A stretch of DNA of 64,000 nucleotides from Candidatus Zhuqueibacterota bacterium (GCA_016783505.1 JADHWK010000001.1:62001-126000); one strand, 5' to 3'. Shown: positions 1 to 64,000, counted from the stretch's first letter. Numbers and translations are program-made. Notes: generated by a model not told the origin, from the sequence alone.

Positions 1-1044
1 GGCCAGCTTCCGGCAGCAAAGCTCCCTTACTTCGGGGGCGTTCTCCCCGATTCCTCCGGTAAAGACCACCCCATCCAGTCCCCCCATGGCGGCTCCGTAG
101 GCAGCGATATACTTCCTCACCCGGTAACAGAAGACGGCCAGGGCCAATCTTGCCCGACGATGGCCATTTTGGGATTCTTGCAAGATCTCCCTCATGTCGT
201 TCGATACCCCGGAAATACCCAGCAGTCCGGAATGTTTGTTGAGAAGGACGTTGGCATCGCCCAGCGAGAGCTCCTCCCGACCCATGATGTGGAGGAGGGC
301 CGCCGGGTCCACATCCCCGCACCGGGTGCCCATCAGCAGCCCTTCCACCGGGGTAAATCCCATTGAGGTGTCTATGGATACTCCCCCGTCCACCGCCGCC
401 ATACTGCACCCGTTTCCCAGATGGCAGGTGACCAGTTTGAGCTCCTTTATATCCCGACCCAGCATCCCCGCCGCCCGCCGGGAGATATAATAGTGGGAGG
501 TGCCGTGAAAACCATATCGCCGGATGCCGTATTTTTTATAGAGTGAATAGGGAATACCGTATAGGTAAGCGAAGTCTGGCATTTGGGAGTGGAAGGCAGT
601 GTCGAATACCGCCACCTGGGGGGCTTGGGGAAGGAGGCGTCCGCAGGCCTTGATCCCCTTAATGTTATGGGGATTGTGGAGAGGGGCCAGCTCGATGCAC
701 TCCTCCAGTTGATCCATGACCTCGGGGTTGATGAGAACCGATGTCCTGAACTTCTCCCCCCCATGTACCACCCGGTGCCCCACTGCGGCGATCTCCCCAC
801 TGTCAGTGATCACCCCATGATTAGCGGACAGAAGAATAGAGAGAACGCATTCAATGGCCGCTTGATGATCGGGAATGGCCGCCGCAAGTTTTACCTTATC
901 CCCGTCGTAACGCCGATGGGAAAGCACCGCCCCTTTCATCCCGATCCGTTCCATCAATCCCCTGGCTAAGGCCTTCCGCCCGGTCATTTCAATGAGCTGA
1001 TACTTGACCGAGGAACTACCGCAGTTTAAGACTAAAATCTTCAT
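1..1044 (-). CDS. ackA: Acetate kinase; 3' end runs off the window; absent from the ORF track
   Basis: Manual translation from ATG at 1044 gives MKILVLNCGSSSVKYQLIEM, with later GHRVVHGG, APLHNP, FDTAFH, RYGFHGTSH and GLDGVVFTGGIGEN motifs. Confidence 0.95.
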   Translation of the reverse strand, partial: MKILVLNCGSSSVKYQLIEMTGRKALARGLMERIGMKGAVLSHRRYDGDKVKLAAAIPDHQAAIECVLSILLSANHGVITDSGEIAAVGHRVVHGGEKFRTSVLINPEVMDQLEECIELAPLHNPHNIKGIKACGRLLPQAPQVAVFDTAFHSQMPDFAYLYGIPYSLYKKYGIRRYGFHGTSHYYISRRAAGMLGRDIKELKLVTCHLGNGCSMAAVDGGVSIDTSMGFTPVEGLLMGTRCGDVDPAALLHIMGREELSLGDANVLLNKHSGLLGISGVSNDMREILQESQNGHRRARLALAVFCYRVRKYIAAYGAAMGGLDGVVFTGGIGENAPEVRELCCRKLA

Positions 1045-1068
1045 GTTCAATACCACAAGGCAATTCTT

Positions 1069-1494
1069 TCAACAAAGTTCCTCTTCTTTGAAGAAGAAGG
1101 CCACCTCTCGAACGCCATTCTCGGGACTGTCCGACCCGTGGACGGCGTTCCGCTCGATGTTTTCAGCATAGAGTTTGCGAAGGGTGCCCGGGTCGGCCTG
1201 GGCCGGGTCGGTAGCCCCGATGACCCGCCTCAGACGGGACACGGCGTCCTCCCCTTCCAGGGCCATGAGCACCACCCTCCCGGAGGTGACATAGTTAAGA
1301 AGACCCTCATAAAAGGGTTTGCCCCGGTGGACAGCGTAGAAATCGGCCGCTTGGTCCCGGGAGAGCCTCACCATCCTCATGCCCCGGATGATGAACCCCT
1401 CCTGTTCAATACGCCTGATGATGTCCCCGATGTGACCCTTGCCCACCCCATCAGGTTTAATAATTAACAAAGTCCTTTCGAACATATTCTCCAT
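1069..1494 (-). CDS. ndk: Nucleoside diphosphate kinase
   Basis: ERTLLIIKPDG and NAVHGSDS catalytic His motif. Confidence 0.97.
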   Translation of the reverse strand: MENMFERTLLIIKPDGVGKGHIGDIIRRIEQEGFIIRGMRMVRLSRDQAADFYAVHRGKPFYEGLLNYVTSGRVVLMALEGEDAVSRLRRVIGATDPAQADPGTLRKLYAENIERNAVHGSDSPENGVREVAFFFKEEELC

Positions 1495-1503
1495 TTTGAA
1501 AAC

Positions 1504-4464
1504 TTAGCCCTTCGGCAAAATGTCTTCCACTAATTTGTCAATAATTCGACTTACCTGCTCGGTGCACTGACTAAAGGCCGCCAGTAGTTTCTCTTCCGGG
1601 GGCTGGCCATCAGAATCGGAAAAGCCCAGCACTCGGGCCGCCCTTCCCAAGGATTGGGGATACAGGGTATCGTCGGCCGCCGAGGAAAGTCGGTAGACAT
1701 CCCGCAGGTTTTTAAGAAAATCGAAGGCTTCGGAAAGCTCCTGAAATTCCCGGGTGTGATCTTTATCTATCTTCCCCAACGTTTCGAAGAGCCGGTTGCT
1801 GATAGGCTCCCTCAACCGATACCGGGCCTTATACATCAACAGCACCATCTCGATGTCCCGAAGCCCCCCCCGGGACTCCTTCACATTCAGCTCCGTCCCT
1901 TCACAATGCCGGGACTCGATCTCGCCCTTCATCTCACAAACATAAGACTCCCATTTTTCAAAGATGTGGGGCTTGATGATCCTCTCCTCAAATTCCCTTT
2001 CAAAAGCGGAGCTCCCCACTACCATTCGGGAACCCAAGATCTGGGATTTATCAATAAAGGAATCGGAGTCCACATGCTCCGAAAAATAGCTATCCAGCTC
2101 ACAGAGCCGGGTCACATAATTACCAAAGTGCTGGACGAATCGGTAATGGGGAAGAATCCCCCGTTTGATAATCTCGGTGTTCATCTTGGTGACGATCTTA
2201 GTTGTGTATTTCAGAATGTCCGGATCATCCGAATTCAGGATAAAGACGATGTCGTAATCGTCGTCATAGGCCTGCTCCCGGGCATGCCCCCCGGCCACGT
2301 AAATTGCCAGTAGATCATCGGTGGTTACCCCACTGGGCTGACCCAGATCAACCTCCTGTTTGCAGATATCAAACAGGGTTTGAAGGTAATTATCCGAGAA
2401 CTCAGTGAAAGCGGCGTTCGTCTCCTGAATAGGGGCCCCCTTCAGGGTCTGAAGGCCCACCCGAAGGAAGGCCAGGTCGTAATAATCCCCAACCTCTTCT
2501 TTTTTCCCCGCAAATGAACGAATGTTTTCAATGTTCGCCAGAATGCCATCCGCCAGATGTGCCAGCTTCCAGGGATCATCCAGATGCTTGAGGTATTCTG
2601 GATAACGTTCAATAACCCGCAGGAAGAATCTCTTGAAATATCGGCTGTTAGCATAATGGAGCTCACAGAGATGGACCATCTTGTCCCTCAGTCCCGCCAC
2701 CTCCGGCTCCCATATTTTCCCCCTTAACAACCCGGCAAAGGCCTGTTGCTCTTCTTCCGGGATGGCGGTTAGATAATCGTGGATCAGTTGAGGATACTGG
2801 TTGAACACCCGGGTTAACTTCTGAATCGTATTGGGATGATCGCTCATCGTCCTGAGAAAGATCCCGTTGAGATCCCTGAAGAGGGGGGTGCTGGAAAAAC
2901 GCTTCCGATTTTTATGCAGGATAACCAGAAGGCTCAGAAGGGCATAAAAGCTATAGCTGCCCCACTCGATGTAACGTCGAATAATCCTTTTTCTCTCGGT
3001 CACGCCCAGGGCGTTAAAATCATCCAGAAAACGAACCAGGAGTTGACCGTCCTTCTCCCCGAAAGCCTCCAGCACGTCATCCCAGAATTTGGTCCCCCGG
3101 AAAAATCTCAATTGACCGCCAAAATCAACGGCTAAATTTACCCCCTTTTTTTTTCCAGATTCTTTTAAACGACCCTTATCCAGCATAGGGGCAAAGATAC
3201 TGATGGTCTTAAGATGCTCGGCGGCATCCTGAAAAAGAACACCGATGGTGTCCTTTGCCATGGCAACGTTCTCATAATAATGGATGAGAAGATGATCCCG
3301 AGCCCTGATGACCCCCACGTCTTGGTATCCCATGATTTCAGCAATCCGCTGTAAATCGGGGGCTGTCTGATCATCCCCGAGGAAGATCTCCTCCTCCTGT
3401 GCCACAAAGAGCTGGTATAAATACCGGAAGATTTCCAGAAAAGTTAGCGCTCGATCCAGGTTCTGGTAGACCCAGGTTCGAGCAGGGTTCTTTTGGGTCA
3501 GCGCTTCTAGGATCTCCCAGTTGTTGACCTTCTTTACCCCGAAGATAACCTTGCCCACCGAGATCAACCCCTTTATCAGTCGCAATCCATCGTCCTTGGG
3601 GTTGATGCTATCTTCTTTCATCTTGCGTAAATGGAGGGATCTTACCTCGCCCAGAATGCCCCGCAGATACCCCTCATGGTATTTATTGTTTCCACCGGGT
3701 TGATAGTAATAACGGGAGGTTACCCCCTGCTGGAATTGACCGAAGAGTTCCTCGCTTCCCAGGATCCTGGCGGCTCCCAGCATCTCTGAAATGATGATAA
3801 AATCCTGAATTTCCTTATCCAAAAGGTGATTATATTCAGCGATTGAGGCGGAATACCCAGGGGCTCCCACGTGTTCGGAAAGATAGAAATGAAGGGGACT
3901 GGCCCGTTTGAACATCTCTGAACTGATTTGACCGATGGCCTGGTTCAAGGGTGACCGCTTAGGACCCCCGTCGTCAATAATGCCCACGTCAATGTCGTCC
4001 TGGTCGGCCCGGGTGCCTACCCCACAGATGACAAATTGGGATCGTTCCCCGGCGGGAAGGAACAGATTCAATAAGGCATCCATATAGGCGGTGGTCAATT
4101 TGCGGAATTCCAGCCCCACCCGCTTCATGAATTCCTTATAGACCCCCAATCGGTCGGGGGCCGAAGCTAAGTTCATCACCAGCACGTCCACCGCCCTTAA
4201 GTTCATGTTCAGAACCTGCAGGGCATAGTAACAGCTTAGAAAGGACAGCTTTTCTCCCAAATCCTTTCCCAGGGCCCCAATGGTTTCCATCTCAGCAGAA
4301 GCTTCATGGGCAGGGGTCCACAGGTGCACCCGGTCCGCCTTCCCAGAGGCCTCCAACCGTTCGACCAGCTTGCCCTTATGAGCGGCGATGGTCAGAAGAA
4401 ATTTACGGTTGTGATTACCCAGTTGTTCAACCCGGTCCTTTAATCGGACCAACGGTTCGGGCAT
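1504..4464 (-). CDS. Large GlnE-like protein with two nucleotidyltransferase domains
   Basis: Two Pol-beta-type motifs (GVGTRADQDDIDVGII and GGHAREQAYDDDYDIVFI), each followed by a GlnE/GlnD-like segment (NPKDDGLRLIK and NVKESRGGLRDIE); 986 aa. Confidence 0.7.
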   Translation of the reverse strand: MPEPLVRLKDRVEQLGNHNRKFLLTIAAHKGKLVERLEASGKADRVHLWTPAHEASAEMETIGALGKDLGEKLSFLSCYYALQVLNMNLRAVDVLVMNLASAPDRLGVYKEFMKRVGLEFRKLTTAYMDALLNLFLPAGERSQFVICGVGTRADQDDIDVGIIDDGGPKRSPLNQAIGQISSEMFKRASPLHFYLSEHVGAPGYSASIAEYNHLLDKEIQDFIIISEMLGAARILGSEELFGQFQQGVTSRYYYQPGGNNKYHEGYLRGILGEVRSLHLRKMKEDSINPKDDGLRLIKGLISVGKVIFGVKKVNNWEILEALTQKNPARTWVYQNLDRALTFLEIFRYLYQLFVAQEEEIFLGDDQTAPDLQRIAEIMGYQDVGVIRARDHLLIHYYENVAMAKDTIGVLFQDAAEHLKTISIFAPMLDKGRLKESGKKKGVNLAVDFGGQLRFFRGTKFWDDVLEAFGEKDGQLLVRFLDDFNALGVTERKRIIRRYIEWGSYSFYALLSLLVILHKNRKRFSSTPLFRDLNGIFLRTMSDHPNTIQKLTRVFNQYPQLIHDYLTAIPEEEQQAFAGLLRGKIWEPEVAGLRDKMVHLCELHYANSRYFKRFFLRVIERYPEYLKHLDDPWKLAHLADGILANIENIRSFAGKKEEVGDYYDLAFLRVGLQTLKGAPIQETNAAFTEFSDNYLQTLFDICKQEVDLGQPSGVTTDDLLAIYVAGGHAREQAYDDDYDIVFILNSDDPDILKYTTKIVTKMNTEIIKRGILPHYRFVQHFGNYVTRLCELDSYFSEHVDSDSFIDKSQILGSRMVVGSSAFEREFEERIIKPHIFEKWESYVCEMKGEIESRHCEGTELNVKESRGGLRDIEMVLLMYKARYRLREPISNRLFETLGKIDKDHTREFQELSEAFDFLKNLRDVYRLSSAADDTLYPQSLGRAARVLGFSDSDGQPPEEKLLAAFSQCTEQVSRIIDKLVEDILPKG

Positions 4465-4476
4465 ACCCTCTTCCCC

Positions 4477-5232
4477 TCACAAGGATTTAACAATAGACAA
4501 CAAAGATATTGGCCTGAGATTATCCCCATAACCCAATTCAGAAATATTTGATGCCAGTTCAGTAAGGTTTTTCTTAAACAACCCTTTGTTCCTCAACTGG
4601 GAAGCCTTGGCGGCTGTGTGTTTCCAGAAAACTGGATTTCCGAAATTCCCGTTTAATATAATCATAATGTGCCTTAAATCCACCCCCATGCTGTCCCGGC
4701 GGTCGAGCTCGCCTGAAAACCGGGAAGTAATAAGCTTTTCCACGAACACATCCCAGGGATGGGCGAGGAATAAAAACCAATGGATTTCCCTCCCGTCCCC
4801 CAGTTCAACCCGACCCCGAAGGGGACCTCTCTTTTTAAGGGTGGTATAATGATGATGGAAGAAATTATCCCTAAGGAGGTAGTCTACGTTGAACCAGCCC
4901 CGGTCAAAGGACCAGGCGGTATGGAAGCTGCGGATGCTCCTGCCCACCATTAAGGCTTCATCGTAGTGAACGATCCTCAAATCGGGGGATTTAGGCAGGT
5001 CAATGAAATCATACAGGGATTTTTCATCCCGGAACAGAAGGTCTAAGTCCCACCAAGCGGTGTATTTTAAATACCCCTGCATAAGCAGGGACATGGCCCC
5101 CACCACGATGAAAGATGGGTCATTCTTACTCAGAACTCGGGAAAGCTCTTGCAGGATCAGAAGAAGGTTGGTACGCCGTTTGGTATCAACGTAAAGATAC
5201 CAAGGTCGCTCTGTTTGGCACTCTGCCGTCAT
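4477..5232 (-). CDS. Hypothetical protein, putative nucleotidyltransferase fold
   Basis: FIVVGAMSLL...WDLDLLF resembles the GG/GA...DxD signature; later VEKL and DLRHI helices. Confidence 0.5.
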   Translation of the reverse strand: MTAECQTERPWYLYVDTKRRTNLLLILQELSRVLSKNDPSFIVVGAMSLLMQGYLKYTAWWDLDLLFRDEKSLYDFIDLPKSPDLRIVHYDEALMVGRSIRSFHTAWSFDRGWFNVDYLLRDNFFHHHYTTLKKRGPLRGRVELGDGREIHWFLFLAHPWDVFVEKLITSRFSGELDRRDSMGVDLRHIMIILNGNFGNPVFWKHTAAKASQLRNKGLFKKNLTELASNISELGYGDNLRPISLLSIVKSL

Positions 5233-5266
5233 GGTCTCTGGCCCAAGATAGTGGGTTTTGCCCCCA

Positions 5267-5821
5267 TCAATCCTTTTCCTTCAGGGCTTTCCCTTTTTCC
5301 AACCCCACCCGAAAGGCCTTGAGGTTCAGCTCTTCGGTCCCCTTGGGCACCCGGGACAGGATGGCAGATTCCACCGCCTCCCGGGAGACGACCCCTGAAA
5401 GCTCGGTAATGATACCCAAGGCTACTATATTGGCAACCAACACCTTTCCCACCTGACTCCGGGCGATTTCGGAGATGGGCACCTTATAGTTCCTGAAATT
5501 TCCCCGGGGAAGCTGGGTCACGTATTCTGAATCCACCAGCAGGATGCCCCCATCCTTTAAATCTTTGTAATATTTATCGCAGGATTCCTGGGTCAGGGCT
5601 AACAGGAGATCTATATTGGTAGCCTTGGGGTAGTCAATATCCTCATCGGAGATAATCACCTCTGACCGGCTGGCCCCGCCCCGGGCCTCGGGGCCGTAGG
5701 ACTGGGATTGGGTAGCGTTCTTATCATCATAGATGGCGGCTGCTTCCGCCAGTACCTTACCCACCAGAATAAGCCCCTGTCCCCCGGAACCGCTGAGTCT
5801 CACCTCATATCGGAATCCCAT
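5267..5821 (-). CDS. korC: 2-oxoacid:ferredoxin oxidoreductase gamma subunit (set 1)
   Basis: MGFRYEVRLSGSGGQG, SYGPEARGG; start moved to ATG at 5821. Confidence 0.9.
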   Translation of the reverse strand: MGFRYEVRLSGSGGQGLILVGKVLAEAAAIYDDKNATQSQSYGPEARGGASRSEVIISDEDIDYPKATNIDLLLALTQESCDKYYKDLKDGGILLVDSEYVTQLPRGNFRNYKVPISEIARSQVGKVLVANIVALGIITELSGVVSREAVESAILSRVPKGTEELNLKAFRVGLEKGKALKEKD

Positions 5822-5837
5822 AGCGCACTCCTTTAGT

Positions 5838-6650
5838 TCAACCCATGTTTTGGACCCGTTCAATAAGTTTGTTATATTCCTCCGTATATTCCGGCTTTTC
5901 AATGTCCACCAAAACGCCAGTGACAATCTTCTCCCCCCGCTGCTCCGGGGATATGGTGGAGGCCGCTTTGAGGGAAATGGTATTTCCCTGATACCATTTG
6001 AGCATGTTGCTCGCCGTCCCCATCCGGTTCCACTTTCCATACATGATGGGACATGGAGTCAGCGCTTCGACCACCGAGAATCCCTTCTTACGGATGGCCC
6101 GTTCGATAAACTTATCCAGAAGCAGGGCGTGGTATACTGTCCCCCGAGCCACAAAGGTGGATCCAGCCGCCTGGGCCAGTGCGGAGATATCAAAGGGATG
6201 CTCTATGCTTCCGTAGGGGGCAGTGGAGCCATGCATGCCAAATGGGGTGGTGGGGGAATACTGCCCCCCGGTCATCCCGTAGATGTAATTATTGAAAATG
6301 ATGGCGGTGAGGTCAATATTTCGTCGGGCGGCATGGATGAAGTGGTTGCCCCCGATGGCGGTGGCGTCCCCATCTCCCATGACGACGATCACCGTGAGCT
6401 TGGGGTCAGCCATCTTGACCCCGGTGGCAAAGGTCAGCGCCCGACCGTGGGTGGTATGCAGGGTATTGAAATCGCAGTAACCGGGCGTCCGCGATGAACA
6501 GCCGATCCCCGACACCATGACGATTTCATCCTTAGACAGTCCGATGCGGTCAATCGCCCGCAAGATGGCCTTGAGCACGATCCCGTTCCCGCAACCTTCG
6601 CACCAGATATGGGGAAATTTGTCCTGACGTAGGTATTTGTTATAATCCAT
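5838..6650 (-). CDS. korB: 2-oxoacid:ferredoxin oxidoreductase beta subunit (set 1)
   Basis: WCEGCG, SGIGCS, TPP motif GDGD...NNYIYGMTGGQ. Confidence 0.92.
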   Translation of the reverse strand: MDYNKYLRQDKFPHIWCEGCGNGIVLKAILRAIDRIGLSKDEIVMVSGIGCSSRTPGYCDFNTLHTTHGRALTFATGVKMADPKLTVIVVMGDGDATAIGGNHFIHAARRNIDLTAIIFNNYIYGMTGGQYSPTTPFGMHGSTAPYGSIEHPFDISALAQAAGSTFVARGTVYHALLLDKFIERAIRKKGFSVVEALTPCPIMYGKWNRMGTASNMLKWYQGNTISLKAASTISPEQRGEKIVTGVLVDIEKPEYTEEYNKLIERVQNMG

Positions 6651-6789
6651 CGTTACCACTTAATGAAGTAAACAAGGCTAAAAATGGCTCAGAAAAAAAT
6701 TCATTGAATCCCTGTTAAGTCCTTTTATGCCCTATTAAACCATTTAGCCATCTATGGTTTTTTTAAATCATTTGTCATGAGTTATGGGA

Positions 6790-7929
6790 TTATTTTTTTA
6801 ATAAATCAAGGATCTGCTGGGGGCTGATGGGCTCCCCATCTACCCTAGTTAGGGGTACCACCTTTGTTTTACCTTCAGCGGAACATTTGACCAATTGGGC
6901 CACCTGTCCCAGGTTCATTTCTGGGACGATGATGCGTTTAACCTGATCCGCCAATTTAGTAACCTGTTCCTCCGGAAATGGCCATAGGGTCACCGGCCTC
7001 AATAATCCCACTTTGATCCCTTCCTCCCTGGCCATAATTACCGCTCGTCGGGCTGAACGAGCCGTGGACCCGTAGGCCACCACCCCGATTTCGGCATCCC
7101 CTAGTTCTAGTTCGGCCACTTCAATTATATCGTCCCTATATCGCTCGATCTTCCGGTTGATCCGACGGAGGAGGCTGTTGATCTTGGCCGGATCATTAGT
7201 GGGGAACCCCGTCTCGTCGTGGCACAGGCCAGTCACGTGATAGCGATACCCTTCGCCGAAATTGGCCATGGGTGGAATGTCATCTTCAGTTTGACAGTAG
7301 GGCAGATAGTCTTCAGGTGATACCATGGGCTTTTGTCGGTCAATAATTTCTATTTCCGATGGGTGGGGCAGACGGACTTTTTCGTTCACATGACCCACGA
7401 TCTCGTCCATGAGAAGAATGACCGGCACCCGGTATTGTTCCGCCAGGTTAAAGGCCCGCACTGTTAGCTCGAAGGTTTCCCGGACGGAGTAGGGGGCCAG
7501 GACGATCACCGGGTGATCCCCGTGGGAGCCCCAGCGGGCCTGCATCACATCACCCTGGGAGGGGAGGGTGGGCAATCCTGTAGAAGGCCCCCCCCGCATG
7601 ACATTGACGATCACACAGGGAATTTCGGCGATGGCGGCATAACCGATGTTCTCCTGTTTCAGGGAAAAGCCGGGTCCTGAGGTGGCCGTCATCGCTTTAA
7701 CCCCGACCAGACTGGCCCCGATCACCGCCCCCATGGAAGCGATTTCATCCTCCATCTGGATGAACCTCCCCCCTATCCGGGGAAGCCGTTGGGACAGGAT
7801 CTCGGCGATCTCTGAAGACGGGGTTATGGGATAACCGGCGAAGAAACTTAAACCCGCCGCCAGCGCCCCCTCGGCACAGGCCTCGTTGCCCTGCATTACC
7901 CGGACATTTTTTGATTTATTTATTGCCAT
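6790..7929 (-). CDS. korA: 2-oxoacid:ferredoxin oxidoreductase alpha subunit (set 1)
   Basis: YPITP, QMEDEI, ATSGPG, RGGPSTG. Confidence 0.92.
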   Translation of the reverse strand: MAINKSKNVRVMQGNEACAEGALAAGLSFFAGYPITPSSEIAEILSQRLPRIGGRFIQMEDEIASMGAVIGASLVGVKAMTATSGPGFSLKQENIGYAAIAEIPCVIVNVMRGGPSTGLPTLPSQGDVMQARWGSHGDHPVIVLAPYSVRETFELTVRAFNLAEQYRVPVILLMDEIVGHVNEKVRLPHPSEIEIIDRQKPMVSPEDYLPYCQTEDDIPPMANFGEGYRYHVTGLCHDETGFPTNDPAKINSLLRRINRKIERYRDDIIEVAELELGDAEIGVVAYGSTARSARRAVIMAREEGIKVGLLRPVTLWPFPEEQVTKLADQVKRIIVPEMNLGQVAQLVKCSAEGKTKVVPLTRVDGEPISPQQILDLLKK

Positions 7930-7987
7930 AAGCAATGATGAGTTCTAAACCCGATCAAGGTTGGTCTTCTGGCCAAATAGAGAACCC

Positions 7988-10243
7988 CTATTTCCCCTCC
8001 CGATACCGGGCATCCACAACTGCGATGGCGGTCATATTGACGATGTCGTTCACTTCGCAGCCTCGCTGAAGCACGTGCACCGATTTTCTCATTCCCATCA
8101 AGATGGGGCCGATGGCCTCGGCTCCACCAAGGCGGTTCATAAGCTTGTAGGCGATGTTCCCCGATTGCAGGTCGGGGAAGATAAGCACGTTGGCCCTCCC
8201 TTTCAGGGCTGAGAAGGGGTAGGTGGACTCGATAATTTCGGGCGTCACCGCGGTATCCGCCTGCATCTCACCGTCTATCATCAGGTTAGGGACCTTTTCC
8301 TTTACGATTTCTACCGCCCGGCGGACCTTCTCGGTCAATGGATGACGGGTGCTCCCGAAGTTAGAAAAGGAAAGCATGGCCACCCGGGGTTCCACATCGA
8401 AACGGCGGGCGGTTTCGGCGCTGCATATAGCAATCTCGGCCAGTTGTTCCGCCGTAGGCTCAATGTTGACCGTGGTATCGGCAAAAAAGATGATTTCTTT
8501 TTTAAAGATCATCATGTAAACACCGGACACCCTGTGAATACCTTCCCGCATTTTGATGATCTGCAGGGCCGGTCGGATGGTGTCCGGGTAGTGATGGATC
8601 AAGCCGCTGATCAGCCCATCAGCATCCCCCTTGTTCACCATCATGGCCCCGAAATAGTTTGGCACCGCCATAAGGTCGCGGGCCTCACTTCGGGTAATCC
8701 CCCGACGCCTCCTGATCTGATAAAACTCTTCTACATAATCGGAAAATTCTTCAGAGGCGGGGGGGTCGATGATCTTAACCCCCTTTAAATCCAGGTGTAG
8801 ATCGGCTATTTTTTTCCGAATGTCCCCATGGTTGCCCAGCAGGATGGGTTGGGCGATTCCCTCATCAATGATGATCTGACAGGCCCTTAGAATCTTTTCC
8901 CGGTTACCCTCGGGGAAGACAACCCGCCTGGGGGCAGCCTGGGCCTTATGGATCACCGACCGCATCACCATTCGGGAAGGACCCAGCCTGGCTTCTAGTT
9001 GCTCCCGGTATTGGTCAAGCTCAATCTGGATTCGGGCCACCCCGTCCTCCATGGCTGCCTTGGCCACCGCGGTGGCCTCCCACAGAAGCACCCGGGGATC
9101 GAAGGGTTTGGGGATAATGTACTCCGGGCCAAACCCGATCCTCTCGTCCCCATAGGCCTTGAGCACCGAATCGGGGACATCCTGCTTGGCCAGGTCGGCC
9201 AGGGCATGGGCGGCGGCGATCTTCATGTTCTCGGTAATCGCTGTGGCCCGCACATCCAAAGCCCCCCGGAAGATGAACGGAAACCCCAAAACGTTGTTTA
9301 CCTGGTTGGGATAATCGCTGCGACCGGTAGCCATAATTACATCGGGACGGGCGGCCCTGGCATCGGTATAGGTGATCTCCGGATCGGGGTTGGCCATGGC
9401 GAAAACGATGGGATCCTTGTTCATGGACTTGACCATATCTGGGGTAACCGCATCCTTCACCGATACCCCCACGAAGACATCAGCCCCCACCATGACCTCC
9501 TTCAGTGTTCTCAGATCGGTATCAGCAACAAACCGCTCCTTATAGGGGTTCATTCCTTCCTCCCTACCCTTGTAGATCACCCCCTTTGAATCACACATAA
9601 TAATATTTTCCCGCTTGACGCCAAAGGCCAGGTAAAGGGAGGCACAGGCGATGCCCGCCGCTCCGGCCCCGTTAAAGACCACCCTGACTTCCCCGATGGG
9701 CTTGTCGGTCAACTCTAGGGCATTGAGGAGAGCGGCTCCTGAGATGATGGCGGTACCGTGCTGATCATCGTGGAAGACCGGGATGTTCATGGTCTCCTTC
9801 AACTTCTCCTCGATGTAGAAGCACTCCGGGGCTTTAATGTCCTCTAGGTTAATCCCCCCGAAGGTGGGCTCCAGGAGCTGAACCACCCGGATCAATTTAT
9901 CGGGATCCTCGGTGTCCACCTCCAGGTCGAAAACGTCCACGTCGGCGAACCGTTTGAATAGAACCCCCTTGCCCTCCATTACGGGCTTCCCCGCCTGGGC
10001 GCCAATGCGGCCCAACCCCAGCACTGCTGTCCCGTTAGTGATTACAGCCACCAGATTACCCTTAGCAGTGTACTGGTAGACTTCATCGGGGCTTCTTTTT
10101 ATCTCCAGGCAGGGTTCGGCCACTCCGGGGGTATAAGCTAACGAGAGGTCCCGTTGAGTAACGCAGGGTTTAGTGGCGATCACCTCAATTTTCCCCCTCC
10201 GACCCTGTCTGTGGTAATCAAGAGCATCCTGCTTTCTGATCAT
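7988..10243 (-). CDS. maeB: NADP-dependent malic enzyme with C-terminal phosphotransacetylase-like domain
   Basis: [33 protein letters not shown], then PTA domain (VVFPEG, DGEMQAD, GPIL). Confidence 0.95.
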
Positions 10244-10279
10244 GTTATTCCCCCTGTCCTAAGATTTCACTTTCACCTT

Positions 10280-10489
10280 TTAGGCGTTTACCACTTCTAC
10301 CATAATGGCAAAATCCGGGCAGCGCACCTCGCATAGCATGCACAGGTTGCAGGCTTCAAGGTCCATCACTTCGGGATAGCCGTCCTTCATGGCCAGCACA
10401 TTTTTGGGACAGAAATCAACGCAGATGCTGCATCCCTGACACCAGGATTTATTTATTTCAATAACTGGATGACCCTTTTTCTTATTCAT
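10280..10489 (-). CDS. korD: 2x[4Fe-4S] ferredoxin, oxidoreductase delta subunit (set 1)
   Basis: CQGCSICVDFCP and CNLCMLCEVRCPDFAI; ATG at 10489. Confidence 0.85.
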   Translation of the reverse strand: MNKKKGHPVIEINKSWCQGCSICVDFCPKNVLAMKDGYPEVMDLEACNLCMLCEVRCPDFAIMVEVVNA

Positions 10490-10597
10490 GGCTTGCAGTT
10501 GAAAAAAAGGAGCATCAGCGCCCCTCTTCACGGAAGAATTATGTAGCCGTTTCACATCATAACTAAAAGATTACAAATCTTAATTGGTTCAGGATTT

Positions 10598-11959
10598 TCA
10601 CTCTGGCGTCTTGATGAATCCCTCTTCCATCAGTAGCTGGATTTCCTTCCTCGCCTTCTGGATGATATTTGACGCTTTGCGAAACAGCTCCTCCCGGGTG
10701 GTCTTAATCTTGGCCACCCCCTGTTCAATAGCCTTCATTCCCACCGCCGCTGCCTCCCTGGGATAGACTTCCCATTCCTCCATTGTGGGAATAATGGATT
10801 CATCATTAAGACCTTTATCCTCAGCGCATTGGGCCAGCTCGAAGGCGGCGGCAACGCACATCTCATCGGTGATAGTGGAGGCCATCACATCCAGGGTGCC
10901 CCGGAAGATGCCGGGGAAGCCCAGTGAATTGTTGACCTGGTTGGGGAAATCCGACCGTCCCGTAGCCACGATCCGGGCCCCGGCCGCCTTGGCCTCCCAG
11001 GGCCAGATCTCAGGGATGGGATTGGCGCAAGCGAACACGATGGCATCCCCAGCCATACTTTTAACCCATTTCTTCTGAATAACACCGGGACCCGGGGTGG
11101 AGAGGGCGATCAATACATCAGCCTTCTTCATCGCCTCCGGGATTCCCCCCCTGCGCCCCTCGGCATTGGTCTTCTGACACAGCTCCCATTTCTCCTTCTC
11201 ACTATCCTTGAGATCATCCCGACCGGGATGAAGGGTCCCTTTCCTATCCACCATGATGATCTTACCCGGGTCGGCCCCAGCCTTGATTAACAGCCAGCAG
11301 ATCCTGATGTTGGAGGCCCCGGCACCCACCATGGTGATCTTCACCTCGGCCAACTCCTTACCCACAACCTTTAAGGCATTGACCAGACCGGCCAGGGTAA
11401 CCGCTGCCGTCCCCTGCTGGTCGTCGTGCCAGACGGGGATGTCTAACTCCTTACGCAGGGTGTTCAGAATGTGAAAACACTTGGGTTTGGCGATGTCCTC
11501 CAGATTAACCCCGGCGAATGTGGGCTGAATCCATTTAACCGCCTGTATGATCTCATCGGGGTCTTTAGTCTTAAGACAAAGGGGAAAAGCATCCACCCCA
11601 CCCAGGTATTTGAACAGGATGGCCTTCCCCTCCATCACCGGCAGCCCGGCCTCTGGTCCGATGTCCCCCAGCCCCAGCACCCGGCTTCCGTCGGTAACCA
11701 CCGCCACCATGTTCCATTTGCTGGTGTGCTCCAGCACCTTCTCAGGATGCTTGTGGATGTCCATGCAGGGTTCCGCTACCCCAGGGGTATACCAGATACT
11801 GAAGTCATCAAAATTCCGGATACAGCACTTGGGAATCACCTCGATCTTCCCCCGGTAAAAGGGATGCAGCCTCATAGCATCCTTGCCCGGCTTGTAGGCC
11901 TTCGCCAGAAGCTCATCGGTCGTCAATTTTTTCTCAGCCACATTAGGGTTTCCTTTCAT
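10598..11959 (-). CDS. NAD(P)-dependent malic enzyme, short form
   Basis: [32 protein letters not shown]; no PTA domain. Confidence 0.92.
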
Positions 11960-12143
11960 TTAAGTTTTTTCCTTAATCCGGCGGACGGAGTTACTCATAC
12001 ACTTGGGGCACGTTCTCTCCGCGGGAACTTTTGGAGTATAAGTGGCCATAAATTCATGACCACATCGCAGGCATTCGAACTTCGCTTCCTCTGCCAATTC
12101 TCATTCCTCCGCATTTAGTCCGTTGTTTTTTCCGCAAGCATTT

Positions 12144-12287
12144 AGCCACTGAGTCACCAAGGCACAAAGGAGAAATATGAGTTTTCAAACAGTACCAGAT
12201 GGTATTAAAAGAACTATTCTATAATCTTGGTGTCTTCGCCTGCCCCGTAGGGAAGAATGACCATATTGGGGTGTCTCTGTGGCTGAA
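12144..12287. repeat. Intergenic imperfect inverted-repeat element
   Basis: AGCCACTGAGTCACCAAGGCAC at the left end pairs with GTGTCTCTGTGGCT at the right; CTTGGTG internal; nested CCCC/GGGG segment. Confidence 0.4.
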
Positions 12288-12301
12288 CTGTTGCTTTTTT
12301 C

Positions 12302-14740
12302 TTAGGCCACCTCTTTAACCTTTACCTTCATCTTGGGCTTTTCCTCAGTTAACACCTTTTTGGTAAATTCGATCTCCTCGGGGGTCACCTTCTTTCTCAG
12401 TTCCTCCAGTTCCCTCATCACCCGGGCAAACTTCTGTCCTTCAGCGGCGCTGATCCACTCCAGCTGCAGTCTCTCCGGCCGGATTCCCAGCTTTTCCAGC
12501 TTATCCCACAGCCTTTCCACCCGGCGCTGGGTCCAGGTGACGGCGTTGATATAATGGCAATCGGCAAAGTGGCATCCGGAGACCAGCACGATGGGAGCCC
12601 CCAGTCGGAACCCGTGGAGGATAAACTTCTCGTCCACCCGGCCCGAGCACATGGTGCGTATCAACCGGGAAGAGGTGGGATACTGAAGCCGGGCGGTGCC
12701 GGCGTTATCCCCCCCGGCATAGGAGCACCAGTTGCAGGCGAAGGTGAGGATCTTCTCCTCGGGCTTTTCGGCCAGGATCTGTTCAAGCTGGGCCATAATC
12801 TGGCCGTCGGTGAAGTGGCGCATGGTAATAGCATCCAGGGGACACTCGGCCCCGCAGGTGCCGCACCCGGCGCAGGCCGCCTCGATGATCATAGGATACT
12901 GATTCTTCTTCCGGTCTGGGGGGACGATGGCATGATAGGGACAGACCTTGACACACTGTCCGCAGAAGTTGCACTTCTCCTCATCCAAAACCCCAGTGAT
13001 AGCCTCAATTTTGACCCTGCCGGCGTTCAACAGGATACTGGCCCGGGCAGCAGCGGCTCCCGCCTGAGTCACAGAGTCCTTGACATCCTTGGGGAATTCG
13101 GCGCAACCGGCAAAATAGACCCCCTGGGTGGGGGCATCCACTGGCTTCAGCTTGGGATGGGATTCCAAAAGAAAACCATCGGCGGAATTGGACAGGGTGA
13201 GCAATTTCTGTATGGCCTTTCCGTCGTGGCGTGGCTCCACCCCCACCGACAGCACCACCATCGCCAGTTCGTGCTGTTCAACCTTCCCGGACAGGGTATT
13301 TTCTACCGAAAGAATAAGATTTTTTTTAACGGGGTTCTCTTCGATGTCCCCGGGAATCCCCCTGATGTATTGGACCCCTTCGGCCTTGCTCCGCTTGAAC
13401 AGGTCCTCAAATCCCTTACCAAAGGCCCGAATATCCATGTAGAATACCTTACACTGAATATCGGGATAATGGTCTTTAAGGATCAATGTGTCTTTCACGG
13501 TATTCATACAGCAGATGTTGCTGCAGAAGGGGTTCCCCCGCTTTTCCGACCGGGAACCCACGCATTGGATGAATCCCACAGTCTTCGGTATTTTTCTGTC
13601 TGTGAGCCGGATGAAGTGTCCCTCGGTGGGGCCCCCGGCGCAGATGAGTCGCTCAAACTCCATGGAGGTAATGACGTTCTCGAACCGGGTGTAGCCGAAC
13701 TCGTCCAACTCGGTGGGATCGTAGACGTCCATCCCAGTAGCCACAATAATGGTCCCCACCTCCAGGGTGATGATCTCATCCTGCATATCGTAGTCAATGC
13801 ACTGTTTCTCGCAGGCCTCCTGGCACTTGCCGCAGGCGATGGGGTTGTTACCCAGGCAATCATCCATGTTCAGAATATAAGAAGAGGGAACAGCCTGGGG
13901 AAAGGGAATGTAGATGGCCTTGCGGGATGAGAACCCCTGCTGGTATTCGTCGGGGATAGCAACGGGACAAACCTGTACACAATCGCTGCAGGCGGTGCAT
14001 TCCTTTTCATTCACATAACGGGCCTTCTTTCGCACCTTGACGGTAAAATTCCCCACGAATCCTGAGACATTTTCTATTTCGCTGTAAGCGTAAAGTTTAA
14101 TCCGAGGATGTCGACCGACATCCATCATCTTCGGTCCCAGAATTCATATGGAGCAATCCATGGTGGGGTAGGTTTTGTCCAAAGCCGCCATGATGCCCCC
14201 GATGGAGGGCTCCTTTTCCACCATGTAGACCTGATGTCCCCCATCGGCCAGGTCCAAAGCCGCCTGGATCCCTGCCACTCCACCGCCGATGACCAGCGCC
14301 GCCTTGGTGACCGGAAATTCAGCCTCCACCTGGGCCTCCAGGTATCGGGCCTTGCCCACCGCTGATCGCAACAGGTCCTTGGCTTTCTCGGTAGCCAGCT
14401 CCTTTTCGTACTGATGGACCCAGCTGCACTGCTCCCGGATGTTGGCCATCTCGAACAGGTAGGGGTTCAACCCCGCCTCGGCCACACAGTTGCGGAAGGT
14501 GGGCTCGTGGATCTTGGGGGTGCAAGAAGCCACCACCACCCGGTTGAGGCGGTGTTCAGCGATGGCCTTCTTGATCTCATTCTGACCCGGGTCAGCACAG
14601 GTGTATCGGTTACGGATCACCGCTACCACATCGGGCAGGGTTTCCGCAAACCGGGCCACCTCAGCACAGTCCACCGTGCCGGCGATGTTAAGCCCGCAGT
14701 CGCAGACAAAAACCCCAATCCGCAGTTCTTGATCGGGCAA
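12302..14740 (-). CDS. hdrA: Heterodisulfide reductase subunit A fused to C-terminal MvhD; probable selenoprotein (TGA at 14144-14146)
   Basis: ORFs 14144..14839 and 12302..14128 are in frame across [24 protein letters not shown] start at 14740 after AGGAGG; FAD motif GGGVAG, ferredoxin motifs, MvhD CNWCSYAG and [10 protein letters not shown]. Confidence 0.9.
14102..14146 (-). promoter_or_regulatory. Bacterial SECIS-like hairpin downstream of the in-frame TGA of hdrA-mvhD
   Basis: mRNA UGA-N20-GGAUGUC-GGUC-GACAUCC, with a lower CCGA/UCGG stem. Confidence 0.75.
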
Positions 14741-14965
14741 TTTTTCCACCTCCTTTAATCTTAGATAGCCCCTGATTGAAATCAGGGTCTGTTCCATGTG
14801 TAAATTGACTGAAGTCGATTTCTTAAATTTAATTGGCAATTCGACGGATTTAGAAAATTAATAGACACCGAATTTATTCGGTGGTCATAAGAGGATAAAA
14901 GAAAAACTTTGTGATAAGTTTGTTGTTGAAGCACTAGGAATAGCTTGTCGGTCTATGTTTATTCT

Positions 14966-16108
14966 TTAAATCAGGGCTTCCGCCGTTAAGGTAGCCAAGT
15001 CCTCAATTTCAATTTTCACCTCATCCGCCGCATTCTGGTCGGATTGGGCGCATTTGAAGTGAATATAGCATTTGGGACAGCCGGTCACTAAAAGGTCAGC
15101 GCCGGTCTGCTTGGCACTCCGAAGCCGACCCAGTTGAATCTGTTTGGATGTCAAATCACAGTTGGTCCAACAGCTGGTCCCGCAGCAGATGGCCATCTCC
15201 CGGCTTTTGGGCATTTCTAATAGGGTAAGCCCGGGGATCTGGGTCAACAGTTGCCGGGGAGGATCATAGATACCCAGGTGCCGACCAAGCCGACAGGGAT
15301 CTTGATAGGTAACCCCCTTTTTCAAAGCATGAAACTTAAGGGCATTATTGGCCACCTTACCCGCCAAGAATTCCGACAGATGAATGACATCAAATCCAAG
15401 CTCACCGACGTATTGGGGATAGTCCAGCTTAAAAGTCCGGTAACATTCAGGACAGGAAAACAGCACCGTCTTAGCCCCGCTTTTTTTTATCTCTGCCACA
15501 TTATGCTCGGCCAATCTCTGGAAGTTTATCATATCACCGGTCCAAAAAAGATCATGACCGCAGCACCGCTCGTTGGGCAGAAGCACGGGTTCAATTCCCA
15601 AATGGTTTAATATTTTGATTACGCTCTTGGCAATTTCTAAACTCTCCACCCCGATGTCCGAAAAGAAGACATCAAAATAGGGCAGACAGCCGACAAAATA
15701 GAGAAACTCTCCTCCCTTGCTGATCTTCAAATCAGAGGAGGCCCAATCCATCCGGTTTTGCTTCAGGTTGGAGGAGGTCATTATCTTTGTCAGGGACTGA
15801 AATACCCCCCCGTGGGAACACAGTCCCTCCTGTCCGCTACGGTTGGATTCGATCCGGGCCAGACGGGTAAACTCGGTGTAGTGAACATCTGAAGGACAGT
15901 GTACGTTGCACATACCACAGGTAAGACAGGTCCAGATCTGTCTATCAACCAATAGCTCATCGTAATGGCCCTGGATGGAACGGGTGATCATCAGGCGGGG
16001 GGAATACTGACCGCCGAATCGGGAAATGGGGCAGACGCTGGTGCACTTACCGCATTCCAAACAGTTAAACAGATTGGTCTTTTTGGCTATTTCTGTTAAA
16101 TCACCCAT
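14966..16108 (-). CDS. HdrD-like Fe-S protein (2x[4Fe-4S] plus two CCG domains)
   Basis: CLECGKCTSVCP, CLTCGMCNVHCP, ERCCG, DPCRLGR, ICCG; ATG at 16108. Confidence 0.85.
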   Translation of the reverse strand: MGDLTEIAKKTNLFNCLECGKCTSVCPISRFGGQYSPRLMITRSIQGHYDELLVDRQIWTCLTCGMCNVHCPSDVHYTEFTRLARIESNRSGQEGLCSHGGVFQSLTKIMTSSNLKQNRMDWASSDLKISKGGEFLYFVGCLPYFDVFFSDIGVESLEIAKSVIKILNHLGIEPVLLPNERCCGHDLFWTGDMINFQRLAEHNVAEIKKSGAKTVLFSCPECYRTFKLDYPQYVGELGFDVIHLSEFLAGKVANNALKFHALKKGVTYQDPCRLGRHLGIYDPPRQLLTQIPGLTLLEMPKSREMAICCGTSCWTNCDLTSKQIQLGRLRSAKQTGADLLVTGCPKCYIHFKCAQSDQNAADEVKIEIEDLATLTAEALI

Positions 16109-16112
16109 ATTA

Positions 16113-16556
16113 TTATTTAGTTTTTTCTGATACCAGCGGACTGGGCCCCAGTTGGGTAACCTCGTCCACGAATTCGTCAATTATCTGCCCCCAGCGGGTC
16201 CCTTCGGCCGCTGAAATCCATTCCAACCGCAACCGCTTCTCCTCGAGACCCAGAAGTCGGATCATCTTCTTGGTTTTTTCAAACAGCTCTACGGCTCGCT
16301 CGTTGCCGAATATATAGTGGCAGTCCCCGAAGTGACACCCGGAGACCAGTACCCCATCGGCCCCGAGTTGAAAGGCTTTTAGGATGAACCCGGGTTTTAC
16401 CCTGCCGGAGCACATGGTGCGAATGACCCGGAAGTGGGGGGAATACTGAATCCGGTTTACCCCGGCGTTATCGGCCCCGGCGTAGGAACACCAGTTGCAG
16501 GCAAAGGCCACGATTTTGGGGTGAAACCCATTTTTTTTAATCTTCTTCTGAGCCAT
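16113..16556 (-). CDS. mvhD: MvhD-family [2Fe-2S] subunit
   Basis: [36 protein letters not shown]. Confidence 0.93.
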   Translation of the reverse strand: MAQKKIKKNGFHPKIVAFACNWCSYAGADNAGVNRIQYSPHFRVIRTMCSGRVKPGFILKAFQLGADGVLVSGCHFGDCHYIFGNERAVELFEKTKKMIRLLGLEEKRLRLEWISAAEGTRWGQIIDEFVDEVTQLGPSPLVSEKTK

Positions 16557-16574
16557 ATAAATCCTTAAACACAA

Positions 16575-19500
16575 TCAGGCTACCTCTTGAAACAAAGACT
16601 CGATCATGGAGGTAATCTGCCGATCGGTGAAGTGCTTGGCGGAGATGGCTTCGGTAGGACACCAGGCGGCGCAGGTGCCGCAGCCCTTGCATAGGGCCTC
16701 ATTGATCTTGGAAACGAAGATCCCAGGGGATCTCTCCACCAGTTCCGGGGCGTTGAACTGACAGATGGCCACACACTTCCCGCACCCCCGACACAACATC
16801 TCGTCCACTTCACATACGGTGGGCTCCAAAGCAATCGTTTCTTTACAAACTAGGGTGGTAGCTTTCCCCGCTGCTGCAGCCGCTTGAGCCATAGTATCAG
16901 CCAGGTCCTTAGGCCCTTGGATACAGCCGGCCAGAAAGATCCCCTCGGTGGTCGTCTCCACCGGGCCCAGCTTGGGATGACGTTCCATAAAAAAACGGTC
17001 CGGCGAACGGGGCACCTTCAGCATCTCCTGAAGCCGTGTCATATCGGGCTCCCTGGGGACCATCCCTGCTGCCAAGACCACCGCATCCACCTCTACTTCC
17101 ACCTTTTCCCCCAGCATAGAATCGAAAGCTTCCACGCCTTGGGCTAATTTTTTTCCCAGGATTTTCGGTTTCTCAGCATCGGGCACCCGGATGAATAGTA
17201 CCCCCATTCCCCGGACCTTCTGATACATTTCCTCAGCCCCATGACCCACCATCCTCATGTCCCGGTAGAATACGGCCACATCCACCCCTTTCTCCCGGAG
17301 GGCGATAGCCTGCTTCACCGTGGTGGGACAGCAGAAGCGGGAACAGGCTGGGTTCTTCTCCGGATCCCTGGAGCCGACGCATTGGATGAAAGCAACTCTT
17401 TTTACCCCCTGACCTTTTATTTTTATTTCCGACTCTTGCCTGGCCAGAATTCCTTCCAGTTCAAGATTGGTCAACACATTGGACATCTTCCCATAGCCGT
17501 ATTCCCGTTGGGGACGGTATACATCGGCACCCGCAGCCAGAATAATCGAGCCCACCTTGAAAGTCCCTTTGGTGGTGATGACTTCGAAATTACCCACATA
17601 CCCTTTGACATCGGTCACTTCCGTCTTCGTTAAGACGTTTACCCCACTGGCCTTCAACTGTCCCAATTTTTCCTGGAGCAGTTCACGAGCCAGCCGGCCT
17701 TCTGGATACAACCGATGCAGATCCCTAAGCCGTCCCCCCAAACCCTTTTCTTTCTCTACCAAATGAACAGTAAACCCCTGGGCTTTCAGGTCCAGGGTCG
17801 ACTGAATGCCGGCCATGCCCCCTCCGATCACCAGGGTTTCGGGCTGCATCCCAATCTTTTTCACCCGTAGGGGTTGAAGCCACTGGGCCCGGGCGCAAGC
17901 CATCCGAAGCAGGTCATGGGCTTTTTGGTTGGCAAAATCCGGCTCTAAGGAATGAACCCAGGAGCACTGGTCCCTCACGTTGACCATCTCGAAAAGGTAG
18001 GGGTTAAAACCCACCCGGGCGCAGCTCTCCCGGAAGATGGGCTCGTGAGTTCTCGGGGTGCAGGCGGCGGCCACCACCCTGTTTAAGCCCTTCTCGACGA
18101 TCATCTTCTGAATTTCTTTTTGCCCCCCATCAGAGCACAGAAAAAGGTCGTCCTGAACATGAACTACATGAGGGATGTTCTTCGCATATTCCTGTAGGTG
18201 GTCAATGTCCAGCACCCCGGCGATGTTAATCCCGCAGTGGCAGAGGAAGACCCCGATCCGGGGCGGTCCATCGGTGCTGATCTGGGGAATCTCTTCCTCA
18301 ACCTCGGGAAGCCGGTCCTCGGCCAGGTGTTTTCCCGCCTCGGCCGCCGCCCCCGTCCCCTGGGCCACCGAGTCGGGAATATCCTCAGGGCCGCGGGCGC
18401 AGCCGCACAGGTAGATCCCCTCCCGGGTGGAGGAGAGAAATTGGCCATCCTCCCCCCTGTTTTGAAAATAACCGTCGCTATTTAATTTGATGCCCAGAAC
18501 CTTAGCCAATCGCTCCGTCCCCCCCGGTGGTCTCCCCGCCGAGGCCAGCACTACTAGATCCGCCCTTATCCGCTCAGGTTTTCCTGTAAGGGTATCCTCA
18601 ACATAGAGGATTAGATCACGAGTCCCGGGTTCCTCGATAATCTTAGAGGGCTTTCCCCGAAAATATTTGATATATGGGAATTGCCGGGAACGATTGTAGA
18701 GCTCCTCGTAACCCTTCCCTGAGGCACGGATATCGCTGTAGAAAATAGTAATTTCCTCAACGTCCGGCTCATGATCCTTGGCCAGCATGGCGTCCTTGAC
18801 TGAGTTCATACAGCAGAAGCGGGAACAGTAAAGACAGTCGTTCTCCCCCCGGGCGCCCACACACTGGACGAAGGCGATCTTCTTGGGAATCTTGCCATCT
18901 GTAGGCCTGATGACATGACCCTTGGTGGGTCCTGATGCGTTGAGCAGGCGTTCAAATTCCAGTCCTGTGAGGATATTGGGGGAAAGACTGTATCCATAGG
19001 TCTTCATCAGGTATGGATCAAAAACATCCAATCCGGTGGCCACGATAATTGACCCTACCTGAAGAACTACATCCTCAGGGGTCATATCATAGTCAATGGC
19101 GTCCCGCTCGCACTGACGGCTGCAGTTTTCGCAGACGATAAAATCACCGTTCAGGCAGTTTTGGCAATCAATAACATAGACATTGGGCACCGCCTGGGAG
19201 AAGGGAGAATAGATGGCCTTACGGGCACCCAGCCCCAGGTCAAATTCGTTGGGCACCACTACCGGACAGGCCTGGGCACAATCCCCGCAGCCGGTACACA
19301 AATCCTCGAACACCCCCCTGGGGTGCCTGCGGACGGTAATCAGAAAATCCCCCGCCCCTCCATCCACCCTGGTAACCTCAGATAAGGTCAGAAGTTCAAT
19401 GTTGGGATGCCGACCGGCATCCATCATCTTCGGCCCCAGGATTCATATGGAGCAGTCCATGGTGGGGAAGGTCTTATCCAGTTGGGCCATCCGCCCCCCC

Positions 19501-19622
19501 AGGCTGGGGGAGCGCTCCACCAGATAGACCTTGATCCTGGAGTTAGCCAGGTCTAAAGCCGCTTGAATCCCGGCTATCCCTCCCCCGACGACAAGAACAC
19601 CTTTTGTTGTTTTGTCTTCCAT
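16575..19622 (-). CDS. hdrA: Tandem (double-FAD) HdrA-like protein; probable selenoprotein (TGA at 19443-19445)
   Basis: ORFs 19443..19667 and 16575..19427 are in frame across [21 protein letters not shown]; two GGGxAG FAD motifs, internal IGVFLCHCG domain, ferredoxin motifs. Confidence 0.88.
19405..19445 (-). promoter_or_regulatory. Bacterial SECIS-like hairpin of the second hdrA
   Basis: mRNA UGA-N20-GGAUGCC-GGUC-GGCAUCC; same spacing and loop as the first copy, with a compensatory pair. Confidence 0.75.
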
Positions 19623-19638
19623 TTTTCCCGATTGTAAT

Positions 19639-20526
19639 TTACCCCGCAACCGCCCCCAATTTTTCAATCAGCTTCGGGGCTTTAATCTTGTGCCAGTGCA
19701 GACCCATATCCTCGGGGTTAAAGCCCTGTGCTAAGGCCAGCAATTGAAAGTAATAGATTATCGGGATGTCAAATCTTTTACCAAACTTGCGGGCCAGCTT
19801 TAGCTGACCCAGATCGTATTCATCAAAACAGGTAGGGCAGATCAGGCCCATGCAGTCCACATTCAATTTTTCCACCGATGCCAGCACATCATAGGTCATC
19901 TGGGCGGGCATCTCCTCGTCCATACAGGCCTTTCCGCAGCAGAGGACCCGTTCCTGGTGGGATACGGGCTCGGCCCCGATAGCGGCCACCAGGTCCTCCA
20001 AAATGGTGGGCCGGTCGGGATCATCAACCGACATCACCCGACTTGGCTTAAGCAGATGGCAGCCGTAATGGATGGCCACCCTCATTCCCTCTAAGGGGCG
20101 GGTTACCGACTGGGCAACCTTATCAATTCCCAAATCATCGCGGATGACGGTAACGATGTGCCTGACTCTGATTGTCCCCCTAAAGGTTCTTCCGATCCTC
20201 TGCAACCTCCTGTTCACCCTGGCCTTCAGTTTGGGATCCCCGGTCAGCAGGTGACGGGTCTCGGATAAAGTCGCCGTGCATCCGCTGCACATGGTGACCA
20301 AGTCCAATCCAGCCTCTTCGGCTAAGCAGAGGTTACGGGCCGCCAGGGTCAGCCAGGTCAATTTGTCCGATGATTTAAAATAGATGGGATCGGGACAGCA
20401 GGAAAACCCCTCTACATCCACCAGTTCGATCCCCAGCCTGGGCAGGGTCTTCCGAACTGCCGCTTCAAACTGGGGGTATTTGGCTGAGATCATGCAGCCG
20501 AAAAAGGGGATGTATCTCAAGTTCAT
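19639..20526 (-). CDS. hdrB: Heterodisulfide reductase subunit B
   Basis: FFGC, SCCP, TMCSGC, HYGCH, LCCG, CPTC motifs; ATG at 20526. Confidence 0.9.
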
Positions 20527-20533
20527 GACTATC

Positions 20534-21004
20534 TCAATGAAATCGGGTCTGCATGAGCTTTCGAATCTCGTCCATGGGAACATCACCCATTTTTTCAAGA
20601 CCCATTTCCCCCCGCCGCCGGTCTACAACAGAGGTCAGCACCACTGTCCGTCCCGTCTCCTGGACCGCCTTAACCATATCGTTCACCTGTTGGGGATTGG
20701 TCCTGGCCTTATGGGTCATATTCTTCAGCGCCATGATCACCTCTACCGGCCGCACGTCCTGGGGACAGCGCTCATAGCAGTTGTAACAGTTGGTGCACTC
20801 CCAGATGACCGAGTCCTCCGCCAGCAGGGGATCGGCCTGACCGAGGATGGCCTGGAGCATAATCCGACGGGGATTGAATCGGGGGGAATAGCGGGCCGCC
20901 GGGCAGTCCCCCACACAGGCCCCGCATTGAAAACAATAGGAGTGCAGTTCCCCCCCGATCATGGCATTCAACTTTTTCCTGAAATTGAAATCTATCTTTG
21001 CCAT
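20534..21004 (-). CDS. hdrC: Heterodisulfide reductase subunit C
   Basis: CFQCGACVGDCP and WECTNCYNCYERCP. Confidence 0.9.
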   Translation of the reverse strand: MAKIDFNFRKKLNAMIGGELHSYCFQCGACVGDCPAARYSPRFNPRRIMLQAILGQADPLLAEDSVIWECTNCYNCYERCPQDVRPVEVIMALKNMTHKARTNPQQVNDMVKAVQETGRTVVLTSVVDRRRGEMGLEKMGDVPMDEIRKLMQTRFH

Positions 21005-21019
21005 TAATTACCACCAGAC

Positions 21020-21213
21020 ATCTATCGTTACGCATATCTGAAGTTTTCATCCCGACTTTAACAGAATGAATTTTTATTATCAGATAAGCGTGTTTAAATC
21101 AATTTCGCCTAAATCTTCATCAAATTAAGGGATGAAAATTTGGGTGAAGAAATTTTTTGTTCCTTAATGTCTAATAAATGAAAAATTTCTGAACCAGATA
21201 TGCCTTGTTATGT
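21020..21213 (-). repeat. attC-like site A (degenerate R' box) closing the Fic cassette
   Basis: R'' ACATAAC (minus strand, 21207-21213); shared motifs GCATATCTGAAGT, ATTTGGGTGAAG, CTGAACCAGATATGC; internal stems TTTCATCCC/GGGATGAAA and AGAAATTTTT/AAAAATTTCT. Confidence 0.65.
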
Positions 21214-21340
21214 GATGTAAATTTTTTATCCTCGATTTTTAGTTGATAGCATTTTTATCTCGTAAAGAAAATTTGATTTCTTCCGTTTTGGCGAGGGGTA
21301 GAGGGGCTGGGGGTTAATGCCCCGAGCCAAAACACCTTTA

Positions 21341-22489
21341 TTATTCGTTGTCAATAAAAATATCAACATATTCCTTATACATGTAGGATTGGCCGTATTT
21401 CTTGTCTTTATCTTTGGGCAATAGAATTCCTATTTTAATAAATCGATCAATGACAGTTTGTGCTCCAGCGCGTGTAAATCCTGTCCAAGTCTGAATAACG
21501 TTATTATTTACAATTGGCTGGCTGTAAAGTTTTGGTAAAATAATAGCGGCGCTTTCTGAAGCACGTTTTCCTAGTTTTTGAATTTTTGTCATATCTCTTT
21601 CTCTCAGTAATGTTATTTTATCTACAATATTAATAGCTTCATTGGAAATTTCAATCACGCCATCAAGAAAAAAATCAATCCAATCAGACACATTTCCGTT
21701 GTGATATCCAAATAATTTTTCGTAATAAAGTTTTTGATGTTTTTTAAAGAAAGACGATAAAAACAAGACGGGCCTTTCTAGGTAGCCTTCTTTCCAAAGA
21801 TAAAAGGTGATTAACATTCTACCAGTCCTACCATTACCGTCTAAGAACGGATGGATTGTCTCAAATTGCGCATGAATTATTCCCGCCTTGATTATAGTTA
21901 GTATAGTGTCATCAGTATGTATAAATTTTTCAAGATCGTTGAGCGCTCTTTGCATATCATCAACGGGCGGAGGTACAAAGCGGGCGTTATCCGGACGAGT
22001 ACCACCAATCCAATTTTGACTTTTGCGAAATTGGCCTGGATCAGGAAAATGAGTAGAACGTGCTTTATACATAAGTTGTTTGTGTAATTCTCGTATAAAT
22101 CGAAGTGCCATCGGAAAGTTATTCGTTGTTACTCTTTTTATCCCGTAATTAAGTGCTTTGATGTAGTGCAATATATCGTCAACGTCTTCTGGTATGTTTG
22201 TTTTTATTTTTATTTCAGCTTCAATGGCATTAATCATTGTTGCCATCGTACCCTCGATTTGGCTCGAGGAAGCAGCATCTTTTCTTAGATACATCAAAAG
22301 AAAAAAATCGGCATCAGGCAGAAGTTTTGTAATGCCATCAAGCTTGCCGAGTAATCGAGTTGCCTTGTCGTTATTTTTAAAAGTTTTTGGATCAAAACCA
22401 AAACCTTCCTTCGGTGGAAAAGGATTTGGAATAAAGGCTTTAAACCCGTCTTTTTGTTCAATGTTTGTGCCAATTTTAATATTTTTCAT
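21341..22489 (-). CDS. Fic family AMPylase (cassette-borne)
   Basis: HPFLDGNGRTGR catalytic motif; SSQIEG inhibitory motif; FIPNPFPP N-terminus. Confidence 0.93.
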   Translation of the reverse strand: MKNIKIGTNIEQKDGFKAFIPNPFPPKEGFGFDPKTFKNNDKATRLLGKLDGITKLLPDADFFLLMYLRKDAASSSQIEGTMATMINAIEAEIKIKTNIPEDVDDILHYIKALNYGIKRVTTNNFPMALRFIRELHKQLMYKARSTHFPDPGQFRKSQNWIGGTRPDNARFVPPPVDDMQRALNDLEKFIHTDDTILTIIKAGIIHAQFETIHPFLDGNGRTGRMLITFYLWKEGYLERPVLFLSSFFKKHQKLYYEKLFGYHNGNVSDWIDFFLDGVIEISNEAINIVDKITLLRERDMTKIQKLGKRASESAAIILPKLYSQPIVNNNVIQTWTGFTRAGAQTVIDRFIKIGILLPKDKDKKYGQSYMYKEYVDIFIDNE

Positions 22490-22509
22490 AGTTTGTTTAT
22501 ATCTCTTTT

Positions 22510-22546
22510 ACAATGTATACAAAGTATATCAGTTTGTATACATTGT
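22510..22546. promoter_or_regulatory. Perfect 14-bp inverted repeat upstream of fic, putative operator
   Basis: ACAATGTATACAAA-N9-TTTGTATACATTGT, 20 bp before the fic start. Confidence 0.5.
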
Positions 22547-22709
22547 GTCAATGAATGTTTACAAAGTTAGTAAAAGTGTCGAAGTGAGTTTTTTAAGTCA
22601 AAATTTTTTCTCTATTGTAGTGTTTATTACGGTTTTGCTTTGTTTCCTCTTTTCGTCGTGGTTTAAATAATCTATCTATAAAATTATCAAAGGATAAAAA
22701 ATTTATTTC

Positions 22710-22854
22710 ACATAACGTCCCGGCATACCCGAAGTTGCGCGGTCGAAGGCGCCCAAGGTGAGCAAACTCCGCTTGCGAACCATGGTTGTGCCATCCTGGC
22801 CGAGCAATTTGGGCGAAGGTGCGTAGCACTGAAACCAGATACACGCTGTTATGC
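22710..22854 (-). repeat. attC site B
   Basis: Minus strand GCATAAC...GTTATGT; motifs GCATACCCGAAGT, ATTTGGGCGAAGG, CTGAAACCAGATACAC; GC-rich inside AT-rich DNA. Confidence 0.8.
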
Positions 22855-23355
22855 GATATCGAGTTTATAATCTCATAGGATTATCAAATCTGTCTTTCAT
22901 GATATCAGAAGATAGTGTATAACCGAGAGATTATAATAGCTCCACTTTCCCATAATAGTGTAGATGAAAAAGTCCATAAAATAGTGTATCGCCATGCCCA
23001 ATAAGATGATGCGAGCTATCCACGCCAGATAGTAATACCAGGTTTTAGAATAATCCGAATGCTGGGGAAAGAGTCAAGTTTTCAAACTATGTCCTCATCG
23101 ACGGTCAATCAAGTTAATAGCTATCACTATTGCGAGAAATTCTATAGTATGAAAAGCATGCAGTATTTTCAAACCAGGTGGCGGTACTTGCAAGAAGCCT
23201 GGTTGATTTGTAAGGAGGAAATGATCCAAATCTATCCAGGCAATTGTAATTACTAAAGGCAATGCCTTTTGCCAACCGATACGACGCAATACCAAGATCC
23301 AACATATGGTGGCTACAATTGCACCAACACCAATTCCGATAATTTTTGTTATCAC
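22849..23355 (-). pseudogene. Cassette membrane protein, metal-dependent hydrolase-like, interrupted by in-frame TGAs
   Basis: GTG at 23355; IDLDH, HAFHTIE, IHYFMD motifs in one frame; TGAs at 23095, 23074, 22897 and 22873; TAA at 22849. Confidence 0.6.
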
Positions 23356-23381
23356 ATTTTCACTTCCTTTTACTCGATTTC

Positions 23382-23470
23382 GCACAACGGAACGAGCGTA
23401 TCTGAAGTCCCGACAAAAGTCGGGATTTGGGTGGAGGCTGAAAGCTGAAGCCAGAAATCTATAGTTAGGC
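23382..23470 (-). repeat. attC site C
   Basis: Minus strand GCCTAAC...GTTGTGC; motifs GCGTATCTGAAGT, CCCGAC-AAAA-GTCGGG, ATTTGGGTGGAGG, CTGAAGCCAGA. Confidence 0.8.
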
Positions 23471-23491
23471 GAAGTAAAGCCTTATTTAGAA

Positions 23492-23779
23492 CTACTCAAT
23501 TTTATCTTTAATATCGTATAGTTTTTTAATATTATTTTTCGTACGAATATAGCTACTCAGACCTAATAATGATACTAATAATGATATTGAAAGTAAAATA
23601 ATTCCTAATATAAGAATAAAAAAATCTGATCCAAATATCTTTATTAACCCGATACCTGAGGCCATTAACATTATTGCTGTACGGAAATATGCTAGCATTG
23701 TTCTTTGATTTGCAAGTTTTGTTCTATCTATTGCAAGATAATCTCGTAAAATTATTTCCGATTTATTTTGATCTTTCAT
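23492..23779 (-). CDS. DUF202 (YidH-like) small membrane protein, cassette-borne
   Basis: RDYLAIDRTKLANQRTMLAYFRT followed by two hydrophobic segments. Confidence 0.85.
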   Translation of the reverse strand: MKDQNKSEIILRDYLAIDRTKLANQRTMLAYFRTAIMLMASGIGLIKIFGSDFFILILGIILLSISLLVSLLGLSSYIRTKNNIKKLYDIKDKIE

Positions 23780-23832
23780 TAAACCCCCTTTTAATGCAAT
23801 AAACAATTAAGATATTATATGGGCTTTATTTT

Positions 23833-23941
23833 GCCTAACTTAAAATAACCGAACTACTTCTTTTATGCTCCCAAATTGGTATATTTTGTCCCGATAACAT
23901 CGGGATTTATGCACGACTCTAAGTGAAACCTAAAGTTGTAA
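23833..23941 (-). repeat. Degenerate att site (attC or attI remnant) at the head of the array
   Basis: Ends in GTTAGGC (minus strand, 23833-23839); internal TCCCGAT-AAC-ATCGGGA hairpin similar to site C. Confidence 0.5.
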
Positions 23942-24000
23942 CTTTTTGTTGCTGTCATTTTCTTTCAACACTAAACTAAATTTATTTTTGACATTTCGAC

Positions 24001-24564
24001 CTATTTGGGGGCTTTGCCCTTCTTCTTCAAGTTCATTCCGTATTCATAACCCCGGTCGAAGGCCTTCAGGTTCAGCTCTTCCGTCCCTTTGGGCACCGTG
24101 GTTTTCACCGCCTCCCTCATCGCTTTGGCGCTGATAATGCCCGTCATAGCGGTGAAGAACCCCACCATCACGATATTCAGAACGATCTTTCTCCCCAACT
24201 CCTCAGCAATACGGGTAGCAGGGATAGCGAATTGCTTTATTTTTTCCCTGGGTTTTTTGGGCTTCACCAGATCCTTCTCGATGAGGAGCAATCCGTTCTC
24301 ATCCAGTTCAGGCTCAAACTTTGTGTAAGCCTCCTGGGACATCACCACCATAATATCAGGAACGGTGACATAGGGGTAGAGAATCTGATCATCCGAGATC
24401 AGCACCTGGGCACTACAGGCGCTCCCCCTGGCCTCGGGGCCAAAGCTCTGGGTTAGGGTGGCACTCTTGTTGTCGAATATGGTAGCCGCCTTGCCGATAA
24501 TGATGCCCGACAGGATAACCCCCTGTCCTCCAAAACCCCCGATCTTTAACTCAGTCGTGCTCAT
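24001..24564 (-). CDS. korC: 2-oxoacid:ferredoxin oxidoreductase gamma subunit (set 2)
   Basis: GGFGGQG, SFGPEARG. Confidence 0.9.
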   Translation of the reverse strand: MSTTELKIGGFGGQGVILSGIIIGKAATIFDNKSATLTQSFGPEARGSACSAQVLISDDQILYPYVTVPDIMVVMSQEAYTKFEPELDENGLLLIEKDLVKPKKPREKIKQFAIPATRIAEELGRKIVLNIVMVGFFTAMTGIISAKAMREAVKTTVPKGTEELNLKAFDRGYEYGMNLKKKGKAPK

Positions 24565-25426
24565 TGGACCCTCCATAGGGTTGAAATTTTTCCCCCAGCG
24601 CTTTTTTCATCTGGGCGTTCCACGATTCTAAAAAAGTGGGTCTTTCTCTGTCAACAAACTTCCCCACCACCATCGGCTTCTGGAATTCAATGTCCAGCTC
24701 CCTGGTATCTGCCCCATGTTTGATAACGCTGCTTTCGTGGTAAAACTTCATAAGGTCAAGGCCGGTGCCCAGCTTATTCCTCCGGGCATAAAGGGTCGAA
24801 CACGGACAGATAACCTCCACAACGGAAAAACCCGGTTTGTTTAGAGCCTCAACCATGGACTTTGTCAACCGCCTGATATGAAGGGCCGTCCATCTGGCCA
24901 CATAGACCGCGCCGCAGGAATCGGCAAGATATGGGATGCTAAATGGCGTCTCGAAGCAACCGTAGGGGCTGGTGGTGGCCAGGGCTGTTAAGGGGGTGGT
25001 GGGGGCCACCTGCCCCCCGGTCATGGCATAATTGAAATTATTAACACAGATCACCGTAATATCAATGTTTCTCCGGGCGGCGTGAATGAAATGATTCCCC
25101 CCGATTGCCACAATATCCCCGTCCCCGCTGAAGACCACCACTTTAAGTTCCGGGTTGCCCAGTTTGAGCCCGGTGGCGAAGGGAATGGGCCTTCCGTGGG
25201 TAGTGTGGAAGGAGTCCAGTTTGACATATCCGGCAACCCTCCCCGTGCAACCGATCCCGGAGACCACCACTACCTTGTCAAGCGGATAGTCAATCTTTTC
25301 CAGGGCGGTGATGAAACAGGATACTGCCGTCCCAATCCCGCAGGTAGGGCACCATATATGGGGCATCCTGTCCATTCTCAGGAGGGCCTCCATGGGGTGT
25401 TCTGGCTTCAGTCGCTCTTTGTTCAT
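24551..25426 (-). CDS. korB: 2-oxoacid:ferredoxin oxidoreductase beta subunit (set 2)
   Basis: WCPTCG, SGIGC, GDGD...NNFNYAMTGGQ. Confidence 0.92.
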   Translation of the reverse strand: MNKERLKPEHPMEALLRMDRMPHIWCPTCGIGTAVSCFITALEKIDYPLDKVVVVSGIGCTGRVAGYVKLDSFHTTHGRPIPFATGLKLGNPELKVVVFSGDGDIVAIGGNHFIHAARRNIDITVICVNNFNYAMTGGQVAPTTPLTALATTSPYGCFETPFSIPYLADSCGAVYVARWTALHIRRLTKSMVEALNKPGFSVVEVICPCSTLYARRNKLGTGLDLMKFYHESSVIKHGADTRELDIEFQKPMVVGKFVDRERPTFLESWNAQMKKALGEKFQPYGGSNEHD

Positions 25427-26580
25427 TTGGCCGCCTCCATGATTCTCTCATATATCTGTTCCGGTTTATGCACTGTCCCCCCTCCGTGGGGCGCCAGGAG
25501 AACCTTCGCCTTCCCCGCTACGCACCTTTCAAGCTCTAAAACCACCTGTCCGTAATTCATCTCCGGCATCACAAAAGCCTTCACCTTATCCGCCAGCTGG
25601 CGGATCCTTTCTTCGGGGAAGGGCCAGACAACGATCAGCCGCATCATTCCCACTTTCAGACCCTTCTCCCGGGCCATCTGCACCGCCCGAAGCGCCACCC
25701 GGTGAGTGATGCCGTAAGAGATAACAACGACCTCGGCCCCATCCACCTGATCTTCCTCATAAATCCAGATGTCCCTTGCGTTCCGGCGGATTTTGTCAAT
25801 CAACCTGTGTACCAGGGTCTCCTGGCATTCAGCGCTCATAACCGGATACCCCCTTTCGTCATGGGTCAATCCGGTTACGTGGAAACGATAGCCGTCACCA
25901 ACCTTGACCATGGGGGGAACCAGGTCTGGATCAGGCTTGAAGGGAAGATATTCCTCAGGGGGGAGGGTAGTATACCGTCTGGGAACCACTTCAATCTGGT
26001 CGGCTGGGGGAATAACAACCTTTTCGGTCATGTGGCCCACGCATTCGTCCATCATGAACATCACCGGCACCCGGTATCTCTCCGACAGGTTAAAGGCATC
26101 AATCATAAAATCGAAACACTCCTGGGGAGAATTGGGGCAGAGGGAGATCAATTCATAGTCCCCGTGTGAGCCCCAGCGGGCCTGCATCATGTCCGCCTGA
26201 CCGGGCAGGGTGGGCAGCCCCGTGGAGGGCCCTCCCCGCTGGACGTTAACGAAGACACAGGGGGTCTCTAACATCGCCCCCAGACCTATATGCTCCATCA
26301 TCAACGAGAACCCGGGGCCCGAAGTCACCGTCATGGACTTCAATCCCGCCCACGAGGCCCCGAGGATGGCAATGGAAGAAGCCAGCTCGTCCTCCATCTG
26401 GATAAATATCCCCCCCACTAAGGGTATCCTCTCGGCGAACCGCTCAACAACTTCTGTTGAGGGTGTGATGGGGTACCCGGCGGCAAAGCGGCAGCCGGCT
26501 GCCAGGGCTCCCTCGCAACAAGCATGGTCTCCATCTAAGAAATAGGATCCGGTCAGGACTCCCTTTGGATCAACTTTCAA
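25423..26580 (-). CDS. korA: 2-oxoacid:ferredoxin oxidoreductase alpha subunit (set 2)
   Basis: YPITP, QMEDEL, TSGPG, RGGPSTG. Confidence 0.92.
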   Translation of the reverse strand: MKVDPKGVLTGSYFLDGDHACCEGALAAGCRFAAGYPITPSTEVVERFAERIPLVGGIFIQMEDELASSIAILGASWAGLKSMTVTSGPGFSLMMEHIGLGAMLETPCVFVNVQRGGPSTGLPTLPGQADMMQARWGSHGDYELISLCPNSPQECFDFMIDAFNLSERYRVPVMFMMDECVGHMTEKVVIPPADQIEVVPRRYTTLPPEEYLPFKPDPDLVPPMVKVGDGYRFHVTGLTHDERGYPVMSAECQETLVHRLIDKIRRNARDIWIYEEDQVDGAEVVVISYGITHRVALRAVQMAREKGLKVGMMRLIVVWPFPEERIRQLADKVKAFVMPEMNYGQVVLELERCVAGKAKVLLAPHGGGTVHKPEQIYERIMEAAK

Positions 26581-26848
26581 CGCTCTCTACCTCCTCTTTT
26601 GTTGTTACGAATATGGCAAATTCAGGACAAATCGCCTCACAGAGCCTGCAGTCTGCACACCCCTCTTCGTCCTTCACATAAGGGGGGTGGTATCCCTTGA
26701 TGTTGAATTCATCGGAAAGCTCAAGCACCTCCCTGGGGCAGTACTCTACACAGAACCCACATCCTTTGCAACGATCTTTGATGATGTGAAGTTCACCATG
26801 GGGTATCTTTAGTCTGTCAATGTCCAACGGGGTACGCCAGAGTTTCAT
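26570..26848 (-). CDS. korD: Ferredoxin, oxidoreductase delta subunit (set 2)
   Basis: CKGCGFCVEYCP and CADCRLCEAICP. Confidence 0.88.
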   Translation of the reverse strand: MKLWRTPLDIDRLKIPHGELHIIKDRCKGCGFCVEYCPREVLELSDEFNIKGYHPPYVKDEEGCADCRLCEAICPEFAIFVTTKEEVESVES

Positions 26849-26870
26849 GGGATTACCCTATTTATGATGT

Positions 26871-27737
26871 TTATAAAACTTCTTTGACCTCTTCTCCAAT
26901 TTCCGCCGGGCTTTCGCAGACGAAGGCACCGGCCTGTTTTAATCTTGCGATCTTCTCGGCTGCCGTCCCTTTCCCCCCAGCGATAATGGCCCCGGCGTGG
27001 CCCATCCGTCGGCCCGGCGGAGCGGTCAGGCCGGCCACGAAGGCCACCACCGGTTTGGTGATGTTCTCTTCGATAAATTCTGCCGCTTCCTCCTCGGCCG
27101 TTCCCCCAATTTCTCCGATCAGGACAACAGCATCCGTCTCCCGATCGCGCTCGAACAGTTCCAGTAGATCCACGAAGGTGGATCCAATAACGGGATCCCC
27201 ACCGATTCCGATGCAGGTGGATTGACCGATGCCCAGTTGGGTCAACTGGAAGACAGCTTCGTAGGTCAGCGTACCCGACCGGGAGATGACCCCCACGTTC
27301 CCTTCTTTATGAATAAAACCAGGCATGATTCCCACCTTGGCCTTGCCCGGAGAAATGACGCCCGGACAGTTGGGACCCACCATTCTGGTGGACTGACCCC
27401 TCAGATAATTATGCACCTTTATCATATCTTTTGTGGGAATACCCTCGGTGATGCACACCGTCAGGGCCACCCCGGAGGCGGCCGCCTCCATCACCGCGTC
27501 GGCGGCGAAGGATGCCGGGACGAAGATGACCGATGTGTTAGCCCCGGTCTCGGTGATTGCTTCGCTGACCGTATTAAAAATGGGGACTCCCTGGGTCTTT
27601 AGCCCCCCTTTCCCCGGAGTCACCCCGGCCACCACCTGCGTCCCGTATTCGATCATCCGGGCGGTATGAAAAGACCCCTCCCCACCGGTGATCCCCTGCA
27701 CCACAACTCTCGTATCCTTGTCAACTAAAATGCTCAA
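26871..27737 (-). CDS. sucD: Succinyl-CoA synthetase alpha subunit
   Basis: QGITG, GPNCPG, SRSGTL, MGHAGA phospho-His motif. Confidence 0.97.
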
Positions 27738-27786
27738 TATAAAAACCCCTCCAAATAGCGGACAATCCTAAGAAATTAAGAAATCC

Positions 27787-28053
27787 TCAAAAAGGGCTTC
27801 CTTGCTTAGTTGTAACAGCAATGATTGTAATTAACCTGTCTCGGTCATCAATTGAATAATACAGTCGGTAATTACGCCCAACCCAGACTCACCAAAGATT
27901 TGAATATGCTTCCAATCTCTTACATCCTCTTGGACGTGGATTTGATTTAAGATCCTGTATTATTTGGTCAACTTGAAGAAGAACATGTCTGGGAAGACGG
28001 GCAATCTGTTTATCCACCCTTTTATTCTTCGTTTGGATCCTGTATTTAGTCAA
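27787..28053 (-). pseudogene. RelE/ParE-family toxin with an internal stop
   Basis: Manual translation ...NPRPRGCKRLEAYSNLW*VWVGRNYRLYYSIDD...; TGA at 27889-27891 where the family has Arg. Confidence 0.75.
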
Positions 28054-28270
28054 CCTTTAACCACTCCTGCACAAGCTCATCCCAGTCCGAACCTTCGCTA
28101 TTGTCTTTTAATACTTCTTGAATATAGGCATGAAGTTCAGGGGGCTCGATCTCCTCAGTAATATTTTGCAACCAGAGTTCCAAAGCTCTTTTACTTATCC
28201 TCCAAATACGCCCGATTTTCCTGGCCGGAATGACCCCTTTCTCAAGTTGGGCATAAAGAGTCCGAAAACG
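28046..28270 (-). pseudogene. 5'-truncated antitoxin with excisionase-type HTH
   Basis: RTLYAQLEKGVIPARKIGRIWRISKRALELWL...SDWDELVQEWLKVD*; overlaps the toxin start; no start codon. Confidence 0.6.
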
Positions 28271-28279
28271 TTCTGATTA

Positions 28280-29440
28280 TTATCCTATTGACCGTACCAC
28301 CTTCTCCGCCGCATCCTGAAAGCTATCCGCCACGATAAACTTCAGTGGGGATGTCCCCAAAAGCTTAACCGCCTCTTCAGCATTGGTTCCCTCCAGTCGG
28401 ACAACTACTGGGAATTCGACGCCGATTTTGGAGGCCGCCTCTACCACCCCCTGGGCCACCCGGTCGCAGCGGACGATTCCCCCGAAGATATTGATGAGCA
28501 CCGCTTTTACGTTGGGGTCGGACAGAATGATCCTGAAGCCGTTCTCCACCGCTTCAGGGGAAGCCCCCCCCCCTACATCCAGAAAGTTGGCCGGTTCCCC
28601 CCCGGCTAGCTTGATAATATCCATGGTAGCCATGGCCAGTCCCGCTCCATTGACCATGCAGCCCACGTTACCATCCAGTTTTATGTAGCTAAGATTATAT
28701 TTTGACGCTTCAATCTCCGAGGGTTCCTCTTCGTTCAAATCCCTCATCCCCTGGGCCTCCGGATGCCGGTAGAGGGCATTATCATCAAAGTTAATCTTGG
28801 CATCCAGGGCCAGCACCCGGCCACCCTTGATAACCGCTAAGGGATTAATCTCAGCCAAGGAGCAATCGCATTCTTCAAAAACCCGGTAAAGCCCGGTCAA
28901 GAACTGCACCCCGGACTTAACCTGATCCCCCTCAAGTCCCAATTGATAGGCCATTTTTCGAGCCTGGAAGGGTTGCAGTCCCACACCCAGGTCAATATAT
29001 TCCTTGAAGATCTTTTCCGGGCTTTCGGCGGCCACCTGTTCGATCTCCACCCCGCCCTCGGTGGAAACCATGAACACATTCTGGGATCTGGATCGGTCCA
29101 ACACAATCCCGGCGTAGAGCTCCCGCCCGATGTCCATCCCCTCTTCCACCAGCACCTTCTGGACCTCTTTCCCCTCCGATCCCGTCTGATGGGTGACCAG
29201 TTTCATTCCCAGCATGTTCCCGGCGATCTCCTTCACCTCGGCCGGGCTTTGCGCCAGTTTGATTCCCCCCCCCTTGCCCCGACCGCCGGCGTGGATCTGG
29301 GCCTTGACCACTACGGTCCCCCCCCCCAATTCTTGGGCCACCTTTTCCGCCTCATCAAGGCTAAAGGCCACCCTACCCTTTGGTACATCCACACCGAATC
29401 TCTTGAGAATTTCTTTGGCTTGATATTCGTGGATCTTCAC
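28280..29440 (-). CDS. sucC: Succinyl-CoA synthetase beta subunit
   Basis: [33 protein letters not shown] at 29440. Confidence 0.97.
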
Positions 29441-29474
29441 CGTCTCCCCTTCAAAAACTTGACAATGTAACCCA

Positions 29475-29908
29475 TCACTCAACCTTACCAGCTAATTCAT
29501 CAAGCATAATCTGATGATATTCATCTAAATAGTGTTTAAAATCCCAATATTCTTTTTGAATCGGGGTGTTAAAGTATTCCTGAAAATCCGGGTCATGGGA
29601 AAATAAAACCTCCCCTTTTGAGATCAAATTATAATTGAAAGTCAAAGGGTGTCATCAACAACCCGCAGGTCAATCCTGGCCTCCCCAAATACAGCCTCAA
29701 AGGGTTCAGAGATAACGGTCATTTGCCGGAGAAAATCCTTGGTTGATTTCCCCTTGCCAATCACCACCGCCAGGTCAATGTCGCTTTCCCCATGGGGGTA
29801 ACCTTCAACAAGCGATCCGTAGAGATAAATTATCATCACCTCTGGATTATCAGCGGCTACGCTTTTGGCAATCCGCCGTAATTTTTGAATTTTTTGTTTC
29901 CTATTCAT
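29475..29908 (-). pseudogene. Frameshifted MNT (minimal nucleotidyltransferase) antitoxin without a HEPN partner
   Basis: YLYGS...SDIDLAV; frame breaks near 29645 and continues as LTFNYNLISKGEVLF...EYWDFKHYLDEY. Confidence 0.7.
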
Positions 29909-29909
29909 C

Positions 29910-30860
29910 CTAATTCAAAATTTTAGTCCCCGCCTCTCCCGAGATGGCATCCACCACCTTGTCAATCGAAGTGACAATAACCTTCTCCCCTCCCCATCCC
30001 AGAAAGTTGATGGCTGCTTTGATCTTGGGGCCCATGCTCCCGTAGGGAAAATGGCCCTCGTGAAGATATTGTCTCGCTTCCTCCCGCCCAAGCTCGTCCA
30101 GCCAGACCTGATCAGGTTTCCCATAGTTTAAAGCCACCTTTTCCACGTCGGTGAGAATGATCAACTCCTCGGCCCCGATGTCCCGGGCCAAGACAGCGGA
30201 GGCTAAGTCCTTATCAATCACCGCATCCACCCCCTCGTAACACCCGTCGTCCTCCACATAAACCGGAATGCCACCCCCCCCGGCGGTGATTACCACCGTC
30301 CCCCCGGCAACCAGATCCTTTATCGTCCGTCGGTTGATAATCTGAAGCGGATTGGGGGAGGGAACCACCCGTCGCCATCCCCGGCCCTTGTCCTCTTTAA
30401 CCACCCAACTGGACCGGGCAGCCATCCCTTTGGCCTCCTCTTCGGTATAAAACTGCCCGATATATTTGGTGGGATTTTGGATGGAAGAATCATCCTTATC
30501 CACTACCACCTGTGTGACGATGGTCACCACCCCCCGGTCTATCCCCGCCAGATTTAGTCCGTTCTGAAGAGACTGCTCAATCATGTAGCCCATTCCCCCC
30601 TGGATGTCGGCCACACATATCCCTAAGGGAAGGATGGGGGCTTTCCCCCGGGCCAGCTCCACCCGGAGGAGGGCATTGCCAACCTGGGGCCCGTTGCCGT
30701 GGGTGATAGCCAGGTTATACCCTTCCCGGATCAGTTCAATAATGGCCTTTAGACTCTGCCGAGTATGCCGAAATTGATTGGGGATGGTATCCTCCTCCGC
30801 TATCGGGGAAATGGCGTTTCCCCCCAGGGCTACCACAGCGGTTTTTTGATCCGATTTCAA
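29910..30860 (-). CDS. arcC: Carbamate kinase
   Basis: VVALGGNAI, THGNGPQVG, RRVVPSP, AVIDKD, GSMGPK. Confidence 0.95.
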   Translation of the reverse strand: MKSDQKTAVVALGGNAISPIAEEDTIPNQFRHTRQSLKAIIELIREGYNLAITHGNGPQVGNALLRVELARGKAPILPLGICVADIQGGMGYMIEQSLQNGLNLAGIDRGVVTIVTQVVVDKDDSSIQNPTKYIGQFYTEEEAKGMAARSSWVVKEDKGRGWRRVVPSPNPLQIINRRTIKDLVAGGTVVITAGGGGIPVYVEDDGCYEGVDAVIDKDLASAVLARDIGAEELIILTDVEKVALNYGKPDQVWLDELGREEARQYLHEGHFPYGSMGPKIKAAINFLGWGGEKVIVTSIDKVVDAISGEAGTKILN

Positions 30861-30863
30861 GGG

Positions 30864-32180
30864 TTAATCCGTTAACTTCGCTAAAATATCTTTCAGATCG
30901 GGTTTGCCGATCTCTTCCAGCTCATAGGTCACCCGAACCGTAGGTTTTCCAATTTCAATGACCCGGCGGAGGTCAATAGGAGTAGCGATGATTACCGCCC
31001 CCGCATCCGTCCGACGGATGGTTTCCTCCAGTTCACCCATCTGGTGTTCACCATAACCCATGGCTGGAAGCAGAGCACCAATATCCGGATATTTTTCAAA
31101 GGCTTCCGCAATTGATCCGGTAGCAAAAGGCCGGGGATCTACCAATTCTTTTGCTCCATATTTTTCCGCCGCCAAAACACCGGCACCATAGGTCATCCCC
31201 CCATGGGTCAGGGTGGGGCCATCCTCAACGACCAGCACCTTTTTATCCCGAATAATGGATGGATCCTCTACATAAATTGGGGAAGCCGCCTCTATAATGA
31301 GGGCGGTCGGGTTCAGCCTACGAATATTTTCCCGCACCTCCTCCACATCCTCGGGATAGGCGGTGTCCACCTTATTAATGACCACCGCATCGGCCATCCG
31401 CAGGTTGCTCTCCCCGGGGTAATGGGTGATTTCATGACCAGGCCGGTGGGGATCGGCCACCGTGATATGAATAGCCGGTTGATAAAAAGGGAGATCATTA
31501 TTTCCTCCATCCCAGACGATGATGTCGGCCTCGGATTCCGCTTCTTTTAGAATCGCCCCATAATCCACCCCAGCGAAGACCACGTTGCCCTGTAGGATGT
31601 GGGGTTCATATTCCTCCATCTCCTCGATGGTGCACTGGTATCGTTCCAAGTCATCTAGGGTTGCAAAGCGCTGTACCCGCTGCTTGACCAAATCGCCGTA
31701 GGGCATAGGGTGACGAACAACAGCGATCTTTTTCCCCGCCTCTTTCAGGATCTCACATACCCTGCGGGTAGTCTGGCTTTTCCCGCTGCCGGTACGCACG
31801 GCGCAAATAGCCACCACCGGTTTGACACTTTTCAGCATGGTACGGGCAGCGCCCATCAGCCGGAAGTCCGCCCCTGACTGAATGACCTGACTGGCCTTAT
31901 GCATGACGTATTCGTGGGAGACATCGCTGTAGGAGAACACCACCTCATCCACTTTATATGTATGGATCAGGTCGGGCAGTTCTTCCTCAGGATAAATGGG
32001 AATGCCGTCAGGATAAAGAGAGCCGGCCAGTTGGGCTGGATATTTTCGGTCTTGGATATCCGGGATCTGAGTCGCGGTGAAGGCCACCACCTCGTAGTCT
32101 TGGTTGTCCCGGAAGAAGGTGTTGAAGTTATGAAAATCCCGCCCGGCAGCCCCCATGATTAGAACCTTAGTTTTAGCCAT
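30864..32180 (-). CDS. Cyclic 2,3-diphosphoglycerate synthetase family P-loop protein, probable arginine synthetase (ArcE-like)
   Basis: GAAGRDFHNFN, AVRTGSGKS, RHPMPYG, WDGGNND, EDGPTLTHG; directly upstream of arcC. Confidence 0.75.
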   Translation of the reverse strand: MAKTKVLIMGAAGRDFHNFNTFFRDNQDYEVVAFTATQIPDIQDRKYPAQLAGSLYPDGIPIYPEEELPDLIHTYKVDEVVFSYSDVSHEYVMHKASQVIQSGADFRLMGAARTMLKSVKPVVAICAVRTGSGKSQTTRRVCEILKEAGKKIAVVRHPMPYGDLVKQRVQRFATLDDLERYQCTIEEMEEYEPHILQGNVVFAGVDYGAILKEAESEADIIVWDGGNNDLPFYQPAIHITVADPHRPGHEITHYPGESNLRMADAVVINKVDTAYPEDVEEVRENIRRLNPTALIIEAASPIYVEDPSIIRDKKVLVVEDGPTLTHGGMTYGAGVLAAEKYGAKELVDPRPFATGSIAEAFEKYPDIGALLPAMGYGEHQMGELEETIRRTDAGAVIIATPIDLRRVIEIGKPTVRVTYELEEIGKPDLKDILAKLTD

Positions 32181-32349
32181 CTAAAAAGTCCCAATAAGTT
32201 CTTCCAGTGCTCTTTCTACCCCCGAAAGAAATTGACGACATTTTTTCTCTATATTTTGGACTTCCTCTCGGACAAAAGTATGATAATCCTCATAATCCCC
32301 GCTCGTCCTTTTTTCAAAACTGGCATCTAGAATTTTAGATAGCCTCCGA
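32181..32349 (-). pseudogene. C-terminal remnant of a HEPN protein
   Basis: RRLSKILDASFEKRTSGDYEDYHTFVREEVQ...FL* with the Rxx(x)DY motif. Confidence 0.55.
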
Positions 32350-32378
32350 TTGATCATAAGGGAACAAATTTTTTAGGG

Positions 32379-32436
32379 GTAGCCGCAGGCTTTACGCCTG
32401 CGTATTTATTCTCGCACCCATAAAGGGTGCGGCTAC
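32379..32436. repeat. GTAG-type REP doublet
   Basis: GTAGCCGCAGGC-TTTAC-GCCTGCG ... CGCACCC-ATAAA-GGGTGCGGCTAC, inverted pair. Confidence 0.75.
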
Positions 32437-32450
32437 TTTTTCTATCTTTT

Positions 32451-34004
32451 TTAGATCTTTTCAGACACCGATTTCGCCTGGGTAAACAAGAGCAGATAAT
32501 CCCTCCCCCCGGCTTTAGAGTCTGTCCCTGACATATTAAATCCCCCGAAGGGATGCACCCCAACCAGAGCCGCCGTGCACTTGCGGTTAAAATATAAGTT
32601 GCCCACATGAAAGATACTTCGGGCTCTTTCTAAATTCTTTCGGGACCGGGAATAGACCGCACCGGTAAGCCCGTAGATGGAATCGTTGGCAATTTCTAAG
32701 GCATGGTCGAAATCCCGGGCCTTGATGAAGACCAAAACCGGACCGAAGACCTCCTCCTGGGCCAACCGGGCTTTGGGGTCCACATCGGCGATGATTGTAG
32801 GCTGGATGAAATGCCCATCTCCCGGGGCCCGGCCTCCCCCCAATACTAACTGTCCCTCTTTTTTCCCGATCTCAATGTATTCTAGGATTTTGTCGCAGGC
32901 AGCCTGATCGATCACCGGCCCCATGAAATTTTTCTGATCCTCCACCGGACCCACAGTAACTTCCTTGGCCTTTTCGATTACCTGGGCCAACACTTTATCA
33001 TAAACATCCTCGGTGACGATAGCCCGGGAACAGGCCGAACATTTCTGCCCCTGGAAGCCATAGGCCGAGCTGAAGATGCCCTGCGACGCCTCGGCCAGAT
33101 CAGCGGTGCCGTCCACCACGATGGCGTCCTTACCCCCCATCTCCAGGATAACCCGCTTGATCCAGATCTGACCCGGCGGGACCTTGGCGGCCAGTTCATT
33201 GATCCGTAGTCCCACCTCCATCGATCCGGTGAAGGCGATGAAGCGGGTTTGAGGATGGCCCACCAGATGATCCCCGATTTTCCCCCCGGGGCCGGGAAGA
33301 TAGTTTACCACTCCCGGGGGCAACCCCGCTTCTTCCAATACTTCCATAAACTTAGCGGCGACCACGGGGGCAGTGCTGGCCGGTTTCAAAACCACCGTGT
33401 TGCCGGTCACCAGCGAGGCGATGGTCATCCCTGCAAGGATAGCAAGGGGGAAATTCCAGGGGGGGATTACCGCTCCCACCCCTAAGGGGATATAGTAAAG
33501 TTCATTCTCCTCCTGCGGATGGAGTGTCAGGGGTTGAGGGCCGGCCAGCCGCTGCATCTCCCGGCCGTAGAATTCGCAGAAGTCAACCGCCTCAGCCACA
33601 TCGGCGTCGGCCTCAACCCAGTTTTTCCCCTCCTCGTAAACCTCCCAGGCAGCCAGTTCAAACTTCCGCCGCCGCATGATCTGGGCCGCTTTAAACAGGA
33701 TCCGGGACCTCTCCTCAGCGGGGACGAATTTCCAGTCTTGAAAAACATCCGAGGCGGCCCCTATGGCTCTATCTACCCGCAGGGTATCCGCCTTGGACAC
33801 AAACCCTACGATTTCAGCTGGGTTTGAAGGATTTATGGATCTTATCTTCTCATCGGTCCTAATCCGCTCCCCACCGATAATCAAGTCGTATTCGCCCCCA
33901 AACTGGGAACGTACTGACTCTAAGGCTTTTTTCATCCGGTCACAATTTTCCCTGACCGAAAAATCGGTCAACGGCTCATTTCTGAATTCCTGGATCATCA
34001 GCAC
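32451..34004 (-). CDS. pruA: 1-pyrroline-5-carboxylate (glutamate semialdehyde) dehydrogenase
   Basis: FRNEP, EADADVAEAVDF, PPWNFP, EMGGK, FQGQKCSA, YFNRKCT. Confidence 0.9.
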   Translation of the reverse strand: MLMIQEFRNEPLTDFSVRENCDRMKKALESVRSQFGGEYDLIIGGERIRTDEKIRSINPSNPAEIVGFVSKADTLRVDRAIGAASDVFQDWKFVPAEERSRILFKAAQIMRRRKFELAAWEVYEEGKNWVEADADVAEAVDFCEFYGREMQRLAGPQPLTLHPQEENELYYIPLGVGAVIPPWNFPLAILAGMTIASLVTGNTVVLKPASTAPVVAAKFMEVLEEAGLPPGVVNYLPGPGGKIGDHLVGHPQTRFIAFTGSMEVGLRINELAAKVPPGQIWIKRVILEMGGKDAIVVDGTADLAEASQGIFSSAYGFQGQKCSACSRAIVTEDVYDKVLAQVIEKAKEVTVGPVEDQKNFMGPVIDQAACDKILEYIEIGKKEGQLVLGGGRAPGDGHFIQPTIIADVDPKARLAQEEVFGPVLVFIKARDFDHALEIANDSIYGLTGAVYSRSRKNLERARSIFHVGNLYFNRKCTAALVGVHPFGGFNMSGTDSKAGGRDYLLLFTQAKSVSEKI

Positions 34005-35509
34005 TCCTTAACTTTTCCAGTATCAATCTGGGCCCGCTGCAGCTTTCCGGAAAAATCCACGTAGATCGTCTTGATCTCGCTGAAGAATTCATAAACTGTC
34101 CATCCCCCCTCCCGGTGGCCATTGCCCGTCTCCTTGACCCCCCCGAAGGGCATGTGACACTCGGCGCCGATGGTAGGCCCGTTGATGTAGGTGATCCCCG
34201 CCTCCAGGTCCCTCATGGCTTTAAAAGCGGCGTTCACATCCTGGGTGTAGATAGAGGAAGAGAGGCCATAGTCGGTGTTATTATGCACGGCAATGGCCTC
34301 ATCCAGGTCCTTCACCTTGATCACCGAGAGCACGGGGCCGAAGATTTCTTCCTTGGCGATTCGCATTTCCGGGGTCACCCCGGTGAAAATGGTGGGACGA
34401 TAGAACCAACCCCCTTTACATTCATCCTCCTCGTAAAATCCCCCCCCACATCGCAGTTCTGCCCCTTCCTTCTGACCAATTTGAACGTATTCATGGACCG
34501 TATTCCGCTGATTTTCGTCAATGCAGGGTCCCATCTCCACCGATTCGTCCAGACCGTCACCGATCCTGATGGCATTGGCGCGGTTGATTAATTTATCTAC
34601 AAAGTCGTAATGAATTTCTTGGTGTAAGATTAATCGGCTGGTGGCGGTACATCTCTGGCCGGTGGTGCCGAAGGCCCCCCAAAGCACCCCTTCTAAGGCC
34701 AGTTCCATGTTGGCGTCGGGCATGACGATCTGGGCGTTCTTGCCCCCCAGTTCCAGCGAGACCCTCTTCAGTTGGGCCCCGGCCCGGGCGTTAATGTCCT
34801 TGCCCACCGCCGAAGAACCGGTGAATGAGATCAAATCCACCCCCGGATGCTGAACCAGGGGGACCCCCACTTGGGTCCCCGATCCGTGTACGAGGTTAAT
34901 AACCCCTGGCGGGAAGCCCGCTTCTAATATCAATTCAATCAATCGGGTGGCGGTGGCCGGGGTGAAGCTGGCCGGTTTGAACACTAAGGGGTTGCCACAG
35001 AGCAGAGCCGGAATGACCTTCCAGCAGGGGATGGCCATAGGAAAATTCCATGGGGTGATGAGTCCGGCTACCCCGATCGGCATACGGACGGTCATATTGA
35101 ATTTATTGGGAAGCTCCGAGGGAACGGTATGGCCGAACAACCTCCTCCCCTCCCCGGCGGCGTAGTAGGCAGTATCAATACCCTCCTGGGTGTCCCCCCG
35201 GGTTTCCAGCAAAATTTTTCCCATCTCCCGGGTCATCAGTTTAGATATTTCTTCCTTATGCTGAACCATGAGGTCACCCAATTTCTGGAACAACCTGGCC
35301 CGCTCGGGAACGGGAACCAGTCTCCATGTCTGGAATGCTTTACAGGCCGCCTTTACCGCCTTATCCACGTCCTCCTTTTTAGATTTCGGAAAGGTGCCGA
35401 CGACCTCATCCCAGCGAGCCGGATTTCGGTTTTCAAACCGCTCACCGCATTCAGCATCACACCATTTCCCGTCAATGAAATTAAAATATTTCTTGTCAGT
35501 GTCAATCAT
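33998..35509 (-). CDS. NAD(P)-dependent aldehyde dehydrogenase
   Basis: TPWNFP, FTGS, ELGGKN, GQRCTATS, EEIFGP. Confidence 0.9.
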   Translation of the reverse strand: MIDTDKKYFNFIDGKWCDAECGERFENRNPARWDEVVGTFPKSKKEDVDKAVKAACKAFQTWRLVPVPERARLFQKLGDLMVQHKEEISKLMTREMGKILLETRGDTQEGIDTAYYAAGEGRRLFGHTVPSELPNKFNMTVRMPIGVAGLITPWNFPMAIPCWKVIPALLCGNPLVFKPASFTPATATRLIELILEAGFPPGVINLVHGSGTQVGVPLVQHPGVDLISFTGSSAVGKDINARAGAQLKRVSLELGGKNAQIVMPDANMELALEGVLWGAFGTTGQRCTATSRLILHQEIHYDFVDKLINRANAIRIGDGLDESVEMGPCIDENQRNTVHEYVQIGQKEGAELRCGGGFYEEDECKGGWFYRPTIFTGVTPEMRIAKEEIFGPVLSVIKVKDLDEAIAVHNNTDYGLSSSIYTQDVNAAFKAMRDLEAGITYINGPTIGAECHMPFGGVKETGNGHREGGWTVYEFFSEIKTIYVDFSGKLQRAQIDTGKVKEC

Positions 35510-35604
35510 CTCTTTACCCCTTAAGTTAATCCATGACAGATGGTTTCGAAGTTGATGGTTCCCAAATTCGATAATATGCTGGCTGATAGCTACCTAAAAG
35601 GTGT

Positions 35605-35850
35605 TTATGCCATTGCTGGGGTCTCTGAAACGGTCACACTTACCAGGTAGCCCAGCCGTGACAGAAAATCTTGGCAATCTTCCCAGGTCATCCCAAATGC
35701 CCTCACATCCGCCAAGCCCACCCGGCTGACGATCCCCCGCAGGATTTCAAAGTCCTGCTCTTCGAAATCCGCCTCCATCATCGCCGACTCCGCCCAATTC
35801 ACTAACCCTTTCAGCGTGATACGATGATGAAGGTAGTCAATGAGCTTCTG
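35605..35850 (-). pseudogene. Small hypothetical protein, 5' end disrupted
   Basis: C-terminus GLADVRAFGMTWEDCQDFLSRLGY; upstream KLIDYLHHRITL segment lacks a clean start. Confidence 0.35.
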
Positions 35851-36250
35851 AGCAACCTTTGACGAGTAACCTTCATTAGAAAAAACAAGCGAACCCTAAA
35901 AATTTAGGTTCGCCACTGCCTCATTATTCCACTCCCTCTCCCATTCTCCAGAATCACCGTATCAATGTTGTAATCGTGGAACTTCGTTATTAATTTCACG
36001 GCTAAATATACACAATTTTAGCTATAATGTCAACCTAAATTTTTTTCTTTTTCAATAAAAAGGCGGAAAGAATGGCCTCTCCGCCTTGACTTTGCCCAGT
36101 GCCTCATTACCCGATCAACAACATCATCCTGACCCGGCTAAATTTACCAGCCTCAATTCATAGGAAAAAGTATAAATAAAAAAACCATTCGTTTACTCTT
36201 GAATGGTTTTAAGCCCAGTAGGTTAATTCAACCCCCCTTTAAAAGAAAAT

Positions 36251-36862
36251 TTAAGGGGATACCACCTTCAATAGGTCTGATTCATAAACTTCTTTCACTC
36301 TTTTCCCGAAATAATTCATCTTGGGACTACTATGGGGCGTTCGCTCTGAACCATCCTTTTTATAGGCGCCGGTTGAATATAGGGTGCCCAGAATACCCGG
36401 GTTTTCTGAAATATCAAAACCCATTCCCCCCCAGCGCCTCTGAAACATCGCTATGTAAACCACAGCATATTGGATGTTCAAATCTACTGCCTTCAGTTTG
36501 CCGATCAGCTCATCCCTGTATCTGCTTTTAGGAAACCTCTTTCCTGTTTCCTTACCAAGATAATATGGGCTTAGAGGGTTGTTTAGATTCCTTTCGATCC
36601 AATATGCTGTATGAAGTTTAATCTGACAAAAACCAATGGAACTGTTTTTTCCATTTATAGCCAAAATAACATCTAATGCATCATCCTTCCAGTCGTAGTT
36701 GAGCATTCTCTCCGTATAAATAACGCTAAAGATTGTTCTAGGATCGACATTAAATTCTTCACAGGTTTTTATTATGACAGAACTCTTCGACAAAAGAACT
36801 TCTTCGGTGTCCGCAGATCCCCATGGAAAAGCAAAGATCAATATGAATGCTAAAAATTTCAT
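36251..36862 (-). CDS. Secreted protein with lysozyme/lytic transglycosylase-like motifs
   Basis: Signal peptide; IYTE (candidate catalytic Glu), SIGFCQ, NIQYAVVY, LYSTG in SLT-like order. Confidence 0.5.
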   Translation of the reverse strand: MKFLAFILIFAFPWGSADTEEVLLSKSSVIIKTCEEFNVDPRTIFSVIYTERMLNYDWKDDALDVILAINGKNSSIGFCQIKLHTAYWIERNLNNPLSPYYLGKETGKRFPKSRYRDELIGKLKAVDLNIQYAVVYIAMFQRRWGGMGFDISENPGILGTLYSTGAYKKDGSERTPHSSPKMNYFGKRVKEVYESDLLKVVSP

Positions 36863-36863
36863 G

Positions 36864-39800
36864 TTATTTTAACATCATTATCTTTCGATGGGCAGCGGAT
36901 CTACAGGCCTGGATCTGTACGATGTAAAGACCACTCGCAACATCCCTGCCTGAATTATCTTTTCCGTCCCAAAAAAGACTGTAGACCCCCGCATCCTTTT
37001 CCTCGCTGACTAATCCCCGAATCTCCTGACCAAGAATATTATAAATATAAAGAATCACCATTGACCTTTCAGTCAGTTGATAATGAATGGTGGTTCCTAT
37101 ATTAAAGGGATTCGGGTAGTTTGAAGAAATCGCCACCTCTTCGATAGGAGTTTCTCCCCCTTTCTTCCCCCTTCCCGGAATCAAGTCTTCATCTAAAAGA
37201 ATGCTTGCAACCATTACCAAAGGGTCATCAGGATAATTGCTGGCTAACTCCATAAAGGCTTCCCTTGCGGCTTCCCGATCATAAAGATCGTTCAAATAGA
37301 TCAGTCCCTTGGTAAAAAGAGCCATTTTATCCAGCTCTGAGTTGGGAAATTGGGCCTGTACTCTCCGTATCTGAGAGAAGGCTTTTTGGTATCTCCCCTC
37401 ATAACTCAAAAGTGTTGCATTGATCAATGAAGCAGTACCACCAATCTCCCTTATATTATGGAATCGGATCAGCCGGTTTAGTAAACCCCTAAAGCCAACC
37501 CTGCCAGATTCCCGATATGCCATCCAAAGAACATCTAAGGCGAAAAGCGAGGCCGACGAATCGGGATAAGAATTAATCACCCCTAAACATATCGCCATAG
37601 CAAGATTAAACTGGCCAGCCTCCAAAAGAAAACGAGCTGCCCAAATCCGTTGCCTGAGGGACAGGGAGTCAATTAAAGACATGGTCTGTTTGGCCACAGA
37701 AGTCTTGTTTGATTCCGGGGACAGGTCTAAATCGAAGTAATCATCATCAGGATTACTAGCTAACATCTTTGTCAAAGGTCTTCCCTCATTGGGATCTTCG
37801 GTTAGCCAAGGGATGTAGTCAATGCTAGAACCGCTATACATGTAAAACAATTGATCGGGATCTGGATCAGGTGTACCCCACCAGTTACCTTCAGCCATGA
37901 TGTTGCAATTATAACTGGCACGAACTAGATAGGGATTCGTGTCGTAAACACTGTTGTTCATTCCATAATAGCCGCAGCCTTCCCCTAAAATGAGATTGGA
38001 GGAATATTTAGCATAAATTTCGTCACCGGAATTGTAAGCAATGATATTTTCTCCATGGGTATACAACCAGCCAAGTTGAGCAGAGGAATACCAATTGCAG
38101 TAGAGGCCCCTGGAACCATTGTAGGTAATAGTATTCTTATACAACTTCGGTGAAGAAGAATTACAATAAATCCCCCAAGATCCATTGTTGTTAATTTTAT
38201 TATTCTTTATTAGCGGCTGGTTGCCGGTGCTGTTCGAATTATAAATAAGGATACCATAGTAGTTATTATTTTTTATTTCGTTTCCTTCAATAAGTGAATT
38301 CCCATTATAGCGTAAGTAAACTCCATATTTATTACCGCTTATAATATTATTTTTTATCGTCGGTGAACTCCCGTTGAAGCAAACCATCCCATAATAACCG
38401 TCCTTGACCTCACTATATTCTAATAGACTATTTCCACTGCCGTCCTCAAAAAAGATACCATACCAGTCTCCTGGGGTTGAATTTGTAGATTGAAAGATGA
38501 TGTGATCCCCAGAAATTCCTTGAGCGGTGAGGGTCCCATTAACGATCAGTTCGGATTTGCTGGAATTATGCCCACCGCTTTGATCGTCGCTGTTAGCGGG
38601 AAAGGTAACAGTGGCCCCACGGAAAATAGTGAGGGTAACACCAGAATTTATAGTAACATCACCTGTAAGTGAAATGTTTCCTTTCCAGACTCTATCAGTG
38701 GTTACATGTCCACTGCCGGGCATAACTGCTGATACCTCATCAGAGTTTAATCCTTCTCCAATCTCATTAATGGCAGCAACGGCGTAATAATAGGTTGCTC
38801 CCGGACTTGTCTGATAGTCATCAACAAAAGAGGTTGTTACCGAAACACCGATTACTTCTGCATCCAAAGGATCTGTTCCGGTGGGTCTTCGATAGATTGC
38901 ATATAATTCTGTCTCCCATTGTTCAGGAGAAGGATACCATTGTAGTTCAACAGTCATGTTGGAAGAATTAGCAGTAGCAACTAACCCAGTTGGAGGGGGT
39001 GGTGCTCCTGGCGGTGGATCAAAACCTACGAATCCCACATTATTACTCGTTTCATAGTAACCACCTATGTCGGTGACCTTGGCATAGCCATAAAACTCTA
39101 TCAGTGAGCTGTAAACATTACCATCTAAATAAAACCTGAAATAAACAGTGTGGTAATTATGATCTTGCTCAAAAATATGTGGCAATATTCTTATCTCATT
39201 ATTAAAACCTGTATCACTATCAGCAACTGTTCCATCGCCGCAATTTATTCTGTTATTGAAATCAACTATGTTGTTAGTCCCGATGCCGGCTAGAATATCT
39301 GACTGATCATGTGGGAAACCCTCAGAATCGGTTCCAGAAAGAAAAAGCTCTACTTTATTATTATCTAATTCATCATCATCGCATGTAATGTAAACTGCGA
39401 CATAATAACCAAAATCACAGTAGATCCATGGATCAGATATTATAAAAGCACTGTTATTGTTGGTGTAGGGTAAAAGTTGCATGGGGTGCTTAGCTGCACT
39501 ATAATTGGGAGAATGATAGTCCTCTGTTTCATAGTATTTTATATCAAGATGATTACCAGAAACAGTCCCAACATTTTGTCCTTCAGTAACAGACTCATCT
39601 TCTTCCAAGCTATGATTGATATGAAAATATCTTATATAAATTGAACCACTTTTTACAACAAATCCAGCATCATTTCTCCAATCAACTGTGCCGCTCCTAA
39701 TAGCTTCAACCGATCCGGTAACCCCGATGTCAACACCCCTATGGAAATCATAGTCATATGGATCTTGACCTTCTTCAGGGGTCACACCATATTCTACATC

Positions 39801-39944
39801 ACCCATGTTTCTTGGGCCAAATGAAGAGGACATATCGTCGGTGGTCCCTATGGGCCAGGTTGTAGTAAAAGACGGTGAGACTATTATTATGATTCCCATC
39901 AAAGTAATTATTGTTTTTTTCATTTTGCATCTACCTCCTTTCAT
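36864..39944 (-). CDS. Secreted multidomain protein: M23-like peptidase, FN3, beta-helix, TPR, C-terminal sorting domain
   Basis: SSFGPR, FHRGVDI, YFH, NHLD; PPTGL...YYYAVAA; repeated I.NN...GI; NYPNPFN...WDGKD...SGLY...KIMMLK. Confidence 0.75.
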   Translation of the reverse strand: MKGGRCKMKKTIITLMGIIIIVSPSFTTTWPIGTTDDMSSSFGPRNMGDVEYGVTPEEGQDPYDYDFHRGVDIGVTGSVEAIRSGTVDWRNDAGFVVKSGSIYIRYFHINHSLEEDESVTEGQNVGTVSGNHLDIKYYETEDYHSPNYSAAKHPMQLLPYTNNNSAFIISDPWIYCDFGYYVAVYITCDDDELDNNKVELFLSGTDSEGFPHDQSDILAGIGTNNIVDFNNRINCGDGTVADSDTGFNNEIRILPHIFEQDHNYHTVYFRFYLDGNVYSSLIEFYGYAKVTDIGGYYETSNNVGFVGFDPPPGAPPPPTGLVATANSSNMTVELQWYPSPEQWETELYAIYRRPTGTDPLDAEVIGVSVTTSFVDDYQTSPGATYYYAVAAINEIGEGLNSDEVSAVMPGSGHVTTDRVWKGNISLTGDVTINSGVTLTIFRGATVTFPANSDDQSGGHNSSKSELIVNGTLTAQGISGDHIIFQSTNSTPGDWYGIFFEDGSGNSLLEYSEVKDGYYGMVCFNGSSPTIKNNIISGNKYGVYLRYNGNSLIEGNEIKNNNYYGILIYNSNSTGNQPLIKNNKINNNGSWGIYCNSSSPKLYKNTITYNGSRGLYCNWYSSAQLGWLYTHGENIIAYNSGDEIYAKYSSNLILGEGCGYYGMNNSVYDTNPYLVRASYNCNIMAEGNWWGTPDPDPDQLFYMYSGSSIDYIPWLTEDPNEGRPLTKMLASNPDDDYFDLDLSPESNKTSVAKQTMSLIDSLSLRQRIWAARFLLEAGQFNLAMAICLGVINSYPDSSASLFALDVLWMAYRESGRVGFRGLLNRLIRFHNIREIGGTASLINATLLSYEGRYQKAFSQIRRVQAQFPNSELDKMALFTKGLIYLNDLYDREAAREAFMELASNYPDDPLVMVASILLDEDLIPGRGKKGGETPIEEVAISSNYPNPFNIGTTIHYQLTERSMVILYIYNILGQEIRGLVSEEKDAGVYSLFWDGKDNSGRDVASGLYIVQIQACRSAAHRKIMMLK

Positions 39945-41168
39945 CTAATTTTGACCGAAGAAACTTATTCTATTGGCAGTTTTATTAAAAAGGACGTTAT
40001 TATTGTTAAAGGACTTGACAATTATCCAATCATCAAGATTTTTATCTTCGGATAAATCTTCCCCAGTATCTAAATCTAAAATGTGAATTGCGGAAATTTC
40101 GAAACGGACATTAGTTTGAATGACAAGTTTATTACCATCAATATAGGCTTCTTGAATTCTATGACTACCTCTTTTTGTATGAGTGTAGCTCCATAATTTG
40201 CGACCCGTTGATACATCCACCAACGAAATATTTTTTTTACCTAGAACAATTAACCTATTATCATTTATAAGCTTAATATTTTTAATTATTTTAAAACTAT
40301 CATTTTCCCACAGAACGTTCCCTTTAGAATCAAACATGATAAGTGTATAAGGATACTGCGCAATCTTCTCTTCAAAAGGCAAGTTATAAGCAGCTACAGT
40401 TATGCGGTTCTTGTTTAAGGCAGTCACACTGGCTGCATCGAATGCTGAAACCCATATTTCTTTGCCACTAATTTTGGAATAAATTTCTTTTTCTACTTCA
40501 ACCTTATTATTAGCTATATTAAAGATTATAAAAGTGAGTGGCTTCCTAGTAGCAGTCTTCTTGTCTTCATCATAAACGGCTTTTTGTAAAAGAACAACAA
40601 CCCTATTCTCGTCCAAAAAACAAGCATGAAAACATGAATAATCTTTTTTAGTAGGATGTAATATTTCTTGTCCGTTAGCAAGATCAAAGACCTGAAAGTG
40701 ACCTGCTGCTTCCTCCATGCTGACTCTAGTGGTAATACCATATTTTCCATCTTTTGATATGGTCAAACCAGGATCAGTTACCCATACTTCCCATAACTTA
40801 TTCCCCTCTTTATCAAAACAAGCATTCCGTCGTTCATCTCTTAAATTATAGTCGTATGCAACGACAATCCTATCAGATTCATCAGCTAAAGATACATTAC
40901 CAACCCAGTTAAAACTCTTTTGCCAGAGTACTCTGCCCTCAATATCAAAGAGAGTTACTTTTCCATCACCACCAGGCCTTGCTTCAGTCAAAACAGCAAT
41001 CTTATCACTACTAGTAAAAGCTTTAGAAACAGGCTGATCAAAACTCTTTTCGGCCAAGATTTTTTTGCCCGGAAAGAGTTTTTTCAATACTTCCTGTGCC
41101 TCCACAGCCCCCTGAAAAATCAAACCGGAGACTGAAAGCAATGCCAAGTAAAAAAGAATCTTTCTCAT
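39945..41168 (-). CDS. Secreted PQQ-like beta-propeller protein
   Basis: Signal peptide; repeated D..G..LW motifs. Confidence 0.65.
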   Translation of the reverse strand: MRKILFYLALLSVSGLIFQGAVEAQEVLKKLFPGKKILAEKSFDQPVSKAFTSSDKIAVLTEARPGGDGKVTLFDIEGRVLWQKSFNWVGNVSLADESDRIVVAYDYNLRDERRNACFDKEGNKLWEVWVTDPGLTISKDGKYGITTRVSMEEAAGHFQVFDLANGQEILHPTKKDYSCFHACFLDENRVVVLLQKAVYDEDKKTATRKPLTFIIFNIANNKVEVEKEIYSKISGKEIWVSAFDAASVTALNKNRITVAAYNLPFEEKIAQYPYTLIMFDSKGNVLWENDSFKIIKNIKLINDNRLIVLGKKNISLVDVSTGRKLWSYTHTKRGSHRIQEAYIDGNKLVIQTNVRFEISAIHILDLDTGEDLSEDKNLDDWIIVKSFNNNNVLFNKTANRISFFGQN

Positions 41169-41475
41169 TTTAATGTCCTCCTATTTTGGGTTCTTTAATT
41201 ACAAATGGCTAGAAAAGGTAAGTCAGGCCGCAATAAAAAATTTTATCAACATGTCTGTAACCTATTTTTCAAGCTTTTATAAAAATATAATTAATATAAA
41301 TCGAAAAGTCAAGAGATTTTTTAATTTTTTATTTTTTTTGCCAGAAACCGCAACTATATTCCAACGGTAGAAGTAGATGCAGGATGAAAATAAGGTCGAA
41401 TCGGGGTCATCCACATCGGTCACATAATCATATCGGCTTAGGGTAACCGATGAGTCCGCTCCTAACGTTCTAATT

Positions 41476-42882
41476 TTACTTTCTTGCTGGTGTCTGTCTA
41501 ACGTTTCCGGAGACAGGCACCTCGATAATAGGCTGTAAGGAGCTGTTGGTGTGGACGGTGATCTTGCCATCTATTCTACCGATAGGGGCCTCGGGTTTAA
41601 GCCACACCTTGACCTGGATACGATTAACCTCCTCCGGAAGGACGATCTCTGGTGTGAGCCAATTTGAGCTGGACTCCACTCTGGTTATCTTTAGACCCCC
41701 CCCCTTATTTTTTATGAGGGTTATCACCCTCGAAGTTGGCCTTCCGGGGTTGACCAACCCAAAGTATATCCGCTCTGGGACAACCGTTATTTCCCCACTG
41801 ACATTTAAATTTATCGGCACCCTGATGTTTGGCTCTCTGGGGTCATCGGTCTGGATTGTTATCAGACCCTGGGTCCATCCGACAGGCGCATCGGGGCCCA
41901 CTTTGAGGGCCACCCGGTACCTTTTGCCCTGCTCCAGCGGCTGAAGCTCCGCAGTTATAAACTCCTTGTTGCTTTCAACATTAAATACCTTTAGTTTCCC
42001 CTGTCCAACTTTAGTAATGTTAATGGAAGGACTTTGAAACTCCTCACCCTTCTGAACATTCAGGCTCAATCGCTTTGGGGTGACAACTATGTCCCCTTTG
42101 ATATTGGCCGTCACCAATACATCAACCACCGGTTGCCTTTCATTGTCGGTATAAATTATTAGTCTCTCATTCAATCTGCCAAAGGGGGCCTCGGGACCCA
42201 AAGTTACATCAATCTGGTACACCCCTTCTTCAGAAATTTTGGACAGTTTTATCCTCAGATGTTCAGACCCGCTTTCTACTTCCCTCACTTTCAACTCTTC
42301 TCCTTTGGCGGGGAAGACGGTAAGCTTGCGGGATGGGGAATCGCCCATGATCACGTTTCCAAAATCTAACCGGTTCGGTTTGACGATCACCGCCTGTTTG
42401 ATCATCCCCTCGATCCGCAATATCAGGAGAGGCTCATCCGGATCGTTGGAGGTAACCGTGATGGATTGGCTGGTTCGCCCCTTACGTTTCCCCGGGCTAA
42501 AAGTGACCTGTATCCTACCCTCATCCTTTGGTGGTATGACTTTTTCCGACAGCAACGCTGCCGTACACCCTCACCCCGGTTTTATCTTCACTATTTTCAA
42601 GACTCCCAAGCCGAGATTCTTAAACTTAAAGACATGGGTCACCTTTTCACCCTGATAGATCTCACCAAAATTGTAGACCAGCTCCTCAAATTCAATGTCC
42701 GGTTGGGGTTCGGTCTCCGTCGGTGGACGGGAAGGTTCAACTTGCTCGGCTTTGCTGAGCACGGGAGCCTGTACGCTGGTCCCTTCATCCCCAGCGGCGA
42801 CCAAATTGATGACCGCTAAACCAACAGAAATTATGAGGATTAAAAAAGCAGCTTTTAACCCCGTGTTCCTCATGGTTCCCAT
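41476..42882 (-). CDS. Exported DUF1573/Ig-like repeat protein; probable selenoprotein (TGA at 42571-42573)
   Basis: ORFs 42571..42882 and 41476..42555 are in frame across FKNLG..LKIVKIKPG-TGA-GCTAA, matching the DUF1573 CGCT motif; three further P.RL.FG-type Ig repeats. Confidence 0.8.
42547..42573 (-). promoter_or_regulatory. Candidate SECIS hairpin
   Basis: mRNA UGA-N7-CGGCAGC-GUU-GCUGUCG (7 bp including one G-U pair). Confidence 0.45.
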
Positions 42883-43098
42883 CTTTCCGCTAAAGTCTGA
42901 GTTGGGTCTAAATAATTTCTAGACCACATCGGCGCGGCTCCTATCTAACTAGCGTAGATACTTCCTTCTGTGGCTATCACAAAGGTGGTAGGGATAACCT
43001 TTATTCCAAAAAAGATTTTTAAGTTAATCCGTAGCTCAGTAGTAAATGATTATGATGTGTTTTGCTAATGCTGCAATCTATTTTTTATCATATAGTGT

Positions 43099-43155
43099 TT
43101 CTTTTAACACCCCATCAATCCGATCCACCAGCACGAACTCCAGTTTTTTCCGGAT
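43099..43155 (-). repeat. Diverged copy of the lon 3' end (repeat of 43941-43997)
   Basis: 50 of 57 positions identical by manual alignment. Confidence 0.85.
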
Positions 43156-43204
43156 AGTATTCAAAACTCTTTTAAGTCCTTAAAATGAAATATCTTTTAA
43201 AATG

Positions 43205-43549
43205 TTATTCTCTCTCTATCTCGTTAATAATAGCCTTGATTCTAAGTTTAAGATCTGGTATCTTGTTCTTTACAACATCCCAAACTGATTCATAAATAAT
43301 CCCAAAATATTTATGTATAAGAATATCTCTTAATCCCGCCATTTTTTCCCACTCTATTCGGGGATACTTTTTCCTGAAATCATTAGATAAATTTTTGGTG
43401 GCTTCACCAATCACCTCAAGAGATCTCACAAAGCTCCTTTTAAGAGTTCCATTATTGATAAATTCCTTAAAAGTAAGTTTCTCAGAATTCTGCAGAAGAT
43501 ATTCTGTTTCATCCAAAATATGTTTTAAAAAAGGCTTAAATTGTTTCAA
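43205..43549 (-). CDS. HepT-like (DUF86) HEPN RNase toxin
   Basis: LEVIGEA, RDILIH (Rx4H). Confidence 0.9.
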   Translation of the reverse strand: MKQFKPFLKHILDETEYLLQNSEKLTFKEFINNGTLKRSFVRSLEVIGEATKNLSNDFRKKYPRIEWEKMAGLRDILIHKYFGIIYESVWDVVKNKIPDLKLRIKAIINEIERE

Positions 43550-43868
43550 GATATTCTATCTCTCTTATAATATGTGGCTTTATATAAGGACTTAGACTAC
43601 TCTCAGTTATAAGTTCCACCTTTCTGCCGAATAAATCCTCAAGATGAAAAACTAACTCCATGAAGTTATCAAAATAACCTGTGAAATTAACATCAAATGC
43701 AGTCCGGTCAAACTCAACGAGAAAATCAATATCACTTTGCTTTTTTTGTTCCCCTCTTACATAAGAACCAAATAGTCCTATCTTCTTAACTCTATATCTT
43801 TTTAGAACGTCACTATGCTCTTTGAGTATTTTGAAAATCTCTTTATCTGTAAGGTTTTTAGTTTTCAT
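43536..43868 (-). CDS. MNT nucleotidyltransferase antitoxin
   Basis: GLFGSYVRGEQ..SDIDFLV; overlaps the HEPN gene. Confidence 0.9.
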   Translation of the reverse strand: MKTKNLTDKEIFKILKEHSDVLKRYRVKKIGLFGSYVRGEQKKQSDIDFLVEFDRTAFDVNFTGYFDNFMELVFHLEDLFGRKVELITESSLSPYIKPHIIREIEYLETI

Positions 43869-43916
43869 CCTACCTTACCAATACTTAAACATTACAATTA
43901 AACTGATTCCCACAGA

Positions 43917-46265
43917 TTATTCAGTTTTGTCAACCATGGCTTCCTTTAGCACCCCATCAATCCGGTCCACCAGCACGAATTCCAACTTTTCCCGGATGAT
44001 GTCCGGGACTTGTTTTAAGTCCTTTTCGTTCTGCTTGGGGAGCACCACCTTTTTGATACCCGCCCTCCGGGCGGCGATGACCTTTTCCTTAATTCCCCCC
44101 ACCGGAAGCACCTGGCCCTGGAGGTTGATCTCACCGGTCATGGCCACATCGGGTTTAATAGACCGGTCAGAGAAAAGGGAGGCCAGCGAGGCCACCATGG
44201 CAACCCCGGCCGAGGGACCGTCCTTAGGGGTGGCTCCGGCGGGAACATGGAGGTGAATATCACTCTTCTGATAGAAATTCTCGGCAATGCCCAGTTCCTT
44301 AGCGTGAGCTCGTACATAGCTTAAGGCAATCCCGGCCGACTCCTTCATCACATCTCCCAGTTGACCGGTAAGTTCTAAGGATTTCCCCCCCTTCATCCGG
44401 GTGGATTCCACAAAGATCACCTCTCCCCCCACCGGGGTCCAGGCCAGGCCGGTGGCCACCCCCACCTCGGCTCGGCGGAGGGCCAGCTCGGGAATGAATT
44501 CCTCCGGACCCAGAAAATCTTCCAGGCGGTCCGGGGTAACCCTAACCATTTCCCGTTTGCCGGTGGCAAAATCCTTAGCCACCTTCCTGCAGATAGCGGC
44601 GATCTTCTTCTCTAAGGTGCGCACCCCGGCCTCCCGGGTGTAGCCGGTGATGATCTTTTCCAGGGCCCTTTTGGTAAACCTGATGCTCTTTGGGGTCAGT
44701 CCGTTCTCCTCAATCTGCCGGGGGACCAGATACCGCCTGGCGATCTCCAGCTTCTCTATGGTAATGTAGCCGGGAAGTTTAATGATTTCTAATCGGTCCA
44801 AAAGCGCCGGGGGAATGGGGGTCAGCACGTTAGCGGTGGTAATAAATAAAACCTTTGAAAGATCGAAGGGAACGTCCAGATAGTGATCGGAAAAAGAATG
44901 GTTCTGCTCCGGGTCCAACACCTCCAGCAGGGCTGCCGCCGGATCGCCCCGAAAGTCCTGTCCGATCTTATCCACCTCATCCATCATAAACACCGGGTTG
45001 TTGGACTCAGCCGCCCGTATCTTCTGAATGATGCGGCCGGGAAGGGAACCGATATAAGTCCGCCGGTGACCCCGTATCTCAGCCTCGTCCCTCACCCCCC
45101 CCAGGGAGATGCGGACGAACTTTCTCCCCAGGGCCCGGGCAATGGACATCCCCAGGGAGGTCTTTCCCACCCCGGGCGGACCCACGAAACACAAAATCGG
45201 CCCCTTACTGGACTCTTTAAGCTTTCTCACCGCCAAAAATTCCAGCATGCGCTCCTTCACATCCTCCAGACCGTAATGGTCGGTATCCAGGATCTTCTGC
45301 GCCTGGTAAATGTCCATCCGGTCCTCCGTCCCCTTGTTCCATGGCAGGGTGACCAGCCAATCGAGGTAAGTGCGGGAAACGGTATATTCAGCAGCCGCCG
45401 GGGGCATCTTGGAAAGCCGGTCCAGCTCCTTTAAGGCCACCTTCTGGACTTCCTCGGGCATATCAGCCGCTTCGATCTTCTCCTTAAGCTCCCTGACCTC
45501 GGCCGTCTGCTCGTCCTCCTCACCAAGCTCCTTTTTGATCGCCTTAAGCTGCTCCCGAAGCAGAAATTCCCGCTGGTCCTTATCAATCTTGCTCTTCACC
45601 TCGCTCTGGATCTTAGACCCCAGCTCCAGAATCCTCAACTCCCGGTTCAGGAAGACCAACACCTTTTTCAGCCGTTCCTCCACATCAGCGGTGGCCAGGA
45701 TATCCTGCTTCTGGATCAGGTCTATATTAAGATTGGAGGTGATCAGGTCGGCCAGGCGGTCGGGTTCCTTGATATTGTAGACGGCGATCTTGAGCTCATC
45801 GGTCAGGTAAGGGGAAAAGTCAATGATTTTGAGGAAGACATCGTTGACCTCTTTCATGAGGGCTTCAACCCGTATGCTCATCTTGATCCGTTCCCCCATG
45901 CGGGCAACCAGTCCCTTAAGATAGGGTTCTTCCTGGATAATCTGTCTTAGGACGATGCGGGCGTTCCCCTGTACCAACAGCCGGAGACTTCCATCGGGAA
46001 CCCGGAACATCTTCAAGATGGCGGCTACTGTGCCCACCGGATAGATCTGCTTTTTGTCCCGATCTTTAGTGGTAAAAATCCCCACCAACTTATTCCCAGA
46101 CAGGGCATCGTTAACCAGTTTAATGGCGTTATCGTCGCTAATGACCAAAGGGGCGATGACGTGGGGAAAAATCACCATGTCATTCACCGGAAGAATGGGC
46201 AGCTTTTCAGGGATGGGAATATCACCCTTCAGGTCTATTTCTAATGATTTATCGGTTTCTTTCAT
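43917..46265 (-). CDS. lon: ATP-dependent protease La
   Basis: GPPGVGKTS, RRTYIG, DEVDK, PKDGPSAG. Confidence 0.97.
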   Translation of the reverse strand: MKETDKSLEIDLKGDIPIPEKLPILPVNDMVIFPHVIAPLVISDDNAIKLVNDALSGNKLVGIFTTKDRDKKQIYPVGTVAAILKMFRVPDGSLRLLVQGNARIVLRQIIQEEPYLKGLVARMGERIKMSIRVEALMKEVNDVFLKIIDFSPYLTDELKIAVYNIKEPDRLADLITSNLNIDLIQKQDILATADVEERLKKVLVFLNRELRILELGSKIQSEVKSKIDKDQREFLLREQLKAIKKELGEEDEQTAEVRELKEKIEAADMPEEVQKVALKELDRLSKMPPAAAEYTVSRTYLDWLVTLPWNKGTEDRMDIYQAQKILDTDHYGLEDVKERMLEFLAVRKLKESSKGPILCFVGPPGVGKTSLGMSIARALGRKFVRISLGGVRDEAEIRGHRRTYIGSLPGRIIQKIRAAESNNPVFMMDEVDKIGQDFRGDPAAALLEVLDPEQNHSFSDHYLDVPFDLSKVLFITTANVLTPIPPALLDRLEIIKLPGYITIEKLEIARRYLVPRQIEENGLTPKSIRFTKRALEKIITGYTREAGVRTLEKKIAAICRKVAKDFATGKREMVRVTPDRLEDFLGPEEFIPELALRRAEVGVATGLAWTPVGGEVIFVESTRMKGGKSLELTGQLGDVMKESAGIALSYVRAHAKELGIAENFYQKSDIHLHVPAGATPKDGPSAGVAMVASLASLFSDRSIKPDVAMTGEINLQGQVLPVGGIKEKVIAARRAGIKKVVLPKQNEKDLKQVPDIIREKLEFVLVDRIDGVLKEAMVDKTE

Positions 46266-46300
46266 GTTTTCCTCAACTGAGTGTCACATTACTTAGATAA

Positions 46301-46762
46301 TTATTCAATCGGTATATCCGTAGATTCTCCGGGCATGGGTTTTAGTTTCTTCAGACGAATCTCCAGGAATCCGGCCTGGTATTTGGCCTGAATCTTATCC
46401 TCCTCGATCTGGCCGTCGATCTTAATCCTACGTTCAAACGGACCAAACTCGATCTCCATCTTATGGTAATGCCGCTTCCCAAATCCGGTGAACTCCTCCC
46501 GAATGCCCCGGATGGTTAACACCCCGTCTTCGAAGGTCATGTGGAGATTCCGCTCTTGGATTCCGGCGATGTCCATGATGATCACGAATTCATCTTCGGT
46601 CTCGAATACATCAGTGGAGGGCCGCCAGCCCCGATCCCGGCTCCAGAGCGGGGGCCTCTTCAGGTTAAAGAAATTGGAGAAGAGAAAATCCATCTCCTCC
46701 TTCATGGACTGAAAATCCTTCAGCCACCGCCTATCAAAGTCTGTCATTTTCAGTCTCCCCAT
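46301..46762 (-). CDS. Hsp20/alpha-crystallin small heat-shock protein
   Basis: WRPSTDVFE, EIEFGPFER, AKYQAGFLEI; start is ATG at 46762 or 46747. Confidence 0.9.
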   Translation of the reverse strand: MGRLKMTDFDRRWLKDFQSMKEEMDFLFSNFFNLKRPPLWSRDRGWRPSTDVFETEDEFVIIMDIAGIQERNLHMTFEDGVLTIRGIREEFTGFGKRHYHKMEIEFGPFERRIKIDGQIEEDKIQAKYQAGFLEIRLKKLKPMPGESTDIPIE

Positions 46763-46921
46763 CCTCTTAACTATAATGATAATCCCAATATTACGTGTGT
46801 TTAGGTGCGAAGTGTGAAGTTCGAAGTGTAAAAAGTGCATAGAAGTTATTTGGGCGAAGTACTAAAAGATAATTTCGCATTATAGCTTGCTTCACACTTA
46901 CCATAAAGCGACCCGATTTCT

Positions 46922-47773
46922 TTATTTCAAATTTAAATTTGTTTTGTTTTGTTGGAACGGAACTCGGTTATAGATTGTCTGCACCTGGGTCAGGAGACTT
47001 TCCAGTTGGTTTAGGTGCAGCATGCTGGCGGCGTCGCTTTTCGCCTTATCAGGGCTGGGATGGGTCTCGATAAAAAGGGCGCTCACGGCTCCGGTGGCCA
47101 CCGCCGATCGGGCCAGGGGGAAGATAAACCTGGGGTCGCCCCCCGAACCCCCCTGCCCCCCGCCGGGTTTTTGCACCGAGTGGGTGACGTCAAACACCAC
47201 CGGATACCCCATTTCCGCCATTATCACCAGCCCCCGCATATCCACTACCAGGTCATGGTAGCCGAACACGGTCCCCCTTTCAGTCACCATGATCCGATCA
47301 TTCCCCGCCGACCGAGCCTTCTCTAGGATGAATTCCACATCGTCGGGGGCCAGAAACTGACCCTTTTTGATATTCATGGGTTTTCCCGTTCGGGCCACCG
47401 CCTGCACCAGGTCCGTCTGTCGGCACAGGAAGGCCGGGATCTGGATCACATCCAACACGGATGAAGCCGGCCCTACCTCTTCTACACCATGAACGTCCGA
47501 AAGGACGGGTACCCCCACCCCTTCCCGCACCCGGGCCAAAATTTTCAGCCCCTCCTCTAACCCCGGCCCCTGATAGGAATCAACCGAGGTCCGATTGGCC
47601 TTGCGGTATGATGCCTTGAAGATAAAAGGCATCCCCAGGCGACCGGCGATACGCTTGATCTCTCGAGCCACCTGAAGGGTCAACCCCTCGCCCTCAATAA
47701 CACAGGGTCCGGCAATTAATACCAAGGGATTTTCCCCCCCAATTTTTATCTCTCCAACTTCTACAGTTCTCAT
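46922..47773 (-). CDS. kdsA: KDO-8-phosphate synthase
   Basis: IAGPCVIE, KANRTS, PAFLCRQTD, KKGQF. Confidence 0.96.
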   Translation of the reverse strand: MRTVEVGEIKIGGENPLVLIAGPCVIEGEGLTLQVAREIKRIAGRLGMPFIFKASYRKANRTSVDSYQGPGLEEGLKILARVREGVGVPVLSDVHGVEEVGPASSVLDVIQIPAFLCRQTDLVQAVARTGKPMNIKKGQFLAPDDVEFILEKARSAGNDRIMVTERGTVFGYHDLVVDMRGLVIMAEMGYPVVFDVTHSVQKPGGGQGGSGGDPRFIFPLARSAVATGAVSALFIETHPSPDKAKSDAASMLHLNQLESLLTQVQTIYNRVPFQQNKTNLNLK

Positions 47774-47789
47774 TTCTAATTAATCTAGA

Positions 47790-48184
47790 TTAGTTTTTCT
47801 CTTCCTTTCCAATTTGACCCAGAAATTTCAACGCTTCTTGCGTAAAATCCTCTGCATCCACAATTAAACCCTCAACAGTTTCTTTTGCAAATTTTGAAGA
47901 AACGACATAATCACTATCCCTACGAAGTCCGTAGGATCTGCTAAGAATTTTGGCGTATTTTTTTCCCATTATTCCGGTCTTAACAAGATGTTTAACAAAT
48001 AGATTAATTACACCGTTATGGGATTCACCCTTAAATTTAGCTTCAATAATAGGGCATTGGCTATATGAAATATGGAATAATAGCTTCTGTTCACTGCCGC
48101 TGATAGAATATTATTATCCAATAGAACTTTAACAGCCCTCAGGTCCTCCTTAGATTTTTCAATTTCCAACTCAATTTCGTTCAT
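47790..48184 (-). pseudogene. Frameshifted HEPN domain protein
   Basis: AVNRSYYSIFH...LNL / SHNGVINLF...RRDSDY; span of 395 nt is one short of a whole number of codons. Confidence 0.75.
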
Positions 48185-48524
48185 AAATTATTTTTCCCTC
48201 TTCCAGCACATTTAGGATGAACGAAAATTTATGGGCCACCATATCTTCATGTTCTATTCGGGAACGAATTACGGAGGCAAAAAGAACTTCGTTCTTGAGG
48301 CCCACGTCAACCTCAATATCCAGTAGCCGCTCTGGTAACCCATCGTCATCGGATATTACGAAAAGGTCCACGTCGCTATCCGGCCAGCGGTATTCTCCGC
48401 GGGCGGCGGAACCGTAGAGAATGATCTTCTGGATGCTGTCTTTTCCCTTCTTCTTTATTTCCCTGACCAAATCTTTCAGGGCATTATTTACTTTTTTGTC
48501 CAGAATTGGTACTGACAATTTCAC
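48171..48524 (-). CDS. MNT nucleotidyltransferase
   Basis: ILYGSAARG...DSDVDLFV. Confidence 0.88.
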   Translation of the reverse strand: MKLSVPILDKKVNNALKDLVREIKKKGKDSIQKIILYGSAARGEYRWPDSDVDLFVISDDDGLPERLLDIEVDVGLKNEVLFASVIRSRIEHEDMVAHKFSFILNVLEEGKIIYERN

Positions 48525-48532
48525 TTTATCCT

Positions 48533-48793
48533 CTATGTCCTTAATTTTGTACCCTTAGTTGAATTTCTTTCCGCCCGCAGTTTTTTTGCATGGGCAAGCT
48601 CCCATTCGTCCCTCTGTTTATTTGCTTCTTCTATGCTCCGGTATTTGAAAATCCCTTTGGGATAACTTATGGGACAAAGTTTATTGGCAAAATCCCAGAG
48701 TTCAGCCACTCTATCAAAATATGCCTCGTCAGGGTGGAAATTCCATAAAGCCCTTTCCGCTTCTTCAAAAGTTTTGTACTTAAAGACAGGCAT
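48533..48793 (-). CDS. Small hypothetical protein, partner of the upstream nucleotidyltransferase
   Basis: Internal repeat FKYKTFEEA / FKYRSIEEA. Confidence 0.7.
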   Translation of the reverse strand: MPVFKYKTFEEAERALWNFHPDEAYFDRVAELWDFANKLCPISYPKGIFKYRSIEEANKQRDEWELAHAKKLRAERNSTKGTKLRT

Positions 48794-48806
48794 ATTTATT
48801 ACTCCT

Positions 48807-49304
48807 TTAATAAGATTCTTTTAGGTCGGGATGATTCAATTTTCTTTCTTTGATGAGTTCTCTCAAAAACATAGCGTCAATTTTATCTTGATAACGTACA
48901 GTATCTTTCTTAAGACGGTATAATGTATCAGGTGTTCCAATCCTTATTTTTATATCTTGATAGTCAATAATTTCATATTCCAAATCTTCATAAGCGGCAA
49001 CATCACCTAAACGTGTCATAATGTCAATATAAAAACCATTAGGGGTCCCATAACGAATAACGGGATAATTATCTAACTCATTCAAGGTGATTTCTTCAAT
49101 AGACGGGTCTTCAAAAATCAAATGCAGAGCTTTTCTAAGGTGTTCAATATTGTTAGGATCCCTTTTAACAAGAATGTCCATGTCACGGGTTAACCTTTCC
49201 ATCCCATGAAAAATCACAGCAACCCCTCCGATTAGGATATAATCCACCTTTTGCTCATCAAGACCTTTTAAAATCCGTATAAAATATTTGAATTGATCTG
49301 CCAT
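48807..49304 (-). CDS. Nucleotidyltransferase (DUF6036/AbiEii-like)
   Basis: YILIGGVAV..HG..RLTRDMDI, K...R.QD..D. Confidence 0.75.
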   Translation of the reverse strand: MADQFKYFIRILKGLDEQKVDYILIGGVAVIFHGMERLTRDMDILVKRDPNNIEHLRKALHLIFEDPSIEEITLNELDNYPVIRYGTPNGFYIDIMTRLGDVAAYEDLEYEIIDYQDIKIRIGTPDTLYRLKKDTVRYQDKIDAMFLRELIKERKLNHPDLKESY

Positions 49305-49307
49305 ACT

Positions 49308-50966
<1,659 letters not shown>

Positions 50967-51695
50967 CTACTTTTCTAACATCCCCCGAATTATTTCCAGA
51001 TCTGCCGGGGTATCCACCCCATGAGAATCAAAGGCTGTTATGACCACTCGGATGGGATAGCCATTCTCCAGAATTCTCAACTGCTCCAAATTTTCCATCC
51101 TTTCCAATGGTGAGGGACCCCACTGCTTGAATTGGAATAAAAATACTTTCCGGAACACATAGAGGCCGATGTGTTTAAAATACAGATCTTCGGTCCCCCC
51201 ATTTCGACTAAAGGGAATGACGCTCCGGGAAAAATAGAGGGCGTTATCCCGGCTATCCATGACGACCTTGACCACATTGGGGTCGGTCAACTGGACCGGA
51301 TCATGGATGGGCCTTGCCAAAGTGGTAACTTCAACATCCGTATTATCAAGAAGGGGCTTAATCGCTTCATTGATCATATCGGGCTCGATCAGGGGTTCAT
51401 CCCCCTGAATATTTGCGATGATCTCGCCTTCAAGCTCCCTAGCTGCATAGGCCACCCGGTCGCTGCCCGTTGGGATGTCCCTAGGCGTAATAACAGCCTT
51501 CCCCCCGAAACCCCGAACCGCCTCCAGGATCCGGGGATCGTCGGCAGCCACCCAAACGTCATCCAACATCTTTGCCCGGCAAGCCTGCTCGTAGACCCAT
51601 TGGATTACCGGTTTCCCCGAAAGGTCTGCCAACACCTTCCCCGGGAAACGGGCCGACCCATAGCGAGCCGGAATAACCCCGATTACCTTAGCCAA
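50967..51695 (-). CDS. kdsB: CMP-KDO synthetase
   Basis: IPARYGSARFPGK, NIQGDEP, LEQLR. Confidence 0.96.
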   Translation of the reverse strand: MAKVIGVIPARYGSARFPGKVLADLSGKPVIQWVYEQACRAKMLDDVWVAADDPRILEAVRGFGGKAVITPRDIPTGSDRVAYAARELEGEIIANIQGDEPLIEPDMINEAIKPLLDNTDVEVTTLARPIHDPVQLTDPNVVKVVMDSRDNALYFSRSVIPFSRNGGTEDLYFKHIGLYVFRKVFLFQFKQWGPSPLERMENLEQLRILENGYPIRVVITAFDSHGVDTPADLEIIRGMLEK

Positions 51696-51773
51696 AGGAA
51701 CCCCTTTCCTTAATCAATTACTAAACTTTGACAAAATTATCAAAATTTATAAATCACAAACAAATCGGTCAGG

Positions 51774-51793
51774 TCAGTCAGGCGCCTGACTGA
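51774..51793. repeat. Short palindromic repeat, second copy near 56405-56425
   Basis: TCAGTCAGGCGCCTGACTGA versus TCAGTCGGGCGCCTGACCGA. Confidence 0.55.
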
Positions 51794-52454
51794 CGCCGGA
51801 CTGATCGGATTTTTCTTCAATGGGTACCCGTCCTTTTCTCAGGGTTCTAAGGAAAACCCCTAAACCCAAGAGCAAGCCTGGAAAATATAAAAACCAAGGG
51901 AATGCAGTAGGAACGACTTCATCCAGAACCAGCCGGTAGTTTATGATAAAAGAAAGGACAATTGCCAGGGCCGCTAATCCTAATAGGGTCCATTCGACCC
52001 GGGTCAGAGCCAGGGCGAACCCCCTGGTTCGTAGCAGGATCACCGCCAAGCCGCCGCCGATAAAAAATAGCGATACGATCATCGGGGCCAGCACGGGACC
52101 GATCCAAGGAACTGGAATCAGGAAAAGAATATCCCAGGTAAAAAAGGAGGACGGCCAACCCAGTATCATTTTCAGAAAGACGTAATAGAAGATGTCCCAG
52201 AGGCCGAAGCTTAAGAGAAAGTAGGCCAATTTTTCCACCATATCCCGTCCGCACAGCACACCAATGGCCACCAGCATGACCAGGGTGGCCAGCTCCCGCC
52301 CCAGCTCTACGGCCACCAATGTAGCGGGCATGGCCTGCAGGGGAAAGGCAAACCCCTGGGGATAGAAAAGATCCCTTAAATAGACTACCACCGCCGCCTC
52401 TAAGTAGCCCATGGCGATGGCGAACAGGATAACCCATAAAACCTTTTTTGACAT
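51774..52454 (-). CDS. Conserved hypothetical membrane protein
   Basis: EAAVVVYLR, RELAT, WDIFYY, WDILFLIPVPW; several hydrophobic helices. Confidence 0.8.
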   Translation of the reverse strand: MSKKVLWVILFAIAMGYLEAAVVVYLRDLFYPQGFAFPLQAMPATLVAVELGRELATLVMLVAIGVLCGRDMVEKLAYFLLSFGLWDIFYYVFLKMILGWPSSFFTWDILFLIPVPWIGPVLAPMIVSLFFIGGGLAVILLRTRGFALALTRVEWTLLGLAALAIVLSFIINYRLVLDEVVPTAFPWFLYFPGLLLGLGVFLRTLRKGRVPIEEKSDQSGVSQAPD

Positions 52455-52471
52455 TAGTTACGTTAATAAAC

Positions 52472-53242
52472 TCAGGCTTTTTGAATACTGAACATGCGAT
52501 ACAGGTTTTCCCCAAGAAGCTCGGGGCTCAGGTTGCGGATTAGCTTTCCACCCTTGGTTAAGGAGATCTTTCCCGTCTCCTCGGAGATCACCACTGCTGT
52601 GGCATCGGACTCTTCGGAAATACCCAGGGCGGCTTGATGGCGGGTGCCCAGGGCTTTGATCCACCTCGGATTCCCCGTCAGGGGGAGAATACACTTTGCC
52701 GCCAGCACCAGATCATTCCCAATGATCACCGCCCCATCATGCATGGGGGTGAGGGGGGAAAAGATGGAGACTAACAGTTCAGTAGAGACCTCAGACTGTA
52801 TCTTGATCCCGGTCTCCATAATCCCCCGCAGGCCTGTATCCCCTTGTAAAACGATAAGTCCCCCATACTTCTTTTGAGAAAGTTCTTTTGCCGCCCGCAC
52901 CACCTCTTCGATTACCCGACTGCCCCGGATTCGGAACACCCGCCGTAGTAAGCGGGACTGACCGAGTTGGGTCAACCCCCGTCGCAGCTCGGGCTGAAAG
53001 ATGATCACAAAGGCGATCACCCAGACGGTGGCCACACTCTGGATTAGCCACAGCATCCCGCTCATGTTAAGGATAAGGACAATGATGTAAACGAACAGAA
53101 TGATTATTAGGCCTAAAAACATCTGGGCAGCCCGTGTCCCCCTCATGACCTGATATAATTTGTAAAAGATAAAAAAGATAGCCAGTACGTCCAGGATGTC
53201 AATCAGGGTAACCGAAAGAAACCCAATCCGAAAAAGCTCCAT
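52472..53242 (-). CDS. cdaA: Diadenylate cyclase
   Basis: Three N-terminal TM helices, FQPELR, HDGA, GTRH, VISEETG. Confidence 0.92.
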   Translation of the reverse strand: MELFRIGFLSVTLIDILDVLAIFFIFYKLYQVMRGTRAAQMFLGLIIILFVYIIVLILNMSGMLWLIQSVATVWVIAFVIIFQPELRRGLTQLGQSRLLRRVFRIRGSRVIEEVVRAAKELSQKKYGGLIVLQGDTGLRGIMETGIKIQSEVSTELLVSIFSPLTPMHDGAVIIGNDLVLAAKCILPLTGNPRWIKALGTRHQAALGISEESDATAVVISEETGKISLTKGGKLIRNLSPELLGENLYRMFSIQKA

Positions 53243-53309
53243 ATTTCAATCCACCATTTCCAAGTTCGTCCCGACAGAGAAAAATCGGTTCTTCACCATT
53301 AAATAATTA

Positions 53310-53999
53310 TCACTCAACCGATTTAACGGGGGCGGGAAAATCCAGCATATACAGGGGCTCTAAGCGATCTATATCCCTTCCCTCCCCGGTATGCAATTTC
53401 CCCCCCCCCAGCACGGCCACCGTAGAGGGTCGGGGGTAGTTCAGGGAACTAGGGACGAACAGGGCCTGCTCCTTGAGCCCCCCCTCCAGGTCCTCCCGGA
53501 ACCGAAAGGCCCCGTCACCCATAAAAATAGTCTTTTCCTTTATCCCTTCCATTAACGCCCCGGGGGTAACCGGCCGAAAACGATCCTCCTGGATCAGACT
53601 GGACCCCTTCCAGCGGTAAAGCCCCCCGTAAACCAGCCCCCTTCCGGCGTCAAGGAGGGGACAGATTGGAAACCGGGTGAAGGGCAGTTGAGAGGCCAGC
53701 ACCGTCAGGGTAGGAACGGCCACCAAGGGGAGTTCAAGGCCGTAGGCCAGCCCCTTGGCGTAGCCCATCCCCACCCGAAGTCCCGTAAATGACCCCGGCC
53801 CGGCCGAGATGGCGATCCCAGAAAGGTCTGTGAGGGATAGACCCGCTTCCCCCACCACTCCTGAGACCATGACCGCCAGGAGTCTGGACTGAAGGTGACG
53901 TCCCCGGATGCAATGCTCTACCAAAATATTTTTCCCTTCAGCAAGGCATACTCCACAGCACTCACCAGAGGTCTCTAGGGCTAATGTCCGAAATCCCAT
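53310..53999 (-). CDS. tsaB: tRNA threonylcarbamoyladenosine biosynthesis protein
   Basis: LALETS, GPGSFTGLRVG, EPLY. Confidence 0.93.
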   Translation of the reverse strand: MGFRTLALETSGECCGVCLAEGKNILVEHCIRGRHLQSRLLAVMVSGVVGEAGLSLTDLSGIAISAGPGSFTGLRVGMGYAKGLAYGLELPLVAVPTLTVLASQLPFTRFPICPLLDAGRGLVYGGLYRWKGSSLIQEDRFRPVTPGALMEGIKEKTIFMGDGAFRFREDLEGGLKEQALFVPSSLNYPRPSTVAVLGGGKLHTGEGRDIDRLEPLYMLDFPAPVKSVE

Positions 54000-54204
54000 A
54001 AACTATCCGCTTTCATAAGGCAACTTCTTAACAAATCGATCATGTGCCCGACTGATTAGAATTTGTTTCGGCCTATGGCTCGTAGAGCCATAGGCTCTGA
54101 GAGATTTCGACCCACCTGCCCCACACTGTGCGTGGCGGGCAGGTATTCGAATTTCGGATTTTCTTATCCCAAGATCGTTCCGACTGACATCGTACCTCGT
54201 CGGC

Positions 54205-54717
54205 TTACCTGTCCGGGGCTAGACGCTCAGACGAGGAGCGTAGCCTCCCATGGATCGTATGACCGCATGGCCCAGGGAGGCGAAGCTTCACTATGTGCTG
54301 AATATGGATGTCCCGAGCCTTTTCTTCCCCCGGGACGTATTTTAACTCTACCTCCCAACGATTTGGGGGCAAAAGCCCCTTTGCTTTCTCCGCCCACTCA
54401 ATTAAGCTGATCCCAGAGCCGTTAATAAATTCATGAAACCCTAAACCCAGAATATCCTGGGTGGAGTTCAAACGGTAAAGATCAATGTGATAGATAGGCA
54501 CCCTCCCCTCATACCGGGCCATAAGGACAAAGGATGGGCTCCGGACCCCCTTTTTTACACCCAGCCCGGCGCAGATGCCCTTAACCATCACCGTCTTCCC
54601 CGCCCCCAGTTCCCCCATCAGGGCGACCACGTCCCCTTTAGCTAACCGGGAAGCCAGCATCCTTCCCACCCCCAGGGTCTCTTTTTCACTGTGGGTCACC
54701 GTTATCCAATTATCCAT
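54205..54717 (-). CDS. tsaE: tRNA threonylcarbamoyladenosine biosynthesis ATPase
   Basis: GELGAGKT, SPSF, HIDLYR, IEW. Confidence 0.93.
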   Translation of the reverse strand: MDNWITVTHSEKETLGVGRMLASRLAKGDVVALMGELGAGKTVMVKGICAGLGVKKGVRSPSFVLMARYEGRVPIYHIDLYRLNSTQDILGLGFHEFINGSGISLIEWAEKAKGLLPPNRWEVELKYVPGEEKARDIHIQHIVKLRLPGPCGHTIHGRLRSSSERLAPDR

Positions 54718-54759
54718 CTATCCATTAATCCATTATTTCATCCTTCCTCTGTCCAAGTC

Positions 54760-56328
54760 TTATAATTTCTTAGATGTTAAAGTAATCACTGGCAAGATCA
54801 TTTCTTCCAGGGAAACCCCGCCGTGTTGAAAGGTATCCTTGTAAAGGTTTAGATAGTGGTGATATTGAGTGGGATAGACGAAATAGTAGTTCTCCTTGGC
54901 CAGCAGATAGGTGGTATTTATACCCATACGGGGCAGTTTATACTGGGCTGGATCGGTGATCAGGATAGCCTGTTTGGGGTCGCATTTCAGGTTACGCCCG
55001 TATTTATACCGCAGACTGGTGGAAGTCTCTCGATCGGCCAGCACCCGGGCCCCCTTGAGTCCCCGAATGCTCCCGTGATCGGTCGTTACCACCACCACCG
55101 CATCCTGCTCCGAAAAGGCCTTCAAAATCTGAAACAGGGGGGAATGCACAAACCAGGAGCGGATCACCGACCGATAGGCCGCCTCGTTAGGGATCATCTC
55201 TTTCAACACCCCCGAGGAGCTCCGTGAGTGGGTCAGTATATCCACAAAATTGAAGACCATGGACACCAACGGTAGGTGAAAATAATTCGCCAGATGGCGC
55301 TCGGTATAGTAAGCCTCCTCAACATCCAGGACCTTCACGTATTTTGCCCCCGGTTTTAAGGATAGACCCGATTTAGAGAGCTGCCGATCCAGCAGTTGCC
55401 GCTCATAGCGGTTGCTAGATGATTCGTCCATCTCGCCCCGGGCCCAGATGTCAGGATATTCTGATTCAATCTCACCCGGAAACAGCCCACTGAAGATGGC
55501 GTTGCGGGCGTAGGGGGTGGCACTGGGCAAGATGGAATAATAGTAATCCCTCTGAACCTGGAAGTAATCATAAAACAAGGGCTCAATAGCCAGCCACTGA
55601 TCCAGTCTCAGGCAGTCAATCACCAGAAATAATACATGTCGGCCCCGGGCCAGATGGGGAACCAGAAATTTAGAAACCACGTCCACTGAAAGGGGGGGAC
55701 CATCCTCCCGACTTCTCAGCCATCCAGGATAATTCTGCTCAATGAACCGGCCAAACCGCCGATTACATTCCGCCCATTGATCTTCCAGAGTCTGCTTTAA
55801 GCCCAGGTCTGGATACCGATCCAGTTCCACCGCCCATTGGGAAAGTTTCAAGTAAATGGCCATCCAATCACCCCAATCTGGGGGAAGATCGAGGAGAAGG
55901 GCGATCTCCTTAAGTTCGCTCAGGTAGTCCCGGGACAATCTTTCCCTGGCTAAGGCCTTACTTTCGATGATCTTTTTCAACACCAGCAGGATCTGGCTGG
56001 GATTAACGGGCTTGGTGAGGTAATCCTCGATGCTTAAGCCGATGGCCTCATCCATGAGCCTCTCCTCCTCGCTCTTGGTAATCATGACTACCGGCAACTG
56101 TGGGTTGAGGTTCTTGATCTCGATCAGGGTAGAGAGGCCGTCTTTGCCGGGCATCATCTCATCCAGCAGAACTACCTCGAAGGGTTCCTCCCGAACCAAG
56201 GAGACGGCGTCATCCCCATTGGTGACCGCCTTGACCTCATAACCCCGTTCCTCTAAAAAAAGAATATGGGGCTTAAGCATCTCAATCTCATCATCGGCCC
56301 AGAGTATTTTCTTCCTCTCAGCAGGCAA
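54760..56328 (-). CDS. porX: PorX-like response regulator with PglZ phosphodiesterase domain
   Basis: ILWADDEI, LDEMMPG, MITKSEEE, SATPYARN, TTDHG, FQHGG. Confidence 0.88.
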   Translation of the reverse strand: MPAERKKILWADDEIEMLKPHILFLEERGYEVKAVTNGDDAVSLVREEPFEVVLLDEMMPGKDGLSTLIEIKNLNPQLPVVMITKSEEERLMDEAIGLSIEDYLTKPVNPSQILLVLKKIIESKALARERLSRDYLSELKEIALLLDLPPDWGDWMAIYLKLSQWAVELDRYPDLGLKQTLEDQWAECNRRFGRFIEQNYPGWLRSREDGPPLSVDVVSKFLVPHLARGRHVLFLVIDCLRLDQWLAIEPLFYDYFQVQRDYYYSILPSATPYARNAIFSGLFPGEIESEYPDIWARGEMDESSSNRYERQLLDRQLSKSGLSLKPGAKYVKVLDVEEAYYTERHLANYFHLPLVSMVFNFVDILTHSRSSSGVLKEMIPNEAAYRSVIRSWFVHSPLFQILKAFSEQDAVVVVTTDHGSIRGLKGARVLADRETSTSLRYKYGRNLKCDPKQAILITDPAQYKLPRMGINTTYLLAKENYYFVYPTQYHHYLNLYKDTFQHGGVSLEEMILPVITLTSKKL

Positions 56329-56536
56329 AACATCCCCTATTTAATCATCTTAGAATGACTAAAAATTGACTTCAATAAAATGAATAGGTTACGTAAGACG
56401 TTTATCAGTCGGGCGCCTGACCGAACCGAATGTCTCAGAAACCCCTCCATAAATATCGTGGTTGTTCAGTTGCCCCGAACCTTCGGGGCTAAGCTCATCT
56501 TTTTAGACACCCATGCCCAGGAATCAATTGTTCTTG

Positions 56537-57352
56537 CTAATGGAGGGAAACTTCCATCCTTTTTCTTTTATGGAAGAGGCAGATTTTATCATATCCTGCC
56601 TCCTCTACCGCCGCCACCAGCCGATCAAAGGCCCAGCCCACTTCACCGGGGCGGTGGGCGTCCGACCCCAGGGTGATGGGAATGCCAAGCCGGCGGGCCA
56701 GTGACAAAAACCGGGGTCCCGGATATATCTCCCCCACCGGGGCCCGGAGGCCGGAGCTGTTCACCTCCAGACAGAGGTCATATTCGGCCATGACCTCCAG
56801 CGTCCGCCAGACCCAGGGATCATAGGTTTTATCGGGGAAATAGGCATATTTCTTAATCAGGTCCAGGTGGGCCATAACATCGAATAGACCTGTCCGGGCT
56901 GCCTCCCGCACCAGGGCAAAATATTCCCGGAAGACCTCATCCATATTCCGACGATGGTATTCCCCCACCCCCTTCCGTGAGACGAAACCCCAGTCGCCGA
57001 TGAAATGCACCGACCCCAGCACATAGTCGAAGGGAAAACCGCTCAATACTCCGGCCAGGACGTCTTCCAGGCCGGGCACAAAGTCGGCCTCGATTCCGAT
57101 ACGTACGGTGGGATTCCCGTCCTTTTTCTGGGTCTTCCTCAACTCTGTGAAATAAACCTTCTCCAAATCCCCTATTTCCATCCGATGGGCGGCGTCATAG
57201 CCGGTGGGGACGGGCATATGATCGGCAAAACCAATTTCATCCAGCCCCTTTTGCTTAGCCATGACTAGATAATCGCCCGGTTCCCCCTGGGCGTGTTTGC
57301 AGAGTTTGGTGTGCAGATGATAATCAACCAGAATGGTTAAGCCCCTCCTCAA
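56537..57352 (-). CDS. PHP-family histidinol-phosphatase (start uncertain)
   Basis: DYHLH, ADH, GIE, GSVH, AHLD, GSDAH. Confidence 0.85.
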   Translation of the reverse strand: MRRGLTILVDYHLHTKLCKHAQGEPGDYLVMAKQKGLDEIGFADHMPVPTGYDAAHRMEIGDLEKVYFTELRKTQKKDGNPTVRIGIEADFVPGLEDVLAGVLSGFPFDYVLGSVHFIGDWGFVSRKGVGEYHRRNMDEVFREYFALVREAARTGLFDVMAHLDLIKKYAYFPDKTYDPWVWRTLEVMAEYDLCLEVNSSGLRAPVGEIYPGPRFLSLARRLGIPITLGSDAHRPGEVGWAFDRLVAAVEEAGYDKICLFHKRKRMEVSLH

Positions 57353-58217
57353 ATTCTGCCAGCAATTTCCTTAATCGGTCCGCCCCAGCATGGTCTAACC
57401 TCCCCCCATCCTGGGCCAGCTTCAGGGTCAGCCGCCCCAGCACGGTATAAAGAGGGGTCAGATCGGGAACCCTCTCCCGAAGAGTCACCAGATGAGAGCG
57501 TACCGTCTTCAGGTCCCCCCTGGCTATCGGGCCGGTGAGGGCCCGCTCTCCCCCCAGCCAGGAGGCGTTCCTTAAAGACTGTCGGGCTAGGGGCTCGATG
57601 ATCCGATAGCATGTCTCCCGACTAAAACCCAGGGGGCCGTAGAGCTTTTCCACCTGGGCCAGCAGGGTGACCAGATAGTTTGAAGCCAAAATGGCGCCCA
57701 GGTGGTAGAGGGGTTTCTGCTCGGGCCAGACCTTAAGGACCCATCCCCCGAGCCCCTCCACCAATCGCCGGGCAAGGGGGAAGGCCTCCTCATCCCCCTC
57801 AAAGGCAAAGGCCACCCCGGCAAGCTCCGGGGCCAAACCTTTGCAAAAGGTCTGCATGGGGTGAAAGGAAAAGGTTTTAGCCCCGTGTACCTTCACCGGA
57901 TCCAGCACCGAGGCCGGCATCGCCGCTGAAGTGTGAATTACCACCGTCGCTTCAGTTAATAGACCGGTTTTTAAAAGTGTTTCCGCCACCAAGGCGATCT
58001 GATCGTCGGGGGTGGTGATGAAAAAAATCTCCGTATCTTTAGGGATATCCTTTACATCCCGGGATACCACTCCGGCCCCACATCCCGACCCGCATCTTTG
58101 GGCTGACCGCATGCTACGGCTGACCACAGCCGTAATCGTATACCCCCCTTGATGAAGGGCCGCCGAAAGGACCTGCGCCACCCCCCCGGCGCCGATGAAG
58201 GCGATGCGTTCTTTCAT
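57324..58217 (-). CDS. Rossmann-like plus DUF2520 oxidoreductase
   Basis: IGAGGV, PDD, HPMQTF, YH, LTGPIARGD. Confidence 0.88.
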   Translation of the reverse strand: MKERIAFIGAGGVAQVLSAALHQGGYTITAVVSRSMRSAQRCGSGCGAGVVSRDVKDIPKDTEIFFITTPDDQIALVAETLLKTGLLTEATVVIHTSAAMPASVLDPVKVHGAKTFSFHPMQTFCKGLAPELAGVAFAFEGDEEAFPLARRLVEGLGGWVLKVWPEQKPLYHLGAILASNYLVTLLAQVEKLYGPLGFSRETCYRIIEPLARQSLRNASWLGGERALTGPIARGDLKTVRSHLVTLRERVPDLTPLYTVLGRLTLKLAQDGGRLDHAGADRLRKLLAEFEEGLNHSG

Positions 58218-58259
58218 TTAGATCACAATGATGCTAAGAAGCTTGTAAATTGCCAAAAT

Positions 58260-58728
58260 TTAGTCTGATTTCCTAGAAGTGCTATGTGATGAAGTAAAAA
58301 TCGCAAGAAGTTTCTTACATTCTTCGAAGACAGATTTGACATGTGCCCAGGTAAGCATATCAGCTTCGACAACAACCTCCAGCCAATATTCAGTTTCACT
58401 TGCCTCTTTCATGCAAATGCCAATCTTGTTTCTTAAATCAGCTTTCGATATGGGCCGATTTGCTTTTTACCCCGTTAGATAACTTTTTCCAACCCTGATA
58501 ACTATAAAATATTTCTATCTTTCATGTTTCGGATAATATTATAAAACATATTTATCTAACGGGGCGAGTAATATGCGCCAATGGATGTTCCTGCTTTAAC
58601 CATTTGATACTTAACTACCTTGCCAGCCTCTGTGTTCGGCAATTCGCCAGTGAGTTTAATAATCTGAACTGCAAACCGTAAAGTCCGCTTTTCAAGCCCC
58701 TTACCTCTTTCTTTTTGTTCATCTTTTA
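58260..58728 (-). pseudogene. Four-helix-bundle protein interrupted by a palindromic insertion
   Basis: RTLRFAVQII...GTSIGAYY | insertion | ANRPISKAD..NKIGI..KEASETEYWL. Confidence 0.8.
58470..58564. mobile_element. MITE-like element with 13-bp terminal inverted repeats
   Basis: CCCCGTTAGATAA ... TTATCTAACGGGG around an AT-rich core. Confidence 0.7.
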
Positions 58729-58811
58729 AATTTAGGCAATCTTTGCCCCGATGCTTCGGGGGAAATTTAGGTAATTCAACATTGTTTTGACCGATTGTGA
58801 GGTACTGGTAA

Positions 58812-59639
58812 TCAACCGAAGAGCACCCCGCCCAGATAACCCACCACCCCACTCTTATCCCCGGTCACATCGCCCGAATTTTTGTACTGAACCGCCCTGG
58901 CCTTCCGAGCTCCCAGCTTTTGACACCCTATCATGGCCGCCATCATAGGCCCTCCACCACATGCCTCGCAATTCCCTCCTTCCAGGTCCTGGGAAAGACC
59001 CGGAACATCGTAATCCTCCAGGTGTTGAATGACCACCCTATCCAGGTCCACCGCCGTTTGATAGGGGTGAAAGTGCGAAAGGTCGGTGCTGGCCACCACC
59101 AGGGCGGGCTTACCCGACAAAACCCTGGCTAATGCCTCCCCCAGCCGCCGGCAGTTTTCCAGCCCCTGATCACCCATCACCACCGGCACCATCCGGAAAT
59201 CCCCCAGCACCATTTGAAGGAAGGGAAGTTGCACCTCCAGGGAATGTTCATCCCGGTGTCCTTCCGAAGACAGGATGATCTTTTCGTCGGCGTCCGCCAG
59301 CCCCTGGGCCAGCTCCTGGTCCACAGGGACATCCCCCAAGGGAGTCCGGTATCCGGCCCCCTCAAAGACAGAAATCAGGGGAAAATACTCCCTATGACTG
59401 GGGGCAATGACCACTACCGACTCGTATCGCTCACCGCTCACCTGTTTGTAAGCCCAGGCGGCCACCTGACCGGAATACACATACCCGGCATGGGGACTGA
59501 TCAGACCGTAGATCTTTCCCTCCAACTCAGTCTTCTCCGCCCGGGACAGAAAATCGGTGATCTGGCGCTTGAGATAGTCCGGGTCATCGCTATAGAAACT
59601 GCCCGTCACCACCGGCGGTCTTATAAAATCTGTTTTCAT
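58812..59639 (-). CDS. amrB: AmmeMemoRadiSam system protein B (MEMO1 family)
   Basis: GSFY, PHAGY.YSG, EHSLEVQLPFLQ, STDLSH, ACG, VVGY. Confidence 0.92.
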   Translation of the reverse strand: MKTDFIRPPVVTGSFYSDDPDYLKRQITDFLSRAEKTELEGKIYGLISPHAGYVYSGQVAAWAYKQVSGERYESVVVIAPSHREYFPLISVFEGAGYRTPLGDVPVDQELAQGLADADEKIILSSEGHRDEHSLEVQLPFLQMVLGDFRMVPVVMGDQGLENCRRLGEALARVLSGKPALVVASTDLSHFHPYQTAVDLDRVVIQHLEDYDVPGLSQDLEGGNCEACGGGPMMAAMIGCQKLGARKARAVQYKNSGDVTGDKSGVVGYLGGVLFG

Positions 59640-59671
59640 TGGAGATCCTTATTATAATTATATTATCATTA

Positions 59672-60070
59672 TTAGGTTTTCAAACATCTCAGTTCAGAGT
59701 GCTCTTCAATTAAATCGAAATCCTTATGATGATGAAAAAGAACCAAACCGTTTTCAATGGCAATGGAGGCAATAATGCAATCCACAGTTGACCTTGGGGT
59801 TACCCCCCTGTTTCGACAGGTTCGATAAATTTCGGCGGCCCGAATATAGGTCTCCACCCCCCTGGAAATAAAAATGGGAAAGCTCAACAGAGTTTCTCTT
59901 ACCCCCCAGTAGTCACTATCCCGTTTTATGCCCTGCAATACCTCTGTCAGGATCAGTGGGACCAAAGCGATCCCTTCTTGTTCTACGATAAGGTCATGAA
60001 GCTTCTTGCGGTGGGCCGAGGGGGTCCCCCTGAAAAACTCAATCCAGACCGATGTGTCCACTAAAATCAA
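59672..60070 (-). CDS. VapC PIN-domain toxin
   Basis: ILVDTSVWI, EVLQG, DCIIA; final motif reads HHHKDF instead of the usual HxDxDF. Confidence 0.88.
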   Translation of the reverse strand: MILVDTSVWIEFFRGTPSAHRKKLHDLIVEQEGIALVPLILTEVLQGIKRDSDYWGVRETLLSFPIFISRGVETYIRAAEIYRTCRNRGVTPRSTVDCIIASIAIENGLVLFHHHKDFDLIEEHSELRCLKT

Positions 60071-60267
60071 ATCCGGCTCCTCCTCATTTCACGGAGATCC
60101 CCCTCCCATTCCACCTTTCCTTCGAAGTTTAAAATTTCCTTACGCCTCATCTGGTTCACGAATTCCTTCAGCGCCCGGTTAATAAGCTCTTTTTTCGTTC
60201 TCAGTTTAGAGAGCTTTAATCCCTCTTCTACCAGATTCTCATCAATGTAAACATTGGTCCGTTGCAT
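60067..60267 (-). CDS. VapB antitoxin
   Basis: RTNVYID, TKKELINRAL, WEGDL..MR; overlaps vapC. Confidence 0.88.
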   Translation of the reverse strand: MQRTNVYIDENLVEEGLKLSKLRTKKELINRALKEFVNQMRRKEILNFEGKVEWEGDLREMRRSRI

Positions 60268-60332
60268 CTTAAATCTCCCGTCTTTTTACACAAAATATAA
60301 TATTTTTTTGTGTATGAGTCAAGAACTATTTT

Positions 60333-61421
60333 TCAAACGTGGAATCGAAATTGAATCACATCCCCGTCCTGGACGGGATAGTCTTTCCCTTCCAGCCGGA
60401 CCAATCCCTTCTCTCTGCATTTGGCCAGGGAGCCCTGCGCCATTAGATCGTGGTAATGAACGACCTCGGCGCGGATGAACCCCCGTTCCATATCGGAATG
60501 GACGGCCCCGGCAGCATGGACGGCGGGGGTCCCCTGCTTGATGGTCCAGGCGTGCACCTCGTCATGAATGACGGTAAAAAAGGAAATAAGTTCCAGCAGT
60601 CCATACGAAGCCCGGATCAGTTTGTCCAAAACCGCTTCTTTCAGACCCATTTCCTCCCGGAAAATCCCTGCATCTTGCTCTTCTAACTCCGAGATTTCCA
60701 TCTCCAGCTCGGAGCACACCCCGACCATTCCCATTCCCCGCCGATCGGCCAGATCCCCATACTCCGAAAGGACGCTTTCCTCCTTTCCGGCCAGATCTTC
60801 GCCCAGATTGAGAACGATCAAAAGGGGCTTAGCGGTGAGCAGTTGAAAGCCGTGCAGGACCCTCTCATCCTTCGGGGCCAGCTCTATTTCCCGCAGGGGA
60901 ATTTCCTCCTCGATCTTCCCTTTACACAGCTCAAGCACCCTGAGTTCGTGGGCCGCCTGATCGTCTTTGACCTTCTTTAACTGCCGGGACAGTTTATCGG
61001 CCCTGTTTTCCACAATGGCTAAATCAGAGAGCAGAAATTCTGCCTCGATGATCCCGATGTCCCTGCGGGGGTCCACTGACCCCTCAGGATGGGGCACCTT
61101 TTCGCCCCCAAAGGCCCGTACCACCGCCAGCAGGGCGTCGTTGGCCTTGACCCGGTTCAGAAATTCACCGCTGAACCCCGCCTTCTGACTGGCCCCCTTG
61201 GCGAGACCGATAACATCGTCGTATTCCACTATAACGGGCACCTGGCGCTGGGGCTTAAACATCTCTACCAGCCGGTCCAGGCGCTCATCGGGGACCTTGA
61301 CCACCGCCACATGCCCCCGCTCTTTGCCCCCCCCGTAGCCCACCGCCGCATGGGCTCCTGTCAGGGCATTGAACAGGGTCGTCTTGCCCGATTGGGGCAG
61401 CCCTACTATTCCTATTTTCAC
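60333..61421 (-). CDS. ychF: Redox-regulated ATPase YchF
   Basis: GIVGLPQSGKTT, VPDERL, HSDMERGFIRAE, EGKDY. Confidence 0.9.
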   Translation of the reverse strand: MKIGIVGLPQSGKTTLFNALTGAHAAVGYGGGKERGHVAVVKVPDERLDRLVEMFKPQRQVPVIVEYDDVIGLAKGASQKAGFSGEFLNRVKANDALLAVVRAFGGEKVPHPEGSVDPRRDIGIIEAEFLLSDLAIVENRADKLSRQLKKVKDDQAAHELRVLELCKGKIEEEIPLREIELAPKDERVLHGFQLLTAKPLLIVLNLGEDLAGKEESVLSEYGDLADRRGMGMVGVCSELEMEISELEEQDAGIFREEMGLKEAVLDKLIRASYGLLELISFFTVIHDEVHAWTIKQGTPAVHAAGAVHSDMERGFIRAEVVHYHDLMAQGSLAKCREKGLVRLEGKDYPVQDGDVIQFRFHV

Positions 61422-61504
61422 GGTAACAACCCACCAAATATTATATAGTTAGAATAAATGGCTGACGCCTTAACTCCCTAATAAAGTTAAATCTTTTAGG
61501 GTTT

Positions 61505-61993
61505 TCAGCGTTTATACCCGATCTTCCGCAGAAATTCTTTGCGAACCCGGACATTCTCATCCTTTTCAACCCCTACTGGGGTTTCCCCATCAACCACACC
61601 CAGGATGCCCCGCCCCAGTTCTGTCTCCACCACGATCACCTCCACCGGATTGGCGGTGGCGCAGAAGATCGAACAGACCTCAGGACAGTTCTTGACCGCA
61701 TTCAGCACGTTGAGGGGAAAGGCCTCCTTCAGCAGGATGACGAAGGTGTGCCCAGCCCCGATGGCGAGGGCGTTCTCGGAAGCGACCTTTTTCAATTCTT
61801 CATCATTCCCCTCAACCCGCACCAACCTCTCCTGGGAGGCCTCGTTGAAGGCCAGTCCGAATTTGATCCCGGGGACCGATCCTATCAACACCTCATACAG
61901 GTCTTCGACCGTCTTGATAAAATGGGTCTGACCGATGATGATATTGGTCCCTTCGGGAATATTCATCTTTACCGATTTGAGCTCCATGTCCAT
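61505..61993 (-). CDS. Adenosine-specific kinase family protein
   Basis: GQTHFIKTVED, AFNEAS, GAGH, ATANP, GVVDG. Confidence 0.85.
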   Translation of the reverse strand: MDMELKSVKMNIPEGTNIIIGQTHFIKTVEDLYEVLIGSVPGIKFGLAFNEASQERLVRVEGNDEELKKVASENALAIGAGHTFVILLKEAFPLNVLNAVKNCPEVCSIFCATANPVEVIVVETELGRGILGVVDGETPVGVEKDENVRVRKEFLRKIGYKR

Positions 61994-62155
61994 CTCCTTT
62001 TAGTCACTTATCCAGGGTTACTTTTAATATAAAGAAAATCTCCCCCATTCTCAAGTAAAAAAAGAAAAACCTTCCTGTACAAGGAAGGCCTTGAGTTCAA
62101 AATTCCGCTTTTGACTTGTACTGATCCAAATGTCATCCTGAAGCAGATTTTAAAA

Positions 62156-62692
62156 TTACGATTTAAACTTTTTTATGTTTTTTGGATTCTCGGTATCCAG
62201 TTCCCTTTTAAGGGAATTGTTTATAACAGATTCCCTAATCTGATTAAATTCCTTCTCGTTACGGATAATATGCTCGTAATAATTACGTTGCCATTTGAAA
62301 GTACATAATCCCATTTTACGAATGTTTTTTGTTACGATGGATTTGAATTGTCCGATGATAGAACCAAGGGAATTGGATTGTAATCCAATTGTAGGGGCGA
62401 CCCGGCGGGTCGCCCCTACGACATCAATAATCATAATAATCCCATGTAAATGATTAGGCATCACATTAAATTCATCCAATTCTACATTGTCCCGAATTTT
62501 GGCCGTCTTTAACCATTCGGCTTTAACCACCTGACCGAATTCATTCAACCGCATTTCGCCATACACAACATCACCAAAAATACATTCCCGATTATGGGTG
62601 CATATCGTGATGAAATATACTCCTGCCTGGGAATAATCATAATCTTATAATCGAATGGAACGACGATGATGTTTCTCTGGATTGTATATCAT
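62156..62692 (-). pseudogene. REP-associated tyrosine transposase (RAYT, Y1) with a nonsense codon
   Basis: HHRRSIRL*DYDYSQAGVYFITIC, MPNHLHGI, WQRNYYEHIIR; TAA at 62645-62647. Confidence 0.85.
62391..62419. repeat. Perfect GTAG-type REP palindrome inside the RAYT gene
   Basis: GTAGGGGCGACCC-GGC-GGGTCGCCCCTAC. Confidence 0.85.
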
Positions 62693-62777
62693 TTTTTACG
62701 TTGATGATATTGTTAATGATCCCCCTCATAAAACGGCTCGATATGCACCAGCATGTCTTCCACCTGGGAAAGCCTTT

Positions 62778-63272
62778 CTATTTCGAAAGCTCACCGGCTA
62801 ATTTGAGAATATCTTCTTTCAATTTGTCACTCAACCGAAATCCCAATCTCAAAAGTTTCTCATTAACTTCAGACACAGATTCAATGTGTCCCTGCATTTT
62901 TGATTTCAAGATAATTCCGGCCGGGCCGGTAAACCTTAAGCCCCGTAGCTCGACAATACGGCGGGCCAATCGCTCATCAAGAATGATGAGTGACCCTGGC
63001 TTTTCAATGGATAAAGCTAATACTTCAGCTTCACCTAGACCTAAGTCGGTTATCAACTTAAGATATTTAGGAACCTCTACTTTTTGTGCTTGAATCCAAG
63101 GATAGTCTTTAATATCTGGAACATCCTCCCCCTGCAATTTACCTTGCTCTAACTCGTAAACGACTCCTTGGGGAACAATGATAGTACCGTAGAGTTTTTC
63201 GAGCAATTCTAAAAGCCCTAAGCGATGCAAATAGAAAAGGGGCGAAGTATTTACAATTACATGTTCAGGCAT
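62778..63272 (-). CDS. DUF3368 PIN-like protein
   Basis: VNTSPL, LGLGEAE, LDERLAR. Confidence 0.85.
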   Translation of the reverse strand: MPEHVIVNTSPLFYLHRLGLLELLEKLYGTIIVPQGVVYELEQGKLQGEDVPDIKDYPWIQAQKVEVPKYLKLITDLGLGEAEVLALSIEKPGSLIILDERLARRIVELRGLRFTGPAGIILKSKMQGHIESVSEVNEKLLRLGFRLSDKLKEDILKLAGELSK

Positions 63273-63516
63273 TATGCACGTTTTTCTCTAATTCTTCGAC
63301 TTCCATATCGAATATAGCGACATTATACCGATCGAGGGCTTGGAGAAAACTTACCCGTGAAATACCAGCTAATTCTGCCGCTCGCCATGAAGACAACTTG
63401 CCCAGTTCATATAACTTTGCAGCAGCTGCCATGCGGATCTCTCGACTAAATTCTTCTGGGGTCTCATTGAGGGAGATCAGAACCTCATCGGGATACTCAA
63501 TTTGAATCGTCTTCAT
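63265..63516 (-). CDS. UPF0175 family antitoxin-like protein
   Basis: KLYELGKLSS.RAAELAGISR. Confidence 0.85.
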   Translation of the reverse strand: MKTIQIEYPDEVLISLNETPEEFSREIRMAAAAKLYELGKLSSWRAAELAGISRVSFLQALDRYNVAIFDMEVEELEKNVHNA

Positions 63517-63588
63517 CTTAGCTCCTTGAAATTTTGAGAATTATCTTTATTAGTATACAAAGATAATAAATAAGAATCAACTATTTTT

Positions 63589-64000
63589 TTAATGATCCCC
63601 TTCAAAAAAAGGCTCCACATGCACCAGCACGTCTTCTATCTTAGAAAGACGATACTTCATGTGATTTTTCACTTCGGTTGCCATAAAATGGCTGTCCTGC
63701 ACGGAAACGTCCTTTCCCGCCTCCACATGAATGTCCACCAGATACCCCAGCCCGCTCTTCCTCACCCTCAGCTTCTCCACCCCCATCACCCCTTCCACCT
63801 CGAGGGCCAGCCTGCGGATATCGTCCAATAGGGCTTGCTCTGGCTGTCTGTCCATCAGCTCCCGGGAACTGGAGAGACCGATCTTTATCCCCACATAGAT
63901 GATCATTGCTGAGATGAACCCGGCGGCGATGTGGTCCAGAGCCTGCCAGCCTGAGCCCCCCAGCATGGCCCCGCCGATGCCCAGGAAGGCGGCCGCTGAA
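63589..64000 (-). CDS. Cation diffusion facilitator transporter, C-terminal part (5' end outside the window)
   Basis: ELMD, LRVRKSG, VDIHVE, VLVHVEP. Confidence 0.85.
   Translation of the reverse strand, partial: SAAAFLGIGGAMLGGSGWQALDHIAAGFISAMIIYVGIKIGLSSSRELMDRQPEQALLDDIRRLALEVEGVMGVEKLRVRKSGLGYLVDIHVEAGKDVSVQDSHFMATEVKNHMKYRLSKIEDVLVHVEPFFEGDH

Follow-up and report, generated by a model that had tools for sequence, protein, structure and literature searches.

The 64,000-nt stretch of Candidatus Zhuqueibacterota bacterium DNA analysed here (the window) encodes NT2, a 986-aa protein with two tandem nucleotidyltransferase (NTase) modules of the GlnE/GlnD superfamily that belongs to neither the canonical GlnE nor the canonical GlnD family. 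The NT2 family is uncharacterised and is widespread in uncultured lineages. We give an even chance to the reading that we prefer, in which NT2 is dedicated to a Kor/Oor-type 2-oxoacid:ferredoxin oxidoreductase and nucleotidylylates its gamma subunit, KorC, as a reversible switch. The more specific proposal, in which the CoA-binding gamma subunit belongs to a 2-oxoglutarate:ferredoxin oxidoreductase and is covalently nucleotidylylated by a GlnE-like bifunctional enzyme, is put forward more tentatively, somewhat short of an even chance.

On the minus strand, the ORFs are ordered 5′ to 3′ as korA, korB, korC, a 251-aa ORF (P251), NT2, ndk and ackA (Table 1), and the identities of the operon neighbours are backed by Pfam and NCBIfam searches. 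P251 lies upstream of NT2 with a spacing of 12 bp, and the other gaps are of 9–34 bp. The korC ORF spans 5267–6040, with the real start likely at 5821. A sequence-only reading of this DNA had described a protein with two NTase motifs next to a smaller NTase ORF, both between korC and ndk-ackA, and ORFs, translation and Pfam all agree with it; the absence of glnA, glnB and glnD from the window, which it also reported, was confirmed.

Table 1. Features of the NT2 locus, in window coordinates.
Feature	Position	Strand	Remarks
ackA	1..1056	-	truncated by window edge; operon context, lineage-specific neighbour
ndk	1069..1494	-	operon context, lineage-specific neighbour
NT2 (P0001), 986-aa tandem GlnE/GlnD-type nucleotidyltransferase	1504..4464	-	
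NT2 C-terminal module, aa 555-986: canonical GlnE/GlnD-like NTase + PF08335	1507..2802	-	predicted KorC-docking face
C-module motif GGHAREQAYDDDYD, aa 725-738	2251..2292	-	
NT2 central helical region, aa 433-554	2803..3168	-	AF2 model
NT2 N-terminal module, aa 1-432: helical lead-in, divergent NTase core, PF08335-like helical domain	3169..4464	-	
N-module motif GVGTRADQDDID, aa 148-159	3988..4023	-	
P251 (P0002), 251-aa minimal nucleotidyltransferase, DUF6036/AbiEii-like	4477..5232	-	lineage-specific accessory gene
korC, gamma subunit (CoA-binding domain III), Kor/Oor-type 2-oxoacid:ferredoxin oxidoreductase	5267..5821	-	predicted NT2 partner
korB, TPP-binding beta subunit	5838..6659	-	Pfam, NCBIfam
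korA, alpha subunit	6790..7935	-	Pfam, NCBIfam
MaeB-type malic enzyme with PTA-like C-terminal domain	7988..10243	-	operon context
korD, 2x[4Fe-4S] delta subunit	10280..10555	-	maeB intervenes between korD and korA
Second malic enzyme, 453 aa	10598..11959	-	operon context

PF08335 (GlnD_UR_UTase) is found twice in NT2, strongly at aa 857–978 and with 21.4 bits behind the first motif. The N and C modules are homologous (hhalign probability 99.6%, E 1.4e-24, 351 columns) and, judged from their sequences, arose through internal duplication. In a 33-sequence family alignment, G150, Q155, D156, D157 and D159 of the N-module motif are invariant, as are G725, G726, R729, D735, D736 and D738 of the C-module motif. 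The C module retains the GlnD/GlnE motifs GG..RE....D.D and NVK...GGLRDIE, and its motif pairs residue for residue with GlnD LGGYGREELAPYSDVD and GlnE GKLGGRELNYSSDID. The sequence-only reading, in which the GlnE motif had been replaced, overstated the difference: shortening is confined to the N-terminal motif, whose loop is four residues shorter than that of the C module (hhalign). The residues that link the DxD motif to the PF08335 domain, which include an invariant PHYRF, cannot be aligned to the GlnE DLRLRP segment, so the catalytic geometry of NT2 may differ.

The AF2 model of NT2 has a pLDDT of 88.8 and a pTM of 0.80. When its C module was compared with solved structures (VIA-align), it matched E. 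coli GlnE 1v4a (Z 33.8, 385 residues aligned, rmsd 3.5), GlnE 3k7d (Z 31.0, 358 residues, rmsd 3.1) and DrrA 6yx5 (Z 22.8, 296 residues, rmsd 3.8), so that, on this model, the closest solved folds to NT2 are those of protein AMPylases. The central helical region gave generic helical-repeat matches only (Z 6–8). The C module carries the GlnE-domain fold directly and the N module through its homology to the C module, and features of the polymerase-beta-like NTase superfamily (G[GS]...DxD on an NTase fold) are present in both modules and in P251.

GlnE is the glutamine synthetase (GS) adenylyltransferase and adenylyl-removing enzyme. NT2 resembles it in its length, about 950–1000 residues, and in having two NTase modules in tandem, both with a PF08335-type helical domain behind them; the C module also shares its fold (Z 31–34) and the G-G...D-x-D and K...GG[IL]RDIE motifs. 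In contrast, NT2 fails the cut-offs of both families. PF03710 (GlnE) has no match in NT2 even at E up to 10, nor in a six-frame search of the genome, whereas the canonical GlnE of genome G011, taken as a control, scores 242 bits; the NCBIfam GlnE models NF008292 and NF010706 give 26.3 bits against a cut-off of 724 and 16.1 against 487, and the GlnD model TIGR01693 gives 74 bits against 519. The genomic partner of NT2 is korC rather than glnA or glnB. GlnD provides the best alignment to the C module through its NTase and PF08335 region (hhalign E 3.9e-13, 240 columns), followed by the N half of GlnE (E 2.5e-11), but in NT2 a second NTase module takes the position of the GlnD HD hydrolase, and neither HD nor ACT domains were found in it by Pfam, both being present in the control GlnD of G011. 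The N module alone has no significant hhalign match to GlnE or GlnD and, because it relates to GlnE only through the C module, the duplication in NT2 appears to be independent. The AMPylation domain of DrrA/SidM (6yx5, 3nku), whose target is a Tyr in a folded protein substrate, has the GlnE-like AMPylase fold in common with the C module, but it is a single module, in a secreted effector with unrelated further domains, and has no sequence-level match to NT2. DUF294 (PF03445 / PF10335) has no match in NT2 at E up to 10, and no PF08335 match was found outside NT2 in its own genome, which is 60% complete. A precomputed match to PF03445 is borne by one NT2 homologue, and one to PF03710 by another.

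All 67 related loci retained by the search are MAG records, which are species representatives and not independent. NT2 occupies the same place in the operon, at 42–56% identity, across lineages with at least eight phylum labels. In 41 of the 67 loci NT2 has a KorC-like gene within 1 kb (38 upstream and co-directional, 3 downstream and convergent), as it has in 36 of the 50 with enough flank on both sides; korA/korB stand upstream on the strand of NT2 in 30 of 55 evaluable loci. A KorA relative with at least 54% identity was found in each of the 15 NT2-carrying genomes examined. The synteny with ndk and ackA fared differently from that with kor: of the 49 loci that could be evaluated, 7 have ndk downstream of NT2 and 5 have ackA there, both genes being lineage-specific, and a malic-enzyme gene was not seen as a conserved neighbour.

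The profile matches indicate that the kor genes of this operon encode a Kor/Oor-type four-subunit 2-oxoacid:ferredoxin oxidoreductase (alpha, beta, gamma, delta), the most likely substrate of which would be 2-oxoglutarate. KorA reaches 591.5 bits with NF006412 (cut-off 411), for KorB and KorC the top matches are Kor/Oor models, slightly under the cut-offs, and the KorC profile gives 135 and 132 bits on OorC structures vs 53–58 bits on PorC. Domain III of these oxidoreductases is described as binding CoA and closing over the active site upon CoA binding (PMC13768988), and as a peripheral 'wing' (PMC5020499).

When NT2 433–986 and KorC were submitted to complex prediction, the pair passed with ipSAE values of 0.75, 0.75 and 0.67 (median 0.75) vs 0.00 for the best of three controls, the score being the model's own confidence and covering only the C half of NT2. 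The pass mark is attained by 116 of 157 solved complexes and by 2 of 215 mismatched pairs, counts that apply only roughly here because our own unpaired alignments were used. Partner pLDDT was 86–88, and at least 90% of the contacts agree between runs. KorC is placed by the prediction on the catalytic DxD face of the C module, at an interface that includes D735-D736 and the invariant K767, G769, P772, H773 and R852. Conservation is higher in this interface than in the rest of the segment (0.66 vs 0.52, Mann-Whitney p 7e-4), which is partly plain active-site conservation. Among the targets that the sequence-only reading had offered, synteny across many uncultured lineages and the complex prediction favour the oxidoreductase; none of AckA, Ndk and malic enzyme is a conserved partner.

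For NT2 we infer a covalent and reversible transfer of a nucleotide to a site on KorC, under some physiological signal. The C-terminal catalytic face would dock on KorC, that is, on the CoA-binding domain III, and the canonical C module would move NMP from NTP to a hydroxyl side chain on the docked surface, with Y42, Y64, T37 and S39 of the predicted interface as candidate acceptors. The divergent N module would then remove the NMP or regulate the transfer. Oxidoreductase activity, and with it flux at the 2-oxoglutarate/succinyl-CoA node, would thereby be switched, as GlnE switches GS. OorC and PorC structures likewise have Tyr at the position of KorC Tyr42, and Tyr64 recurs in the 70%-identical solved gamma subunit 3on3, whose organism may or may not carry NT2; no residue therefore marks the NT2-linked KorC. 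A functional analogy, and no more than that, can be drawn with AceK, the add/remove enzyme of the covalent switch on isocitrate dehydrogenase, which is likewise bifunctional and has its gene in the operon whose pathway it controls, but which phosphorylates via a kinase/phosphatase fold, vs the nucleotidylylation proposed for NT2, and no relation in sequence or fold is expected. If true, such a modification of KorC would be the first known post-translational on/off switch for any 2-oxoacid:ferredoxin oxidoreductase. It would be the carbon-side equivalent, at the 2-oxoglutarate node, of the GS/PII cascade, and would occur widely in uncultured lineages with the labels WOR-3, KSB1/Zhuqueibacterota, Latescibacterota, Zixibacteria, TA06 and Stahlbacteria.

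Several other explanations have to be weighed. NT2 might modify another central-carbon or signal protein, its adjacency to kor (or to sdh and fumarase) reflecting co-regulation with the TCA cycle instead of an enzyme encoded next to its substrate. Of the 57 loci having 1.5 kb or more of upstream sequence, 18 have no adjacent KorC. In nine of these, sdhCDAB and fumarase genes adjoin NT2 and kor is found in another part of the genome, so NT2 could be linked to the TCA cycle more broadly; in the other nine neither kor nor sdh adjoins it. Moreover, N762 is systematically His in the sdh-linked clade. We nevertheless consider another target unlikely: KorC docking passed against its controls, the core residues of the interface are invariant in the sdh-linked and unlinked groups as well, and NT2 directly follows a stand-alone KorC-like gene in four loci (L062, L065, L068, L069) that lack co-directional korAB. 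It is also rather improbable that NT2 associates with KorC but transfers nothing to it, serving as a regulatory or assembly subunit that senses nucleotides or metabolites, or that its product is a small molecule. A high-confidence interface is as compatible with a stable complex as with a transient one, the motif of the N module is atypical and DLRLRP has no counterpart in NT2, but both DxD motifs, GG...RE and GGLRDIE are invariant across the family, and all three closest solved folds covalently AMPylate proteins.

That NT2 is a very divergent GlnE orthologue, adenylylating and deadenylylating GS, seems highly improbable to us. The shared two-module plan and length, the two GlnE domains as best fold matches and the absence of canonical GlnE in 14 of 15 NT2 genomes speak for it; the profile scores and the N module, which reaches GlnE only by way of the C module, speak against it, as does the one remaining carrier genome, G011, where canonical glnE adjoins glnB, glnD and glnA, and NT2 sits behind korDABC. 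PII was found in only 6 of the 15 carrier genomes, and not in NT2's own (60% complete). The sole GS match in this 60%-complete genome, on another contig, is closest to GSI-alpha structures; it has Phe at the adenylylation position, where the glnE-linked GS of G011 has the Tyr of DKNIYDLPPEE, and lacks an insertion of the G011 enzyme that we take to be the GSI-beta insertion. No glnA occurs among the recurrent neighbour clusters of the 67 loci, most neighbour ORFs being unscanned singletons. In the genomes and loci examined, NT2 is not tied to GS or PII. Least credible of all is a toxin-antitoxin or anti-phage module (AbiEii/MenT or MNT type) made up of P251 and NT2 and lying by chance in a metabolic operon. 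P251 has a confidently predicted NTase fold with the invariant pattern G45...D62-x-D64...D117, a likeness to DUF6036, AbiEii, MenT and JHP933; its nearest solved folds are JHP933 and the MenT nucleotidyltransferase toxins (TM scores of only 0.40–0.45) and its nearest Atlas clusters AbiEii/DUF6036 (scores 0.95–0.96). With DUF6036 (PF19502, cut-off 23.6 bits), P251 itself scores 15.4 bits and its L048 homologue 24.3. However, PADLOC has no match for P251 or NT2, no antitoxin-like neighbour was seen among the neighbour clusters scanned, and NT2 keeps its operon position across lineages with at least eight phylum labels. P251 is also not a constant partner of NT2, its gene being present in 19 of the 67 NT2 loci. 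In all 19 it lies directly upstream of NT2, and its tiny family has 31 representatives in 1.84 billion clusters.

The 986-aa protein NT2 carries two nucleotidyltransferase motifs, GVGTRADQDDID at residues 148-159 and GGHAREQAYDDDYD at residues 725-738. Both are present in the translation and each is followed by a match to PF08335 (GlnD_UR_UTase; 68.8 bits in total, best stretch at residues 857-978, with 21.4 bits for the copy behind the first motif), so that the sequence-only reading had described the protein correctly. Profile comparison shows the halves to be homologous: with residues 1-432 (N module) set against 555-986 (C module), hhalign gave a probability of 99.6% and an E value of 1.4e-24 (351 columns, 21% identity). 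In the N module, the loop that joins the glycines to DxD is 4 residues shorter. In an alignment of 33 NT2 sequences, G150, Q155, D156, D157 and D159 are invariant in motif 1, as are G725, G726, R729, D735, D736 and D738 in motif 2. A protein search in which 7980 candidates were scored returned 467 relatives at E ≤0.001, the best 120 of which range from 956 to 1014 residues and from 45 to 99% identity, all of them without a name or annotated as 'hypothetical'. A search for shorter forms with a single module, covering lengths up to 1726 residues, gave mainly fragments located on short contigs, and no clear sign of split forms. Species-representative genomes hold at least 312 relatives among at least 652 pattern-matched stretches. 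The 67 distinct loci that were kept all come from MAGs, whose taxon labels are unreliable and include WOR-3, Stahlbacteria, TA06, Zixibacteria, Latescibacterota, Zhuqueibacterota/KSB1, Calditrichota, Krumholzibacteriota, Acidobacteriota, Gemmatimonadota and Fibrobacteraceae.

NT2 is neither GlnE nor GlnD. The suggestion that it lies outside canonical GlnE is borne out by PF03710, which has no match at any threshold in the protein or in its own genome, and by the NCBIfam GlnE models, which score 16-26 bits against cut-offs of 487-724. As a GlnD, it reaches 74 bits with TIGR01693 (cut-off 519) and lacks the HD and ACT domains. The C module matches the nucleotidyltransferase region of real GlnD (E 3.9e-13) and the N half of real GlnE (E 2.5e-11), and the C half of GlnE weakly (E 0.005). 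Its AGGHAREQ-AYDDDYDIVF aligns with GlnD LGGYGREELAPYSDVDILF, and its NVKESRGGLRDIE with GlnD NVKLSPGGLRDYQ and GlnE NIKLMEGGIRDIEF, whereas the DLRLRP segment of GlnE has no counterpart in NT2, which bears an invariant PHYRF at that place. The N module gave nothing significant against real GlnD and GlnE (E 0.0072 to 0.37); from these sequence comparisons, therefore, the duplication looks to have arisen within the NT2 family and not to have been inherited from GlnE.

The AlphaFold2 model of NT2 is confident (pLDDT 88.8, pTM 0.80), and at E ≤0.001 Foldseek matched it only to GlnE 1v4a (4.3e-10), two chains of GlnE 3k7d, and DrrA 6yx5. With VIA-align, 385 residues of the stretch from 550/568 to 981 superpose on 1v4a (Z 33.8, rmsd 3.5) and 358 on 3k7d (Z 31.0, rmsd 3.1); from the stretch 647-986, 296 residues superpose on DrrA (Z 22.8, rmsd 3.8). 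For residues 115-421 the sole matches are aminoglycoside nucleotidyltransferases (Z about 8), and for the central region 422-605 they are generic helical repeats. Searching PDB sequences with NT2 and with P251, the 251-aa protein encoded directly 5' of it, gave nothing significant; the NT2 family profile retrieved weak GlnE matches alone (E 0.0012 and 0.071).

That NT2 is nevertheless a divergent GlnE acting on glutamine synthetase (GS) seems to us highly improbable, for all the likeness of the C module. Among 15 NT2-carrying genomes, PF03710 is present in one, and the PF08335 matches of the other 14 are confined to NT2. PII turned up in 6 of these 15 genomes, and four that are recorded as chromosomes gave none. 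The one exception, a Latescibacterota-labelled MAG (G011), has a textbook, compact glnB-glnE-glnD-glnA cluster (L071, G011:C12:55000-67000) alongside an NT2 that lies behind korDABC on a separate contig (L005); thus each paralogue adjoins a different enzyme. The genome from which the window comes (2.5 Mb in 89 contigs, 60% complete, and the sole genome of its phylum in the GTDB set) has a single GS match, a 441-aa protein. This GS scores highest, at 446-464 bits, with GSI-alpha structures from Bacillus and archaea, and reaches about 245-259 bits with those of E. coli, Salmonella and M. tuberculosis. When it is compared with the GS that adjoins glnE in G011, two insertions are missing and NIFEMSP stands in place of NIYDLPP, the Tyr of which we take to be the adenylylation site.

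All genes in window 1-12000 are densely packed on the minus strand, and are transcribed in the order malic enzyme, korD, MaeB-type gene, korA, korB, korC, P251, NT2, ndk and ackA. P251 and NT2 are 12 bp apart and the remaining spacings from korC to ackA are 9-34 bp; a promoter and terminator scan of window 1-13500 found no clear operon boundary.

Genes of the NT2 operon in the window, in order of transcription
Feature	Coordinates	Strand	Assigned by
malic enzyme	10598-11959	-	Pfam + NCBIfam
korD	10280-10555	-	Pfam + NCBIfam
MaeB-type malic enzyme with PTA-like domain	7988-10243	-	Pfam + NCBIfam
korA	6790-7935	-	Pfam + NCBIfam
korB	5838-6659	-	Pfam + NCBIfam
korC	ORF 5267-6040; homologous part from Met at 5821	-	Pfam + NCBIfam
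P251, 251-aa ORF	4477-5232	-	
NT2, 986-aa ORF	1504-4464	-	
ndk	1069-1494	-	Pfam + NCBIfam
ackA	1-1056, truncated by window end	-	Pfam + NCBIfam

By sequence scores, the oxidoreductase of this operon is of the Kor/Oor type. KorA reaches 591.5 bits with NF006412 (cut-off 411), and a profile of KorC, the gamma (CoA-binding domain III) subunit, scores 248 bits on 3on3, a gamma subunit without an assigned enzyme, 135 and 132 bits on OorC structures (2-oxoglutarate:acceptor oxidoreductase), and just 53-58 bits on PorC and PFOR gamma. We infer its substrate specificity from these KorA and KorC scores together with the alternative sdh/fumarase context of other NT2 loci. The operon holds two malic enzymes, one of which, the MaeB-type gene, separates korD from korABC; in most relatives korD is immediately 5' of korA. 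Directly upstream, on the minus strand at 12302-20598, is an Hdr/Mvh-like cluster (a FlpD(MvhD)-ferredoxin fusion, a CCG-domain HdrB/C-like protein, a second FlpD, a 950-aa HdrA-like flavoprotein and another CCG protein), which suggests ferredoxin-linked electron bifurcation beside the oxidoreductase.

Synteny was counted by tblastn of the window proteins on the 67 loci, because ORF calling had missed or mis-called genes in some of them (e.g. L006, L011, L020); the loci are species representatives with common ancestry, and the counts are not independent events. KorC matches occur in 42 of the 67. In 41, NT2 has a KorC-like gene no more than 1 kb away (38 upstream and co-directional, 3 downstream and convergent), as it has in 36 of the 50 loci whose flanks extend at least 1.5 kb upstream and 0.8 kb downstream. 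A co-directional korA or korB is found no further than 3.5 kb upstream in 30/55 loci having at least 3 kb upstream, and within 5 kb on either side in 39/67. The arrangement persists down to 42-56% NT2 identity, and the median identity of KorC across loci (76%) is above that of KorA/KorB (62-73%) and NT2 (42-56%). In four loci (L062, L065, L068, L069) a stand-alone KorC-like gene of 40-54% identity is immediately 5' of NT2; in L068 and L069 the adjacent kor-like operon runs divergently and includes a separate gamma subunit of lower identity (39%). In a KorC tree of rows other than the window's, the stand-alone genes of L065, L068 and L069 form a long-branched clade. The link between NT2 and kor is the part of the neighbourhood that proved conserved. 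P251 is directly upstream of NT2 in only 19/67 loci, and ndk and ackA are downstream in 7/49 and, at the same loci, 5/49 of those having at least 2 kb downstream; on these locus counts ndk, ackA and the malic enzymes were ruled out as conserved partners. Of the targets proposed earlier, AckA, Ndk and malic enzyme thus fall away, and the oxidoreductase is favoured by synteny and by the complex prediction with KorC, the covalent chemistry being inferred.

NT2 433-986 (alignment A1) and KorC (184 aa; alignment A3, 26 rows) were submitted to complex prediction with controls. Three runs gave 0.75, 0.75 and 0.67 (median 0.75) and three controls all gave 0.00. The mark that the pair passed is attained by 116 of the 157 solved complexes and by 2 of the 215 mismatched pairs used to set it, counts that are rough with the author's own alignments. 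The partner pLDDT was 86-88, and at least 90% of contacts agreed between runs. PDB chain searches with NT2 and KorC found no GlnE-like protein solved together with an oxidoreductase gamma subunit, and therefore a pass from a memorised structure seems unlikely. The predicted interface comprises, on NT2, D735-D736 of the DxD motif, a helix and strand at 755-783 (including the invariant K767, G769, P772 and H773), E848, R852, and residues 927-938 and 607-612; on KorC, it comprises 22-30, 35-47 (NATQSQSYGPEAR), 61-66 (DIDYPK) and 155-161. Across 64 family members, conservation at the interface exceeds that of the remainder of 433-986 (mean top-residue fraction 0.66 vs 0.52, Mann-Whitney p 7e-4), which is in part simply active-site conservation. 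Tyr42 of KorC was rejected as an NT2-specific marker: two paralogous gamma subunits have Phe at this position, yet OorC and PorC structures also have Tyr.

We give an even chance to the reading that NT2 is a tandem nucleotidyltransferase dedicated to Kor, which would dock on KorC and nucleotidylylate it reversibly, the canonical C module acting as the transferase and the divergent N module as a remover or regulator. According to one study (PMC13768988), CoA is bound by domain III, the counterpart of the gamma subunit in four-subunit enzymes, and this domain shifts about 7 Å so that the active site closes; another describes it as a peripheral wing in the Sulfolobus enzyme (PMC5020499). A bulky NMP on the docked KorC surface might plausibly block CoA binding or domain closure.

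It is unlikely, in our estimate, that NT2 has another target and that its position among TCA-cycle genes reflects mere co-regulation. An adjacent KorC is absent from 18 loci having at least 1.5 kb upstream, 9 of which bear a divergent sdhCDAB plus fumarase, and the interface core residues are invariant also in the sdh-linked and unlinked groups. Asn762 (window 2179-2181), an otherwise invariant residue of the predicted KorC interface, is His in 7/7 examined members of the sdh/fumarase-linked clade. KorA is encoded elsewhere at 64% identity in three genomes of the sdh/fumarase group, and 15/15 NT2 carriers examined have a KorA relative at 54% identity or more. Non-covalent binding of NT2, as a regulator or assembly factor, would account for the predicted docking equally, and we consider it slightly less likely still; the DxD motifs of both modules are invariant across the family.

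A toxin-antitoxin or defence pair of NT2 and P251 is the least credible reading. P251, the product of a lineage-specific accessory gene that abuts the start of NT2 with a spacing of 0-102 bp across loci, is an intact minimal nucleotidyltransferase. A search of 1.84 billion clusters gave a tiny family of 31 representatives at E ≤0.001; G45, W61, D62, D64, D117, K166, R171 and D185 are invariant. Its confident model (pLDDT 93.2) resembles JHP933, the MenT/TglT nucleotidyltransferase toxins and TM1012 (TM 0.40-0.45), and its Atlas neighbours are AbiEii/DUF6036 clusters (score 0.95-0.96). With DUF6036 itself, P251 scores 15.4 bits against a cut-off of 23.6 and a homologue 24.3 bits; PADLOC gave no match for NT2 or P251.

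In anaerobes, 2-oxoacid:ferredoxin oxidoreductases reversibly connect CoA esters with CO2 and low-potential ferredoxin, in both the reductive and the oxidative TCA cycle. To our knowledge, protein nucleotidylylation by the GlnE/GlnD fold has so far been tied to nitrogen control (GS, PII) and one pathogen effector. Full-text literature searches, which covered few subscription-journal papers, found neither covalent regulation or nucleotidylylation of such an oxidoreductase nor a description of the NT2 family; passages of a Geobacter genome paper retrieved in this way mention only canonical glnE, in a different operon. The chemistry and the fold are known, and the NT2 family, its duplication and its predicted target are new. 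If the prediction is true, a dedicated tandem enzyme for an oxidoreductase subunit extends nucleotidylylation to carbon and energy metabolism, and offers a handle on the gating of 2-oxoglutarate flux in large groups of uncultured sediment and soil bacteria. Since both the partner subunit and the interface are specified by the prediction, recombinant proteins would allow a direct test of the hypothesis.

Several other features of the NT2 loci were observed. An IS200-like (Y1_Tnp) transposase lies between korC and NT2 in two of them (L009:2589-3260, L012:9026-9778). In 8 KSB1-like loci (L004:12977-13741 and 7 others), folE2, encoding GTP cyclohydrolase IB, is located between NT2 and ndk; it is absent from the window. 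WOR-3/Stahlbacteria-type loci (L019, L021, L023, L028, L034, L051) encode downstream of NT2 a protein of about 357 aa that clusters with KSB1-type ackA-like genes, yet shares only about 28% identity with the AckA of the window, and may be another ASKHA kinase.
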